In this document: positions 1-64,000 of the stretch, in pieces
Position numbering within the stretch: position 1 is the first letter of the stretch
Layout of the letters: every line of letters starts with the position of its first letter
Origin: Nitrospirota bacterium
GTDB taxonomy: Bacteria; Nitrospirota; UBA9217
Length of the DNA stretch: 64,000 nucleotides
NCBI GenBank assembly: GCA_963737155.1
Contig: CAVTRN010000002.1
Span: 2,592,001-2,656,000, forward strand
Direction of reading: 5' to 3'
Position numbers and translations under genes: made by a program
Notes under the pieces: model-generated
Seen by the model: only the letters and a program-made list of their open reading frames with translations
Database searches by the model: none
What the model was told of the DNA's origin: nothing

Positions 1-57
1 ACAAACTACAACGCTGATGCTGATAACATACTGGCAGGCATTGGTTATCATTTTTGA
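1..57 (+). CDS. C-terminus of a probable outer-membrane beta-barrel protein (partial, runs off the window)
   Basis: Frame 1 reads TNYNADADNILAGIGYHF*. Alternating hydrophobic residues ending in Y-x-F match the typical BAM beta-signal. Confidence 0.5.
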   Translation, partial: TNYNADADNILAGIGYHF

Positions 58-288
58 ACTCAATTAATGATATGTGAGAAAGGGCTGAAACTCTGCAGCG
101 GTGTGAATTAATTGAATAGTTCTAGTAATAGTTATGTAGCATATGCTGCCTCCAGTAAATATCATGATGCGCTAGTGAGACAAACGGCCGTTTTTTTAAC
201 GGGACCCCCTGCTACGCGACCTTACTGAGGGTTGAATACTGTTAATATTTATATTGTATGATATAATTTTATATTATATATTGTATTT

Positions 289-858
289 ATGAAACTGAGC
301 GTATGGGCAAAGCAACAAGGTATAACCTATCAAGCGGCATGGAAATGGTGGAAGGCCGGCAAGCTGCCGGTTGAGGCTGAGCAGATACCTACCGGAACAA
401 TCATTATAAAAGAGCAGAAAACTGCCCAAGGTTCTGTTGCTCTTTATGCCCGGGTATCCAGTCATGACCAAAAGAAAGACCTGGACGGACAGCTCGGAAG
501 GCTTTCCGCATATGCCGCTTCCAAAGGGTTGTCAGTTTCAAAAGCGGTGTCCGAGGTTGGTTCCGGTCTTAATGGGCACAGGCAAAAACTCATGAAGCTG
601 CTTGCCGACTCCAACGTCAGTATTATTGTCGCCTTGCATCGTGACCGGCTTATGCGGTTTGGATCTGAGTATGTAGAATCGGCACTTCGAGCTCAAGGTC
701 GTCAACTTATTATTGTAGACCAGACCGAGCTAAAGGACGATCTGGTGCTGGACATGATTGAAGTATTGACATCGTTTTGCGCAAGGCTCTACGGACGCCG
801 GTCAGCGACCAATAAAGCAAAAAAAGCTCTGGAGGCCATGGAGAATGGCAAGCAATAA
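289..858 (+). CDS. tnpA: IS607-family transposase (serine recombinase with N-terminal wHTH)
   Basis: N-terminal HTH MKLSVWAKQQGITYQAAWKWWKAGKL, catalytic YARVSS, EVGSGLN, HRDRLMRFG and FCARLYGRRS. Confidence 0.95.
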   Translation: MKLSVWAKQQGITYQAAWKWWKAGKLPVEAEQIPTGTIIIKEQKTAQGSVALYARVSSHDQKKDLDGQLGRLSAYAASKGLSVSKAVSEVGSGLNGHRQKLMKLLADSNVSIIVALHRDRLMRFGSEYVESALRAQGRQLIIVDQTELKDDLVLDMIEVLTSFCARLYGRRSATNKAKKALEAMENGKQ

Positions 859-2533
859 GGATAAAATGGGCAAGAGCGGCAAAAGTGAAGCACTTTCTTT
901 TACCGCTCAAACTTTGCTGATTGACATGTCTTACCTGGACACAAAGAAGTCTCTTTATCATGTTCTTGACGATATCGGCGACTCATACGGGCACATCAAA
1001 CGCTCTCTCTTTAAAGACAGCGTTCGTTCCGGCAACAAACCCATTTCATTCAAAAATGAGTATCTTGTCAGGTATGGTATCACCGCCCGGCAGTTTAACG
1101 CTATCCGCTACGATCTTGACGGCAATATCAGCTCCGCGGTTGAGGTATTGAAACTGCGGGTTGGAAAGCTCGAACAAAAAATAAAATCTGTGCGAAAATG
1201 GATTAAAACCAAAGAGAACAATGTCATTGACATACGCAAAGACAAAAAATTGTCCGGGCATGAGAAAACGCCCAGGGTGAAGTCTCTCCGTTTTGCGGTC
1301 CACAACAAAAAACGGAAGCTCCATTCATCGGAGCAGAAACTGGAAAAGCTGAAGTACGATTTGGACAAAGGCCGAATCAGGATTTGCTTTGGGACAAAGA
1401 AACTTTTCCACAAGCAGTTCAGCCTTTCTGAATACGGTTATAAATCCCACAATAACTGGCTGTCTGCCTGGAAGGCTGCCCGAAGCTCTTCATCGTTTTG
1501 TCTGGGATCGAAGGATGAAACGGCCGGCAACCAGACCTGCACGCTTGGCATCGACGGGTCGCTCAGGATACGGGTCCCAAACTATCTTGCCAAAAAATAC
1601 GGTAAACACATCATGGTGCCTACCGTAACATATCCTTACGGGCAGGAATATATTGAGCAGGCGCTCCTGTGCGGCCAGGCAATCACCCACCGGTTTGTCC
1701 GTGGCGAGAAGGGTTGGTATCTGTATTCTTCAGTTGATATCCCCCAAAGAGAAACAATTACCGGGAAACCGCAAGAAATCGGATGTATTGGCGTAGATGC
1801 AAACGAAAAAGAGATTGCTGTTTCCGAGACTGACCGGTTCGGCAATTTTGTCTGGCACACAACGTATGCTGCATGTATAAAAGACAGAACCACGGAACAG
1901 ACCGAGGCAACTTACGGTGATATCTGCGTCGGCATTATCGACCGGTCAATTAAAACAGGGAAACCCGTCGCTCATGAAACTCTTGACTTCGAAAAGAAGA
2001 AAGCATCTCTTAAGGAACAGGGAGTAACGTATGCGCGGATGCTATCCGGGTTCGCCTATTCCACCTTTTTAAACATGCTTGACCGCAGAGCATTTAAGGC
2101 AGGCGTCGGTGTGCTCTCCGTGAATCCTGCTTACACATCCGTTATCGGCAGAAACAATTATATGTCTATTCATGGCATTTCGCCGCATGAAGCAGCGGCG
2201 CTTGCTATCGCGAGAAGAGTTCAAGGATATTCCGAGTCTCCCATACCAGGCAGAACCGCCTCCCCTCTACCTGTAAGGAATCGAGAGGAGCACGTCTGGA
2301 AGTTTTGGAGCAAGATGAAGACTCGGGGAGGTTGTGGAAATCATCACAGTCTCTACCAACGACGGTCCTTACAGGACTCCCCAGGCTGCGCTGAATTGCA
2401 GAAGAAGCCATCATCCCGTCGACAGCGCAATTCTCCGGGCCACCTGCCAGCAGCAGTCTTGCTGAAAAGGCGCCAGAAGCAATCCCGATCAGCAAACAAC
2501 GGGACTTGGGCGAATCAGGGCGGGAATCCCTGA
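845..2533 (+). CDS. tnpB: TnpB-related RNA-guided nuclease (large subtype without zinc finger)
   Basis: RuvC-I IGVDAN, RuvC-II AHETLDF, VNPAYTS and RuvC-III-like HEAAALAIARR. It overlaps tnpA, and its low-complexity tail runs over the RE. Confidence 0.9.
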   Translation: MASNKDKMGKSGKSEALSFTAQTLLIDMSYLDTKKSLYHVLDDIGDSYGHIKRSLFKDSVRSGNKPISFKNEYLVRYGITARQFNAIRYDLDGNISSAVEVLKLRVGKLEQKIKSVRKWIKTKENNVIDIRKDKKLSGHEKTPRVKSLRFAVHNKKRKLHSSEQKLEKLKYDLDKGRIRICFGTKKLFHKQFSLSEYGYKSHNNWLSAWKAARSSSSFCLGSKDETAGNQTCTLGIDGSLRIRVPNYLAKKYGKHIMVPTVTYPYGQEYIEQALLCGQAITHRFVRGEKGWYLYSSVDIPQRETITGKPQEIGCIGVDANEKEIAVSETDRFGNFVWHTTYAACIKDRTTEQTEATYGDICVGIIDRSIKTGKPVAHETLDFEKKKASLKEQGVTYARMLSGFAYSTFLNMLDRRAFKAGVGVLSVNPAYTSVIGRNNYMSIHGISPHEAAALAIARRVQGYSESPIPGRTASPLPVRNREEHVWKFWSKMKTRGGCGNHHSLYQRRSLQDSPGCAELQKKPSSRRQRNSPGHLPAAVLLKRRQKQSRSANNGTWANQGGNP

Positions 2534-2626
2534 CGTTAACCGGCAGCAGCACTGTTCGGCTGCCGTCATAGTTATGAGAAATAAAATACTATGGTTTTAG
2601 GAACGGTCGTGTCACACGCATGCGCA
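2350..2626 (+). ncRNA. Putative omegaRNA (reRNA) scaffold plus guide of the IS607 TnpB; 5' boundary approximate
   Basis: The right-end region is near-identical between copies and contains hairpins CAGGG-CGGGAAT-CCCTG and GGCAGC...GCTGCC. By analogy with TnpB systems, the guide would be the flank after 2606. Confidence 0.5.
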
Positions 2627-2700
2627 GTTTATAACTTACGTGGCCATCTCTTCATCAGATTTGAGACAAACGTCTTCCGCTCTGCTCCAGAACACCTCTC

Positions 2701-2895
2701 TCAGATATATGCAACAGCTTCAAGCCCTGCCGTACTTTTTCCGTAGCATTGTCTTCTTATGCCTGGTACTAGAACAAGCACGTCCTTTTCAACAGCCAGC
2801 CTCAGGACAACCCGGCCGGAGTGACCCACTGCTGTACGACCAGCATTCTGAATGAGTTTGCACCTAAACGTGGCAATAGCGTGACACGCCCGTGA
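2701..2895 (-). pseudogene. IS1380-family transposase C-terminal remnant
   Basis: Minus strand reads HAIATFRCKLIQNAGRTAVGHSGRVVLRLAV, resembling the IS1380 C-terminal HTIATxRWKLIQVAGRIVRHAGRVVLKL motif. Confidence 0.55.
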
Positions 2896-3381
2896 TGAGC
2901 ACCTCATAGGAAATCTTCTATTTAACTGATTCGTTGAAACGGCTTTTGGGCTGTCACGCTATTTATGCGGTCCTTAATTCAGCAAGAATTGCGAAACTTG
3001 TCAACATCTGCATGAATACCGTATTCGGAATAGTTGAATTGCTCGCGAGCATTTCTAAACAGGATGGCTCGTTTTCCGCTCTTGGGTATCTTCCTGGCTG
3101 GCTGCCATCCATTTCATTGTCGCATGGCGGCAAATCTGGGTAAGGCTTCTACAAAGCGGACATGATAAAGATGACAGCAGGCTTCGAGGCGGAGATTGAA
3201 CATTCTGTTGTCTTTGGGAGTAGTGACGAGTTGGAACTCGTGATGAAAGATGGCATTTTTGCGTTACTGGACATCGTCGATCTAAATATAGCGTATTGAT
3301 GAACAATTGTCTATTTGTTGTTGCTAAGTTCATCCCATGGTTAAAACCAGGGGCTTTCTGTGAATGACTCGTTCGTCTGTA

Positions 3382-4593
3382 CTATGAACTTTGGCCCGTC
3401 TGCTGCGGTGGCTTATATCTGATGAGCCTTAGGAAGTGATCGACGAATTGCGGGTTAAACGAAACGCCGCTCCCCTTGCGAAGGACATCAGCGATCCTTT
3501 CCATCGGAATCGACCCCTGGTAGGTGCGGCTACTTCTCATCGCGTCGAATACATCAGCAATGGACATCATCTGGCTCGTGACGTTCGGGATCCACCCGCC
3601 CTTTATTGTCGGGTACCCGCTGCCATCAAACTTCCGGTGGTGCTCCAAGGCTGCCAAGATCGCCAGTTTCGGAATATCATCGATGCCCATCAGGTACCGG
3701 GCTCCCTTGACCGTATGAGTCTCAATGATTTTACGTTCTTCCGCCGTGAGTACCCCGGGCTTGGATAAAATCTCCTCAGGTACAAAGATTTTACCCACAT
3801 CATGGAGCAAAGAGGCGATCCCGATACTATGGAGATGCTCACCGCTGAAGCCCAAGCTTTCCGCCTGCGCCATGGTCAAGATGCAGACATTGGTTACGTG
3901 AGTAAAGGTATATTCATGGACGGACTTCAGCGTCGCCAGAAGACTCAACGGATTGATTTCTTGCCGGAACCCCTTGATGAATCCTTTCACCATGTCGTCG
4001 ATACCGCGAACATCGATCTTCCGGTGTTTCTTAATAGCAAGATATGTTTCTTTAAGCTCATCAATTTCCGCCGACGTGAGGGCCATCAGTTCCTGCAGGC
4101 CGTCCTCTACCGCCGTGGCACCAGTTCCTACGGTCCCTGACCCGAGATCAGTACCGGCACTACTGATGCTTCGATTTCCGATATCAGAGACGACCCGCAG
4201 TGTAACTTTGCCAAGTTTGATGTACTGGCTCGTACGCACCGAAGCAGTCTCCATCGAGGCCATATCTCTGATCAACTCCTGCACCTCCGTTTTTTGAACC
4301 CCCTTGAGAAAGGAAATCCGTTCAATCGCTTTCTTTCGCAAAACCCGCGTAAAGTTGATCACGTAAGCGCTCCCTGCCTGAAGAGGGCGGCTATCCGCAA
4401 CAAGATCGTCGCCAATGAGCAGGAGTGTTATATCCAATTTAGTCTCCAGAAGCCCCTGGAGAAGATCATAGGCCTTGTCGATGTACTGAGCCACCTGCGG
4501 ATGGGTCGGAGAATAGAGCGTTGTATTCTTCACCGCGGCGGTGAGCTGAGAAATCACCTCAACCAAATCGCGGCGCATGTCGAGTTCAGCCAT
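3382..4593 (-). CDS. HD-GYP domain protein (c-di-GMP phosphodiesterase-like)
   Basis: YTFTHVTNV, LLHDVGK, EHHRKFDGSGYP and IADVFDAM. Confidence 0.9.
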   Translation of the reverse strand: MAELDMRRDLVEVISQLTAAVKNTTLYSPTHPQVAQYIDKAYDLLQGLLETKLDITLLLIGDDLVADSRPLQAGSAYVINFTRVLRKKAIERISFLKGVQKTEVQELIRDMASMETASVRTSQYIKLGKVTLRVVSDIGNRSISSAGTDLGSGTVGTGATAVEDGLQELMALTSAEIDELKETYLAIKKHRKIDVRGIDDMVKGFIKGFRQEINPLSLLATLKSVHEYTFTHVTNVCILTMAQAESLGFSGEHLHSIGIASLLHDVGKIFVPEEILSKPGVLTAEERKIIETHTVKGARYLMGIDDIPKLAILAALEHHRKFDGSGYPTIKGGWIPNVTSQMMSIADVFDAMRSSRTYQGSIPMERIADVLRKGSGVSFNPQFVDHFLRLIRYKPPQQTGQSS

Positions 4594-4610
4594 TCAGATA
4601 TCCTTTTTTT

Positions 4611-6917
4611 TTATTGCCCTTGCTCCACATTGTTACGCTCCATCCATTTTTTGCAACTCTTCCTGATGGAATCGTCGCCGGACCGTTTTCCTATTTGGAG
4701 GAGGCCTGTTATACTCTTGACAGGAAATCTGCCCAGGGATTCAAAAAGTAACTGTTGCATCCTTAGGCGGCGCTGAGGGTAGAGCGTCCGCGCGCGTGCA
4801 AGCCTTTCAAGGTCGCCGATAGCACGCGGATCTCCGATTTTAGCGAGCGCTTTTATGATCTCCTCATTTACCGTATAATCCGTTTCAAAGAGAATGACCC
4901 GTTTTATACGGGAAAGAAGATCGTCCACAGACTCAGTCACACGGAATTGGCCGGCGAGAAATACTGCCTGCGAAGCCACATCGGGGTCCTGGGAATGAAT
5001 AAATTCACGAAGAAAATGTGTTGCATCGGGATCTTTAAATTTGAGCAGTGTCGCCAGTACTTCAATCCTCACTTTTGCATCCTGGTTATTCAGCAAGTAT
5101 TTTATAGACGGTATGGCGTTGGGCGTGCCAGCCCAACGAATTAACTTCACCAAGTTCCGTACGTAAAGGGACCGCGGATCGCGCAAGCGTCTGATAGCCT
5201 CGCGCACAGCATCCTGTCCGAACCGGCAGAGGAGATCAAAGAGGACCCGCCGGCCGCCCGGCGTTGTGTCGATTGCATAGAGATCCATCAATCCTGGGAC
5301 CATCGCCGGTCCGAGTACGTAGAAAAAATTTGCGGCTTCCCGCCCTTTGGTACCCGCCCACCGATCGAATTCCTGGAGCGATTGGTTCATAAATGATGGT
5401 TCGTTAAAAATTTTCAAACAATCAACCGCGATGACGCGGAGATTCTCCGTCGGCTTTTCCATCGCCTGTTTGCGCATCGTCTCAAGAATATCAAGCAGAA
5501 GTATAAAATTGCCTGTTTTCAGAAACTCGGGTACAAGCGTGATCAGTTTGCGCCCGAATTCAAGGTAATCCTCTTCATCAATATTTTCTTCCATAAAGGC
5601 GATTAGCGCCCGGCCGATCTGGAAATCAAGATGATCATCTTCGAGGGTTTTCTCATATTCGTCAATGGGGATCCGTTCGGCCAGAACGCCGGTGGTTTCC
5701 GACAAACGTTTGAGCGTAGCCTGGTAATCTTCGGATACATATTCTTCATATTGTTCCCGGTCAAATAGTTTTGCCATGTGCTCGGGCAGAATATCAAACG
5801 CGAAGTCTTTCTCATCCGCGCCCTCCATTACTCGTTCGCCGGGCTGAAAAGACTGCACACTCTGGGCATGCGCCCGCGTCAGTTTACCGAGCAGTCCTGT
5901 CAGTGTTGGTGATATTTCCTTCCCTTCGGCGCTCGCCTGGCTCAGCATGTCGATCACGATATCATCGGAAAAACCACCCAAAATGTCTTCCTCCCCAATA
6001 GCTATTGTATGGCTGGAGATGCGGCGGAAGGCGACGGAAAGGAACTGTTTGCGGAGTTCGGGGTGCAGATCTTTCAACAGCATATTGAGGTTAGACAGGG
6101 TTGTCGACTGCTCCTGCGAAAGCTGCTTCTTCTCAGCCCGTACACGCACATGTTCAGAAATGATCTGGTCATAGCTCTGGAGCGCGGAGTTAGAATCAAG
6201 CCTTTGTTCATTCAGGAGACGTGCAAGTTCGGCCGGGTCGATGTGCTCCATTTCTGTTAGAGGCAAACCCTTCCCTGACACGGTAAGCGTACCTTCCGTA
6301 AGGTGCGAGATGAAATCCTGCCACAGATCGTGACTGGCCTTCGGTTTGGCAGACTTCTCACCATCAGTGTCTGGACTTCCCTTGCTCTGTGGTCTGAATA
6401 TTTCCTGTTCTTCCGTTACATAGAAGCTCCCGTAATCGATGGCCTGAATCCTGATATGGGAGATACCTGACTCATCCATGACTTTGTTTATCCCACCGGC
6501 AGCGAGGATGTCCTCGGGCTTCGTCGTGATGAAGCGGTGAAATTTCACAAGTTCATTCTTTTCCAGGCCACGGATAAAGGTAACCGATGCAATTGACTGC
6601 TGATTCATGGAGAGTGCAAAATCGCGGTAAACAGGATTTTTCCGGTCAAGGTAATCCTGCCCCACGAGGAGCGTATCCTTGGCAACGCCAAGTGTCATCT
6701 CGGAACGGATATCGAACAGTTTCTGGAGAATATCGTAGGCCCGATCAATACTTTTCGTGATCTGGATATGGCCGGGTGGATAAATCCCCACATTCTTTCG
6801 CGAGATATTCAGTTCAATTACGGCTTCAGACAATAGGCGTGTATCGAGGGGGATTTCCTTTTCGGTCTGAAAAGCAGACAGCGCAGATGTATTTATATTG
6901 TCCTTTTGGTCGGACAT
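4611..6917 (-). CDS. HEAT-repeat-containing protein
   Basis: C-terminal HEAT/PBS-like repeats (LRDPRSLYVRNLVKLI, LNNQDAKVRIEVLATL, IIKALAKIGDPRAIGDL). The N-terminal IYPPGH domain is similar to the N-terminus of the adjacent HD-GYP protein. Confidence 0.8.
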   Translation of the reverse strand: MSDQKDNINTSALSAFQTEKEIPLDTRLLSEAVIELNISRKNVGIYPPGHIQITKSIDRAYDILQKLFDIRSEMTLGVAKDTLLVGQDYLDRKNPVYRDFALSMNQQSIASVTFIRGLEKNELVKFHRFITTKPEDILAAGGINKVMDESGISHIRIQAIDYGSFYVTEEQEIFRPQSKGSPDTDGEKSAKPKASHDLWQDFISHLTEGTLTVSGKGLPLTEMEHIDPAELARLLNEQRLDSNSALQSYDQIISEHVRVRAEKKQLSQEQSTTLSNLNMLLKDLHPELRKQFLSVAFRRISSHTIAIGEEDILGGFSDDIVIDMLSQASAEGKEISPTLTGLLGKLTRAHAQSVQSFQPGERVMEGADEKDFAFDILPEHMAKLFDREQYEEYVSEDYQATLKRLSETTGVLAERIPIDEYEKTLEDDHLDFQIGRALIAFMEENIDEEDYLEFGRKLITLVPEFLKTGNFILLLDILETMRKQAMEKPTENLRVIAVDCLKIFNEPSFMNQSLQEFDRWAGTKGREAANFFYVLGPAMVPGLMDLYAIDTTPGGRRVLFDLLCRFGQDAVREAIRRLRDPRSLYVRNLVKLIRWAGTPNAIPSIKYLLNNQDAKVRIEVLATLLKFKDPDATHFLREFIHSQDPDVASQAVFLAGQFRVTESVDDLLSRIKRVILFETDYTVNEEIIKALAKIGDPRAIGDLERLARARTLYPQRRLRMQQLLFESLGRFPVKSITGLLQIGKRSGDDSIRKSCKKWMERNNVEQGQ

Positions 6918-7429
6918 GATTATATATTATATACATTTTTGCCAATTTTTCCAGTGAAATTGGACGTTTTTTACGTTTTTTATTTTTTTTGAACCGTCTT
7001 AATTTAATCTGACGCTTTGCTGTGCTCTCAGTTCTCCACCTATGATTCAGGATATTTTATTCAGAGCCTCCTCGTCAATTTCGGTGATCTACGCTATAAT
7101 CAAAAGATAGTATAAATTGTAGTCTCTGCACATTGAAAGGATATTTTTTTTGACAGTTCCAATCGATACGGTTGCCTTGACCTGCCGGGGCGAGGCGAAG
7201 TCATTATATTCAGAGTTCTTGACAAAGAAGAGCTGGCTAAATTTTTCGTTCACTTGTCCGCAAACAATGCGATTGCTGAGCCCATACAATCAGGGATTGA
7301 TGGGAAGGGAAAGCCGCTATACCGTTGCACATGTATCTGATTTCGCTAAGGTGCGTCTAGACTATACCACGACAAAGTTACCTGTAGCGGTATTTTCTCC
7401 CTTTCAAAGAAGACTTGGCTGCATTCAAG

Positions 7430-7637
7430 GTAGAGGGCGATGACTGGCAGGGAAGGATCGCGAACTGTGATTGTGTTCTTCCCAAGAGCCAGAACCATGA
7501 CAACATCCAGCACGACCTCAGTGCGCTTGTGGCACGCTATGCTTCACAAGGTGCCAATGACCGAACGATTGAGTTGCTTGCGCAAATGCTCATTCGTTCC
7601 TGTAATCCCTGCATCCTGTTCAGTGCATTATGCGTGA
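7430..7637 (+). pseudogene. [NiFe]-hydrogenase large-subunit C-terminal remnant
   Basis: GRIANCDCVLPKSQN...ELLAQMLIRSCNPCI, then a frameshift to SCSVHYA*. This is a degenerate IRSYDPCISCSVH (L2 motif). Confidence 0.65.
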
Positions 7638-7705
7638 CTGCCTTCTTTTTTCTTGACAACATTTGGGCGTGATGTTAAATTAATTGCCTTGTTACGGAAC
7701 ATTTT

Positions 7706-7781
7706 GGGGCTGTAGCTCAGCTGGGAGAGCACAAGGCTGGCAGTCTTGGGGTCAGGGGTTCGATCCCCCTCAGCTCCACCA
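7706..7781 (+). tRNA. tRNA-Ala (GGC)
   Basis: GGGGCTG acceptor with G3:U70, anticodon loop CTGGCAG, T-loop GTTCGAT and encoded CCA. A TTGACA lies upstream near 7653. Confidence 0.97.
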
Positions 7782-7849
7782 AGTTTTCAAGGGGTTGGTC
7801 ATCATTGACTAACCCTTTTTCATTTGACTGTACCAGTTTTGTACAAGTA

Positions 7850-8010
7850 GGAAGGCTAAGGACCTCATCCATAACGAAAGCGACCTTCTGTAAGTGGGCA
7901 GGGGCAGGATGTGCATACTTCACCGTCATCTTAAGGCTTTTGTGACCAAGCAACCTTGACAGCGTGGCAATATCGATTTGACCGGACATTATAACATGAC
8001 TTGCGTAGGA
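7850..8010 (-). pseudogene. Tyrosine integrase C-terminal remnant
   Basis: IDIATLSRLLGHKSLKMTVKYAH is the box II LLGH...T..Y motif. The N-terminal portion is missing. Confidence 0.8.
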
Positions 8011-8271
8011 TGGACTAAAGCTACTTTCTCTAGTGCCAACATTGCGGCCCGTTTGATTTCACACTCCGGTTTCCTTTCGGGTTATATGCAGCATTTTAAT
8101 GGCTCCAAAGTATTGACATGTCTCCACTCATAAGCCAAATTTATCTTCTATTTTTATTACGTCAAATGCAAAATGAAAAGGTCTGAATCGTCATTGTACT
8201 CATTCCTCATCGTGATACTCCAATTCCGTAGTATCATCTGGTTGAATAAAACAAGGGGAAAATCCTGTAAA

Positions 8272-9885
8272 TTAATACGCCCCAATATCGGGAGTAGAAG
8301 GCACTGGATTTCCCGCAAAGTCCTGAGTAAGCCCCACATTCACACCTGCGCTGATGGCGGGAGAGCCAGCAAAGATGTTAAAGTCAGCAGTCGAGTCATA
8401 AAGGCCGTCAGCGTTTACGAATTCAGGATTGGCTATTATATCTCCAGTCCCTAAATTTACAGCCACAAATGATCCTATGTTATATGTTGCCAAATTATAA
8501 GGGCCATTGTTCCACCAAAGATTATAACTTTCAATTGGTATCATTGATCCTAGATTTGAATTGGCTACTATAAAACCGCCTGCACTATTATTCGCATAAA
8601 TATTATTGATCCATATTGAAGCAGGTGGATACCCGTCTCCCAAGGTTGCATCTGTCTCCAAAACTCCATATCCATTGTTAACGATTGTATTGTTGTAAAA
8701 TACATTTCCTGTCGGAATGGAGGTGTCGAAGCTAAATCCTATTTGATTCCCATAGACTATGTTGTCGTATATTTGACTATTTTTTATAGCAACAGCATTT
8801 ATACCTGCTGTTCTGCCACCAAAAGAATTTGCTCCAGTTGCCACATTATAGCGAACAATACATCTTGTCGACGCGAAGGTAGATAGAGTAGACCCAGAGC
8901 CAGCAGTATCTAATTCTATCCCATCACCATCCGGAGCCGATGTATTGACTCCATTTACATAATTATTCTGAACAATAACTCCTTGCATAAAATCTAATTG
9001 CAGACCGTTTACATTAGGTTGTGATGCGCTTCCTAAATTATTACAAATATTCCCCTGGATGTAACTCTGGGCGGAAACGCTTTTAACTCCGGAATTAATA
9101 GAGATAGCACTTCTTGCTATATTGGTGAATGTATTATTAGCGATATTGACGGCATCTACCGACAATGTGGCTGATGTTAAGCTTATTGGTGTGAAAAAAT
9201 ATACCCCGTTGGCTGCCGTATCGTGAATGGTATTACCTGAAATCGTAATGCCTTTGATTGAATCTGAATCCGAACCATTAAAATAAATTGCGCTATCGGC
9301 GCTGTTGGAAATGTTGTTACCCTCGATATAGATATTTTGAATTGATGGGAAAGAAGCCGAATGATTGGGGGTGATGCTAATAGCATAATTCCTGCTCGTT
9401 CCTGTCATCGTTATCGTACTGTTTAATACGTAAATTCCGTTAGTTGAACCATACGTAGTGATAATGTTTATGGTATTGGCACTTGTTGCATTTAAAGTTA
9501 GATTTTCAATAGTGACGTTGCTCTGACTATTCATATCTAATAGAATAGAACCAGCATAACCATTGATAATAGGATTGGCACCCGAACCATATGACCCTAT
9601 AGTAAAAGGGCCGCTTATTACCCATTCGGGGGCGGCGCTAGACATTGTCCAAGTGCAACCGGACCTAAAATAAACTGGGCCTGATGCTGTCGTAGCCATA
9701 TTTGTTGTCAGCCATGGAGTTGTCGGGCTCGTACCATTATTTGAATCGCTACCGATGGTCACGCAGTTATCTACATAGTAGGTTGTACCAGTGCCAAAAT
9801 CCACGTTCGTTCTTTCCCCTCCGCTACCAGTACAGGCAGCCAGCATTACTGCCGACAAGAGAATTAACACTAATGCTCTCGGCAA
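8272..9885 (-). CDS. Right-handed parallel beta-helix repeat lipoprotein (pectin-lyase-like fold)
   Basis: Lipobox MLAAC, TYYVD...GSDSNNGTSPTTPW, many Asn/Ile-rich PbH1 repeats and a C-terminal PDIGAY motif. Low GC. Confidence 0.85.
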   Translation of the reverse strand: MPRALVLILLSAVMLAACTGSGGERTNVDFGTGTTYYVDNCVTIGSDSNNGTSPTTPWLTTNMATTASGPVYFRSGCTWTMSSAAPEWVISGPFTIGSYGSGANPIINGYAGSILLDMNSQSNVTIENLTLNATSANTINIITTYGSTNGIYVLNSTITMTGTSRNYAISITPNHSASFPSIQNIYIEGNNISNSADSAIYFNGSDSDSIKGITISGNTIHDTAANGVYFFTPISLTSATLSVDAVNIANNTFTNIARSAISINSGVKSVSAQSYIQGNICNNLGSASQPNVNGLQLDFMQGVIVQNNYVNGVNTSAPDGDGIELDTAGSGSTLSTFASTRCIVRYNVATGANSFGGRTAGINAVAIKNSQIYDNIVYGNQIGFSFDTSIPTGNVFYNNTIVNNGYGVLETDATLGDGYPPASIWINNIYANNSAGGFIVANSNLGSMIPIESYNLWWNNGPYNLATYNIGSFVAVNLGTGDIIANPEFVNADGLYDSTADFNIFAGSPAISAGVNVGLTQDFAGNPVPSTPDIGAY

Positions 9886-10302
9886 TTTATTCGTAATATG
9901 TCTCCTTTTGCGTAATTACAGTGTGTTTGTTATCAAAGCGTGGAGTGAAAAAAGCAATATGTGAAGTCTTCAATTTCAGAAGAAAAAACTGTCGCGAGTT
10001 TCAGGAAGAACTATTTGACTAAACAATTTTATCACAAGGACATATGCCATGCAGTATTTATTTGGCAGTAGCTGCAGTTGGAATATGCGCTAAATCCCGA
10101 AAAATTTCAAGTCGCGCCAACCCGGTAATAAATAATCCGACGCACGACTAAAGGCATCATGGGGCGGCATTACTCAGCTGAATATTGGAGAAAATTGAGG
10201 CTATGAAGAGAATGGCTGGTGGATCGTTCCATCACCCGCTGGTCGTGCTGAAAAAGAGGTTATAGGGGACATGTTTTAAAAGGAACTACTTGTCCGACAA
10301 TA

Positions 10303-11826
10303 CAGGTTATACTGTTTTTAGTTGAAATTGAAAAGAGTGGCTTCCCCGTGGCATAATCCACGGTAGAGAGAGAAAAAAGAAAGGAGCCACTCAATGAAGG
10401 ATACCACAAGGAAGAGAAAAAAGGCAATACGAGGAATTGAAGAGGCATACGGAAGGCGGGAGATCATCGAACAGATGTATTGTGTCTTCGCAAAAGGGAA
10501 ACAGGGTTTTGATGAATGCATGAAGGAAATGGGCAGAATGATGGCAGAGACGATCATGTACATCGAGCGGGAGGAGATTGCCGGCCCCGACTACCAGCCT
10601 AACAGTCCCGATCTGCGGAAGTGGGCTAGCCAGGGCGGTTCCGTCTATATCGGCGATCAGAAGATCCCGGTGACCCACCCTCGGCTTCGAGGTCCGGCGG
10701 GTGAGATTGTACTGCAGAGCTATCAGAAGATGAAAAAACCGGAAGTCTTCGCAGAAGAATTGCTTGGAAAGGTGCTTCGGGGCATATCATGCCGGAAGTA
10801 TGCGGAGACAGTTGTAGATACGGCACGAGCATTTGGAGTGTCCGCCAGCACGGTATCGAGCCATATCGTCGCGGCAACAGCAAAACAGCTTCAGGAGTTT
10901 AAGGAACGGTCACTCACGTCATTCGTTCCCTTTGCGGTCTTTTTAGACACTGTTCACCGCGGCGGAGAGGCATTCATCGTGGCGCTGGGGCTTGATATTG
11001 CCGGAAAGAAGCAGACATTGGGGTTCTGGCAGGGGGCGACGGAGAACCATGAACTGTGTGAAGAGCTGTTTTCTGATATAGAGCGGCGGGGTCTGATACT
11101 TTCACGACGAATCATCTGGGTTACCGATGGCGGCAAGGGCGTAATCAAGGCACTCCGGGATCGCTTCGGTAAGAAACTCATCCATCAGCGGTGCACGATC
11201 CACAAGGACCGGAATATACAGCATCATTTGCCGAAGAAATACCGGAAAGGCGCACACTGGAGGTTCCGGACAGCCCTGGAGCAGAATAATTACGCGGACG
11301 CTCGTCAGATGCTTCTGGACATGGAGAAATGGCTTCGGGGCATTAATGAGTCGGCGGCTGATTCGCTCATGGAAGCGATAGAAGACATTCTCACCCTTCA
11401 TCGATTGAAGGTCCCCGCTCTCTTGAGGAAGACGTTGCATTCTACCAATCCTATCGAGAGCATGTTTTCCACGGTGAGAAAAGCAGAAGGCAATATAAAG
11501 CGCTACCGCGACAGCAAGATGATGCAGCGCTGGCTCGCTTCTGTCCTCTTATATGCTGAACAAGGATTCAGAAAGATCAAGGGCCACGCCTTCATCGCGG
11601 ACGTGATGAAACGGATCGAAGCGGAAGAATTAAATGACCTAACAGTCAAAGAGGCTGCGTAAAGGGGGATGGTTAGGTATGGCTCGGCCTCAGAAAACTC
11701 ACATATGGCGATCCTACGAATCCGATTTTATAAACAGCGATGATTTACACCGTTGAACCGATAAAAATACTTTAGCCGAAGGGAACGGGCCACTCAGATA
11801 ATTTCAACTAAAAGCTTGACCTCGTC
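10303..11826 (+). mobile_element. IS256-family insertion sequence with 9-bp target duplication
   Basis: TSD CCGACAATA at 10294-10302 and 11827-11835. Imperfect TIRs share TTTTAGTTGAAATT at the same distance from each end. Confidence 0.9.
10394..11662 (+). CDS. IS256-family (Mutator) DDE transposase
   Basis: VFLDTV, WVTDGGKG, QRCTIHK and STNPIESMFS. Confidence 0.95.
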   Translation: MKDTTRKRKKAIRGIEEAYGRREIIEQMYCVFAKGKQGFDECMKEMGRMMAETIMYIEREEIAGPDYQPNSPDLRKWASQGGSVYIGDQKIPVTHPRLRGPAGEIVLQSYQKMKKPEVFAEELLGKVLRGISCRKYAETVVDTARAFGVSASTVSSHIVAATAKQLQEFKERSLTSFVPFAVFLDTVHRGGEAFIVALGLDIAGKKQTLGFWQGATENHELCEELFSDIERRGLILSRRIIWVTDGGKGVIKALRDRFGKKLIHQRCTIHKDRNIQHHLPKKYRKGAHWRFRTALEQNNYADARQMLLDMEKWLRGINESAADSLMEAIEDILTLHRLKVPALLRKTLHSTNPIESMFSTVRKAEGNIKRYRDSKMMQRWLASVLLYAEQGFRKIKGHAFIADVMKRIEAEELNDLTVKEAA

Positions 11827-12274
11827 CCGACAATATCATGGCGCTCCTTCTATCCTCATCAATGGCACGACCGGCAGAACATGCACTCGAAGGACGCTCA
11901 GAAAAAGAAATAGCCCCTAGTTGCCCCCCAGAGGCCAAGACTGTGTTACCTCCTGTGTCAGTAGAGAAGTTCATAGGCGTTTATTTACGTCATTAGATCC
12001 CCTTTACTTACTTCCTTTTCGGGAACTATGTCCTTGAAAAGGGGGGAATATACAAAAAAGCCCTATTTAGCGGCCTCTTCTGGCAGTCTTGGGTGTCAAG
12101 GGTTCGATTCTCTTTTGGAACCACCAAGTTTTCAAAGGGTTGGTGATAATCGCGGCGCTAACATTAAGTTGTGTTACTTTGCATCAATGGAATTTTTGCA
12201 ATATTATTATAGGGAAAATAGGCGGGATGGATTTCACTCTACAAGCGCATAACTTTTTTATTAATATTTATATT

Positions 12275-12323
12275 TATTGCTATGTTAGCTCGATTTGACA
12301 GAATGCAAACATAGCAATATACT
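12275..12323 (+). promoter_or_regulatory. sigma70 promoter of hsp20 overlapped by a 12-bp inverted repeat
   Basis: TTGACA(12295)-N17-TATACT(12318). The inverted repeat is TATTGCTATGTT (12275-12286) / AACATAGCAATA (12308-12319). Confidence 0.6.
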
Positions 12324-12422
12324 TTAAAAAGAGGGGTTATTAAGAAAGCGAGAAAAAGAGGGCAGAAGTAAGTTCGAAGGTGTAGATATAATAAAAGCTA
12401 ACATTGAGAGGGAGGGATTTTT

Positions 12423-12938
12423 ATGAAAAGCCTGACGGGTTGGGATCCACTCCGGACGATGATGAGGTGGGATCCACTTGAAGAGCTTCGGTCAATGCAG
12501 CACGAAATGGACAGGCTGTTTGACCGGTTCCTTGGGAAAGGTGTCTCGAGTGAACATACAATGCTCTGGATGCCTTTAGTAGAAAGTTATACAAAAGAAA
12601 ACCAACTGGTGTTCAAGACGGAACTACCGGGTGTGGACCCGAAAGATGTGGATGTTAGCGTCACCGACCGTGAGTTGGTCATCAAGGGTGAACGGAAGGC
12701 CGAAAAAAACGCAAAGGAAGAGAATTACATCTATCGGGAGATCAACTATGGCTCTTTCGAGCGGCGTTTGGTCCTGCCCGAGGGTGCAAAAATAGACGAA
12801 CTGAAGGCAAAATTTTCGAACGGTATCCTCGAAATCACTTTGCCTGCACCAGCAATTGCCAAGACTCGGAAGATTGAGATCGAGGCTCTGAAGGAAGAGA
12901 AAAAACAGATTGAGACTGGAGCAAAGAAGGCCGCATGA
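12423..12938 (+). CDS. Hsp20/alpha-crystallin small heat-shock protein
   Basis: ELPGVDPKDVDV, REINYGSFER and AKFSNGILEITLP. A GGAGGG RBS is present. Confidence 0.95.
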   Translation: MKSLTGWDPLRTMMRWDPLEELRSMQHEMDRLFDRFLGKGVSSEHTMLWMPLVESYTKENQLVFKTELPGVDPKDVDVSVTDRELVIKGERKAEKNAKEENYIYREINYGSFERRLVLPEGAKIDELKAKFSNGILEITLPAPAIAKTRKIEIEALKEEKKQIETGAKKAA

Positions 12939-13124
12939 CAGTAAAGTTCCAGAACAAGCTGTTGTGAACGGCGAACTCTCAAGTTTGAATAACTATCCTG
13001 CAAGTGTTTTAAGAGGATAGTTTTTTTAAGAATAAACTTAACGCAATGAACATGCCTTCCTGTGGAAATTGAAAAGGCCATATCTTGATCTGCCCTCCTG
13101 CTCGAGCAGTTCACGTGAATAGAA

Positions 13125-13478
13125 GTGAGTGAAACGATGAAGATCGATTCTTATGCCTTCGGCAGAATCGTCATCAACGGGAAGACTTATACCTCGGACG
13201 TCATCATTTATCCCAACAGGGTTGACGCCACGTGGTGGCGAAAGGAGGGACATTTTTTTCAACTTATAGATGTGGAAGATGCGCTGCAAGAGAGGCCAGA
13301 AGTGTTTGTCATCGGCACAGGCTATGCCGGCATCATGCGCGTTCCCAGAGAAACCATTGACCGGATCGAGGCACAAGGAATCGAGGTGAAAGTAGAACGG
13401 ACATCAAATGCAGTTAGGGTGTACAATGATTTCCAGGGCACTAGGACCGTGATCGCAGCCCTTCATATCACGTGCTGA
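13125..13478 (+). CDS. Mth938-like domain protein
   Basis: IDSYAFGRIVING...SDVII, IGTG and a C-terminal AALHITC. Confidence 0.85.
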   Translation: MSETMKIDSYAFGRIVINGKTYTSDVIIYPNRVDATWWRKEGHFFQLIDVEDALQERPEVFVIGTGYAGIMRVPRETIDRIEAQGIEVKVERTSNAVRVYNDFQGTRTVIAALHITC

Positions 13479-14017
13479 ATAATGTCAAATATAAAACTCC
13501 CAAACCAATGATGTTATCTTTTTTAAGGAAACCCTAACTTCATCTTTGCAGAACTGCTCCAGTGCTACTGCCAGGACTTCAGCAAATATCTGGGGTAATG
13601 ACGTCGTTACCGGCGAGGTCTCTGGATTCTTCGAGTGATTCATCCTTGAAGATCAAAAAATCCGTAAAAACACATGCTCAAACCTCAGGACGTTACCTTA
13701 AAGAGCTGCTACCAGGCCTGCAAGCTGATTTTGCGCAGATCACTGTGGGTCAAATTCATTTTGTTGTCGATTTCTATGCAGACCAAATATTCTATACATA
13801 ACCCATCCAGCAGTTTCTTTTTTTCCTCAAAGTGATGAAGAATTGGTGTCGCTTCGGGATTAAGTGTGGGAATCCCCAATTAAGTTGATATAGGCTGCTT
13901 TCGCATTGAAAGGGATAATTCCCCGATCATGCAAGGCTTTCCACTAACTTTTCGCGACTTCAACAAGTTTAATTTTCCCATCTTGCACTTTTTTTCAATG
14001 TTCTCTATACTGTTTTC

Positions 14018-15505
14018 ATGGCCTTGACAAATACAAACAACAAACAACACCGTCCCCTTCTGCAAAGAATCGCCCACCAAGCAATGATCGAACGAGGGCT
14101 TCTCCCGGACTTCTCGCCCCAGGCGCTTGCCGAACTCAATGGGATTCGTGGACCTGCGACGGAAACGTATAATAAAATGCACGATCTGCGGCAATTGCCT
14201 TGGTGTTCCATTGACAACGACGACTCTCGCGATCTGGACCAGTTGACCGTTGCAGAGGTCATGTCTGACGAGAGTGTAAAAGTCCTGGTTGCAGTCGCTG
14301 ATGTCGATGCTCTGGTCAAAAAGAACTCGGCCATCGACGAGCACGCTAGCAGAAATACCACGTCGGTATATACTGTTGCAAAGATCTTTCCAATGCTTCC
14401 GGAAAAGCTTTCGACGGACCTAACTTCCCTCAACTACGCGTCAGAACGATATGCACTGGTCGTCGAAATGGTTGTAGGCAAAAACGGAACCCTTCTTCAT
14501 TCTGATGTGTATGAAGCGCTAGTCAGTAATCATGCAAAGCTAGCATACAATAGCGTTGCCACCTGGCTTGAGGGCATTAGTCCTATCCCAAAGGAGATTA
14601 GCGCAGTTGCCGGCCTTGACGAGAACATTAGGATCCAGGACCGGCTTGCCCAACGGCTGAAGACACTCCGGCACGAACACGGCGCGCTGACTCTTGAGAC
14701 CGTGGAAGCCAGGCCGGTGTTCGATGCCGATGAACTCAAGGACCTTAAGGTTGAGCAAAAGAACAGGGCCAAAGATATAATCGAGGACCTCATGATCGCG
14801 GCAAACGGCGTAACAGCTCGCTACCTCTCCGCGAGGGGTCTACCATCGTTCCGTCGCGTGGTGCGCACTCCCAAGCGGTGGGATCGTATCAGAGACTTAG
14901 CCATGGACCACGGTCAAATACTTCCAATGGAGCCCGATGCAAAAGCATTGGAAACCTTTCTCATTAAAGCGCGCGCTGTCGATCCGCTAAGGTTCCCCGA
15001 TCTTTCCCTTGCAATTATCAAGCTGCTCGGTGCGGGTGAATATGCCCTCCAAGTGCCGGGAGACGTTTCAAGCGGCCACTTCAGTCTTGCAATCCCGGAT
15101 TATTCCCACACCACTGCCCCGAACCGCCGCTATCCCGACCTGATTACTCAGCGCTTGCTGAAGGCAGCAATCGCTGGGCACCCCATGCCCTACGAGAACG
15201 GGGAGCTGTCAACACTGGCAACGCACTGCACGGAAAAAGAAAATGATGCAAAGAAGGTAGAACGGAGAGTCAGAAAATCTGCTGCAGCAATGTTTCTTGA
15301 ACAACGAATCGGCGAGCAGTTCGAGGCAATCGTTACAGGTGCGGCGGAAAAAGGCACTTGGGTCCGACTTCCACAGCCTCCCATTGAAGGAAAACTTACG
15401 AGCGGTTTTGAAGGAGTCGATGTAGGCCAGAGGATCCGAGTCCAACTTGTAAGAACGGACGTAGAACACGGCTATATCGACTTCAAAAGGGTTGAATACT
15501 TTTAA
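14018..15505 (+). CDS. RNB-domain exoribonuclease (RNase II/R family)
   Basis: SIDNDDSRDLDQ, YSHTTAPNRRYPDL and a C-terminal S1 domain. The stop codon lies inside the IS607 left end. Confidence 0.92.
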   Translation: MALTNTNNKQHRPLLQRIAHQAMIERGLLPDFSPQALAELNGIRGPATETYNKMHDLRQLPWCSIDNDDSRDLDQLTVAEVMSDESVKVLVAVADVDALVKKNSAIDEHASRNTTSVYTVAKIFPMLPEKLSTDLTSLNYASERYALVVEMVVGKNGTLLHSDVYEALVSNHAKLAYNSVATWLEGISPIPKEISAVAGLDENIRIQDRLAQRLKTLRHEHGALTLETVEARPVFDADELKDLKVEQKNRAKDIIEDLMIAANGVTARYLSARGLPSFRRVVRTPKRWDRIRDLAMDHGQILPMEPDAKALETFLIKARAVDPLRFPDLSLAIIKLLGAGEYALQVPGDVSSGHFSLAIPDYSHTTAPNRRYPDLITQRLLKAAIAGHPMPYENGELSTLATHCTEKENDAKKVERRVRKSAAAMFLEQRIGEQFEAIVTGAAEKGTWVRLPQPPIEGKLTSGFEGVDVGQRIRVQLVRTDVEHGYIDFKRVEYF

Positions 15506-17174
15506 CAATTATATTGTATAATATTATTTCTTATGATAAAATGTATCTATAAAACTGAGCGTATGGGCAACGCAACAAGGTATAACCTATCAAGCGGCAT
15601 GGAAATGGTGGAAGGCTGGCAAGCTGCCGGTTGAGGCTGAGCAGATGCCTACCGGAACCATCATTATAAAAGAGCAGAAAACTGCCCAAGGTTCTGTTGC
15701 TCTTTATGCCCGGGTATCCTGTCATGACCTGAAAAGCTCGAGCACAAAATAAAATTTGCGAGAAAATGGATTAAAACCAGAGAGAACAGTATCATTGACA
15801 TACGCAAAGACACGGAATTGTCCGAATATGAGAAAACGACCAGCGTGAAGTCTCTCCGTTTTGCGGTCCACAACAAAAAACGGAAGCTCCATTCATCGGA
15901 GCAGAAACTGGAAAAGCTAAAGTACGATTTGGACAAAGGACGAATCAGGATTTGCTTTGGGACAAAGAAACTTTTCCACAAGCAGTTTAACCTTTCTGAA
16001 AACGATTATAAATCCCACAATAACTGGCTGTCTGCCTGGAAGGCTGCCCGAAGCTCTTCATCGTTTTGTCTGGGATCGAAGGATGAAACGGCCGGCAACC
16101 AGACCTGCACGCTTGGCGTCGACGGGTCGCTCAGGATACGGGTCCCAAACTATCTTGTCAAAAAATACGGTAAACACATCATGGTGCCTACCGTAACATA
16201 TCCTTACGGGCAGGAATATATTGAGCAGGCACTCCTGCGCGGCCAGGCAATCACCCACCGGTTTGTCCGTGGCGAGAAGGGTTGGTATCTGTATTCTTCA
16301 GTTGATATTCCCCAAAGAGAAACAATTACCGGGAAACCGCAAGAAATCGGATGTATTGGCGTAGATGCAAACGAAAAAGAGATTGCTGTTTCCGAGACTG
16401 ACCGGTTCGGCAATCTTGTCTGGTACACAACGTATGCTGCATGTATAAAAGACAGAACCACGGAACAGACCGAGGCAACTTACGGTGATATCTGCGTCGG
16501 CATTATCGACCGGTCAATTAAAACAGGGAAACCCGTCGCTCATGAAACTCTTGACTTCGAAAAGAAGAAAGCATCTCTTAAGGAACAGGGAGTAACGTAT
16601 GCGCGGATGCTGTCCGGGTTCGCCTATTCCACCTTTTTAAACATGCTTGACCGCAGAGCATTTAAGGCAGGCGCCGGTGTGCTCTCCGTGAATCCTGCTT
16701 ACACATCCGTTATCGGCAGAAACAATTATATGTCTTTTCATGGCATCTCGCCGCATGAAGCAGCGGCGCTTGCGATCGCGAGAAGAGTTCAAGGATATTC
16801 CGAGTCTCCCATACCAAGCAGAACCGCCTCCCCTCTACCTGCAAGGAATCGAGAGGAGCACATCTGGAAGTTTTGGAGCAAGATGAAGACTCGGGGAGGT
16901 TGTGGAAATCATCACAGTCTCTACCAACGACGGTCCTTACAGGACTCCCCAGGCTGCGCTGAATTGCAGAAGAAGCCATCATCCCGTCGACAGCGCAATT
17001 CTCCGGGCCACCTGCCAGCAGCAGTCTTGCTGAAAAGGCGCCAGAAGCAATCCCGATCAGCAAACAACGGGACTTGGGCGAATCAGGGCGGGAATCCCTG
17101 ACGTTAACCGGCAGCAGCACTGTTCGGCTGCCGTCATAGTTATGAGAAATAAAATACTATGGTTTTAGGAACGG
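15490..17174 (+). mobile_element. Internally deleted (non-autonomous) IS607 copy
   Basis: Both ends match copy 1. A 692-bp deletion (copy-1 positions 470-1161) fuses 5' tnpA to mid-tnpB, and the tnpA ATG is mutated to ATA. Confidence 0.92.
15818..17101 (+). pseudogene. tnpB: N-terminally truncated TnpB (RuvC motifs retained)
   Basis: Near-identical to copy 1 from about residue 136 onward. It has a TTG start and lacks the N-terminal domain. Confidence 0.75.
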
Positions 17175-17317
17175 TCGGAGAAGGAAAGTCATACCTGCGG
17201 GGAAGAAGCATCACAATATTGTGTAGGATTGCCCGGGGTCTCTTGCGGCGACGAATTGACGAACGCGGAAACATATTTTTTTTAATTTGTGATCAACTTA
17301 TGTACGAAATCATCCGA

Positions 17318-17402
17318 TTGAAAACAGCCTTGACAAGGCCGCCGTGCTCTGTATAATGCTTCTCAACGGCTTCCTCCGAAGCTTGCTGCTGAGAACTCAC
17401 AG
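17318..17402 (+). repeat. Direct repeat copy A (promoter + leader)
   Basis: TTGAAAACA..TTGACAAGGCCGCC..GCTCTGTATAAT...CTGAGAACTCACAG, containing TTGACA-N16-TATAAT. Similar to 18084-18167. Confidence 0.8.
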
Positions 17403-17446
17403 GGATCGGGAAACGGTTAAGTGAAAACACGCTCTGGAGAATATAG

Positions 17447-17980
17447 ATGAATAAGAGAAACCAGTTGTACTTACTTGCAGTACTATTTATCTCCGCCATA
17501 GGAGTAACGACATTTGCTGCAGATACATCGGCTGTTTACAAAAACGTTGATAAGGGTTTTTCACTGAGGCTCCCCAATACGTGGGAAGTAAAAGAGGGTG
17601 TGGGAGGCATGGACCTTATTGCCTCATCTCCTATGCAGGAGAAGTCCGGTGGCCAGTTTCGTCCGACAGTATCTGTAGTCTGCGAAATTTTGCAACAGAA
17701 GCAACCGATTAACGAATATGCACAAAAACGTATTACAAAGTTTCGCGATTCGATGAAGGACTTACAGTTTTTAAGAACGGGCCATCAAATCATAAGCCAT
17801 ACAAATGCAAGATGGTGGATTATTTCCTACAGTGAAAAGACGGTAGCTTTCAAAGGGTTTCTTTTCATAGTAATCAAGGGTAATAAAGCCTTTACCATAA
17901 CATGCATTGCGGCTCTCAATCAATACCCGGCATATAAGGATACCCTTGGGGATATCGCGAGCAGTTTGGTTGTCGATTAG
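17447..17980 (+). CDS. Secreted PsbP/DcrB-like protein
   Basis: Signal peptide, GFSLRLPNTW and C-terminal AFTITC...IASSL pattern of the PsbP/Mog1 fold. Confidence 0.65.
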   Translation: MNKRNQLYLLAVLFISAIGVTTFAADTSAVYKNVDKGFSLRLPNTWEVKEGVGGMDLIASSPMQEKSGGQFRPTVSVVCEILQQKQPINEYAQKRITKFRDSMKDLQFLRTGHQIISHTNARWWIISYSEKTVAFKGFLFIVIKGNKAFTITCIAALNQYPAYKDTLGDIASSLVVD

Positions 17981-18083
17981 CCGATAGGAAGCTATGAGAC
18001 TGGCTCGCATTCTCCTGCGCCCCGTTCCGCCCCCCGCTGTATCTTTTTGCACATAGTTTTCGCAGAACGGCCTTGGCTTCACG

Positions 18084-18167
18084 TTGAAAACAAAATTGAC
18101 AAGGCCGCCCGGCTCTGTATAAAGCTTTTCATCAGTTTCCTCTGAAACTTGATCTGAGAACTCACAG
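18084..18167 (+). repeat. Direct repeat copy B (promoter + leader)
   Basis: TTGACA-N16-TATAAA followed by a leader homologous to 17318-17402. Confidence 0.8.
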
Positions 18168-18185
18168 TGATTGAGGACCGGTCTC

Positions 18186-19586
18186 ATGAAAACACCTTCT
18201 TCTGTTTCCGACGCACTCGACTTCCTGAATAACAGCAGAACCGCGCATCTGGATGCTCTGAAAGATCTTGTCCGTATCCCAAGCATCAGTTTCCCGGGCT
18301 TTGACCCTGCACCGGTGAGGCGCTGCGCCGAATCGGTTTCCTCTCTCCTGAAGGCATGCGGCCTAAATGATGTGCACCTGCTCGAAACCGGAACAGGCTA
18401 TCCATCAGTATTCGGGCAATGGACAGGAGCGCAGGGCAAGCCCACCATCCTCCTCTATGCTCATTACGATGTACAGCCCGTCGGCCGGGAGGAACTCTGG
18501 ATTTCGCCACCTTTTGAGCCGACCGTGCGAAACGGACGGCTTTACGGCCGTGGAACTTCCGATGACAAGGCAGGCGTAGTGATGCATGCGGTCGCGGTGC
18601 GTTCCTGTCTTGAAGGAGCGGGATCCCTTCCAATGAATGTCAAAATTCTGATCGAAGGCGAAGAAGAGGTGGGATCGACCAATCTCCATGAAATCCTTGA
18701 TAGGAGTCTTGGGCTTCTATCCGCTGATGCAGTGCTCATCGCCGACAGTGAAAATTTCGACAGTGGTATTCCGACACTTACAGCGTCGCTTCGCGGTATC
18801 GTGACGGTCAATGTCGAAGTCCGGGCGCTTGAATCAAGCGTGCATTCTGGAACCTGGGGCGGTCCTCTCCCCGATCCTGTTCAGGCCCTTTCACGTATGA
18901 TCGCCAGCCTGACCGACGAAGACGGGAGACCCGCCATCTCCGGACTATATGACAAGGTTCTAAAGCTCTCACCGCGTGACGCTGCCCAACTCAATACCCT
19001 GCCGTTCAACGAATCTCTCTTCCGGAAGCAGGCGAAGCTGCTAAACGGGGTACAGATTACAGGCGGTCACGGATCGATATACGAGAAAATGTGGTATTGC
19101 CCGTCTGTCGCAGTGAACGCGATCGAAGCAAGCAGCAGGAAACAGGCCGCGAATATCATTAATGACGTGGCATGGGCAAGAATCGGCATCAGGATCGTCC
19201 CCGATATGGATCCTGGCGAAACACTTGAACTGCTCATGAGTCACTTGAGAAAAAATGCACCTTGGGGTGTCCAAATAACCATGAAACCCGAAACACCATC
19301 ACCATGGTGGAAAACTGATACATCAGGGCCCGTGTTTGGGGCCGCATTGCGTTCTCTCGAACAGGGTTACAACGCAAAGCCTGTCGTCGTAGGAGCGGGC
19401 GGATCGATTCCCTTTGTACAGACGATCACCGATGCGCTCCACGAAGTTCCCGCCCTACTCTTCGGCGTCGGGGATCCTTACACAGCGGCACATTCGGAAA
19501 ATGAGAGCCTGCTCATCTCCGACTGGGAAAAGGGATGCCGGAGTCTCATACACCTGTTTACGGAGTTGGCGGGCGGGATCGATTGA
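18186..19586 (+). CDS. M20-family metallopeptidase (dipeptidase/DapE-like)
   Basis: YAHYDVQP, GRGTSDDK, EGEEEVGS, HSG, GGSIP and AHSENE. Confidence 0.92.
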   Translation: MKTPSSVSDALDFLNNSRTAHLDALKDLVRIPSISFPGFDPAPVRRCAESVSSLLKACGLNDVHLLETGTGYPSVFGQWTGAQGKPTILLYAHYDVQPVGREELWISPPFEPTVRNGRLYGRGTSDDKAGVVMHAVAVRSCLEGAGSLPMNVKILIEGEEEVGSTNLHEILDRSLGLLSADAVLIADSENFDSGIPTLTASLRGIVTVNVEVRALESSVHSGTWGGPLPDPVQALSRMIASLTDEDGRPAISGLYDKVLKLSPRDAAQLNTLPFNESLFRKQAKLLNGVQITGGHGSIYEKMWYCPSVAVNAIEASSRKQAANIINDVAWARIGIRIVPDMDPGETLELLMSHLRKNAPWGVQITMKPETPSPWWKTDTSGPVFGAALRSLEQGYNAKPVVVGAGGSIPFVQTITDALHEVPALLFGVGDPYTAAHSENESLLISDWEKGCRSLIHLFTELAGGID

Positions 19587-19597
19587 TATCAAGCACA

Positions 19598-19881
19598 CAT
19601 GGATGATGACTTCTTTTGTAATTCACCGCAGCCTGGAGAGTCCTGTAAGGACCGTCGTTAATACAGGTTATATGGCTGTTATAACCTTCCCGAACCTTAG
19701 GGCACCTACATTCATTTCCGAAGGACCTTGCATTTGGTGTGCTTCAATCGGTAGTTTGCTCTTAAGCCACCAATTCCATGCAGTTGTGGTATATTAAACC
19801 TTGTTTTTTTGCCAATACGCTTAAATTCATACATACGATATATGACTCATAATACTATATTGTAATGAATAATTATCAACC
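19598..19881 (-). mobile_element. Third, highly eroded IS607 remnant (LE + tnpA 5' end joined to a tnpB 3'/omegaRNA fragment)
   Basis: Minus strand begins AAAGGG-TTGATA, then a degenerate MNLSV.AKKQG...TAWNWWLKSKLPIEA. 19601-19669 is the reverse complement of about 2358-2416 (GACGGTCCTTACAGGACTC...). Confidence 0.8.
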
Positions 19882-20583
19882 CTTTTCCTGCGATGCGGTG
19901 AACGCTTTATCCTCGATTTTAACGGGAATACGTGTCTCCGCATTTCTCAGAAAAACTGTCAAGGCATCTTTTTGCTTTTCCGCAAGATAGGTCTGTCTGA
20001 ACGTGTCCTTATCCTTTTCAAAATCACCGGGCTTCGCTTTTGGGTTTTCCCGTTGATAGGCGGAGCTGAGTTCGGCATCTTCCACCATCACGCTATCCCT
20101 GACAAGCTGCTCCATTTTCTGGCGAAGAATAAAATCTCGCTGATCGGCCTCGAATGCGGCCGGAGTCATGTTGACGCGTTCAAGAATTCTTTCATAGGTT
20201 TGTTTGTCGAACCTGCCGTTCTGTGAGAATCCAGGCATCTTCATGATGTTCGCCTGAAGTTCCCTGTCCGTAACCTGAAGCCCAAGATTTTTTGCTTCGT
20301 CGACGAAGATCTGGTTAACAATCAATTCCGTGAGAGCCTGGCTTCGCAGACTCTTTTCAACGGAATCATTGAACTTGTCTTTCAGCGCATCCTTGTACGT
20401 ATCGTACAAATTCTGGTAGACACGGTTCACGTCATCATTGGTAATGACGACCCCGCCCACTTTCGCCACCGCTTTTCCTCCCACGGACGACGGATAGATT
20501 CCGAAAAAAAGAAAGGTAACGGTAACCAGTCCGACGATTACCCACATCATCCAGCCCATGTGTTTCCGAATCCATTCAATCAT
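19876..20583 (-). CDS. SurA N-terminal domain protein (PpiD-like periplasmic chaperone)
   Basis: N-terminal membrane anchor, VAKVGG, LGLQVTD and FSQNGRFD. Confidence 0.85.
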   Translation of the reverse strand: MIEWIRKHMGWMMWVIVGLVTVTFLFFGIYPSSVGGKAVAKVGGVVITNDDVNRVYQNLYDTYKDALKDKFNDSVEKSLRSQALTELIVNQIFVDEAKNLGLQVTDRELQANIMKMPGFSQNGRFDKQTYERILERVNMTPAAFEADQRDFILRQKMEQLVRDSVMVEDAELSSAYQRENPKAKPGDFEKDKDTFRQTYLAEKQKDALTVFLRNAETRIPVKIEDKAFTASQEKG

Positions 20584-20636
20584 TGCCTGTCCCCCTACCT
20601 GTATTTTAAAAATTATTTTGGAAATGCCGCATATGC

Positions 20637-22067
20637 TTACGCACTCAGCTTTTTTTTGAGCAAGTGGTTAACCATATCAGGGTTCGCTTTTCCCTTGCTC
20701 GCCTTCATGACCTGGCCGACAAAGAAGCCGAACAGTTTTTCCTTCCCTGATCGGTACTCGGAGGCCTGGACGGGGTTGGCTTTGATCACGTCATCAATGA
20801 TCTTTTCAATCTCGCCCGTATCCGATACTTGCACCAACCCCTGCTCTTTTACGACGGTATCCGCGTCTTTTCCGGTTTTGTACATCTCTTCGAAAACGGT
20901 CTTTGCCATCTTGGTACTGATCACGCTATCGCTTATCAACTTGACCATACCGGCGAGCTTGCCCGGATTGATCGGACAGTCCTCAATTTCCTTATTGTCC
21001 GCGTTCAGCAGCCGCATCAACTCGCCCATCATCCAGTTCGAGACAACTTTGGGATGGCCGGACAATTTTGCTGCTTCTTCGTAATAGGCTGCCATGCTCC
21101 TGCTCTGCGTGAGCATGTCGGCGTCATATTCCGGAAGTCCGTATTCCTTGACAAACCGCTCGCGTTTGGCATCGGGCAGCTCAGGAATGGTCTTACTGAT
21201 GCTCACAATTATGTCCGGAGCAACGACGATCGGGACGAGATCGGGTTCTGGGAAATAACGGTAGTCGTGCGCCTCTTCCTTGCTGCGCATGGAGAAAGTG
21301 GCCCCTTTCGATGAGTCGAACAGTCGGGTCTCCTGTACAACCTTGTTGCCATCATCAAGAACCTGCGCCTGGCGCTTGATCTCATACTCGATCGCTTTCT
21401 GAACATATTTGAAGGAATTCACATTCTTAATTTCCGCCCGTGTGCCGAATTCCTTGGCTCCCACAGGACGAATGGAGACGTTCGCGTCGCACCGGAAATT
21501 CCCCTTTTCCATGTCTGCATCGGAGACTTCGATATATCGCAGGATGGAGCGGAGTTTTTTGAGGTATTCCGATGCTTCCTCGGGTGTGCGGATATCGGGC
21601 TCGGATACAATCTCCATGAGCGGCGTACCAGCACGGTTTAGATCCACGAGGCTCGACCCTGCTTCCGATGTATGAAGGTTTTTTCCCGCATCCTCTTCAA
21701 GATGAATGCGCGTCAGCCTGATCCGTTTGACCGCGCTGTCGACGACGATCTCGACGTAACCGTGTTCGCAAACCGGGAGTTCGTACTGGGAGATCTGGTA
21801 GCCTTTGGGAAGATCGGGGTAAAAATAGTTTTTGCGCGCGAACCGGCTGTAAGGACTGATCGTGCAGTGCGTGGCTAACCCTGTCTTGACAACATATTCC
21901 ACTGCTTTTTTATTCAGCACGGGCAGCACTCCGGGCATGCCGATGCAGATCGGACAGGTTCGCGTGTTCGCGTCATCCCCAAAGCAGGTTTCACACCCGC
22001 AGAAAATTTTAGTCTTCGTCTGGAGTTGGGCATGAACTTCAAGCCCTATGACTGCCTCATATTTCAT
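20637..22067 (-). CDS. gatB: Asp/Glu-tRNA amidotransferase subunit B
   Basis: [26 protein letters not shown] and [10 protein letters not shown]. Confidence 0.99.
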
Positions 22068-22116
22068 GATTATTCCTCACTGATTTAATATCTTCCGCTG
22101 TCTCTTGCCCCTTCCC

Positions 22117-23577
22117 TTACAGCCTCGCTCTCTTGGTATGCCATTCTGTTGCCTGTTCATAGGCGTAGGCCGCATGGAGGATCATTTCTTCGTCAAAGTG
22201 CTTCCCGAGCAGTTGAAGGCCAATAGGCAGATTCGACTTCGTGAACCCGCAAGGAATAGAGATGCCCGGGATGCCCGCTAGGTTCACGCTGATTGTGAAG
22301 ATATCGAACAGGTACATCTGGAGCGGGTCAGCGGACTTTTCTCCGATTTTAAATGCCGCTGTCGGTGCCGTAGGCGTTGCGATGACGTCCACGGTCTTGA
22401 AAGCCTCGTCGAAATCACGTTTGATTAATGTCCGGACCTGCTGTCCTTTTTTGTAATAAGCATCGTAGTATCCCGCCGAAAGGGCATAGGTACCGAGCAT
22501 TATCCTGCGTTTTACCTCTGGACCGAAGCCCTTGCTGCGTGATTTCATGTACATGTCCAGAAGATCTTTGGCTCCCTCGGCGCGGAACCCGTACTTGACT
22601 CCGTCATAACGGGCGAGATTTGAGCTTGCTTCGGACGTTGCCAGAACATAGTACGTGGCCACGGCATAGTCCGTATGGGGAAGTGAAACTTCAGTCACAA
22701 TGGCGCCAAGTCCTTCAAGAGTTTTCACAGCATCCTTGACCGCCTTTTCCACTTCCGGGTCCATCCCATCGATAAAGTATTCCTTTGGCAGGCCGATTTT
22801 CATGCCTTTTACGTCTTTTTTGAGTCCCCGTGTAAAATCCGGGGCCGTTATTTTTGCCGATGTCGAATCTCTGACGTCGTGGCCCGAGATCACATTCATA
22901 AGCAAAGCGGAATCAGTCACATCCTTGGTAATAGGGCCGATCTGGTCCAGGGACGATGCAAACGCTACAAGCCCGTAGCGAGATACCCTTCCGTACGTTG
23001 GTTTGAGACCGACGACCCCGCAGCATGCCGCAGGCTGCCGGATTGAACCACCCGTATCCGAGCCAAGCGCGGCAATACATTCTCCCGCAGCGACCGCTGC
23101 TGCCGATCCCCCACTCGATCCGCCGGGGATCCGTTCCAGGTCCCAAGGATTTTTCGTAATGAAGAATCCCGAATTTTCCGTCGATGACCCCATGGCAAAT
23201 TCATCCATGTTCGGCTTGCCGCAGAGCACATAGCCCGCTTTCTTGAGTTTAGCAACCACAGTTGCATCATAGGGTGGCACGAAGTTCCCGAGAATGTTCG
23301 ACGCGCAGGTGGTTTTAATACCGTCGGTGCACATATTATCCTTCACGGCAAGCGGGATGCCAAGAAGTGGAGATATGACACCTCCCAACTTGATCCGCTT
23401 GTCCGCCTCCTGAGCCTGCAAACGAGCCTCTTCCGCCGTGACCGTGATGAAGGCATTGACTTTTTCGTCTACCGATTTTATCCTGCTGAGAACCGATTCG
23501 GTGACAGCAAGTGCCGTTGTCTCACCTTTCATGAGCATGTTGTGCAGTTCATGTATCGTCAGCTGATAGTACTCCAT
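22117..23577 (-). CDS. gatA: Asp/Glu-tRNA amidotransferase subunit A
   Basis: Amidase signature [19 protein letters not shown] and NLARYDG. Confidence 0.99.
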
Positions 23578-23930
23578 TATTTTCCTCGCATCCTGTTGTT
23601 TTCATCCACAAGGATGATCTTGGGTTTAAAAGTTTGCAGCTCTTCTTCGTTGAAGTACTCGTAACAGAAAACAATGACCTTGTCTCCTTTAACACCTTTT
23701 CTCGCTGTCGGGCCATTCAGCACCATCTCGCCCGCTCCGGTTTTTCCAGGGATTACATAGGTCTCAAAGCGCTCTCCATTATTGAGGTTGGAAACGCTCA
23801 CCTGTTCGTAAGGAAGAATGCCCGCCGCCTCAAGAAGTAGGGGATCGATGGTCAGACTTCCCTCATACTCGAGATTTGAGTCCGTAACGGTTGCACGGTG
23901 GATTTTTGATCGAAGCATCAATCTGAACAT
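23577..23930 (-). CDS. panD: Aspartate 1-decarboxylase
   Basis: KIHRATVT, the YEG|SLTID self-cleavage site and NGERFETY. Confidence 0.97.
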
Positions 23931-24038
23931 TGCTCTCCTTCAATGACTGCCGGATCAGGGATCAAGTGAGTAATGATAATATTTTCCAGAATTCCAAATT
24001 TCAAATGTTTAACTACTCACGGCCTTGCCGCTTTCCCA

Positions 24039-24326
24039 TTATTCTATTATTTTGGGCACTTTATAGAACCCTGTGACCTTGTCCGGCGCATTTGCCAGGG
24101 CCCGCTCCTGCGGCAGACTTTCCTCGGGAGTATCATCTCGCATAACATTGGTGATGTCCAGAACGTGAGATGTGGGCGCCACGTTCTTTGTATCTAGTTG
24201 ATTCAGCTTTTCAAAATGTGTCAGAATATTGGAAAGCTGATCGGTCAGCATCTCCTTTTCCCGCTCCGACAATTCCAGACGGGCGAGTTTCGCAACATGT
24301 TCAACTTCCTGTCTCGTGATCTTCAT
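24039..24326 (-). CDS. gatC: Asp/Glu-tRNA amidotransferase subunit C
   Basis: VEHVAKLARL...ALANAP...YKVPKII. Confidence 0.97.
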   Translation of the reverse strand: MKITRQEVEHVAKLARLELSEREKEMLTDQLSNILTHFEKLNQLDTKNVAPTSHVLDITNVMRDDTPEESLPQERALANAPDKVTGFYKVPKIIE

Positions 24327-24378
24327 AATTCCTCATCGTCCCTTGTCTACTGCCTGCTGTATACAGTCTGCTCAGCAA

Positions 24379-26601
24379 TTATATTACTTCAAGATTCGCG
24401 TATTTTACAGCTAGCGTCTTTACGCCATAGCCGGGAAAGCTCACACTAATCTTCAACTCGTCCCCCACCCCTTCTGATCGCTGCACCGTGCCGAGGCCGA
24501 ACTTGGCATGCCGCACCACTGCGCCTTTATAGTACCGGCCACCGGAGCCGGATGTTACCGACTGAACAGGTTTTATGAAAATAGTTCCCTTCTGAACTGT
24601 CTCGCATGAACTGTCTTCCCATGATATCCTCTGACCCCGATAATGAGTCTGTGCTGCCTCCATGCCGATAAATTCAATGGCATCACCAGGGACTTCCTGC
24701 ACGAACCGCGACATCAGATTGGCCTGCGGGTAACCGTACAGTCTCCGCTCCATAGCATAGGTCAGGATAAGTTTTTCCTTGGCCCTTGTGATCCCCACAT
24801 AGCAGAGCCGTCGCTCTTCCTCCAGATCCCCCTCGCTTTCCGCGGAACGGGAATGGGGGAACAATCCCTCTTCCATACCCACCATGAAAACCACATCGAA
24901 TTCGAGACCCTTAGCGTTATGTAACGTCATGAGTGTCACAAAATCGTTGTTTCCCCGACCGCTGTCAGCCGCAGTCTGCTGCTCAAGGTCCGTAATGAGC
25001 GCCACCTGGTCCAGGAACGCCGAGAGCAAAGCGTCGCGGTTTTGCTCCTGAAAATCCTCAGTGGCCGTCAGTAGCTCATTCAGATTTTCCATCCTGATTC
25101 GTGACTCAACGGTTTTCTCTTGCTCAAGCGCAGTGATATAGCCGGATTCATAGATCACCCGTTTGACAAGATCGGTTATGGTTGATGTCCCAAGCTCAGT
25201 GCGCATGTGCTCTATCATACCGGTGAATTCACGAAGCTTCCTTTTGGCCGATGGCGTGACGTCGGCATTCTCCGCATTCATCGCGGACTCGTACAGCGTG
25301 ATACCCTCCTGAGCCGCGACACGCTCAAGTTTGTCGACAGTCGTGTCGCCGATTCCGCGGGCTGGGACGTTGATGATCCGGCGGAGGCTGACTATATCCG
25401 CGGGGTTCTGCAAGACCCGCAGATAAGCGATGATATCCTTGATTTCCTTGCGGTCGTAGAATCGCAGACCGCCGAATATCCGGTATGGAATTCCCCAGTT
25501 TCTAAGTGCGTCTTCAAGAGCCCGTGACTGGGCGTTCGTGCGATAGAGTACAGCAAGCTCGTGCAAACTCCGGCCCCCGTCCACTTCTTGCTGAATGGTC
25601 CGGCAGATGAAGCGAGCCTCATCCTTTTCGTCCAACGCCTTATAGCACAGGATCTTGTCTCCGATACGCTTTTGCGTCCAGAGTTCCTTCGGCTTTCGAC
25701 CGAGGTTTCGGGTCACCACGGCCCCAGCTGCGCCTAAGATATTCCCCGTGGAGCGGTAGTTCTGTTCAAGCTTGATGACCCTGGCTTCGGGGTAGTCTTT
25801 TTCGAAATTCAGGATGTTCGTGATGTCCGCTCCGCGAAAACGGTAAATGCTCTGGTCGTCGTCGCCCACAACACAGAGGTTCTTTCGCCCTGCGGTTAAT
25901 AGCCGCACCAAGCGGTACTGGGCATGATTCGTATCCTGGTACTCGTCAATCAGAATATGCTGGAACAGCCCCTGGTAATACCGGAGCACATCTTGCTGAC
26001 GCTCGAAGAGCCTCACTGTAATCATAAGCAGATCGTCGAAATCCAAGCCACCTGCTTCCCTGAGTTTGTCCTGATACAGCGAATAGACTCGACCGACCGC
26101 TTCATCAAACCCGTAATGAGAGCTTGTTTTCTGGAATTGCTCGGCATCCGTCAGATTGTTCTTGAGCACACTGATCCGCGCGTTAATCGCGCGGGGCTGG
26201 TACCGATCCGATTCAATCCGCAAATCAGTCATGCAGGCCCTGATGAGCGACGATCGGTCCGTTTCGTCATAGATCACGAAGGAACGCTTATAACCCAGCG
26301 CCATGATGTGCTGGCGCAGGATCCGGACACAGGAGGAGTGGAACGTGCTGATCCAGAGCCGATTGAGCGGGATATCAAGCAGCCGCTCAACACGCTCCCT
26401 CATTTCATTCGCCGCCTTGTTCGTGAAGGTGACGGCAAGAATGTTGCCTGGCTCGACGCCGCGTTGGCGGATCAGGTGTGCGATCCTGCTCGTAATCACC
26501 CGTGTTTTGCCGCTACCCGCACCAGCCAGTATCAGCAGTGGTCCATCCCCGTGCAGCACAGCCTCCTGTTGAGGCGAATTTAAGTTTTCAAGATAGTTCA
26601 T
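24379..26601 (-). CDS. pcrA: UvrD/PcrA ATP-dependent DNA helicase
   Basis: AGAGSGKT, DEYQD, VGDDDQSIY, QNYRS, EERRLCYVGITRA and a C-terminal Tudor-like domain. Confidence 0.96.
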   Translation of the reverse strand: MNYLENLNSPQQEAVLHGDGPLLILAGAGSGKTRVITSRIAHLIRQRGVEPGNILAVTFTNKAANEMRERVERLLDIPLNRLWISTFHSSCVRILRQHIMALGYKRSFVIYDETDRSSLIRACMTDLRIESDRYQPRAINARISVLKNNLTDAEQFQKTSSHYGFDEAVGRVYSLYQDKLREAGGLDFDDLLMITVRLFERQQDVLRYYQGLFQHILIDEYQDTNHAQYRLVRLLTAGRKNLCVVGDDDQSIYRFRGADITNILNFEKDYPEARVIKLEQNYRSTGNILGAAGAVVTRNLGRKPKELWTQKRIGDKILCYKALDEKDEARFICRTIQQEVDGGRSLHELAVLYRTNAQSRALEDALRNWGIPYRIFGGLRFYDRKEIKDIIAYLRVLQNPADIVSLRRIINVPARGIGDTTVDKLERVAAQEGITLYESAMNAENADVTPSAKRKLREFTGMIEHMRTELGTSTITDLVKRVIYESGYITALEQEKTVESRIRMENLNELLTATEDFQEQNRDALLSAFLDQVALITDLEQQTAADSGRGNNDFVTLMTLHNAKGLEFDVVFMVGMEEGLFPHSRSAESEGDLEEERRLCYVGITRAKEKLILTYAMERRLYGYPQANLMSRFVQEVPGDAIEFIGMEAAQTHYRGQRISWEDSSCETVQKGTIFIKPVQSVTSGSGGRYYKGAVVRHAKFGLGTVQRSEGVGDELKISVSFPGYGVKTLAVKYANLEVI

Positions 26602-27074
26602 GGTAATTCAGGGAGCGCATTGAAATTTTTGTATTTTACAGAACAACCTGGGAAATTGCAAGATGAGTTTTAGCAACCGGGGACCGTTCCCTGCTGCGTT
26701 CCGACGCAGGTAAAAAAGGAATGATTAATGATCTAATCTTGTGCTATAGTAATGTTCATGATAGCCCGAATAACAGCGTTTCTAGCAGTTCTAATGTTGA
26801 TGGCCTCCACAAGCCGTGCCTTCTTCCAGCAACCTCCCTTCAAATCCATCTCTGTTTCACAACGGTGCTTAGTAACCTCAATGTGGCTGCGGAACCGGCA
26901 GGCGAAAGTCTAACCTCATGCTCTATTATATATATAACGGGGTTTTACGGTGCAGAAGGATAATCTAGCAGGGAAAATGATGTTGGTGAAGTCCAGGCGG
27001 AAATTACTACATGGGGAGTAGGAAAATAGCGATGCATTGTTTAGGGAAAAAGCAGGATGACGTGGCGACGAATC

Positions 27075-27317
27075 TCAGCCCTTAGCGGCCTTCAGAAGCT
27101 TTTCGAGTTTCTCGACGCCCACGCATTCCTTGGCAAAAGCGCACCACTCGATACAGGATGTGCCAATTGGACGGGAATTCAGGTGCCCGCACTTCTTGCA
27201 TTGCGTCTCTGGCTCGTCGGTCCATATTTCGACTTTCTCTCCGCACTTCTGGCAGCGGATATCTTCGGGCTTGGGCGTCCGAATCTCTGCACTTCCTGGG
27301 CAACCTTCCTTAAACAT
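27075..27317 (-). CDS. Small Cys-rich (zinc-ribbon/Fe-S) protein
   Basis: CPG, CxxC, CxxC and CxxWCxxxxxC. A GGGAG RBS lies upstream. Confidence 0.75.
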   Translation of the reverse strand: MFKEGCPGSAEIRTPKPEDIRCQKCGEKVEIWTDEPETQCKKCGHLNSRPIGTSCIEWCAFAKECVGVEKLEKLLKAAKG

Positions 27318-27705
27318 GTGGACAGTATACTCCCTGAGAAAAAAAAGATCAATGATTCACATCATATCCAACGCTTTTATTATCCTTCCCCCACTTTCTT
27401 CTCCTGCAAAAAAACCTCGCTAAAACAGCATGATATGGACATCGAAATGTTGGTGATTCCACACCCTGCCATGGTATGCCAACTTGATTATGTGACGAGA
27501 CTCCAGAATCATCTGCCTTCTGGTGATAGCATGTCCGGCGGCCTTTGCGGCGGGAGGGAGTAAATTTGTGAGATGGCGCGTAAACGGCGCCTAGGAAAGA
27601 TACAATTTTCCCCCTCTGCAATGACAAATTGTCTTGAATTTGCTTTAATAGATATCTATAATACGGAACCAAGCTGCCAACTCGTTTCAGGAAGTGGGGT
27701 AGAAT

Positions 27706-28320
27706 ATGGCATTAAAAAAAGGCGCAACGAAGAAAAAAACGGCTAAAAATTCTGTGAAAAGAAAACCTGCGGCAAAAAAAGCAGCAAAAAAAGCTGTCTC
27801 AAGTTTGAAAAAGGCATCAGGGAGAAAAGCGGCCAAAATATCGGTCAAGAAGCAGGCTACGAAAAAAACCTATTCCGCGGCTCCTTCCAAGACAGCGGCG
27901 CCAAAACCTGCCAAGTTGTCCCCGGCTGTGCAGAAGCGCCATGAACTGCTGAAAAAGATCCTTCTGAAAAAGCGGAACGAGGTTGTAGATGGGTTGGAAG
28001 CGCAGATGGGCCGTCGACTTATGCGTGAACCGGGACAAAAAATAGATTCTGCCATGGACAGCGCCGACCAGTCTGTGCTCGATATAGATCAGGGAATCGA
28101 TTCTTCTCTCCTAGAGATGAAATACGAACAGTACAAGGACATCGCAGACGCTTTCCGTAAGCTCCAGAATAATACATTCGGTCTTTGTGAGGAATGCGGC
28201 GAAGAGATCGATATAAAACGGCTTCAGGTCAATCCTCTGGCTCGATACTGCATAAGCTGCAAGACGAAAAAAGAGGAAATGGAACGCATACAGAAAGAGG
28301 AAACACGGTTCAAGGAATAG
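27706..28320 (+). CDS. DksA/TraR C4-zinc-finger transcription factor with Lys/Ala-rich N-terminus
   Basis: Coiled-coil tip DSAD and CEECGEEI...RL...P.ARYCISC. Confidence 0.88.
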   Translation: MALKKGATKKKTAKNSVKRKPAAKKAAKKAVSSLKKASGRKAAKISVKKQATKKTYSAAPSKTAAPKPAKLSPAVQKRHELLKKILLKKRNEVVDGLEAQMGRRLMREPGQKIDSAMDSADQSVLDIDQGIDSSLLEMKYEQYKDIADAFRKLQNNTFGLCEECGEEIDIKRLQVNPLARYCISCKTKKEEMERIQKEETRFKE

Positions 28321-28419
28321 ATAGACCGGCGGGATGACTTTCAACCCGTCCCTGACCCCTGCCATGTTTCCCTTGACAAAAAGGCGGCAATAAAGTATCG
28401 TATGCCTCTAAATTTTCGG

Positions 28420-28495
28420 GGCGGTGTAGCTCAGCTGGTAGAGCAGGGGAATCATAATCCCTGTGTCCGGGGTTCGAGTCCCTGCACCGCCACCA
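28420..28495 (+). tRNA. tRNA-Met (CAT), probably elongator
   Basis: Acceptor GGCGGTG/CACCGCC (paired 1:72, so not initiator), loop ATCATAA, GTTCGAG and CCA. Confidence 0.93.
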
Positions 28496-28761
28496 TTTTT
28501 TCCCTTCCTTCATCTCATCGCAAACCTTCGGTTTGACATCTTCCCCGGCCTTGAAGACCGAGGATTCCCGAATCAGCGCTATTGCTGCTAAAAGTCGCTG
28601 CTGATTCTATTCAGATGCGTCAGGGATGTCTGCCACATCCGCTGTATTTAACATACAAGGCGAAAATCTAACCGTGTGTATCGTGGCCTCTGCGTTTGCA
28701 ACCAATGCGGCGCCGTAAGTAACAGAAGCATGAAGCCAAAATCCTCGGCCTGAAGGCCGCG

Positions 28762-30174
28762 GTGGATGTCAAAGATGAAACAACCATGCTGATCACCAAA
28801 GTAAAAAAAACAATCAAGAAGTACCACCTACTGCGTGCAGGAGACCGAGTGCTGGTTGCCGTGTCGGGCGGTCCGGATTCGGTCTGCCTCCTTAGCGTCC
28901 TACAGATGTTTGCGAAAGAGCTTGACCTTACGTTGCACCTTGCCCACCTCGACCACATGTTCCGGGGCAGGGAATCGGCAAACGATGCACGCTTTGTCAC
29001 CGATCTGGCGCAGAAAACCGGTATACCGGCGACGATAGAACAGGTCGATGTCCCGGCTTTTTGCCTTGAACGTGGGCTTTCAGCCCAGGCAGGTGCTCGC
29101 GAGGTCCGATATGCTTTCCTCGACCGGGTGGCCCGGTCCGTCGAAGCGTCGCGGATCGCCACGGGACATACGGCAACGGACCAGGCCGAAACAATACTGA
29201 TGCGGCTCCTGCGTGGCGCGGGAATTTCGGGTCTTTCTGCAATTCCGCCAAAGCGGGGAAATATAATCCGACCACTGATAGAGTCTACGCGGGAAGAAAT
29301 CCTCGCCTACCTACATGCTGCGTCGCTCCCTTTTGTTTCCGATTCGTCGAACGTGAAACCCATTTATACGCGCAATAAGATTAGGATGGAACTTCTGCCC
29401 TTACTCAAAGGTTTTAACCCCCGCATCGTCGAGACACTTGCTATCGAAGCTGCTCTTATCCGGGACGAAGACGATGCTATGCGATCCTGCTTAGACGACA
29501 AGGCGTCTGATATTTTCGTGCAAGAGAATGATATAGTGGTTATTAAGAGGAACGCATTCAACAACCTGTTTCCCGCTCTCAGGCGCAGAATCCTCAAAAA
29601 AACCGCTGACCTTTGCGGTACGGATTCCTCACGAATATCTATGGTCCAGATTGAGCAGGCATTGCTGTTCATGGCGGAAGCACAAACGGGCAGAACCATG
29701 CACCTTCCCCCCGGTCTAACGATTGTACGGGAATATGACCGGTTTCTTGTTATGACGGCTGCAGAAGCGACGGCCTTCTCCCATTCCCTCGCAATGCCGG
29801 GCCTGACAGCAGTTCCGGAACTAGGAATCGAAATTAAAATCGCCGCGGGAGACACAGAAACGCAGGTTGGAGATATCCAAAATTATCACTGGCAGGCCGC
29901 GTTCGATTATGATAAAATGATCATTCCTTTAACGGTCAGAAGTCGGCGTCCGGGTGATGTCTTCTGCCCAGCCGGCATGGGGGGCAGGCACAAGAAACTG
30001 CAGGACTACCTAGTTGACGAGAAAATTCCCCAGCGTCATCGGGATAGGGTTCCTCTGCTTTGTTCGGGAGACAACATCGTCTGGGTACTGGGTTTTCGAA
30101 CCGATGAACGATTCCTACCCGGTCCGGGTGCCCAACGTGTCATGATAGTTCGCGTAAGGAACGATAACAAATAG
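28762..30174 (+). CDS. tilS: tRNA(Ile)-lysidine synthetase
   Basis: PP-loop SGGPDS, GHTATDQAET, RPL, RNKIR and KKLQDYL. The start may be ATG 28786. Confidence 0.97.
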   Translation: MDVKDETTMLITKVKKTIKKYHLLRAGDRVLVAVSGGPDSVCLLSVLQMFAKELDLTLHLAHLDHMFRGRESANDARFVTDLAQKTGIPATIEQVDVPAFCLERGLSAQAGAREVRYAFLDRVARSVEASRIATGHTATDQAETILMRLLRGAGISGLSAIPPKRGNIIRPLIESTREEILAYLHAASLPFVSDSSNVKPIYTRNKIRMELLPLLKGFNPRIVETLAIEAALIRDEDDAMRSCLDDKASDIFVQENDIVVIKRNAFNNLFPALRRRILKKTADLCGTDSSRISMVQIEQALLFMAEAQTGRTMHLPPGLTIVREYDRFLVMTAAEATAFSHSLAMPGLTAVPELGIEIKIAAGDTETQVGDIQNYHWQAAFDYDKMIIPLTVRSRRPGDVFCPAGMGGRHKKLQDYLVDEKIPQRHRDRVPLLCSGDNIVWVLGFRTDERFLPGPGAQRVMIVRVRNDNK

Positions 30175-30255
30175 GGAAAGCGACTTTATTTTCGGTATTA
30201 AGTCCATACACACCCCGGTCTTCAGTGCTTGCGTTTTTTTTATGGAGGAAATGCA

Positions 30256-30783
30256 ATGGGTATTGATTTTGGTAAACCACTGTTTACGAGTGAAGAAATC
30301 CAGAGAAAGATTCATGAACTCGGCTCGAGGATATCTTCGGACTACGCAGACACGGACCTGCTGGTCGTCGGCGTTCTCAAGGGCGCCATCTTTTTCATGT
30401 CAGATCTGCTTCGATCTCTCAGGATATCCGTCCGGATGGATTTTATTCATTGCACAAGTTCGAAGGGCAGCCATCCCGTTCAAATCATTGCCGATATGAA
30501 AGAGGATATCCGGGGAAAGGACGTCCTCCTCGTTGAAGACATCATGGATTCGGGCGTTACGATCAATCACCTTAAGAAAATGCTCCTCGAGCGTGGTCCG
30601 TCTTCGCTCAGAGTCTGCGTGCTTCTGGACAAATCCGAACGGAGAAAAGTTAAAATCGAAGCTGACTACGCTGGTTTCCGAATCCCCAATAAATACGTCG
30701 TAGGCTACGGTCTCGACTACAAAGACCGCTACCGGAATCTACCTTACATCGCCGTGCTTCCGATGGAGGAGCAGCAAGGGTAA
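30256..30783 (+). CDS. hpt: Hypoxanthine phosphoribosyltransferase
   Basis: VLKGA, VLLVEDIMDSG and VVGYGLDY...RNLP. A GGAGG RBS is present. Confidence 0.96.
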   Translation: MGIDFGKPLFTSEEIQRKIHELGSRISSDYADTDLLVVGVLKGAIFFMSDLLRSLRISVRMDFIHCTSSKGSHPVQIIADMKEDIRGKDVLLVEDIMDSGVTINHLKKMLLERGPSSLRVCVLLDKSERRKVKIEADYAGFRIPNKYVVGYGLDYKDRYRNLPYIAVLPMEEQQG

Positions 30784-30943
30784 GGACATGATAAACTGTT
30801 GTCAGAAGCTGAGGAATGTGTTATTATGATTAGTCTATGAGCTTAGGATCGTAAACTACAACTAGCTAAAATACAGTAGATTTTCGCGTTTCGATCTTCG
30901 CGTTCCCACGTAATCTGGCGATCAAAATTGGAGGATTTAATTC

Positions 30944-32740
30944 GTGAATGCATTCTATAAAAATTTGGCGCTGATACTGCTCTTCGTCGTCGTATCGGTG
31001 CTCATTTTCAATCTGTTCAATCCCGTCTCCCAGTCGGCGGTCCTGATCCCGTTCAGCGACGTCATGACCAAAATCTCCAACAACGAGGTTAATGACGTTA
31101 CCATCAAGGGAGCAGAAATGTTCGGGAATCTTAAAACGGGCAAATCGTTCAAGACAAATCTGCCCGATTATCCCGACTTGGTCAAGGACCTTATGGCCAA
31201 GGGTGTCAAAATCAATGCGGAACCGGTCAAGGATTCGCCTTGGTACAATTTTCTGGTTGTTTGGGCACCGCTTATCCTCATGGCGCTCTGGTTCTTCTTC
31301 ATCATGCGCAACATGCAGATGGGTGGCAATAAGGCGCTGTCATTCGGCAAAAGCCGGGCAAAACTCCTGAATGAGAGCACGAAGAAAGTGACTTTCAGCG
31401 AGGTTGCCGGCATGGACGAAGCCAAGGTCGAGGTCCAGGAAATCATCGAAATCCTGAAGGACCCCCAGAAGTTTCAGAAGCTCGGCGGCAAAATCCCCAA
31501 GGGGGTGCTGCTCGTCGGCCCTCCGGGAACGGGCAAAACGCTCCTCGCACGGGCTATCGCGGGCGAGGCCGGCGTGCCCTTCCTGTCGATCAGCGGCTCC
31601 GATTTTGTTGAAATGTTTGTGGGCGTGGGCGCATCGCGCGTCCGCGACCTTTTCGAACAGGGCAAAAAGAACGCGCCCTGCATTATCTTCATCGACGAGA
31701 TCGACGCCGTGGGAAGACACCGCGGAGCGGGACTAGGCGGCGGGCATGACGAACGAGAGCAGACACTGAACCAACTTCTTGTCGAAATGGACGGTTTCGA
31801 GAGCAATGAAGGCGTGATCCTCGTCGCAGCGACGAACCGCCCCGATGTGCTCGACCCAGCCCTCCTTCGGCCCGGCAGATTTGATCGCCAAGTCGTAATC
31901 CCCCGTCCCGATTTGAATGGCAGGGTCGGCGTACTGAAAGTACACACCCTGAAAATCAAGCTCGCACCGCATGTGGACATCGAGGCTATCGCGCGTGGCA
32001 CACCAGGACTTTCCGGCGCAGAACTGGCTAACCTAGTGAATGAAGCCGCTCTGCTCGCAGGAAGAATGGGCAAGACGCAGGTTGAAAACGATGACTTTGA
32101 CCGGGCAAAAGATAAAATTCTGATGGGCCTCGAGCGTAAGTCTATGCTTATCAGCGATGAAGAGAAGACAAACACGGCCTATCATGAGGCCGGCCATACG
32201 ATGGTTGCGAAACTTCTTCCCGGCACCGACCCCGTGCACAAAGTCTCCATCATTCCACGTGGCATGGCTCTGGGAATCACGCTTCAGCTTCCCACCGCGG
32301 ACCGCTATTCCTATGACCGTGAACACCTCCTGAACAACATTGCCATTCTGCTGGGCGGCAGGGCCGCTGAGGAGATAGCGCTCCAGCATATGACGACGGG
32401 AGCGGGAAACGATATCGAGCGCGCCACCACTCTGGCGCGAAAAATGGTAACCGAGTGGGGCATGAGCGACAAACTGGGCCCCCTTGCCTACGGCAGAAAG
32501 GAAGAGCAAATATTCCTCGGCCGCGAAATCGCGCAGCACCGCGACTACAGCGAACATACAGCCATCGAAATCGATGAGGAAGTGAAACGGATTGTGTCGG
32601 AAAACTACGAAAAAGCAAAGAAACTGATCGGCGACCGTAGGGAAACACTTGACCGGCTGACCAAGGCCCTGCTCGAAAAAGAAACCCTTGATGGTCCCGA
32701 GATCGAGGTTATCATAAACGGCCAACCAGCGGCGGCATAG
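30944..32740 (+). CDS. ftsH: ATP-dependent zinc metalloprotease FtsH
   Basis: Two TM segments, [20 protein letters not shown] and HEAGH. Confidence 0.99.
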
Positions 32741-32749
32741 GAGCGAAGG

Positions 32750-33916
32750 ATGGTGCCTATCCTCCGGATCTCCGGCCGTGGAGAGCTCGGTATAATTATT
32801 CACGGACTGACCCCGGATCATGTAAGGAGAATCCGGGAGTTAATGAAATCATCGGACGTCGGGGCAGGTTTCGAAACTGCCCCGACGTCTTCTTTGAACG
32901 GCGCAATACCGGCGCTTATACTCAGCGGCGCCCCCGGGCAATTGAAGCGTCTTCCGCCTATTTTCGCATTAGATCATAGCGTCCCCGCTGCTATTCCCCA
33001 AAAAATCAACTCTTTGCTTGACAACTACTTGCGCTCAGATTATAAGATTGATTGCAGGGGAAAAGTCCTCGATCTCGGTAGGCACACCCATATTATGGGA
33101 ATCCTGAACGTAACTCCAGATTCCTTTTCAGACGGTGGACAGTTCGTCGCAGCGGACCGCGCCCGGGCTCATGCGCACGAAATGGTTGCGGCAGGAGCGG
33201 ACATCATTGACGTAGGGGGAGAATCCACGCGCCCCGGCGCGGATCCGGTTCCGGAAGACGAGGAACTGCGAAGGATACTCCCGATCATCGAACGTCTCTC
33301 GGTTGAACTGCCCGTTCCCCTCTCTGTCGACACCTACAAAGCATCTGTGGCCAGGAAGGCCCTTGAGGCCGGCGCATCGATGGTAAACGACATCAGCGGG
33401 CTCCGGTACTCTCCGGATATGGCAAAGATTGTTGCAGACTCAGGAGCCGCCCTAGTCATCATGCACATTAAGGGCAAGCCGCGCAACATGCAGCAGAACC
33501 CCAAGTATGACGATGTAGTCGGTGAAATCATAGACTACCTCGAGGAAAGCATCGAGACAGCGGAGAAGGCCGGCGTCGACCGGGAGAAAATCGTCATCGA
33601 TCCCGGCATCGGATTCGGTAAGAACCTAGCGCACAACCTTGAACTGATCGACCGGCTCGATGAGCTCAGGGTCCTCGGCAGGCCCATTATGCTCGGGACG
33701 TCAAGAAAAAAATTTATTGGTACGATTCTCGACATCTCCGTCCCTGAGCAGCGCGTCAACGGCACGGCTGCTTCAGTGGCCCTCGGAATCGCCCGAGGCG
33801 CCGCCATCTTCAGGGTTCATGACGTGGCGCAGATGGTCCAGGTCGCGCGCATGACGGATGCGATGGTTAAAACAGACCCCAGGATCAGGCTGCAAATCAA
33901 CGATATATACCCGTGA
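32750..33916 (+). CDS. folP: Dihydropteroate synthase (with N-terminal extension)
   Basis: MGILNVTPDSFSDGG, GGESTRPG, DPGIGFGK, SRK and RVHDV. Confidence 0.96.
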   Translation: MVPILRISGRGELGIIIHGLTPDHVRRIRELMKSSDVGAGFETAPTSSLNGAIPALILSGAPGQLKRLPPIFALDHSVPAAIPQKINSLLDNYLRSDYKIDCRGKVLDLGRHTHIMGILNVTPDSFSDGGQFVAADRARAHAHEMVAAGADIIDVGGESTRPGADPVPEDEELRRILPIIERLSVELPVPLSVDTYKASVARKALEAGASMVNDISGLRYSPDMAKIVADSGAALVIMHIKGKPRNMQQNPKYDDVVGEIIDYLEESIETAEKAGVDREKIVIDPGIGFGKNLAHNLELIDRLDELRVLGRPIMLGTSRKKFIGTILDISVPEQRVNGTAASVALGIARGAAIFRVHDVAQMVQVARMTDAMVKTDPRIRLQINDIYP

Positions 33917-34032
33917 TCAACAGCCTTTTTTTGCGCGGGAAACAACGATTCCGAGCAAGCAGGAGTGACCGCAAAATCCCGAGGCCCTGTCGTTGTCATA
34001 ATTGATGAGCCCTATCGTACAAATCAGAAATC

Positions 34033-34857
34033 ATGTTCAAGAACTTCACCGAAATACGCGAAATCCTGGCGCACTACCGCTGGCTTAATGATACGATAGA
34101 CATTGCACTCGTTTATTATATCTTTTACCGGTTACTACTGCTTATCAAAGGCACCCGCGCCTTCCAGATGCTTATCGGCATCGGAATCATCGTGCTTGTG
34201 CTTATTGCTTCTCAGGCCTTTGAATTTTATACGCTCGACTGGCTCATCCACAGTTTCTGGTCCCAGATCGTGCTCGCTGTCGTGGTTTTGTTCCAGCCTG
34301 AGATCAGGCGCACCCTGGCCCGGGTGGGAGAACGACCCCTGTTCCGGTCCCTCTCAACAGTCGAGGGCTCAAAATTTATCGAGGAGACTGTGAAGGCCGC
34401 CGTATCCATGGCAAACAAGCGGATCGGCGCGCTCATCGTACTCGAGCGCGATACGGACCTGACGACGATCGTCGAAATGGGTACTGAACTCGACGCCAAG
34501 GTCACCAAGGAGCTCCTCGTGAGCATTTTCCTTCCCTACGCGCCGATCCACGATGGAGCCGCTATCATCCGGGGTGGGAGGATCATTGCCGCCGGCTGTT
34601 TCCTGCCGCTCACGCTTTCCTCGAACATATCAAAAGCGCTCGGCACTCGTCACCGAGCCGCTGTAGGCCTCACCGAGGAGGCCGATGCGGTGGTAGTTGT
34701 CGTGTCCGAGGAGACTGGCGAGATATCAGTCGTCAGGGATGGAACAATCGATCATATCGCCGACGCTCAGGCTCTCAGGAAAACGCTGTCCGATCTTTTC
34801 ATACAGAAGAAAAACGGGAAATCACGATATGGACTTCCGGAAAATTATACTCGATAA
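34033..34857 (+). CDS. cdaA: Diadenylate cyclase CdaA/DacA
   Basis: Three TM segments, FQPEIR, HDGA and GTRHRAA. Confidence 0.96.
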   Translation: MFKNFTEIREILAHYRWLNDTIDIALVYYIFYRLLLLIKGTRAFQMLIGIGIIVLVLIASQAFEFYTLDWLIHSFWSQIVLAVVVLFQPEIRRTLARVGERPLFRSLSTVEGSKFIEETVKAAVSMANKRIGALIVLERDTDLTTIVEMGTELDAKVTKELLVSIFLPYAPIHDGAAIIRGGRIIAAGCFLPLTLSSNISKALGTRHRAAVGLTEEADAVVVVVSEETGEISVVRDGTIDHIADAQALRKTLSDLFIQKKNGKSRYGLPENYTR

Positions 34858-35485
34858 TTGGGGTATCAAGCTGCTGTCGCTTGCCCTGTCACTCACACTC
34901 TGGTCGTTCGTCACCTCGAAAGGGAAAACCGAGATAACGCTCACGATCCCGATCGAACTGCGAAACATCCCCCAGGATATGGCAGTTGTCGGCGATGTAA
35001 CCAGTTCCATGGAGGCGCGCGTACAAGGCCCAGAACGGGTGCTCGGTGACATCGCCATCGGTAAGAAAGTGGTCTGTATTGCCGATCTGTCTATGACAAA
35101 GGTTGGGGAGAACCTCGTACAGGTCTCTCCTGACGACATCAGACGGCCGACCGGACTGGCAGTCACCTATATGTCCTTGTCTGAGATCGAGGTTAAACTT
35201 GAGCCCTTGATGCGAAAAACGTTTCGTCTCAAACCTATTCTTCATGGAAATCCGGCAGCTGGCTTCCATGTGGCAAACATCTCGGTTTCGCCTTCGAAAA
35301 TCACTCTGGAAGCTGCCACAGGCGTCATGAAAACTCTGGACAGCCTTGAAACCATGCCGATCGATATCCGGGGAGCCCACGAGGACCTGACGGTGGAGCC
35401 AAAAATCGATTATCAGGGCAAACAGGTAAAAATTCTCGAGAAGAACATTTCTGTGCATATCACTCTGAAAAGGACTCACCAATGA
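34829..35485 (+). CDS. cdaR: CdaR/YbbR-like regulator
   Basis: [16 protein letters not shown] anchor plus YbbR repeats, located between cdaA and glmM. Confidence 0.88.
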
Positions 35486-36831
35486 AAAAACTGTTCGGAA
35501 CCGATGGAGTCCGTGGTGTTGCAAACCAGGACCCCATGACCTCTGAAATGGCACTCCGTATCGGCAGGGCCGCTGCACACATTTTCCGTGATTCCCCCCG
35601 GAGACACCGCATCGTCATCGGGAAGGATACACGCCTCTCGGGGTACATGATCGAAAGCGCGCTCACGGCCGGACTTTGCTCCATGGGCATGGATGTACTA
35701 CTCGTAGGTCCGGTCCCGACGCCTGGCATCGCCTTCCTTACGAGAAGCCTCAGAGCCGACGCGGGTGTCGTTGTCTCAGCCTCGCATAACCCCTATGAAG
35801 ACAACGGCATTAAGTTCTTTGGCAGGGACGGATTCAAGCTTCCCGACGAAGTCGAGAAAAAGATCGAAGGCCTGATCTTCACAGGTGCCATCGACGGCAT
35901 CCGGCCGACGGCGTCCGAAATCGGCAAGGCTTTCAGAATCGATGACGCGATCGGGAGATACAATGAGTTCGTAAAGTCCTCCATTCCACGCGGCATGGAT
36001 CTGTCTGGCATCCGGATGGTTGTCGACTCCGCCAACGGCGCGGCATACAAGATAGGGCCGCGCATCCTGACCGAGCTCGGAGCGGATGTCATTTCTCTTT
36101 ATGATCAGCCGTCGGGCATGAACATCAACCAGGGCTGCGGCTCCCTCTATCCTGAAGTGATCTCACACGCGGTAGTCGCGAATAATGCCCAGATCGGTAT
36201 TGCCTTCGACGGCGACGCGGATCGAATGATCCTCTGCGACGAAAAAGGAAAGATCATCGATGGCGATGCTATTATGGCTATCTGCGCCCTCCATATGATG
36301 CGGGAAGGAACGTTGAAACACAACACACTTGTTGCGACAGTCATGAGCAACCTGGGCCTAGAGATCGCATTGCAGAAGGCGGGCGGCAGACTTATCCGCG
36401 CGTCGGTAGGAGACCGTTATGTAATGGAAAAAATGATCGAAGGCGGTTTCAATCTCGGCGGCGAGCAATCAGGACATGTCATTTTTCTGGACCACAATAC
36501 CACAGGAGACGGAATTATCTCGGCTCTCCAAGTTCTATCCATCATGAAGCGGACCGGCGAACACCTGTCGGTGCTCGCCGGTTGCATGAAGACCTATCCT
36601 CAGGTCCTGGTAAATGTAAAAGTCAGAGAGCGACGCGATCTCTCTTCAATTCCGGAGATAGCCCATCGCATGGCTGAAATCGAGAAGCAGATCGATGGGA
36701 CGGGCCGCCTCCTCCTTCGATATTCTGGAACCGAGCCCAAAGTGCGTGTTATGATCGAGGGTGAGGACCATGAGAAAATCAGGGCGCTTGCCAACGATCT
36801 TGCCGAAATCATCAAAGAAAAGTTGGGGTAA
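35482..36831 (+). CDS. glmM: Phosphoglucosamine mutase
   Basis: [20 protein letters not shown] and GGEQSGH. Confidence 0.98.
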
Positions 36832-37016
36832 ACAGCCCGCGATTTCACCATGTCAGTTAATCCGTGACTCTGCCGTTTCAATGCCGGGTCCTCCCTGCGG
36901 AAACTCAGTATCTCCTCAAAGGCAGTCATGATTTTTTTAGTTCCTGTACCGGATCAACATCACTGATCATGAATAATGGTTTGAAACAGATTATCTGAAC
37001 TGGAATCGGTTCGGGA

Positions 37017-37925
37017 TCAGGAAATGGGGGATTTGATTGGATAGACCTTCAGAAAATTCAGAAACTCCTTCGCTGTGTGGGTGCAGTAATTCCGCTTAGG
37101 TGAAATAATGCTGAAGTTGCGATGGAATTTGACATCCTTAAATGTCGTAACTTTGAGTATCCCGTGTTTGATTACCTGCCGCGCCGCCCAGGCTGATACG
37201 ATGGATATCCCCATCCCCTCTTCCACTGCGCTCTTTATGGATTCGGTGCTCCCAAGCACAAGCGTAATGCGAAGGTGGTCAAGTTTAATACCATGGTCCT
37301 CGAGATGCTTCAGGATGATCTGGCGGGTGCCGGAACCTTCTTCCCGCATGATAAGCGGTTCCTTGGTCAGATCCATGCCCGGAATATTTCGTCGCTCGGC
37401 CCAGGGATGCGCTGGCGACATGATCACTACTAATTCATCAGAAAGGAGCGTATCGACACTGAACCGCTGTTTGCTCACGTCGCCTTCAACTAGAGCGATA
37501 TCGATCTCACCGGCATTCAGCTTTTCCGTAATGGTTTTCGTGTTGCTAACGAAAAGGGATATATTGACCTGGGGAACTTTTCTCTTGAAGGCTGAGATGA
37601 TCTGAGGAAGAAGATAGTTCCCAATCGTGGAACTAGCACCGATGGAGAGCGATCCCTTGACTGCACCGGTGATTTCACTGATATTCTTCTGCGCCTCGGC
37701 GTAAAGAGCGAGGATCTCCTTGGCCCGTTTATAGAGGATCTCACCGGCCGGCGTGAGGTTGATCGTATTCCCAGATCGGTCGAAAAGCCGCGTCTCGTAA
37801 AGTTCCTCCATGGCCTGCACCTGGAGACTCACGGCCGGCTGAGTCAGGTGGATGAGTTCTGAGGCTTTGGAGAAGCTCTTCGTATCGGCGACTGCGCAGA
37901 AAACTCTTAGTTTATGATCTTCCAT
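37017..37925 (-). CDS. LysR-family transcriptional regulator (CysL/YeiE-like)
   Basis: HTH SFSKASELIHLTQPAVS, IGASSTIG and REEGSGTR. Confidence 0.93.
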   Translation of the reverse strand: MEDHKLRVFCAVADTKSFSKASELIHLTQPAVSLQVQAMEELYETRLFDRSGNTINLTPAGEILYKRAKEILALYAEAQKNISEITGAVKGSLSIGASSTIGNYLLPQIISAFKRKVPQVNISLFVSNTKTITEKLNAGEIDIALVEGDVSKQRFSVDTLLSDELVVIMSPAHPWAERRNIPGMDLTKEPLIMREEGSGTRQIILKHLEDHGIKLDHLRITLVLGSTESIKSAVEEGMGISIVSAWAARQVIKHGILKVTTFKDVKFHRNFSIISPKRNYCTHTAKEFLNFLKVYPIKSPIS

Positions 37926-38170
37926 AAATTAACCAAGGACAAGTGTGATTAAGAAGGGTTGAAAAGCTATTAGTATGGATGGTAAAACTATTCACGAAGT
38001 ATATTATTATAATTTATAAATCAATCACTTGCCATTGTCAAGAGGTTTATACGTTCTGTTATCGAAATAGAACATAGTCCGTCTTTATTCCGAACAAAAT
38101 TTTCTTGACATTTTCCGCAATACAGTTAAAATGCACGGGTTTTGCGATATTCCCCGGAGGTGATACTACC

Positions 38171-38344
38171 ATGGCAGAAATGAGTAAAACCGCAAAAGCA
38201 GCCACCAAAAAGGCCGTTGTCAATCTCAACGTCCCCCAGTGCTGCGGCAAGCCGATGCAGGCGGCGAAAATGATGACTACGACCGGCAAAGTCCGCGGCA
38301 TGATGTGGCTGTGCGACAAATGCTGGAAAGAAAAAGCAATCTAA
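38171..38344 (+). CDS. Small zinc-ribbon protein (57 aa)
   Basis: TTGACA-N16-TAAAAT promoter at 38105, GGAGG RBS, CCGKPM...CDKC, followed by a terminator. Confidence 0.75.
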   Translation: MAEMSKTAKAATKKAVVNLNVPQCCGKPMQAAKMMTTTGKVRGMMWLCDKCWKEKAI

Positions 38345-38371
38345 GCTTTTTAACCATCAGTTAATTCCTGT

Positions 38372-38408
38372 AGAGGCGGTGAGATGTTCACCGCCTTTTT
38401 CCTTTTTT
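38372..38408 (+). terminator. Rho-independent terminator
   Basis: AGGCGGTGA-gatgt-TCACCGCCT followed by T-runs. Confidence 0.85.
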
Positions 38409-38587
38409 AGTCTCTTCTCCCCATTCCATAAAATCTCCAAACGCCTCCTCTATGAGGAGTTCCCTCTTGCAAATAATTAATTCTTATGATATTTTAAGAA
38501 CGCTTAAAATAAAGTGTCAGAGCTCTTTGATCCTCGTGAATGCATTGTTCCGATCTTTTTTACTTAAGGAGCTTTATTTATAAACTT

Positions 38588-39205
38588 ATGGCCCTTTTTC
38601 CGAAATCGATAGACTTTTTTGAACAATTCGACCGATCTCTCGAAAATCTGTCCCGGGCGGCCAATGTTCTCGTCGACGCCTTGAACAATTTCGAAAACTT
38701 CGATAAGAAAGCGAAGGCTATCTATGAGTTCGAGCAGCAAGGGGACATGCTCACCCATGACATCATGAAAGATCTGAACAAGACCTTTCTGACACCGATA
38801 GACCGTGAGGATATCCACGCCCTGGCATCTTGCATCGACGACATTCTCGATCTCATCTGGACCGCCGTAGATAGGATGGTGGTTTACTGTATCGAAAAAC
38901 CGACTCCCGAGGTCATTTCGATCGCCGAAGATCTCCAGATGATTGCCGACGTCCTAAAAAAGGCGCTCCGCGAACTCCGCGAGAAACAGTATTCCCACGT
39001 GCAGGAACTCTGTATCGAGGTCAACCGTCTTGAAAACCGTATCAATCGAAAATACCGCGACGCCCTCGGCAAACTCGTCAACGATCAGCACAACGCGGTC
39101 CATATCATCAAATGGAAGGATATCTACCATCTTCTAGAAGATGCCTCGAACCGGGCGGAGGATACTGCCAACATTCTAGAAGGCATCGTTCTGAAACAGA
39201 CTTGA
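38588..39205 (+). CDS. DUF47 (PhoU-like) phosphate transport regulator
   Basis: EQQGD, TFLTPIDREDI, IKWKDIY and EDTANILEGI. Confidence 0.9.
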   Translation: MALFPKSIDFFEQFDRSLENLSRAANVLVDALNNFENFDKKAKAIYEFEQQGDMLTHDIMKDLNKTFLTPIDREDIHALASCIDDILDLIWTAVDRMVVYCIEKPTPEVISIAEDLQMIADVLKKALRELREKQYSHVQELCIEVNRLENRINRKYRDALGKLVNDQHNAVHIIKWKDIYHLLEDASNRAEDTANILEGIVLKQT

Positions 39206-39209
39206 AATT

Positions 39210-39680
39210 CTGCTTCCTCATCATTATCCTACTGTAGCCTTCTTCGTCATCGCGAAGGGATAGCACGACTCGAACGCAATCGCGTATCAACCATAGTCCT
39301 GTCTCCCATGCTTGGTTGCGGTAATGCTAACGGCCTTCATGAACATTCTCGGCGCCTTCCTTACGACGCCGTGGCAAAGACCGTCGACATGAGTATTATC
39401 GTCCCCAATGCCGCCACCGACCTAGTCATCATCTCGGCGCTGCTCTCGGCCATAATCTGGAACCTCATCACGATTCTCATGGAATTTCCTGTGAGATCCT
39501 CGCATAAGCTCTTCGGATGAATCGCGAGGATATCCATGGCGCATGGCAGCTCGGGATCCTGTAAATCAGCAGTATCATCAAGATACTCACTGCGTTGCTC
39601 ATATCCCGGTCTTAGGCGTCGTCTTCGGCTATCTGTTCATGACGCTTATCCTCTCTCTGTTCGGACTTTTGTTCCACGGT
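39210..39680 (+). pseudogene. PiT-family inorganic phosphate transporter pseudogene
   Basis: Fragments HDSNAI, VAKTV and SALLSAIIWNLIT...PVRSSHKLFG with frameshifts and stops, in the usual position after DUF47. Confidence 0.75.
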
Positions 39681-39721
39681 ACACTCTGTAAATATGTCAA
39701 ATGCCGCGACTCAGGTCATTT

Positions 39722-40043
39722 TTAAGGCAAGGAAAATCGAATCTCCGCTATAAGGCTATATCAGGCGGCCAAGATCGCATTGTTCAGGAACAAAGACTTT
39801 ATCGTATATTTTATGAACAATCTTAAAGGACGGGCAAGAGCAAAAGGCATCGGCACGAATATGCATATCAAATTTGCCTCGGAACTTTTAGTCATCGTTT
39901 GGACGTTGAGGAAGAAGAAAGAATGCTTCGATCCGAAATATCTCAAGAACGAGGATCAAGATTCGCAAAAAAGCGGCATGACCGCGAAGTATAAACGCCT
40001 ATTTCGGCAAGAGAGCCCGGTAAGTAAAGTAGAGAGCGGTTGA
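39722..40043 (+). pseudogene. IS110-family transposase C-terminal remnant
   Basis: RQGKSNLRY / LYQAAKIA...KFASELLVIVWTLRKKKECFDP resembles the IS110 C-terminus. Confidence 0.6.
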
Positions 40044-40436
40044 CTTCGTTTAATACAATCAGAACCTCTCGTTTGTATGATAGAATAGGGTATTATGGGG
40101 GCCAGAGAGAAAGCGCGCCACGCCGATAAGCAATAACTATTAGATCTATCGTTCGTGTAAACGCGAAAAACTCATCGATAAAAACGATAGCGGCACGGAT
40201 GCCGAAAGACCAACTGTACTTTTCTAAACAAAGATGTATGTTGTTGAATAAATTAATCTTCTTTTTGGCAGGTGCGATATAATACAAACGCACGGAATAT
40301 TGTGACAAAGTCGCGGAAGTAGCTTCATGAAATCAATAGGTTGCTCGCTCTGTCTGGATCAAAATATTTCACATTTGAATTAGTATCAACAATAAGAAAA
40401 GGTGATAAACTTAGATTACTTCATGGGAGGAAGAAG

Positions 40437-41882
40437 ATGGTCAGAAGGAACATCTTCAGAAGACTGCTGGAAATAATTGTACTCGCGGGACTACTTTCCG
40501 CGTGCGGTGGAAGCGGGACATCATCGAGTTCTCCCGCGGCTAACCTGATTTCCATCTCGCTTACGCCAGCTGATTCAGCCATTGCCTTAGGAACAACCAT
40601 GCGGTTCACCGCAACCGGTATTTATTCCAGCAACATAAGACGGGACATCACCGCATCAGTTATCTGGACCTCGTCGGATAAGACAATTGCGACCATCAGC
40701 AACATGCCAGGTTCTCAGGGTGTCGCCACGGCTTTTCTAACAATCGGGTCCACAACTATCACAGCGACATCAGGCAGCATTGCCGGCATAACCACCATGA
40801 GTACATCAACAGTTGCTTCCATTGCTGTATCACCAGCGTCTGCCAGCATCGCGCCGGGGACACAACAGCAGTATAACGCTCAGGGGACTCTTGAAAGTGG
40901 CGATACGCAGGATTTAACTATATGGGCAGCTTGGACTTCATCGAATCAGACCATCGCCTTCATCAATAACACATCAGCTTTAGCCACTGCGGGAACCACC
41001 TCCGGTTTGGCCACGATCAGCGCCGCCTATGTCGGGGTCACCGGTACGGCTGTTCTCATCTCCTCACCAGTGATATCCATCGCAGTTAACCCGGCGAGTG
41101 CAAGCATAGCCGATGGCACGACGCAGCAGTTCACTGCTTCGGGAACCCTTGCAGATGGGGCCGGACAGAGTCTGACCACCTGGGCAACATGGACGTCGAC
41201 AAACACGGAGGTTGCCACAATCAGTAATCCCTCGACCACCAAAGGACTGGTCATGTCCGTTAACACGGGGACGACTTTCATTGCCGCGATCTTCGATTCA
41301 GTCAGTTCACCGTCAGCAACACTATCTGTTACTCCGGCTATTTTGTCTTCAATCACTATATCACCATCAAGTTCGAATATCCCCTTGGGCAAAACACAGC
41401 AGTTTGCTGCTTCGGGGACTTTTTCGGATGGTTCAAACCAGGATATATCGTCTTCAATAACGTGGGAATCTTCGAATGCGAGCGTAGCAAGCATCAACAA
41501 TAGCGGGCTGGCAACTTCCATTGCCGAGGGGGCGACTGCGATAACAGCAAGTTCGTCCGGAATTACCTCCAACACAGCAGCATTAACGGTAATTCCTCCC
41601 AAACTCGTATCCATCCGGGTTACTCCATCATCGGCAAGTATTGTGATAGGAAACACGCAGCAGTTTACGGCGACGGGGACTTATACCGATGGAAGTTCGA
41701 ATAATATAACAGGAATAGTTAACTGGACGTCTTCCAATACGTCTATAGCCACCATGAGCACGGCAGAAGGCTTTCAGGGGGTTGCTATTGCCTCTTTTTA
41801 TCAGAACGGATCGACCATAATTACCGCGAGTTTTTCCGGAATCACTTCTAATAATGCCGTCCTTACTGTAACTTTATTTTAA
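40437..41882 (+). CDS. Ig-like (Big_2) repeat lipoprotein, LigA-like
   Basis: Lipobox LLSAC and five repeats of SIxVTP...GxTQQFTATG...WTSSNxxxATI. Confidence 0.9.
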   Translation: MVRRNIFRRLLEIIVLAGLLSACGGSGTSSSSPAANLISISLTPADSAIALGTTMRFTATGIYSSNIRRDITASVIWTSSDKTIATISNMPGSQGVATAFLTIGSTTITATSGSIAGITTMSTSTVASIAVSPASASIAPGTQQQYNAQGTLESGDTQDLTIWAAWTSSNQTIAFINNTSALATAGTTSGLATISAAYVGVTGTAVLISSPVISIAVNPASASIADGTTQQFTASGTLADGAGQSLTTWATWTSTNTEVATISNPSTTKGLVMSVNTGTTFIAAIFDSVSSPSATLSVTPAILSSITISPSSSNIPLGKTQQFAASGTFSDGSNQDISSSITWESSNASVASINNSGLATSIAEGATAITASSSGITSNTAALTVIPPKLVSIRVTPSSASIVIGNTQQFTATGTYTDGSSNNITGIVNWTSSNTSIATMSTAEGFQGVAIASFYQNGSTIITASFSGITSNNAVLTVTLF

Positions 41883-42429
41883 GGCTCAAGTCCTTATTGA
41901 GTGGGTACTTTTCGTGAAAATAGCCAAAGATTTCAGATTTGACCGGTGCAATAATCTGAACATGTTCAGCGATACCCGCATAAATAGGCATCGATACGCA
42001 CTCGATGGTGCCTTTAAGATTGATAAATAAAAGCGCGCAGTGAGCTAAAAGGCATTTCTATTCCGGCTCAGTTTGTACCACTTTTTTACATGCCATTATA
42101 TGCATAAAACACTGTCGCAGAGCGGGTTCTATGAGTTGCTTATCTCATTTATACCCACTCGATAGGGACTTGACCCTATTTTAATTTATGGAACAGAACT
42201 CTGACTACGGATGCTCATCAGGTTTGACAATGAAGTTGAGAAAATCGTTGATCGTAAAGGTTCTGATAATTACCGTGTTGCCACACGCGTCGAGAAACGT
42301 TAAGAGGTGGATAATAGCTGGGAAAAGAACAAGATATGCCGCCATTGAGAATCCGAGATTAAAAAACTACCATTGTCATTCCCGTCGTTGCCTTCCACCG
42401 GTTACGCCCGTGCAGAAAACAGGCGTGTT

Positions 42430-43062
42430 CTAAAACCTTTTTAACATCTTCGATACTTTTCTAAGATCTATCCCGCGATATTTTCCAGCATTTAACGTAG
42501 CGATAAAATTTTCATTAGTCACGCGGTCGTCAAATTCGGTATAACAGGAACCGACATCTTTCGATTCATGGGCATCGGACCCACCGGTATAGGGAATGTT
42601 CAGCATTTGCGCCGCATCTACGGCCCGCTTATTAAACGGGTGCATGTTGCATCCATTATATCCTTCCAGAGCTCGAATCCCTTTCACAGTCTTCACTAAG
42701 TCGCCGAGACTATTGACAGACCGATAGGGATGCGACGGGATAGCAACCCCTCCCGCCCGATTGACAGCCTGTATTACTTCTTCGGCAGGAGCATATTTGA
42801 GCGAAAGGTTGTCTGTGTTCAAGCCAAAGACCAGACAATGCCCCTCTGCAGTCGAAAACTCTACACCACGCAAAATCAGAATCCGGTCGCCGTACTTCTC
42901 CTTCAGAAGCTCAATCGGTTCAGATACCTCGTAATAATAATGCTCGGTAAAAGCGATCCCCTGCAAGCCATACTCTATGGCACGAATAACTGTTTCCTCG
43001 GGTTCAGAGTCATTGTCACCGCTGTATTTTGAATGAACGTGAAGATCAATCTTGAATTTCAT
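42430..43062 (-). CDS. PHP-domain phosphoesterase
   Basis: DLHVHS, TEH, GVE, GH, SHPYR and GGSDAH. Confidence 0.92.
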   Translation of the reverse strand: MKFKIDLHVHSKYSGDNDSEPEETVIRAIEYGLQGIAFTEHYYYEVSEPIELLKEKYGDRILILRGVEFSTAEGHCLVFGLNTDNLSLKYAPAEEVIQAVNRAGGVAIPSHPYRSVNSLGDLVKTVKGIRALEGYNGCNMHPFNKRAVDAAQMLNIPYTGGSDAHESKDVGSCYTEFDDRVTNENFIATLNAGKYRGIDLRKVSKMLKRF

Positions 43063-43129
43063 GCTTTATCGCTTCCGGAACCAGACAAGATGAAGATGAA
43101 AAACTCTCCCTTTCCTGGACCCTTAATTT

Positions 43130-43770
43130 ATTACTCAACGCTGACTGGGACAAACCTCTTCACAACTATGTTCGAATAAACCCATCTTGGCTTATGAATA
43201 AGCAAAAACCACAAATAATGAAATGCCCCGATTGAATTCAGCCCCCAATGCTGGTAAGTTTGTAACCGACGATGGCGATGAACAAATCGATCAAGAGTTG
43301 ATGGCATGCACGCGACAATGCCGCATCAGCAAAGATCGCATAAGAATTCAGTTTCTTCCCAACTTTTTCTTTTACCTGGATGAGCAGCACATGGACAGGA
43401 TGGCAATGATCGAGATGACAATTCCCCGAAAAGTATTTTACAGCACGTTTCCCCGATATATATCAATCAGGGACGTGAGAATTAATCCAGTCGTAAGAGC
43501 AGAAAAGCCGGCCCAGTTATTCGGAGTCCATGCTGCTCAAATCTGTCCAGTTTTTCAGCGCCTTTCTGTTTGATCCTTTGAACCATCAGTCAGATTCCAA
43601 ATTTCTGAAACCACCTCGACAAATGAGTCGAGTTCAAAACCGAAAAGCAATGCGATCTCATTTTGGGATCCAAACGGTGTCAAAACCAGATCTTCGGCAA
43701 TATTATTAAAAATGGTAACCTAACCTACGCCCAGTCAGATGCCAGGGCATAGAGTATGCGTTTGTCGGAT
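43130..43770 (-). pseudogene. Cation-transporter (CDF-like membrane protein) pseudogene
   Basis: Minus strand TIFNNIAEDLV...LFGFELDSFVEVVS and GIVISIIAILSM with multiple stops. Confidence 0.6.
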
Positions 43771-44616
43771 ATCAACTTTACCGCAATTGCCGTCATAGAG
43801 GCAGAAACTGCCGTCAGTGTAACTTGACTATATACCATGTTTAAGTATAGTTAATCAACATCAAATGGCGGCGCCGACTTGTTCGTCGTTTCAAGGTAAG
43901 GCTGGCATGAGGCCTTGATTTGGGCAACGTGGCGCCAAGTACCCGATCAGTTCGCATTATCTCAACGCGATGGAGGAATGAAGGTTCGAAAGCATTCTAA
44001 AGGTCCCCAATAGAGGCTATATGTAATCGATATGAAAAACTAACAAAAAAACACTCTTGGACTATTTGGTAAGAAGCGATATCACACATCGATCCTCCAC
44101 CTGATTTGGATTTGGACAGCATCACCTTTCGAAATGGCATAGTCATATTTTAGCCCCTAGTTATTTGGGCTAAAGCGACAGAAGCTTTCCCCGCCCCCTT
44201 CATTTTCCCACTTATCGATTAAACAACTTCCACCAGCGTCAGAGCTACTGAGGAACCAACCTACGGCTTCCGGCCGGAGGGGCCGGTCTTACCTGGTTTT
44301 CTTCGACCTCCCGGCTTCTTAGTACGGCTCTTTTTATTTTGTCGCTCACGATCTTACACTGCCGTGCAGTATACAACCGTCAGTAAACTTGATATAGATA
44401 ACCCCGGGGTTCACACATCTGCGCATTGATTTGCGATCATTGCCTCTCCGGGATCGAAAAAGAGATATGTGCAGCCGGGACCAATTAGTATTAGAATGAC
44501 GAGCAGCAGCGATGTTCCGACAGGAGAACCTCATGGGCGTAAAATCAGTAACGCAAGCCCCAATCTCCTTTCTTGAAAACCTTGATTTGCCGTATTCATC
44601 TTTCGTTTCCTCGTTA

Positions 44617-45060
44617 CTATTCCCGCGAATCGAGCCATATGGTCACCGGTCCGTCATTAATCAGGTATACAGCCATCATTGCCGAGAACACACCGGTCTG
44701 GACAGGAATACCAGTATCCTTCAGGCGTCTGATAAACTCATCGTATAAGCCCTTCGCGCGATCTGACACCTCGGCATTATCGAAAGATGGACGGTTCCCC
44801 TTTCGCGCTTCAGCTGCAAGAGTGAACTGCGATAGCACGAGCGCGGCGCCATGAATATCCATGAGCGACCAATTCATCTTGCCCTGGTCATCCTCGAAGA
44901 TCCTGAGCTGGGAAACCTTTTTTACCAGGTAGTCGAGATCCTTATCCCTATCACCTTTCATTGCACAAAGGAACACAACCAACCCCTTATCTATCTTGCC
45001 GGCAACTTGCCCGCCTACCTCGACGCTAGCTGATATAACCCGCTGAAGCAGCGCTATCAT
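44617..45060 (-). CDS. dtd: D-aminoacyl-tRNA deacylase
   Basis: QRV, SQFTL, GNRPSF and NDGPVT. Confidence 0.97.
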   Translation of the reverse strand: MIALLQRVISASVEVGGQVAGKIDKGLVVFLCAMKGDRDKDLDYLVKKVSQLRIFEDDQGKMNWSLMDIHGAALVLSQFTLAAEARKGNRPSFDNAEVSDRAKGLYDEFIRRLKDTGIPVQTGVFSAMMAVYLINDGPVTIWLDSRE

Positions 45061-45158
45061 GATCCAATTCTTAGCACGTTATTATCGAGGCTGTCAATGC
45101 CTTTCCGCACAAATTCCTTGCAATCCTCCATGCAAGGGCTTAAAATTCATTCTCTCGG

Positions 45159-46253
45159 ATGGGCAGGTACATCATAACCATGATAACGGATACTTCGCAA
45201 GCAACAATCGACCTCAAATCGCTCACACCTCGCGCAATTGACCGATTCTGCTGCGATAAATTAGGACAAAAACCGGGGCAGGGAACCCGTGTGGCAGTCT
45301 GGCTGTACCGAAAAAAAGAGGAAGCTTTTGACGCGATGGAGGACCTGAACAAACCGTTTCGTGAACAGCTCAAACGGCATAGCACGATTTCACAGCTCTC
45401 TATTGAGCAGCATCAGACGTCAGAAGACGGTACGGAAAAACTGCTCTATCGTTTCAATGACGGCAATGCGGTGGAGGGGGTCCTCATCCCCGGTCCAGCA
45501 GGCCGTCTAACGCTCTGCGTTTCGTCGCAGGTGGGCTGCGCATCTGGCTGCCATTTTTGCCTTGCTGGTTCCGGCGGACTCGTGAGAAACCTTACCGTCT
45601 CGGAGCTCGTGAACCAAGTTTTCGCAGCGCAAAAAAACGCATACGGAAAAACAATCTCGAATATTGTTTTGATGGGGACCGGCGAGCCGCTGGCCAACTA
45701 TGAGGTGGTCAAGTCTTTTATTGAAATCGTCACGGACCGGAACGGGATGGGCTTCTCACCGAGAAAGGTAACGATCTCGACGTGCGGCCTCGCACCGATG
45801 ATTGAGAAGCTTGCAGACGATAAAGTTGATGTCAGCCTCGCTGTTTCGCTTCATGCAACGACTGACGAGGTGAGGAACCGCATCATGCCAGTGAACAAAA
45901 CCTACCCCCTTGCCCGGCTCCTACGGTCTGTGCACTACTACTGTGATAAAACGGCCAGAACCGCGACGATTGAGTATGTGCTGTTCAAGGGGATTAACGA
46001 TTCACCTGATGATACAAAGCGTCTCATGGAACTGCTGAAAGACCTACCCTGTATGATAAATGTTCTTCTCTTCAATCCATTCCCCGGCTGTTCCTACCAA
46101 CGGCCCGATGAACAAAGCGCCTTCGTCATGCGCGACATGCTTGTGAATAACGGTTATGTAACTGTAGTCAGGAACAGCCGCGGCCGGGACATTCATGCAG
46201 CCTGCGGGCAGCTTAGGGCAACCGCTACCCGCGCTATGCAAAACATGGCTTAG
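45159..46253 (+). CDS. rlmN: 23S rRNA (A2503-C2) methyltransferase, radical SAM
   Basis: CVSSQVGCxxGCxFC, MGTGEP, SLHA and AACGQL. Confidence 0.92.
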   Translation: MGRYIITMITDTSQATIDLKSLTPRAIDRFCCDKLGQKPGQGTRVAVWLYRKKEEAFDAMEDLNKPFREQLKRHSTISQLSIEQHQTSEDGTEKLLYRFNDGNAVEGVLIPGPAGRLTLCVSSQVGCASGCHFCLAGSGGLVRNLTVSELVNQVFAAQKNAYGKTISNIVLMGTGEPLANYEVVKSFIEIVTDRNGMGFSPRKVTISTCGLAPMIEKLADDKVDVSLAVSLHATTDEVRNRIMPVNKTYPLARLLRSVHYYCDKTARTATIEYVLFKGINDSPDDTKRLMELLKDLPCMINVLLFNPFPGCSYQRPDEQSAFVMRDMLVNNGYVTVVRNSRGRDIHAACGQLRATATRAMQNMA

Positions 46254-46752
46254 TATTCCTCTGCATGTTACACCTAGCTTTTTTTCTGTTCCAAAGAAAA
46301 TGATCAGGTGGAAAAAGCAGTTCATGTCAAGTAAGATTGACATTAAAGCCGCTTCAGGATTCAGTTTAGGTAGCCACTCGATATAGAGTCATCCTTCTGA
46401 GACCTTATTATAGATTAACCCATTGAGATTGCATGCTTTTTATCCTTAACTACCTGCTTTAGCGACTCATATCCTCAGCTGTTTTGGGGCTACCTACAAT
46501 CATTACGGTAGGACCGCATTAAATAAGAAAAAGCATGGCTCGGTTTTAGAACGAATTTGTAATTAGTAAATCGTATTTTTCGCGCACGATAATACCATCC
46601 CCCGTCAAAATACTTTGGACCCGATTATAATAATCATGACTGACGTCAGCGGAAACAAACATAAATTTAATTCAGATTTTGACAAACTGCGAAAAATAAG
46701 TAATAATAGATTGGTTCCGTATCTACTGCCACACCATCGTTAAAGAGGATCG

Positions 46753-47457
46753 ATGAGTCCTGCAGGCGCACAAACCATCCGCATTCTCGTTGTTGATGAC
46801 GAACCCGATCTCGTTGAGCTTGTAACATACAACCTCACGCGTGAAGGGCTAAGAGTCTCTTCAGCGCCAGATGCTGAAGAAGCTCTGGATATGATCAAAA
46901 AGGTCGATTTCAGCCTCATCATTCTCGATCGTATGCTTCCCGGCCTCCAGGGGACCGAACTCTGCCGCATCATCAGAAGCAACCCGAAAACGGCATCCAT
47001 CCCAATAATCATGTTAACCGCCAAGGGTGAGGTGGCCGACAAAATTCAAGGTCTCGAAACAGGCGCCGATGATTATATGACTAAACCGTTTAGCCCAAAG
47101 GAGCTCATCGCGCGCGTGAATGCCGTGCTTCGGAGGAGCTCAGACAAGACAACTCGGGAAAATATCATCACCCTCGGGAACCTCCGCATCGACAGGGAGC
47201 GGTATGTTGTTCTCAAAAACAATGTCCCGCTGAACCTCAGTTCGACCGAGTTCAAACTCCTGCTCTATCTTGTTGAACGGAGAGGCAGGGTTTTCAGCCG
47301 GGACCAACTGCTCGACGCAATATGGCAAAACGACACCTTCGTGGAGCCTAGGACAGTCGACGTCCACGTCCGGAGGCTTAGGACACAGATTGAGGACAAC
47401 CCATCAAATCCCACGTACATCAAAACCCGAAGAGGCGTGGGCTATTATGTCGGGTAA
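46753..47457 (+). CDS. phoB: PhoB/PhoP-like OmpR-family response regulator
   Basis: REC domain (DD, LDRMLP, TKPFS) and wHTH RTVDVHVRRLR. Paired with a PhoR-like kinase. Confidence 0.8.
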   Translation: MSPAGAQTIRILVVDDEPDLVELVTYNLTREGLRVSSAPDAEEALDMIKKVDFSLIILDRMLPGLQGTELCRIIRSNPKTASIPIIMLTAKGEVADKIQGLETGADDYMTKPFSPKELIARVNAVLRRSSDKTTRENIITLGNLRIDRERYVVLKNNVPLNLSSTEFKLLLYLVERRGRVFSRDQLLDAIWQNDTFVEPRTVDVHVRRLRTQIEDNPSNPTYIKTRRGVGYYVG

Positions 47458-49207
47458 TCACGCAGAAAACCGCGGCATTTTCAAACGCACATTTATTATC
47501 TACGCTGCTATCCTGCTTCTGGCGGCGATTGCCGTCGAACTGTATATCCCTGATGCGGTCGGTGATAGTTATATTGCCGATCTCCAGAAAAATCTTGTAG
47601 CAGAAGCCAGGCTTATGTCAATCATGCAGCCGTTCAAGGCAACTCCACCACTCGACAATCTCTGCCGTCAATACAAGGAAAAAACAGGTGCAAGGACAAC
47701 AATAATAGCATTTGATGGAAAGGTTCTCGGCGACTCGGACACTGATTCAACCGGCATGGACAACCATGAGCATCGTCAGGAGATTCAGCAGGCAGGACTG
47801 AACGAAACGGGATCGGCTATCCGATTCAGCGACACGCTGAAGCATAATTCTCTATATGTGGCGCTGAAGGTCATGAACGGAAAACAACCGCAGGGCTTCA
47901 TCCGCCTGAGCGTGCCACTCACGGAAGTCGACCGGACCGTTAACCTGCTCAGGGTCAAGATCATCATCGTTTTACTGGTGGTCCTGCTAATGGCAGCCCT
48001 CTTTTCATTCCGGCAGTTAAATCGCGTCAGGAGATTAACAGACCGTATACAAGACTTTACCCGCAATGTCACCCGCGGAGAACTGGGGAAAAAATTTTTT
48101 ATAGAAAGCGCCGGAGAATTTGATGAGATCGCCGATAGCCTAAACAACATGTCCACTGAGCTGCTCAACAGCATCGCCGACAGCGAAGAGGAAAAAAACC
48201 GGCTCAATGTCATTCTCCGAAGCATCCCTGATGCGCTCTTCATCATCGATGCGAAAGGCGTCATTCTCATGGCGAGTTCGGCCGCAAACGATATGTTCGG
48301 AAGTCTCACATTTACGGGCAGGCCGTTCATCGAAGTGGTACGAAATAACGAATTTTTTTCACTGATCGAGCAGGTTCGCGAGCGCCACGAACCAGGGGTG
48401 ACTGAGTTTCCGATCGAGTATCCGGAAGAGCGGTACTGCGTCGTCAGGGTATCGCCGCTTATGTATCGCCGCGAAGACGTCCTGTCCGGCTTTGTGGCCA
48501 TCTTCCACGACATCACTCAATTGAACAAGCTAGAACAGACACGCAAGGATTTCGTCGCCAACATATCTCATGAGCTCAAAACACCGATTACCGCCATCAC
48601 AGGATTCGCGGAAACCCTGCTGGAAGGAGCGCTTGACGACAAACAGCATGCCATAAAATTCCTACAGACCATCAAGGCGAACAGCGAGCGAATTAATGGC
48701 CTCGTAGACGATCTCATGATGATTTCGAAAATCGAATTGGGCGTTATCAAAGTTATGAAAACGTCGGTCCGGTTCGCAGAAGTGGCCGAGAGCGTTCTGG
48801 CCATACTGAAAAACAAGGCCGTGGAAAAGAAACTATCGCTGACAATGTCGGTACAGCAGAACAGGGAGGTCATCCAAGCGGACCGGGATCGGCTTACTCA
48901 GATACTAACCAATCTTGTGGATAACGGGATCAAGTTTACCGAGCGTGGCGGCATCATATTTGGCACCGAAGAGGAGAACGGCAAGACCGTTATTTTCGTG
49001 GCCGACACCGGCATCGGCGTGCCACAGAAAAACCTGCCCCGACTTGGCGAACGGTTCTATCGCGTAGACGCCGGCCGTTCGCGGAACATGGGTGGCACCG
49101 GCCTCGGCCTCGCCATCGTCAAACATCTGGTGAAGGCGCATGGATGGGACTTACAGATCGAGAACAATACAGGGAAAGGGTTAAAGGTCAGGATTATCAT
49201 CCCGTGA
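47447..49207 (+). CDS. phoR: PhoR-like sensor histidine kinase (HAMP-PAS-HisKA-HATPase)
   Basis: RKDFVANISHELKTP, ERFYRVD..RSR..GGTGLGLAIVKH and a periplasmic DNHEHRQE motif. Confidence 0.82.
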   Translation: MSGNHAENRGIFKRTFIIYAAILLLAAIAVELYIPDAVGDSYIADLQKNLVAEARLMSIMQPFKATPPLDNLCRQYKEKTGARTTIIAFDGKVLGDSDTDSTGMDNHEHRQEIQQAGLNETGSAIRFSDTLKHNSLYVALKVMNGKQPQGFIRLSVPLTEVDRTVNLLRVKIIIVLLVVLLMAALFSFRQLNRVRRLTDRIQDFTRNVTRGELGKKFFIESAGEFDEIADSLNNMSTELLNSIADSEEEKNRLNVILRSIPDALFIIDAKGVILMASSAANDMFGSLTFTGRPFIEVVRNNEFFSLIEQVRERHEPGVTEFPIEYPEERYCVVRVSPLMYRREDVLSGFVAIFHDITQLNKLEQTRKDFVANISHELKTPITAITGFAETLLEGALDDKQHAIKFLQTIKANSERINGLVDDLMMISKIELGVIKVMKTSVRFAEVAESVLAILKNKAVEKKLSLTMSVQQNREVIQADRDRLTQILTNLVDNGIKFTERGGIIFGTEEENGKTVIFVADTGIGVPQKNLPRLGERFYRVDAGRSRNMGGTGLGLAIVKHLVKAHGWDLQIENNTGKGLKVRIIIP

Positions 49208-49689
49208 GGCGACGCTTCGCAGTGTGGCTGTGCGACATTCGCATCTATCGTGTTATCAATTTCGTCGTTTCGGGCTTAAGTCTGGGTCCCCCAATATGCT
49301 GATATATGCTGCTTTCACACTGAAAGGGATAACTAACCGATTATAAAAAGTTTTCAATCCCTTAGGCAGTGGGTCATAAACTTGAGACGGCAGAGAGAAT
49401 TCATTTGGCGCGGTTCTCTCCTACCGATCACCTTCAATCCGTTGCACGGCTTCTGAATATGTCCGGACCGGTCGGGATGCCGCGATAAAGTATTCCTGCC
49501 CAGTTCCATGAACAACATGAACAAGCAGAATCATTCATGCACCAGAAAAGATGCTGCCAACAGGTCGGTTCTCATCAGGTTCATGCGAGCCATCATATCA
49601 GGATTCCTGGCACATCCTGGCCTAAATCTGCAGAACATCGCGCGAACAAGTTGTAATTCCGTAGTAGAAGTGCTTTTTCATCTCAGTGT

Positions 49690-50259
49690 TTAAATCCACT
49701 TTATCTTCGGTTCCTTCTTGGCAGGACGCTGCGTCTCGCCTTTGGGATAACCAAGCAGAATGGGGCCGAAGATCGCGTCCCCTTCCTTTAATTCAAGGAG
49801 TCTCCGCACCTCCGGATCATCAGTCACCATAGCGCCAAAACCGACCCAGCAACTACCTAAACCCAGTGAATGCGCGGCAAGCATCATGTTTTCACATGCC
49901 AGAGGGCAGGAATGGCCCGCATACCTCCCGTCGCCAACGACGAAGACAATCGTGGGAGCGGAGTAATACACGGGATCCGGCAGCTCAGCATAGCGCTTTT
50001 TGATCATGGCATAGCGCTCCGGATCGACATCTTTCACTGCTTCCGTGATTTTTTTCGCTTGCGGCAGGGCAGCGCTGAGAAGCTTCCTCTTCGCCCCTTC
50101 GCCCTCCACCACGACGAACCTCCAAGGTTGGCTGTTCATAGCTGAGGGCGCCTCGTTTCCAGCCTCAAGAACTGTGTTCAGAATATCCCTTGAAATCTTC
50201 CGCACGTCATAGGACCGCACGGATCGCCTTTTTCTTATTGCTTCCAATACATCGTTCAT
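49690..50259 (-). CDS. Nitroreductase family protein
   Basis: RRSVRSY, APSAMNSQPW and LAAHSLGLGSCW. Confidence 0.93.
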   Translation of the reverse strand: MNDVLEAIRKRRSVRSYDVRKISRDILNTVLEAGNEAPSAMNSQPWRFVVVEGEGAKRKLLSAALPQAKKITEAVKDVDPERYAMIKKRYAELPDPVYYSAPTIVFVVGDGRYAGHSCPLACENMMLAAHSLGLGSCWVGFGAMVTDDPEVRRLLELKEGDAIFGPILLGYPKGETQRPAKKEPKIKWI

Positions 50260-50573
50260 GGCTTTCTCCTCCTTGCAGGACAGACATTATCGCGGCATTT
50301 ATTATTGATCCTACACTTTGCTAAAATTGTACCCATTATTTGAAAGTTGTCAATGGCTCAAAAAGGATGGTGCTGCGGATGGTGCATCAATCCCGTGATA
50401 AATAGCCACTGTTCCCGAAGCTTTAGATGGAAAGTACTACCATTGGTGTTGAGCATATCACGCTGGTGATCATTTGTCCACTAATTTGCAATAAAATCTC
50501 CTTCGATTGCTTCGCGACCGGTATGTCTTATCGCGCCCTGAAGAGACCGAGCTTTACGGCACAAGAGAACAGA

Positions 50574-50630
50574 TGTAACACAACTGTAACAATTCCGTAA
50601 CACTATTTTAATAATTTGAATTTATGATAA
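50574..50630 (+). promoter_or_regulatory. OmpR/PhoB-type box (11-bp-phased direct repeats) and -10
   Basis: TGTAACA(50574), TGTAACA(50585), CGTAACA(50596) and TTTAATA(50607), then TGATAAT. Confidence 0.7.
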
Positions 50631-50646
50631 TGATGTATTAAGAAAG

Positions 50647-50964
50647 GTGTCACAGGGGATGGTAACTTCAGATGAACTCAGGTGCCCGGTGTGCCGCTCG
50701 GAAGCGGTATATAAGTATGGCCACATCAAAACTGGGAAGCAGCGACTCAAATGCGTGCTTTGCGGAAGACAGTTTGTTCTCGGCTTTGCGCGAGGCGAAT
50801 TGAAAAATCGTCCTAACTGTCCTCAGTGCGGCCTGAAAATGCACCTGTATATGCACGACAAACAAGGGTTGCGATTCAGGTGCTCGGATTACCCTGCATG
50901 CAAAACCTATGAAAAAATTCCACACGAAAAGGAGGCAACGAATCATGAATTGTTATGTTCATAA
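50647..50964 (+). CDS. Double zinc-ribbon protein (InsA-like + topoisomerase-I-like C4)
   Basis: CPVC..KYG..TGKQRLKCVLCGRQF and CPQCG..M...CSDYPAC. Confidence 0.75.
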   Translation: MSQGMVTSDELRCPVCRSEAVYKYGHIKTGKQRLKCVLCGRQFVLGFARGELKNRPNCPQCGLKMHLYMHDKQGLRFRCSDYPACKTYEKIPHEKEATNHELLCS

Positions 50965-51316
50965 TGTCCCCGGAAGGTTGCGGATCAAAAATTCGTTGTT
51001 TAAGAATAGCGCCATACATTATGAGGTTCAAAAAACTCTCGTGAATATGGGCCATGGAATAGGTACGGCCGAATTCAATTCCACGACTGGCAGTCTTCTG
51101 ATTCATTATAATCAAGCGGAAATCCGGCACCAGGACATCCTGAGTACTCTCGAGCGGACCGGTTTTTATCATCCTGAGAAAACCGTGACCAACGATCAGG
51201 TGATTCATCAGGCAACCGCAAAGGCATTCAACATCGTCACCAAGGCGGTTACCGGCGCTTTTATCGAAACCGCGCTGCAGGGAACGGGGTTATCGTTCCT
51301 GGCAATATTATTGTAA
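50945..51316 (+). CDS. HMA2-domain protein (FezC-like)
   Basis: HNVPGRLRIK...NSTTGSLLIHY, a hydrophobic C-terminus and a GGAGG RBS. Confidence 0.8.
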   Translation: MNCYVHNVPGRLRIKNSLFKNSAIHYEVQKTLVNMGHGIGTAEFNSTTGSLLIHYNQAEIRHQDILSTLERTGFYHPEKTVTNDQVIHQATAKAFNIVTKAVTGAFIETALQGTGLSFLAILL

Positions 51317-51567
51317 CGGCCTATCCGGCCATTGTTTTCCCCGCCTTTTCAAGGAAGCGGCAGTGTTGCTGCCATTTCCTATCCTTTCCCTCTCAAACAA
51401 TAATCCAGAGAATTCAGAGATACATGCCGTCCTCTAAGACCGTAAAAACGTCAGGTCCTTTGATTGTTACTGATGATAATAGTTCACCTCGATCTTGCGT
51501 TTCTCTTTTTTTAAGAAATGCGTTAAGTGTCTCGACCCGCATCCGGCGCCGTTTGTGGATCACATAC

Positions 51568-52338
51568 TCATCCAACTTTGACAGCAAGATAATCGTAGAG
51601 CGGACGCTGAGGATCGTATATCATCGTGGACCGGTATACAAACCAATAGCCCAACCTCTCAAATGATGATTGTTGTTTCAGGAGATGAGAAACGCCAACA
51701 TCATTTTCCAGGGCCGAGGACAATTCCGAATTTGGCGAGAGCACAATCGGCGGTTGACCCGGTTGGCTCACGATGAGCACAGGAACAATCTGCAGGCCGG
51801 CAGGCGCGAAACCGGCCGCCGCCTGCCGTGCTTCCAGACGCACCATTCGCGCACGTGCTTCCGGCATCCCCGCCTCAATCGCCGTAGACACCCAATCCAG
51901 CAGGCGATTGCGCACATCGGCGATATCATCCGCGCCCGAAATCGCCTGGATACCTTCTTCTTTTTTAATGGCCGATACTAGCGCGGAGACCTCCTTGAGA
52001 TAAGCCACTTTTTGGGAATCAGGCACATAGTACATGACCACCAGGTGAACTTTTTGATCGTCGGGCGAACCATAATCGATCCCTGTAGGGCTCCAACCCA
52101 CCGCGCACCATAATTCTCCCACTCCGGCGGCACGCGTATGCGGGCAGGCCACTCCCAAACCGACCCCGGTGTTTCCCTCTCGCTCTCGAACCAGCACGTC
52201 CTCATCAACCTGAAGATGCCCCCCCAATTCTGGGATACCCTCGATGAGATGCGCAAGGTATCGCAATGATTTTTCTTTATCGCTGTCGGGAAGTTCCACG
52301 AGCCTGCCGTCCTTGAGCGCCGTCAAAAGACTTTTCAT
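51568..52338 (-). CDS. PTS EIIA (Ntr/Fru-type) domain protein with C-terminal extension
   Basis: RE...TGVGLGVACPH (phospho-His) and GIDYGSPDDQKVHL. Confidence 0.85.
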   Translation of the reverse strand: MKSLLTALKDGRLVELPDSDKEKSLRYLAHLIEGIPELGGHLQVDEDVLVREREGNTGVGLGVACPHTRAAGVGELWCAVGWSPTGIDYGSPDDQKVHLVVMYYVPDSQKVAYLKEVSALVSAIKKEEGIQAISGADDIADVRNRLLDWVSTAIEAGMPEARARMVRLEARQAAAGFAPAGLQIVPVLIVSQPGQPPIVLSPNSELSSALENDVGVSHLLKQQSSFERLGYWFVYRSTMIYDPQRPLYDYLAVKVG

Positions 52339-52340
52339 GC

Positions 52341-54989
52341 TTAATCGCCTCCGAATTTGCGAACAAACCAGGTTTTAACATTGTGCGTCAATGTTACATA
52401 GGCCACGAGCGTCACTGTGAGCCATAGCCAGTACATGGCGGGGAGCCTTACGAAACCAAAATAATCCGCCAGCGGCGAATACGGCAGGATGATTCCCACG
52501 GCCATGACGATGAGCGTGGTCAGCGTCAGGGCGGCGCTGGCCCGGCTCTGAATAAACGGTATTCGATTGGTGCGAATAACATGCACAATGAGCGTCTGGG
52601 TCAGAATTGATTCGACAAACCACCCCGTGTGGAAAAGACTCTCATAGTAGACTTTGGAATTATTCGACACCCCCGGAAGGGAGTAACGCGCGCAGTAAAA
52701 AACAAAAAGCATGAGGGCATAAGTCGTGTAGTCGAATACCGAGCTGGTGGGACCGATATACAGCATGAACCTTTTGATACTGTCAATATTCCAACGGCGG
52801 GGTTTTTCCAAAAATTCGTCGTCCACCTTGTCCGTCGGGATGCCGGACTGGGAAAGATCGTACAGGAGGTTATTTACGAGCACCTGAATCGGGGCCATAG
52901 GAAGAAAAGGCAGGAATAGGCTGGCTCCGACGACACTGAACATATTGCCGAAATTGGAGCTTGCGCCCATTTTAATGTATTTGATGATGTTGCCGAATAC
53001 TTTACGACCCTCTATGGCCCCCTGTTCCAAAACGGAAAGGTCTTTTTCAAGGAGGATGATGTCTGCCGATTCCTTGGCCACATCGACAGCGGTATCCACG
53101 GAAATACCCACATCTGCGGCCCGCATAGCAGGCGCATCATTTATTCCATCCCCCAGAAATCCGACAACATGGCCGCCCCGATGCATGGCGCGAATGAGCT
53201 GCTCTTTCTGAAACGGCGATAAACGGGCAAACACGGTGGATTTTTCCGCTATCTCCGTCAGCTCATCATCGCTGAGGCCGATAAGCTGCGGACCGGTTAC
53301 AATTCCCTCAACTTCCAAGCCAACATCCCGGCACACTTTCCGCGTCACAAGCTCATTGTCCCCAGTGAGTATCTTAGTGGATACACCCACACGACGCAAT
53401 TCCGCCACTGCCTTGAGGGCGGAATCCTTCGGGGGATCAAAGAAGGCGACATAGCCTAAGAGTATCAAACCGGCTTCATTCAGAGCGGAAAATACCTGCT
53501 GGGTCTTGGGAAACTCACAGTACGCTATTGCCAGGACCCGGTATCCGTCCGCGCTCAGAGCCCGATACTCTTCCATTAGATCTTTTTTAAGCATCCCGAT
53601 GAGAGGATGAATTTCTTCATCAACCTGGTAGTGGTCGCAGACAGTGAACATTTCCTCCACTGCTCCCTTACAGATGAGCACATGGGCATCTTCATAATCG
53701 ATGATCACCGACATCCGTTTCCGCGAAAAGTCAAAAGGGATTTCGTCAACCTTCCGGCAGGTACGCTCGACATCAAGTTCTCCGTGTTCGAGGATGGCCC
53801 GGTCTAGCAAGTTGCGCAGGCCTGTCTGGTAATAGCTGTTCAGATATGCATAGCGAAGAACATCATCGCTTTGGCGGTTTGTTACATCGACATATTTTTC
53901 AAGTACGACGCGGTCCTGAGTAAGCGTGCCGGTCTTGTCCGTGCAGAATACGTCCATAGCTCCGAAGTTCTGAATGGCGTTGAGTCTCTTGACGATTACC
54001 TTCTTTCTTGACATCGCGAGCGCCCCTTTGGACAGATTGACCGTCACAATCATAGGGAGCATCTCCGGGGTAAGACCGACGGCTACGGCAAGGCCGAACA
54101 ACAGCGCCTCCATCCAGTTATGTTTCGTGATGCCAATAATGAGGAAAACCACCACCACCATTATGACCATGAAGCGAATCATCAGCCAAGTGAATGCATT
54201 AATTCCCTTGTCAAAATTTGTCAAGACGCGCAGGGAAGCAAGATTCTTTGAAATTGAACCGAAATATGTTCTGTTGCCTGTATTGACCACAAGCCCACGT
54301 GCGGACCCGCTTAGAACGTTGCTCCCCTGAAAGCAGGCATTTATTAATTCCAAAGCGTTCTGAGCGGACTTGGGTGCAGGGGCAGCCATTTTTTCGACAG
54401 GCATCGACTCCCCGGTAAGCACTGACTGGCTTACGAAAAAATCCTTGGTGCTCAGTAGGCGCAAATCGGCCGGAATCATGTCCCCTGCCGCCAGAATAAC
54501 GATATCACCGGGGACCAATTGGTCCATGAGAAGCTCTGTTTCTTTTCCCCCACGCAGCGCGACACAGGTCGTGCGCACCATAGCTTGAAGTTTTTCCACC
54601 GCGCGGCCCGCCCGTGATTCCTGATAGTAACCGAGCCCCACGCTCAGGAGGGCCATAGCGCCGACCATAATCGTCGCTCGGAGATCACCCATGGCGAAGG
54701 AGACCGCTGCGATGGCCAGAAGCTGAACAACAAGAGGGTTTTTACAGCGCTGATAAATTTCTCGAAGAAAACCCATTTTTTTGTGATTGGCAGTTGCATT
54801 CCAGCCGAAGCGTGTCCGCCGGTCATGCACCTCATCGGCGTCCAATCCCTGCTCTGATACGCCGGCCGCCGTAAGAGCCTCCTCCGGAGTGAGAGCACAG
54901 ATAGCGAGAAGATCCTGCTCGCCCTGAGTCATCTCAGTGGGCTTCGCTGTAAATTTTTTAGAAGAGATTTTCTGCATCATAGATAACAT
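52341..54989 (-). CDS. mgtA: Mg2+-importing P-type ATPase (P3B)
   Basis: AVGLTPEMLP, DKTGT, PFDF.RKRMS, SSNFGNMFS, NNLLYD and FHTGWFVES. The exact start is uncertain. Confidence 0.95.
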   Translation of the reverse strand: MLSMMQKISSKKFTAKPTEMTQGEQDLLAICALTPEEALTAAGVSEQGLDADEVHDRRTRFGWNATANHKKMGFLREIYQRCKNPLVVQLLAIAAVSFAMGDLRATIMVGAMALLSVGLGYYQESRAGRAVEKLQAMVRTTCVALRGGKETELLMDQLVPGDIVILAAGDMIPADLRLLSTKDFFVSQSVLTGESMPVEKMAAPAPKSAQNALELINACFQGSNVLSGSARGLVVNTGNRTYFGSISKNLASLRVLTNFDKGINAFTWLMIRFMVIMVVVVFLIIGITKHNWMEALLFGLAVAVGLTPEMLPMIVTVNLSKGALAMSRKKVIVKRLNAIQNFGAMDVFCTDKTGTLTQDRVVLEKYVDVTNRQSDDVLRYAYLNSYYQTGLRNLLDRAILEHGELDVERTCRKVDEIPFDFSRKRMSVIIDYEDAHVLICKGAVEEMFTVCDHYQVDEEIHPLIGMLKKDLMEEYRALSADGYRVLAIAYCEFPKTQQVFSALNEAGLILLGYVAFFDPPKDSALKAVAELRRVGVSTKILTGDNELVTRKVCRDVGLEVEGIVTGPQLIGLSDDELTEIAEKSTVFARLSPFQKEQLIRAMHRGGHVVGFLGDGINDAPAMRAADVGISVDTAVDVAKESADIILLEKDLSVLEQGAIEGRKVFGNIIKYIKMGASSNFGNMFSVVGASLFLPFLPMAPIQVLVNNLLYDLSQSGIPTDKVDDEFLEKPRRWNIDSIKRFMLYIGPTSSVFDYTTYALMLFVFYCARYSLPGVSNNSKVYYESLFHTGWFVESILTQTLIVHVIRTNRIPFIQSRASAALTLTTLIVMAVGIILPYSPLADYFGFVRLPAMYWLWLTVTLVAYVTLTHNVKTWFVRKFGGD

Positions 54990-55964
54990 CCTGAAAATTC
55001 TTGTTAATAAATCCGGATTGGGAACCTGGCGTTTACATGGTAATCTCCAATAATACAATTGTCAATCAGTGAATATCACGCATGCCTACCTGGAATGGAG
55101 TATTATGAAAAAAAACCATATATCACCCCTTACTTATTTGATCAGTCAATACACCGCGGCAAGCTAACGACGGAGTATAGGAGTATAAAGGAAGAGCGTT
55201 CAACTGAGAAACCTGCGGTTTCTCTTACTCTTCCCTCTGTAAAGTAACGCCGTATTGCAAACAACAATTTTAAGGCCAGTTCCTCCCAGGCCGGCCATGC
55301 AGCGTATACATGGTTCTTTCGCGATTACAGATAAATAAAAGAGCGCCGGGGGCAGCTTTCGGTGCTCTATCCTAACTTCCCTCACAAACACTCCCAGCCT
55401 TTTGAGCGGGATGACTAAGGTAACGGAAATTTAATGCAACCGTCATGTCCCTGTAAACTCATTGTCGTATTCTTTTAGATAAAAAGGAGGGGCTTTCTCA
55501 TGTTAAATGGGTAGTGATTGCAAGTTTGTTAAGTTTAGGTTGGAAAATCGATGGCATGAAATACCGTAAATCCAATGATTTTAAACTATCATCTGCATGC
55601 TTAAAAGGTACGTTAGACTACAGCAAGGCGGTCTACCCATTTGAGATGAGAAAGAACCAAAAAAGATTACATCAGCAGCTGCGATGGGCTCAATTTATTT
55701 TCCTACTCATTCTAATCACCGGAGGTGTCCAAGAATGGATCCGCGATATAGGGTTGAATATGTATGTCCGAATTGTGATAAGTCGTATCAGATTACCTGC
55801 CCGGAGGTCGTGGAATTATGCAGCTGCGGCGCTGAACTACAAAAAGCGTCGTAGAAGCCGGGCAACGAATGCGAGACACGGTCACTTCGTGACAGACAAT
55901 GCGTACCGACGCGACGCAGGTTAGTTCCCAGCATCTTTTCTATTAATCAGTAATCCCGCCAGTT

Positions 55965-56222
55965 TTAGAATTCACGGGAACGGCATCTCCTGCCTTCTAT
56001 ATCACAGGGCGACCTTGTGTCTTTTATCAACTCCTTGACTCGTTTGGTGACGAGCGCCGAGAGAAAGTGCTTGTTTCTCGCCGTCTTCATATAGTGTCTG
56101 AGAACCATCGCATAAAGAGTTTTAACGCTTTCCGTGGAATGATTTAGACTCTTCGCCAGATTCTCGACAGCAACCTGATGATTACGTTCCACAGAGTGAT
56201 CAAAAACCATCTTGTTGTTCAT
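55965..56222 (-). CDS. DUF3562-like small helical protein
   Basis: AVENLAKSL...VKTLY...ARNKHFLSALVTKRVKELI. It has an AAGGGG RBS and is a paralogue of 63760-63987. Confidence 0.65.
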   Translation of the reverse strand: MNNKMVFDHSVERNHQVAVENLAKSLNHSTESVKTLYAMVLRHYMKTARNKHFLSALVTKRVKELIKDTRSPCDIEGRRCRSREF

Positions 56223-56798
56223 GCCGTGCCCCTTCCTTCACTGGCCGGGGCCATCGAGTCTTATTCCGGCTAGTGATTGTAAACAACCGACATCAGAGCG
56301 CTGAATACGCCTTGCGCGGCTCTTGCCATACCCTGCGATATATATACATCGAAAAAACAGCATTTCCTCCGACACAGATATTTCAACATCCTAATAGAAT
56401 TCCGCCCACGCCCCTATTCAGCTTGATCCGACCCTTTTAAGCAGTAGAATCCTTTCCGACGACAAACCCCAACTGATCATGTCTATGACACTCCGTATGT
56501 CGTGGAGCGTGCGGCAACAATAATCCGATACGTTGTCAGTGCCGATCTTGGCAGGATTTCCTTCCATTAGGATCAGCATGCAATCTATGATCAAGAAACA
56601 GGCAGACGCCCAATGAGGATCCCGGCTACTGAATCGACGAACCAGCAATAAGTATAGCGAATTATGAGTGCTGTGCAGATAACGCCTGCAAAGCCGGAGT
56701 ATCGTTCATGATCTGACTGGTCTCATTTTTTTATTTCACACTACGCCTCGATCCTCAGCATGTCACAACCGCGCTTCTGAACAGCGCCTGACTTGCTG

Positions 56799-57998
56799 CT
56801 ATTCCTTGAGGAGAGCGGCCTTGTCCGTTAACTCCCAAGGGAGACCGATATCCATTCTCCCTACCTGTCCGTAAGCTGCGAGTTTGCGATAAAACCCACC
56901 CTTGACCTGGGACGGCAGATACCGCAGATTGAACTGACGAATGATCCCCGCCAGCCGAAAATCGAAATATTTCTCCACCAGGTCGGCTATCTTTTCATCG
57001 GGCATAACTCCGGTCCCGAAGGTTTCCACCTGCACGCTTACGGGACGCGAAAAACCGATTGAGTAGCTGAGCTGAATTTCGCAGGACGCAGCCAGTCCCG
57101 CCGCAATCACATTTTTCGCCGCATAACGCGCGGCGTAAGCCCCGGTCCGATCAATGCGTGAAGGGTCTTTGCCGGTCAGCGCGGACCCGCTGTGGCGTGA
57201 ATATTCTCCATAGGTATCAATCGCGTTTTTCCTTCCCGTGAGCCCCGAATGCACCGAGGGGCCGCCGTGGATGAAGGTGCCTTCCGGATTAACGAAAATT
57301 CTCGTTTTTTCGTCCGGCTTTATCAACTCGTCCTGGAAAGCCGTATTGATTACTGCCTCCTGGATATCATCAGAGAGCTTTTTCTCATTCGGTCCGCCTT
57401 TCTCCGAAGAGCGTTCCTGGCTTGCAATGACTGTAATGCTGTGAATGCGGGAGGGGCTGCCATTCCGGTATTCAACGCCCACTTGCGTTTTTCCGTCAGG
57501 CGCGAGATAGGGCAAGATTTTCTGGAGCCTTACTGCCGTTAGCCTTCGGGCAAGCCGGTTTGCGAGCCATATGGGAAGAGGCATGAATGCCGATGTCTGA
57601 TTGCAGGCGAAGCCGAAGACTGTAACCTGGTTCCGCACGAGGACCCGTTCGAGCTCGTCCTCCGCCATCGTCCGCTCATCGACAACTCTCCGAACGCTGT
57701 CAGGAAACTCCTTGAGGCTTGTTATTACGCTGCAGGTCTTGGAATTGAACGCCTGTTGATCATATCCGACCTGATTAATGACCTGACGGGCGATATTCGC
57801 GAAGTCGGCCCTGACAGGCGAAGAAAACCGCGCCGCGATAAATACGATGGCCGTTGCAACCGCGCATTCGGCGATAATTTTTGCAAAAGGGTCCTGCTGA
57901 AGGAAATGATCTACGATAGCATCGCTGATGACGTCACACAACTTGTCAGGATGGCCTTCCGTCACCGATTCCGAGGTAAACATGAAATCTTTTTTCAT
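56799..57998 (-). CDS. metK: Divergent S-adenosylmethionine synthetase (MetK) paralogue
   Basis: TSESVTEGHPDK, DGKTQV, GLTGRK, DTYG, GKD and AAYG are retained. GAGDQG, GEIT and GDxG are altered. Confidence 0.85.
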   Translation of the reverse strand: MKKDFMFTSESVTEGHPDKLCDVISDAIVDHFLQQDPFAKIIAECAVATAIVFIAARFSSPVRADFANIARQVINQVGYDQQAFNSKTCSVITSLKEFPDSVRRVVDERTMAEDELERVLVRNQVTVFGFACNQTSAFMPLPIWLANRLARRLTAVRLQKILPYLAPDGKTQVGVEYRNGSPSRIHSITVIASQERSSEKGGPNEKKLSDDIQEAVINTAFQDELIKPDEKTRIFVNPEGTFIHGGPSVHSGLTGRKNAIDTYGEYSRHSGSALTGKDPSRIDRTGAYAARYAAKNVIAAGLAASCEIQLSYSIGFSRPVSVQVETFGTGVMPDEKIADLVEKYFDFRLAGIIRQFNLRYLPSQVKGGFYRKLAAYGQVGRMDIGLPWELTDKAALLKE

Positions 57999-58163
57999 CT
58001 GAGATTGCCTTTCTCCAGAACTCTTCCCCCCTTGAGGAGGGAAAAATTCAAAGATAATGGTGAAGTCTCTCGAAAGCCGGACAATCTTTGATTTTCATTT
58101 CCCCCATGAACGCCGGTATAAGAGATTAGATGATACCTAATCCTCACTCTGCATTAGGCACGA

Positions 58164-61100
58164 TCACATAACCGCGTCTACCCGGAAGTTTTCCGGCACC
58201 CTGGTCGCGACCGGGGAATCGCTCTCCTTCGTCTGCTTCGTAATAGATCGTGTTTTTGTTCCTTCATTAATGAGAAGCGGCACAATCGCGCTCCCTATTG
58301 CGATTACGGCGTCCACCGGACCCATCGGGCTCAACCCGAGAAACTGGCGAAGGCCCGGGATGAACATGGTCGCAGTCTGGATCCCGAGGGAACCGGCAAG
58401 GGCCGCGGTAAGATACTTGTTCGTTGCAAGCTGGTCAGAACTGAATATGCTGTGGGTTTCGGAACGGCAGCTGATCGCGTGCAAAAGCTGTCCCGTACAG
58501 AGGCTCATGAAGGCCATGCTTCCCGCCTCAGCCCCCTGTCCATATCGTGTGAGTCCATAACCATAGGCCGCCAAGGACCCCGCGGAAATAGTGGAAGCCT
58601 CAAAAAGAATCCGCTTGAAGTCCCCAGATTTGATAATCGGTTCATTCGGATCGCGCGGAGGCCGGGACAGGATATCGGGCTCCGGTGGTTCAAGGGCGAG
58701 CGCCAGTCCGGGGAAAATATCCGAGATCAGGTTAATCCAGAGAAGCTGCATAACATTCAGCGGCTGTCCCATTCCGCCCGCCATCGCGGTAAACATCACT
58801 ATGATTTCGCTCATGTTTGTCGCAAGAAGGAACCGGACTGATTTTCTGATGTTGTTATAGACTGTTCGGCCCTGACTGATAGCGATCACCATGGTTTCAA
58901 GATTATCGTCCTCCAGGACGACATCTGCCACCTCTCTCGCCACATCGGTGCCTGTGTGACCCATGGCAATGCCAATATCGGCCGCTTTGAGCGCTGGTCC
59001 ATCGTTGATGCCGTCGCCAGTCATCGCCACAACCTTACCGGCTGATTGAAGCGCTTGGACGATCTGGAGTTTGTTTGCCGGGCTTACCCGGGCAAAGACT
59101 TGGACCCGTCCCGCAAGAGCCGACAAGACTTCCGGTTCCATCTGAGAAAGGTGGCTCGAATCCAAGATTTCCAGCTCTTCGTCCTTGTTCAGGTTGAGTT
59201 CCTTCCCGATAGCGTAGGCCGTTGTTCCCTGGTCGCCGGTAATCATAACCGTATCAATCCCCGCGCGATGAAAAGTCCCTATGAGGCCCTTTACGCCAGC
59301 GCGCACAACATCCGCCATGCCTACCAGCCCGACCCAGATAAGCCCTTCTTCAAAGTCGTCACCGTGGTTCAGCCCGACCTCATCGCCCAAGGCATAGCAG
59401 ACCGCGAGCACGCGGAGCGCATCACCGGCCATCCGTTCATTTTCCTTGTCCAGCATTTCGCGCGCACGGTCATCAAGAATAAGTCTTTCACCATCCCTGA
59501 GATACCATTTACACAGGGAGAGAACTTCGGAAGGACTTCCCTTGAGAGCCAGCAACCGCTGTCCCTCGTCGGCGCGATGAAGCGTGCTTACGTAAGGACG
59601 GTCTTCCGAGCGATGGTTGATTTTGATCAGCGAGTACTGAGACCGGAGCGCATTGACGTCGATGCCGGCCGCAAGCGCCATGTGCACCAGGGCATTTTCC
59701 GTTGAAGAACCCTGAACCGAATATTCTCCTTCCTGTCTCGATACTGTTGATTCATTGCAGAGAACTGACAGGTGGATAAGGCGGAGAAGTTCATCGTCAG
59801 AGTAGGGATTAACGGTCATACCGTCGGCGGAAATCCTACCGTCGGACACCGTAAAACAGCGCATGCCGGCATGGATCTCGACGACCGACATGCGGTTCAT
59901 GGTAATAGTCCCGGTTTTGTCAAGACAGATGGTCTGAACGGCCCCGAGAGCCTCCACGGCGTCAAGGTGACGAATAAGAACATTCAATTCCCGCATACGC
60001 CTGATTCCGAGCGCCAGCGTTGTCGTCGCTATGGTCGGCAGCCCCTCGGGAACAGCGGCAACAGCGAGTGCAATGGACGTTTTAAGCATTTGGAGAAAAC
60101 CATAGCCGCGCAGCAGTCCGATGATGAACACGATGCCGCATACCGCACCGCTGATGATGACTAGCTGAACGCCCATTCTGTCCATTTGCCGTTCCATGGG
60201 CGTCTCTGGAGGACGCGCTGTCTCCACAAGAGTCTGTATCTTTCCCATCTCCGTATAGCGACCTGTCGCCACAACGACAGCAAGGCCCTGCCCTCCCGTG
60301 ACGAGGGTGCCCATATACACCATGTTGGTTCGATCGCCAAGCGGGATATCGAACGCCTGAAGCTTTTCCCTTGTTTTCATGACCGGCATGCTCTCGCCGG
60401 TCAGCGCCGATTCGTCGACACTAAGATAGTTCAAGTCCAGGAGACGTGCGTCGGCGGCCACATAGCTGCCGGGCCTGAGCACGAGCAGATCTCCCGGCAC
60501 TACATCTTTGGCGTCGATATCCCGTAGTGTATTGCCGCGGATGACCGTTGACACCGGCCGCACAAGGCTCTTTAGCCCGTGAATAGTTTTTTCCGTCTGT
60601 CTTTCAGTCGTATACCCGATTGCGGCATTAATCATAACAACGCCAAGGATCACGGCAGCATCGGCGATACCACCCGTGAAGACGGATATGCCCGCGGCTA
60701 CCCCGAGAAGGCCGACGGGAAGGGATTTGAATTGGCCGAAGAAGATGCTCCACCCTGAGCGGGGCACCGATTCCGGCAAAAGGTTAGGACCGTATTGGGC
60801 TGCGCGCCTCAAAGCGGATTCTTGAGACAGACCTACTGAACTGGAAGCATCCCATTTATGCAAGACCTCTTGCTCTGTCATGCAGTGCCAAAGGTCTTCA
60901 GACTGTCCCTCAGCATGAACGACTTGCGACCTTACTTTTCGCAGGCTCGGATCTTTCCCCGCTGCTTGCGGATATGCCGGAGGCGCAACACCGAGGGCAA
61001 GCCGAGAATCGCGGTTGCGCGTGACAGTCGAACCAGAACCGGCGCGATGCGTCCCTTTCTCTATCCCACCTGCGGGAGAGTCCGTTGGGAGATTTTCAAC

Positions 61101-61328
61101 GATCGCTTTGAGGAGTCCGGCCATGACCGATTCATGATTGCCATTGCCGTTCTTCGTATCGTACAATATGAGAACCGAGCCCGTCAGAGTGTTGACGGAA
61201 ACATTGAGAACCCCTGCATACTGAACAAGACCTTGCTCAATACGCTTTTTCAATGATTCCGAACGATAAAGCCCCCTAACTTTATAACGGACACGCCCTT
61301 TAACCGCGGCATGAACGGTCTCAACCAC
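58164..61328 (-). CDS. Ca2+-type (P2A) P-type ATPase with N-terminal HMA2 domain
   Basis: N-terminal HAAVKGRVR...NTLTGSVLILY, then TGES, VAAVPEGL, DKTGT, GDGIND, TM5 ATNMSE and TM6 LWINLISD. Confidence 0.92.
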   Translation of the reverse strand: MVETVHAAVKGRVRYKVRGLYRSESLKKRIEQGLVQYAGVLNVSVNTLTGSVLILYDTKNGNGNHESVMAGLLKAIVENLPTDSPAGGIEKGTHRAGSGSTVTRNRDSRLALGVAPPAYPQAAGKDPSLRKVRSQVVHAEGQSEDLWHCMTEQEVLHKWDASSSVGLSQESALRRAAQYGPNLLPESVPRSGWSIFFGQFKSLPVGLLGVAAGISVFTGGIADAAVILGVVMINAAIGYTTERQTEKTIHGLKSLVRPVSTVIRGNTLRDIDAKDVVPGDLLVLRPGSYVAADARLLDLNYLSVDESALTGESMPVMKTREKLQAFDIPLGDRTNMVYMGTLVTGGQGLAVVVATGRYTEMGKIQTLVETARPPETPMERQMDRMGVQLVIISGAVCGIVFIIGLLRGYGFLQMLKTSIALAVAAVPEGLPTIATTTLALGIRRMRELNVLIRHLDAVEALGAVQTICLDKTGTITMNRMSVVEIHAGMRCFTVSDGRISADGMTVNPYSDDELLRLIHLSVLCNESTVSRQEGEYSVQGSSTENALVHMALAAGIDVNALRSQYSLIKINHRSEDRPYVSTLHRADEGQRLLALKGSPSEVLSLCKWYLRDGERLILDDRAREMLDKENERMAGDALRVLAVCYALGDEVGLNHGDDFEEGLIWVGLVGMADVVRAGVKGLIGTFHRAGIDTVMITGDQGTTAYAIGKELNLNKDEELEILDSSHLSQMEPEVLSALAGRVQVFARVSPANKLQIVQALQSAGKVVAMTGDGINDGPALKAADIGIAMGHTGTDVAREVADVVLEDDNLETMVIAISQGRTVYNNIRKSVRFLLATNMSEIIVMFTAMAGGMGQPLNVMQLLWINLISDIFPGLALALEPPEPDILSRPPRDPNEPIIKSGDFKRILFEASTISAGSLAAYGYGLTRYGQGAEAGSMAFMSLCTGQLLHAISCRSETHSIFSSDQLATNKYLTAALAGSLGIQTATMFIPGLRQFLGLSPMGPVDAVIAIGSAIVPLLINEGTKTRSITKQTKESDSPVATRVPENFRVDAVM

Positions 61329-61379
61329 GTATCTCCCCCCTTTCGGACACGAGAACCGATCTGGTGTATGCCACGATTC

Positions 61380-62120
61380 CTACGCGGGAGGCTTGGTTTT
61401 CGGAAGGGCTGTGCTGGCTACCTCCTTTACCCCTTCAACAACGCCGACTAGCATATCCTTTACCGCTTTGACTGCCGTGTTGCCGATCGCTGATGCGGCA
61501 TCAACTGCTCCTGTTACGGCGACCTTAGCCACTTCTTCGGCATTTCCCCCAACTTCCTTCGTGGCTTCAATCACGCCGTCCACAGCCCGACGAGCCACCA
61601 TCGCCACATCTGCGCCGACTTCAGCCGCCCCTTTAACAGCACCCCTAACGGTGGATCCCGCAACAGCGATCACATCGCCGCCCACATCGCTCACGCCCAT
61701 GACCACGCCTTTTGCGACGCTCTTGGTGCTCAAGATCAGGCCAGTGCCGACCTCCTCCGTTGCCTGAATGGCCCCCTTGATCACATCCTTTGTAATAACC
61801 ACCGCCTCGCCGGCAACGCTGCCAGTTGCACGAAGGGCATTGGATACGGTGTTCCGGACAAGGCTCACGATTTCTGCCTCTATCTCATTGATGCCCTTGA
61901 GACTGCTGACGACACCTTCCTTTACCGTAGTCCCCGCCTTGCCGATTTCCTCTGATGATGCCGGATTGCCTGTGGGCTCTGCGCTTGTCATTGGTAAGCC
62001 TCCTGTAATAGTAATATCCTCTGTAGTAGTAATTTCATCCTTTGACGATTGAATGCGCGGCCGTCGTGTCACAGTCGCTTTCCTTTTCGGTTTTTGCTTG
62101 TTGTCATTCATGTCTTTCAT
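61380..62120 (-). CDS. Gly/Ala/Val-rich protein with tandem 22-residue amphipathic repeats
   Basis: At least five in-register 22-mers (xGxxxxxxEVG...). An alternative start at 61991 has a GGAGG RBS. Confidence 0.8.
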   Translation of the reverse strand: MKDMNDNKQKPKRKATVTRRPRIQSSKDEITTTEDITITGGLPMTSAEPTGNPASSEEIGKAGTTVKEGVVSSLKGINEIEAEIVSLVRNTVSNALRATGSVAGEAVVITKDVIKGAIQATEEVGTGLILSTKSVAKGVVMGVSDVGGDVIAVAGSTVRGAVKGAAEVGADVAMVARRAVDGVIEATKEVGGNAEEVAKVAVTGAVDAASAIGNTAVKAVKDMLVGVVEGVKEVASTALPKTKPPA

Positions 62121-62297
62121 GTCTTTTCTCCTGGATCAATCCGAAAAAGTAAGGAGGGACTGCAAACACGGTATGCTAAAGACTTCTGAAGGCTTTCTTA
62201 GAAAATGAGAGTAAGTATCACAAGAATGTTTTCGTTAGGATCGAATGGAAAACCCCAACCGACCCCAAGCTCTCAAAAAGGCCATCTGCCCGCTCTG

Positions 62298-62783
62298 CTA
62301 CTTTTCCGGATCTTTCGACTTTAAGAAAATATTGAATGCGTACCACAATGCTCCATACCAAGGGATCGCGCCTGCATTCCCGTTAAGAATCTGAAAGCCA
62401 CCCACTCCTAGCAGCACAACGGTTGCCACACCTCCCATGTTCATTTCGCCATCGGTCAGACTCTTGATCTTGCTATCAATGCCCCTGAACATCTCGGTGA
62501 CATTCTCGTGAAAATTCCCAGAACTCATACCCTTAACATGCGGTTGTTCCCTCAAGACAAAAATATCTTTCGTTCGCGCGTAATCAGCAATGGCGGCAAT
62601 GCTCGTTTGATGCAGCAAAAGTATGCTCCCCGTGGTCGCATTCACCTCCACCGCGGTAATACCGGGGCACTGTGCCAACTGCTCCTTACACACCGCAAGC
62701 GCTCCCCCATCGCCTTTTAAAACGGTGATCTTTACCCGGAACCGTCCCGGCGTGTTATGTGCCACCACTGCATCCCGTATCAT
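62298..62783 (-). CDS. HMA2-domain membrane protein (FezC-like)
   Basis: HNTPGRFRVK...NATTGSILLLH, a C-terminal Gly-rich TM and PWYGALWYAF. Confidence 0.82.
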   Translation of the reverse strand: MIRDAVVAHNTPGRFRVKITVLKGDGGALAVCKEQLAQCPGITAVEVNATTGSILLLHQTSIAAIADYARTKDIFVLREQPHVKGMSSGNFHENVTEMFRGIDSKIKSLTDGEMNMGGVATVVLLGVGGFQILNGNAGAIPWYGALWYAFNIFLKSKDPEK

Positions 62784-63091
62784 GACGCCGGTGACTCATC
62801 CGGCGACGCTGCAACCGCCGCCGTCGCAACCGGTGCTGCAGCGGCAACTGCTGCTTCGGATAGCTCCGCCTTTGCTTCGGCCACAATATCCTCGGTTATT
62901 TCAGCGACCTCGGCAAGAGTTTCCTTGCCGCGCTCATACAGCTGTATTCCTCCCTTGATCGCCGCTTTCGCCAACGGTTTAGCGATATTTGCAAACAAAG
63001 GTATTACGACGGGCGCTAATATTGCAGCCCCTATCCCGATAGCCAAGCCGGTAACCATGTTCCCCTTCAAACCATCGTCTAAAAGTGCCAT
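62780..63091 (-). CDS. DUF5132-family GxxxG protein (FezA-like)
   Basis: GLAIGIGAAILAP...KPLAKAAIKGG...EDIVAEAKAEL. It has an AAGGAG RBS and an ATGA overlap with the next gene. Confidence 0.85.
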   Translation of the reverse strand: MALLDDGLKGNMVTGLAIGIGAAILAPVVIPLFANIAKPLAKAAIKGGIQLYERGKETLAEVAEITEDIVAEAKAELSEAAVAAAAPVATAAVAASPDESPAS

Positions 63092-63396
63092 GCTATAATC
63101 TCCTTTCGCTGTAGAAATTGTAGTCTTTTCCTTAAGCCCTGTCTATTTTCTCTTTCATTACATACCTAACTATATCATAAAATGAATGGATCTCTCATTA
63201 TGCCTAGTCGTGAGGAAGAATGTTCGTTCTTTTATTTTACCGATCATTGGCCATAACTGATTGGATAATCAAGAGTATCAGAATGAAAATCACTGGAAAT
63301 GATTGCGCAGTTGGTGCAGCGATCGCTGCGTGAAAAGGGCTACCATCCTTCAACTGTATTTCAGTAAATCTTCCCTACAGGCTGTATTTCTACATA

Positions 63397-63436
63397 TGTC
63401 ACAGACTTTTCTGCATTTTGTAATATTGCTGTAACA
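63397..63436 (+). promoter_or_regulatory. Second OmpR/PhoB-type phased repeat box
   Basis: TGTCACA(63397), TGTAATA(63419) and TGTAACA(63430), all in 11-bp register. Confidence 0.55.
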
Positions 63437-63475
63437 TTGCCATATTATAGTTTTAGAGAAAAGAGTGAGGTGAAC

Positions 63476-63682
63476 TTGTATATATCGCAATCAATTCTCA
63501 TCGAAAGTACAAAAGCGGCAGGCGTTCACACGTTCATGTGCCCCTACTGGGCTGCGGAAAGCAGATTCTGTCCAGCATCGATCATGACGGTCGATATCGA
63601 TATGCGTCGAAAGGCACACTATTGCTGTACGGAGAATTACGATTGCTGCCCAATGTTCCTCGCAAAAATTCTTCGAGGGTAG
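63476..63682 (+). CDS. Small Cys-rich protein
   Basis: GAGGTG RBS plus TTG start, and CPYW..C.AS...YCCTENYDCCPMFLAK. Confidence 0.65.
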   Translation: MYISQSILIESTKAAGVHTFMCPYWAAESRFCPASIMTVDIDMRRKAHYCCTENYDCCPMFLAKILRG

Positions 63683-63759
63683 AAAAATGGTGGGCGATCC
63701 CGGAGATTATCGGTAACCATAATATATATAATATTAGGTGGAGTTATAAGGAGATATGC

Positions 63760-63987
63760 ATGAATCAAGAGACTACAACGCCATCCCGCGTGTTTCGCAA
63801 TGAAAAGGAAGTTGATCAGCATTCCCGCGCCATTCAAAAACTTGCGGAGGAGCTTCAACTGCCGGCTGATGAAATTCGGCGGCATTACACGGCTGTTCTA
63901 GATGTTTTGAAACAGGAAGCCAAGATAAGAGCCTACCTCCCGGTCCTTGTCAGCCGGAGCGTAAAAGAACGACTGCGGCATCGCTGA
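63760..63987 (+). CDS. DUF3562-like small helical protein
   Basis: AAGGAG RBS and AIQKLAEEL...AKIRAYLPVLVSRSVKERL. Confidence 0.72.
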   Translation: MNQETTTPSRVFRNEKEVDQHSRAIQKLAEELQLPADEIRRHYTAVLDVLKQEAKIRAYLPVLVSRSVKERLRHR

Positions 63988-64000
63988 TGGAGAGATTACG

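Follow-up and report, generated by a model that had tools for sequence, protein, structure and literature searches.

An S-adenosylmethionine (SAM) synthetase encoded directly downstream of an ion pump raises the question of what such an enzyme would do there. In the window (the whole stretch of 64,000 nucleotides that was analyzed), a gene carrying this name in source databases lies on the same strand as a P-type ATPase and a DUF5132 protein (Table 1). We call its product MetK2, a name coined here, and define the corresponding clade by His238 and Arg269 (E. coli numbering). In overall architecture, the protein is a MetK. All three S-AdoMet synthetase domains were matched in Pfam (PF00438, PF02772, and PF02773, with E values of 6e-34 to 6e-53), identity to E. 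coli MetK was 43%, phmmer comparison with PDB MetKs gave E values of about 1e-94, and the top PDB matches of an AlphaFold model (pLDDT 80.5) were all MetK, with a TM score of 0.83. MetK2 also scored 365.2 bits against NCBIfam model TIGR01034, above the equivalog cut-off of 309.4, so the hidden Markov model alone does not exclude SAM synthesis. This score was 234 bits under that of the canonical MetK from the same genome (599.5 bits).

Table 1. Features of the MetK2 cassette and its surroundings, in window coordinates; locus counts refer to the 80 genome loci.
Feature	Position	Strand	Details
Double zinc-ribbon protein, before small HMA_2 gene	50647..50964	+	105 aa; 35/80 loci
Second small HMA_2 protein, convergent to operon	50909..51316	+	135 aa; PF19991 1.8e-7; 44/80 loci
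DUF3562-like protein, downstream of MetK2	55965..56222	-	85 aa; DUF3562 E 4e-4, below cut-off
MetK2, MetK-fold paralogue of the H238/R269 clade	56799..57998	-	399 aa; ATG start
P2-type (Ca-type) P-type ATPase with N-terminal HMA_2/CoBaHMA-like domain	58164..61328	-	1054 aa
p246rep (name coined here), Gly/Ala/Val-rich repeat protein	61380..62120	-	246 aa; homologue in 51/80 loci
HMA_2 protein, CoBaHMA-like domain and hydrophobic C-terminal hairpin	62298..62783	-	161 aa; 53/80 loci
DUF5132 small membrane protein, first gene of putative operon	62780..63091	-	103 aa; PF17195 3.5e-14; 54/80 loci
Tentative sigma-70-like promoter match upstream of DUF5132 gene	63117..63145	-	10/12 hexamer matches

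A key to the function of MetK2 is the fate of its active-site residues. In MetK, metal and triphosphate roles are played by H14, D16, E42, R244, K245, K265, K269, and D271, with H14 being the proposed acid catalyst of C5'-O5' cleavage. Taylor and Markham reportedly found in 1999 that E. coli D118N and D238N variants lose about 1000-fold in SAM synthesis and less than 35-fold in tripolyphosphatase activity. For the E. coli enzyme, the available text of one study gives Glu55, Gln98, and Asp238 as methionine ligands and Asp163, Arg229, Phe230, and Ser99 as adenosine ligands (PMC1282579). In an alignment of MetK2 to the E. coli enzyme and to the canonical MetK of its own genome, the motifs GHPDK, PDGKTQV, LTGRK, TGKDP, and IDR were retained, GGEITT had become AARFSS (E55R), KQSPDI had become EFPDSV (Q98 absent, with the exact register ambiguous), GAGDQG had become LVRNQV (G117R and D118N), GPMGDCG had become GPSVHSG (D238H), and SKVD had become SRID (K269R and V270I). 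Every motif change named in the original prediction was found in this alignment, and its claim that the methionine-site residues were lost holds for all three E. coli ligands, which are replaced in the window protein by Arg, by Phe or no residue, and by His.

The same replacements recurred among relatives. A set of 81 sequences comprised the window protein, 79 proteins from the genome loci (all 80 but L081, which had no open reading frame of at least 250 amino acids), and a second Fischerella copy. D238H, K269R, F262L, and V270I occurred in every member, G258S in 80, E55R and G117R/K in 71 each, and D118N in 64, and Q98 was replaced by Leu, Met, Phe, or Val. Among retained residues, D16, K17, E42, K245, and K265 were present in all 81 sequences, R244 in 80, and H14 and D271 in 79. 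Adenosine-site residues gave a mixed picture: D163 was kept in 77 sequences and F230 in 60, R229 had been exchanged for Pro, Leu, Ala, Val, or Thr, and S99 had become Pro in 65. T227 was Asp or Glu in 73 of the 81 and S186 was hydrophobic. Viewed from the canonical enzymes, 59 columns were at least 95% conserved in 75 MetKs, of which MetK2 keeps 39 and changes 13 (A40, G54, E55, Q98, I102, A116, D118, G120, H189, D238, G258, G260, and K269); E55, Q98, D238, and K269 are invariant in those 75 diverse proteins.

With H238 and R269 invariant in 81 relatives, this pattern lies far beyond chance and is not drift. Judged from the residues themselves, MetK2 retains one half of the active site, the one handling Mg2+/K+ and the triphosphate chain. 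The methionine half is rebuilt into a more basic, hydrophobic pocket through the changes at E55, Q98, G117, D118, and D238, and the adenosine pocket is also partly remodeled (S99 and R229).

MetK2 is not peculiar to one genome. In a tree of 192 tips rooted on E. coli, the H238/R269 proteins formed a single clade of 98 tips with support of 1.0, and no sister group of this clade was supported. An affinity to cyanobacterial MetK in phmmer scores (414 to 419 bits versus 297 to 331) was not reflected in the tree and was set aside. Clustered at 90% identity, the clade comprises over 120 groups from at least six phyla, and it is distinct, ancient, and strongly conserved. For its most divergent members (P0132 to P0134 and similar), a metagenome scan with five sequences returned no close relatives, PLSDB plasmids carried only canonical metK (at most 47% identity) and no gene of the MetK2 type, and literature searches on the clade, including DUF5132, CoBaHMA, and the pairing of methionine adenosyltransferase (MAT) paralogues with P-type ATPases, found no paper.

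A canonical metK (599 bits) adjoining ahcY (643 bits) was present elsewhere in the same genome, and both MetK types were found in five of five other genomes tested. In a phylum sample, 20 of 22 MetK2 genomes had canonical metK and one more had an archaeal-type MAT (645.6 bits, cut-off 557), giving a second MAT of some type in 21 of 22. The last, G128, is 89% complete and yielded no MAT besides MetK2; an archaeal-type MAT is present in G152, a genome of the same genus. MetK2 is very probably not the housekeeping SAM synthetase, as the original prediction had held, and the canonical metK, the ligand loss, and the separate clade all support that claim. A divergent isozyme supplying SAM locally or under special conditions would be in keeping with the database name and the TIGR01034 score, and G128 would then be a genome with MetK2 as its sole MAT. 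Against such an isozyme stand the replacement of three methionine ligands at positions where canonical MetKs are invariant, as they are at K269, the presence of a second MAT in nearly all sampled genomes, the incompleteness of G128 together with the enzyme of its congener, and the lack of any recurrent SAM-using enzyme in the MetK2 cluster, and we regard it as very improbable.

Further evidence came from genome context. Of the 80 genome loci, 78 had the ATPase directly upstream of MetK2 and on its strand; in the other two, MetK2 sits at the start of its contig. Among 42 metagenome loci with the H238/R269 signature, the ATPase was upstream in 37; three of the five misses lack upstream DNA, and two (L100 and L127) are real exceptions. 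The corresponding count at canonical metK loci was 0 of 38. Across a phylum sample of 151 genomes, the same 22 genomes held both MetK2 and an ATPase orthologue (at least 57% identity), with the two adjacent in 21. The median gap from the ATPase stop to the MetK2 start was −4 nucleotides, and 81 of 103 loci had a gap of at most 30; the gap in the window is 165 nucleotides. Pairwise distances of the two proteins were correlated (r = 0.83), a value reached by none of 999 permutations. Known pump subunits are linked no more tightly than this, and functional coupling of MetK2 to the ATPase is highly likely. The clade is tied to the ATPase/DUF5132 cassette, as had been proposed, and Pfam confirmed that the neighbors encode a P2A-like ATPase and a protein of the DUF5132 family. 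In G103 and G085, a related cluster contains the ATPase, HMA_2, repeat, and zinc-ribbon genes and no MetK2, so the pump system can work without MetK2, which is a frequent accessory rather than a universal core part.

Such tight linkage could also mean that MetK2 is a noncatalytic pseudoenzyme subunit that employs the old triphosphate site solely for sensing ATP, PPPi, or polyphosphate and gates or scaffolds the ATPase. Strict co-occurrence and overlapping stop and start codons are expected of subunits made in a fixed ratio, and the greater conservation of MetK2 (mean pairwise distance of 0.32, versus 0.43 for the ATPase) fits constraint on many surfaces. Three singleton open reading frames joining ATPase and MetK2 domains would point the same way, but each lacks parts of both genes and is a single sequence on a single contig; deletion or misassembly probably accounts for them, and they were dropped as support. 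A mere binding module would also tolerate more change than is seen at the triphosphate catalytic residues and the new H238, which are nearly invariant, and a pseudoenzyme is quite unlikely.

The partner ATPase itself resembles calcium pumps. Its Pfam domains are HMA_2, Cation_ATPase_N, E1-E2, Cation_ATPase, Hydrolase, and Cation_ATPase_C, and its top NCBIfam match was the PMR1-type Ca-ATPase at 612 bits, under the cut-off of 798, and the SERCA type gave 532 bits against 703; it scored under all NCBIfam equivalog cut-offs. In 83 MetK2-linked ATPases, DKTGT, TGES, TGD, and GDGIND were conserved, as were PEGL in TM4, Asn/Glu in TM5, and Asn/Asp in TM6, which we take to be Ca-site residues with the roles they have in SERCA. 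The N-terminal HMA_2 domain was present in 80 of 84 partner ATPases, and in alignment it shows the signature His and basic residues reported for CoBaHMA. The Phe of the N-domain PF(D/E)S motif, which stacks on adenine in P2 ATPases, was kept in 10 of 10 ordinary P2 ATPases from the same phylum and was Arg in at least 90% of linked ATPases. This exchange was excluded as a mark of MetK2 dependence, since the MetK2-less ATPases of G103 and G085 have Arg too.

Other cassette genes encode small proteins. No Pfam or NCBIfam match was found for p246rep, and its Atlas clusters were labeled only "hypothetical protein." The 161-residue HMA_2 protein matched PF19991 at 2.2e-15 over profile positions 10 to 153 of 154, and cyanobacteria have DUF5132 in fusion with the C-terminal portion of HMA_2. 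Open reading frames of the DUF3562 type formed a cluster found in 25 of 80 loci, mostly immediately downstream on the same strand. On the convergent side, the double zinc-ribbon protein matched only zinc ribbons in Pfam, at or below cut-off, and in G103, whose cluster lacks MetK2, its gene likewise forms a pair with HMA_2. The MgtA and EIIA-like genes between the cluster halves were rejected as system parts because their conservation extends no further than the two nearest relatives (L083 has a third mgtA). The promoter match is weak because the scan gave 13 sites where 8.2 were expected, and promoter and terminator counts overall were near shuffle expectation. Rfam had no match at an E value of 0.1 or better over positions 44000 to 64000, and neither the gap before MetK2 nor the region upstream of mgtA is explained by a riboswitch. 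A pstSCAB cluster lay within 10 kb at 14 of 80 genome loci, 5 of 42 signature-bearing metagenome loci, and 0 of 38 canonical loci; such proximity is confined to a minority of loci, and the 14 include many close relatives.

Taken as a whole, we favor a reading in which MetK2 is a neofunctionalized MetK-fold protein that is not a SAM synthetase, is the soluble partner of the pump, and acts on a triphosphate, with a probability of roughly 0.45 assigned from sequence and gene context. MetK2 would be made from the same operon as the Ca-type ATPase, often by translational coupling, would have lost the ability to make SAM at a meaningful rate, and would still bind, and probably cleave, a triphosphate. 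Candidate substrates are free tripolyphosphate, short polyphosphate, or the triphosphate of ATP displaced by a nucleophile other than methionine. As the pump's soluble partner, MetK2 would work within a membrane system of DUF5132, HMA_2, and repeat proteins, for which the recurrent pst/pho neighbors may point to combined handling of calcium and phosphate.

Whether the triphosphate is itself the point of the reaction bears on a further alternative, in which MetK2 is an adenosyltransferase that still binds ATP and passes the 5'-deoxyadenosyl group to an anionic or uncharged nucleophile in methionine's place, such as an inorganic anion or a carboxylate bearing a thiol or thioether, releasing PPPi and a product that serves the pump. 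The two acidic ligands of the methionine ammonium group have become Arg and His, and position 117 has gained a further basic residue, as a switch to an acceptor lacking an amino group would require; the near-universal H14 and the mostly kept D163 and F230 also suit adenosyl transfer. The loss of S99 and R229, the acidic residue at T227, and the hydrophobic one at S186 argue the other way, the data name no acceptor, and no recurrent cluster gene would use an adenosylated product. We consider this adenosyltransferase unlikely and, at somewhat under even odds, tentatively take MetK2 to act on a triphosphate or polyphosphate rather than to pass adenosyl groups to a new acceptor.

The favored reading can be extended to a stoichiometric soluble pump subunit whose triphosphate chemistry feeds or gates the Arg-bearing Ca-type ATPase, so that the pump would be energized or controlled by inorganic tri- or polyphosphate, not simply by ATP, and the cassette would build or service intracellular calcium phosphate or calcium carbonate deposits in many phyla. 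This combined proposal is a long shot.

Several consequences follow for annotation and enzymology. Since the protein passes the metK cut-off and databases use the SAM synthetase name, the more than 120 MetK2 clusters are probably misnamed, and genomes may be credited with a second SAM synthetase that is absent in fact. If the favored reading is true, MetK2 would be a natural example of a divided two-step MetK site, its triphosphate half being retained and its methionine half put to another use; to our knowledge, only laboratory mutants have shown such splitting to date. A MetK-fold partner is not known to us for any P-type ATPase, and our literature searches turned up none. CoBaHMA and DUF5132 are orphan families beside a marker gene of cyanobacterial intracellular calcium carbonate, and an enzymatically assayable partner would offer a way in.

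Compared with known systems, MetK2 shares the three-domain fold of bacterial MetK (TIGR01034; E. coli MetK, PDB 1RG9/7LL3 family) and its metal and triphosphate residues. It differs in the conserved Arg, hydrophobic, His, and Asn residues at E55, Q98, D238, and D118 and the Arg at K269, in a gating loop about 5 residues longer, in a 7-residue insertion (LPxxxKGG) near the C terminus, and in being a second copy tied to a P-type ATPase. The partner ATPase has the catalytic motifs and TM4 to TM6 ion-site residues of P2A Ca2+-ATPases (PMR1/SERCA type), with Listeria LMCA1 (PDB 6ZHF) as its best PDB match, and departs from them in its extra N-terminal HMA_2/CoBaHMA-like domain and in Arg for the PF(D/E)S Phe. 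The closest likeness in gene neighborhood is with Microcystis ccyA (calcyanin), which the available text of two reports links to intracellular amorphous CaCO3 and places in surroundings where DUF5132 and a CoBaHMA protein with a C-terminal helical hairpin adjoin a Ca2+ transporter (bioRxiv 10.1101/2024.07.07.602159; PMC8890360). As far as those texts describe it, that transporter is a Ca2+/H+ exchanger, whereas the MetK2 cassette has a P-type ATPase, and they mention neither a MetK-like gene nor a P-type ATPase there. The types of small protein beside the Ca2+ transporter are common to both neighborhoods: HMA_2/CoBaHMA and DUF5132 proteins next to a Ca-type transporter were seen by Pfam in the window and across loci.

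MetK2, the MetK-fold paralog encoded in the window together with its H238/R269 clade (E. coli numbering), is rated here as a widespread, uncharacterized subfamily of the MetK fold whose active site has been rebuilt and whose P-type ATPase partner is obligate. A literature search outside the CoBaHMA family paper, which could mention the clade, found no publication on it. The protein scored 365.2 bits against TIGR01034 (cut-off, 309.4 bits) and matched solved MetK structures at an E value of about 1e-94. An AlphaFold model made from an alignment of 44 relatives (mean pLDDT, 80.5) had only MetK among its best PDB matches (TM 0.83), showing a MetK fold; its low-confidence loop at 250-276 would be expected where a site forms only in the dimer. 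Window features are collected in the table.

Features of the window discussed in the text
Feature	Position	Strand	Remark
MetK2 ORF, 399 aa	56799-57998	-	three S-adenosylmethionine synthetase domains
P-type ATPase, 1054 aa	58164-61328	-	upstream of MetK2; Pfam
Phe to Arg site, ATPase residue about 573	59580-59640	-	nucleotide-binding domain, PF(D/E)S motif
mgtA-type Mg2+ ATPase (1117 bits) and PTS-EIIA-like gene	51568-55058	-	between MetK2 and zinc-ribbon/HMA_2 pair
PhoB-like and PhoR/PnpS-like genes	46753-49207		below NCBIfam cut-off; 7.6-11 kb from MetK2
PhoU_div (DUF47) gene, then short frame-broken ORFs	38540-39725
Mutator-family transposase	10394-11662		far end of window
Resolvase-domain gene	289-858		far end of window

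MetK2 is a second copy and not the sole methionine adenosyltransferase (MAT). As the original prediction anticipated, a canonical metK lies elsewhere in the source genome (100% complete, 2 contigs), a 599-bit match about 330 kb from MetK2 that directly adjoins a gene scoring 643 bits as adenosylhomocysteinase. Five other paralog-bearing genomes (Nostoc, Nitrosospira, Fischerella, Desulforhabdus, and Brocadia) each had a canonical copy (537 to 615 bits) and a paralog (358 to 416 bits), with two paralogs in Fischerella. In the window's phylum, sampled evenly with 151 genomes, matches of the MetK2 type (at least 550 bits and at least 60% identity; next best, 343 bits at 47%) occurred in 21, plus a fragment in genome G043, and 20 of these 22 also had the canonical match. 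The other two belong to one Nitrospirota genus that appears to lack bacterial metK. G152 (86% complete) had no canonical metK match and carries an archaeal-type MAT (645.6 bits; cut-off, 557) 5 kb from MetK2 (L179, L193; G152:C70), and in G128 (89% complete) neither a canonical nor an archaeal-type MAT was found, the one such case among the 22. The family score and the G128 case would suit a true SAM synthetase, and the canonical copies found in the same genomes as MetK2 would not; this reading is very improbable.

MetK2 was aligned with E. coli MetK (annotated K-12 record; 43% identity) and with the canonical MetK of its own genome, using the usual E. coli numbering without Met1, which agrees with the residue names in the available text of PMC1282579. 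Every motif change put forward from the sequence was found in the E. coli alignment: GGEITT to AARFSS (E55R), KQSPDI to EFPDSV (Q98 gone), GAGDQG to LVRNQV (G117R, D118N), GPMGDCG to GPSVHSG (D238H), and SKVD to SRID (K269R, V270I). The motifs said to be retained were likewise present (GHPDK, PDGKTQV, LTGRK, GKD, and DR). The same text names Gln98, Asp238, and Glu55 as methionine ligands and Asp163, Arg229, Phe230, and Ser99 as adenosine ligands (PMC1282579); MetK2 thus retains none of the three methionine ligands.

These positions were compared across 81 paralogs, comprising the window, 79 of 80 genome loci (L081, which has no long ORF, was left out), and the second Fischerella copy. Among the changed residues, H238, R269, L262, and I270 were each found in 81/81, S258 in 80/81, R55 and R/K117 in 71/81 each, and N118 in 64/81, while position 98 was L, M, F, or V. 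Among those kept, D16, K17, E42, K245, and K265 were each present in 81/81, R244 in 80/81, H14 and D271 in 79/81 each, D163 in 77/81, K165 in 67/81 (Trp in 11), and F230 in 60/81. Out of 59 columns at least 95% conserved in diverse canonical MetKs (n = 75), the paralogs kept 39 and changed 13 (A40, G54, E55, Q98, I102, A116, D118, G120, H189, D238, G258, G260, and K269). Also clade-wide were an LPxxxKGG insertion of 7 residues and a lengthened gating loop. Judged from these alignments, MetK2 retains the metal and triphosphate residues and has lost all methionine ligands, with conserved replacements that are basic or hydrophobic. Retention of the adenosine ligand D163 would be compatible with an adenosyltransferase for a new acceptor, F230 being less well kept; such an enzyme seems unlikely.

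A search of 5.8 billion proteins returned more than 120 clusters at 74 to 89% identity, named S-adenosylmethionine synthetase in the source databases. Species-representative genomes yielded 80 loci (60 to 92% identity) in Nitrospirota, Cyanobacteria, Brocadiales, Geobacter, Syntrophorhabdales, Syntrophobacterales, Desulfobacterales, Nitrosospira, a gammaproteobacterium, and an Acidobacteriota MAG, with a clean gap in phmmer scores between paralogs (at least 529 bits) and canonical copies (at most 419 bits). Sixteen more full-length H238/R269 proteins (40 to 56% identity), variable at residues 55, 98, 117, and 118, came from 1.84 billion representatives. In a FastTree phylogeny (LG model, 192 tips, 380 columns, 3 gappy rows dropped), all H238/R269 proteins fell in one separate clade of 98 tips (support, 1.0), as had been proposed. 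It also takes in P0124 (H/H) and P0135 (N/R) and holds the 81 close relatives as a subclade (support, 0.94); the tree did not resolve the origin of the clade within MetK. The residue changes are those of a conserved clade, not decay. Outside this clade, the MetK-like proteins P0165, P0175, P0243, P0249, P0179, and P0207 had altered methionine or triphosphate residues, and there may be other MetK lineages that have degenerated or been repurposed. Many long MetK homologs (P0278-P0345) are canonical MetKs interrupted by inteins, with intein and LAGLIDADG endonuclease domain hits (PF14890, PF14528) inside the MetK sequence, and have no bearing on MetK2.

The proposed link between the clade and a P2A ATPase also held. 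In tblastn searches with the window proteins, the partner ATPase lay directly upstream on the same strand at 78/80 genome loci, and at the other two (L036, L063) MetK2 begins at nucleotides 27 and 22 of the contig. A further 80 loci came from metagenomes; 42 of them bore the H238/R269 signature, and the other 38 were canonical. The ATPase was upstream on the same strand at 37/42 signature loci and was absent from all 38 canonical ones. Three signature loci had no upstream DNA (L101, L118, and L131), at L100 MetK2 was truncated and the 2.6 kb of DNA upstream of it unrelated, and L127 had a different P-type ATPase downstream (30 to 38% identity). In the phylum sample, ATPase orthologs (at least 57% identity) occurred in exactly the same 22 genomes and were adjacent to MetK2 in 21; many other genomes had ordinary P2 ATPases (at most 40% identity, no N-terminal domain). 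Between ATPase stop and MetK2 start the median distance was -4 nt, taken here to be an ATGA overlap, and 81/103 loci had 30 nt or less (165 nt in the window). Over 66 loci, pairwise distances of the two proteins correlated (r = 0.83; 0/999 permutations as high), MetK2 being the slower evolving. Genomic position, and apparently translation as well, couples MetK2 tightly to a calcium-type CoBaHMA pump. Three single-member long ORFs (P0272, P0273, and P0292; one with HMA_2, one from Richelia) join P-type ATPase to MetK2 domains, but parts of both genes are missing from each, so that a deletion or an assembly join is more probable than a true fusion.

Three genes lie upstream of the ATPase. One encodes a 246-aa Gly/Ala/Val repeat protein that matches no known family (51/80 loci), another an HMA_2 protein ending in a hydrophobic hairpin (53/80), and the third a DUF5132 membrane protein (54/80), bearing out the predicted DUF5132 link. 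On the far side of MetK2, loci often add a small DUF3562-type ORF (25/80), a convergent zinc-ribbon gene (35/80), and another small HMA_2 gene (44/80). Cyanobacteria carry, in front of the ATPase, a gene that fuses DUF5132 with the C-terminal portion of HMA_2, and in Nitrosospira the accessory genes are on the other side and opposite strand, so the gene set survives rearrangement. A MetK2-less form also exists, since in genomes G103 (L180, L194; G103:C19) and G085 (L192; G085:C26) an ATPase of 45% identity clusters with genes for the repeat protein and HMA_2 and with the zinc-ribbon/HMA_2 pair. The window shares its mgtA and EIIA-like genes with only its two nearest relatives (L009 and L075), and L083 has a third mgtA; the two genes look like a lineage-specific insertion, with no M-box or other Rfam element upstream of mgtA. 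No cassette link was seen for the resolvase and transposase genes.

Genes for pstS, pstC, pstA, and pstB, called by NCBIfam equivalogs above cut-off, lay within 10 kb of the cassette at 14/80 genome loci (L011, L016, L020, L021, L027, L032, L072, L029, L030, L067, L022, L069, L080, and L083) and 5/42 signature metagenome loci (L098, L126, L129, L132, and L133), with none near the 38 canonical metagenome loci. The 14 span several Nitrospirota groups, Brocadia, Syntrophus, a deltaproteobacterium, and Magnetominusculus; many are relatives and so represent fewer than 14 independent events. In the window, the frame-broken ORFs after PhoU_div look like the remnant of a decayed PiT phosphate transporter. 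In one Nitrospirota subgroup, the cassette adjoins genes for an OlsF-like amino-lipid synthase (402 bits; cut-off, 620), acyltransferases, and an HpnI-like glycosyltransferase (below cut-off; L060:13855-15702, L011:16392-17627, and relatives). Similar membrane-lipid genes respond to phosphate limitation in other bacteria.

In MetK, the methionine sulfur displaces PPPi from ATP, and the PPPi is then hydrolyzed. The E. coli D118N and D238N variants reportedly lose SAM synthesis about 1,000-fold and PPPase less than 35-fold. MetK2 would no longer make SAM and would still bind, and probably hydrolyze, a triphosphate; candidate substrates are PPPi, short polyP, and ATP under attack by some other nucleophile. 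It may be a soluble partner of the pump in triphosphate handling, and the pump system may deal with phosphate as well as calcium. The coupling could also fit a non-catalytic sensor subunit, less easily squared with the kept metal and triphosphate residues and quite improbable. We tentatively put a triphosphate-directed enzyme at roughly 40%; the remainder after the named alternatives falls to something else.

The partner ATPase has an N-terminal HMA_2 domain (PF19991) followed by Cation_ATPase_N, E1-E2, Cation_ATPase, Hydrolase, and Cation_ATPase_C; its best NCBIfam match is the PMR1-type Ca-ATPase (612 bits, under the 798 cut-off). HMA_2 was found in 80/84 partner ATPases, the four misses being contig ends or a frameshift. 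Conserved in 83 linked ATPases were DKTGT, TGES, TGD, GDGIND, PEGL (TM4), N..E (TM5), and N..D (TM6), as they are in calcium pumps. The PF(D/E)S Phe, kept in Listeria LMCA1 and in 10/10 ordinary P2 ATPases of the same phylum, is instead Arg in at least 90% of the 83. The ATPases of the MetK2-less G103 and G085 clusters carry the same Arg, which therefore marks the CoBaHMA-ATPase group and is ruled out as a mark of MetK2 dependence.

Parts of this system resemble a Microcystis neighborhood in which ccyA and a Ca2+/H+ exchanger are bordered by DUF5132 and CoBaHMA genes, some of these coexpressed with ccyA; the available text of that report mentions no MetK-like gene there and no P-type ATPase (bioRxiv 10.1101/2024.07.07.602159). 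The N-terminal domain of the partner ATPase, with conserved His6, Gly11-Arg12, and Arg14, matches the conserved His and basic residues described for CoBaHMA in the accessible part of PMC8890360.
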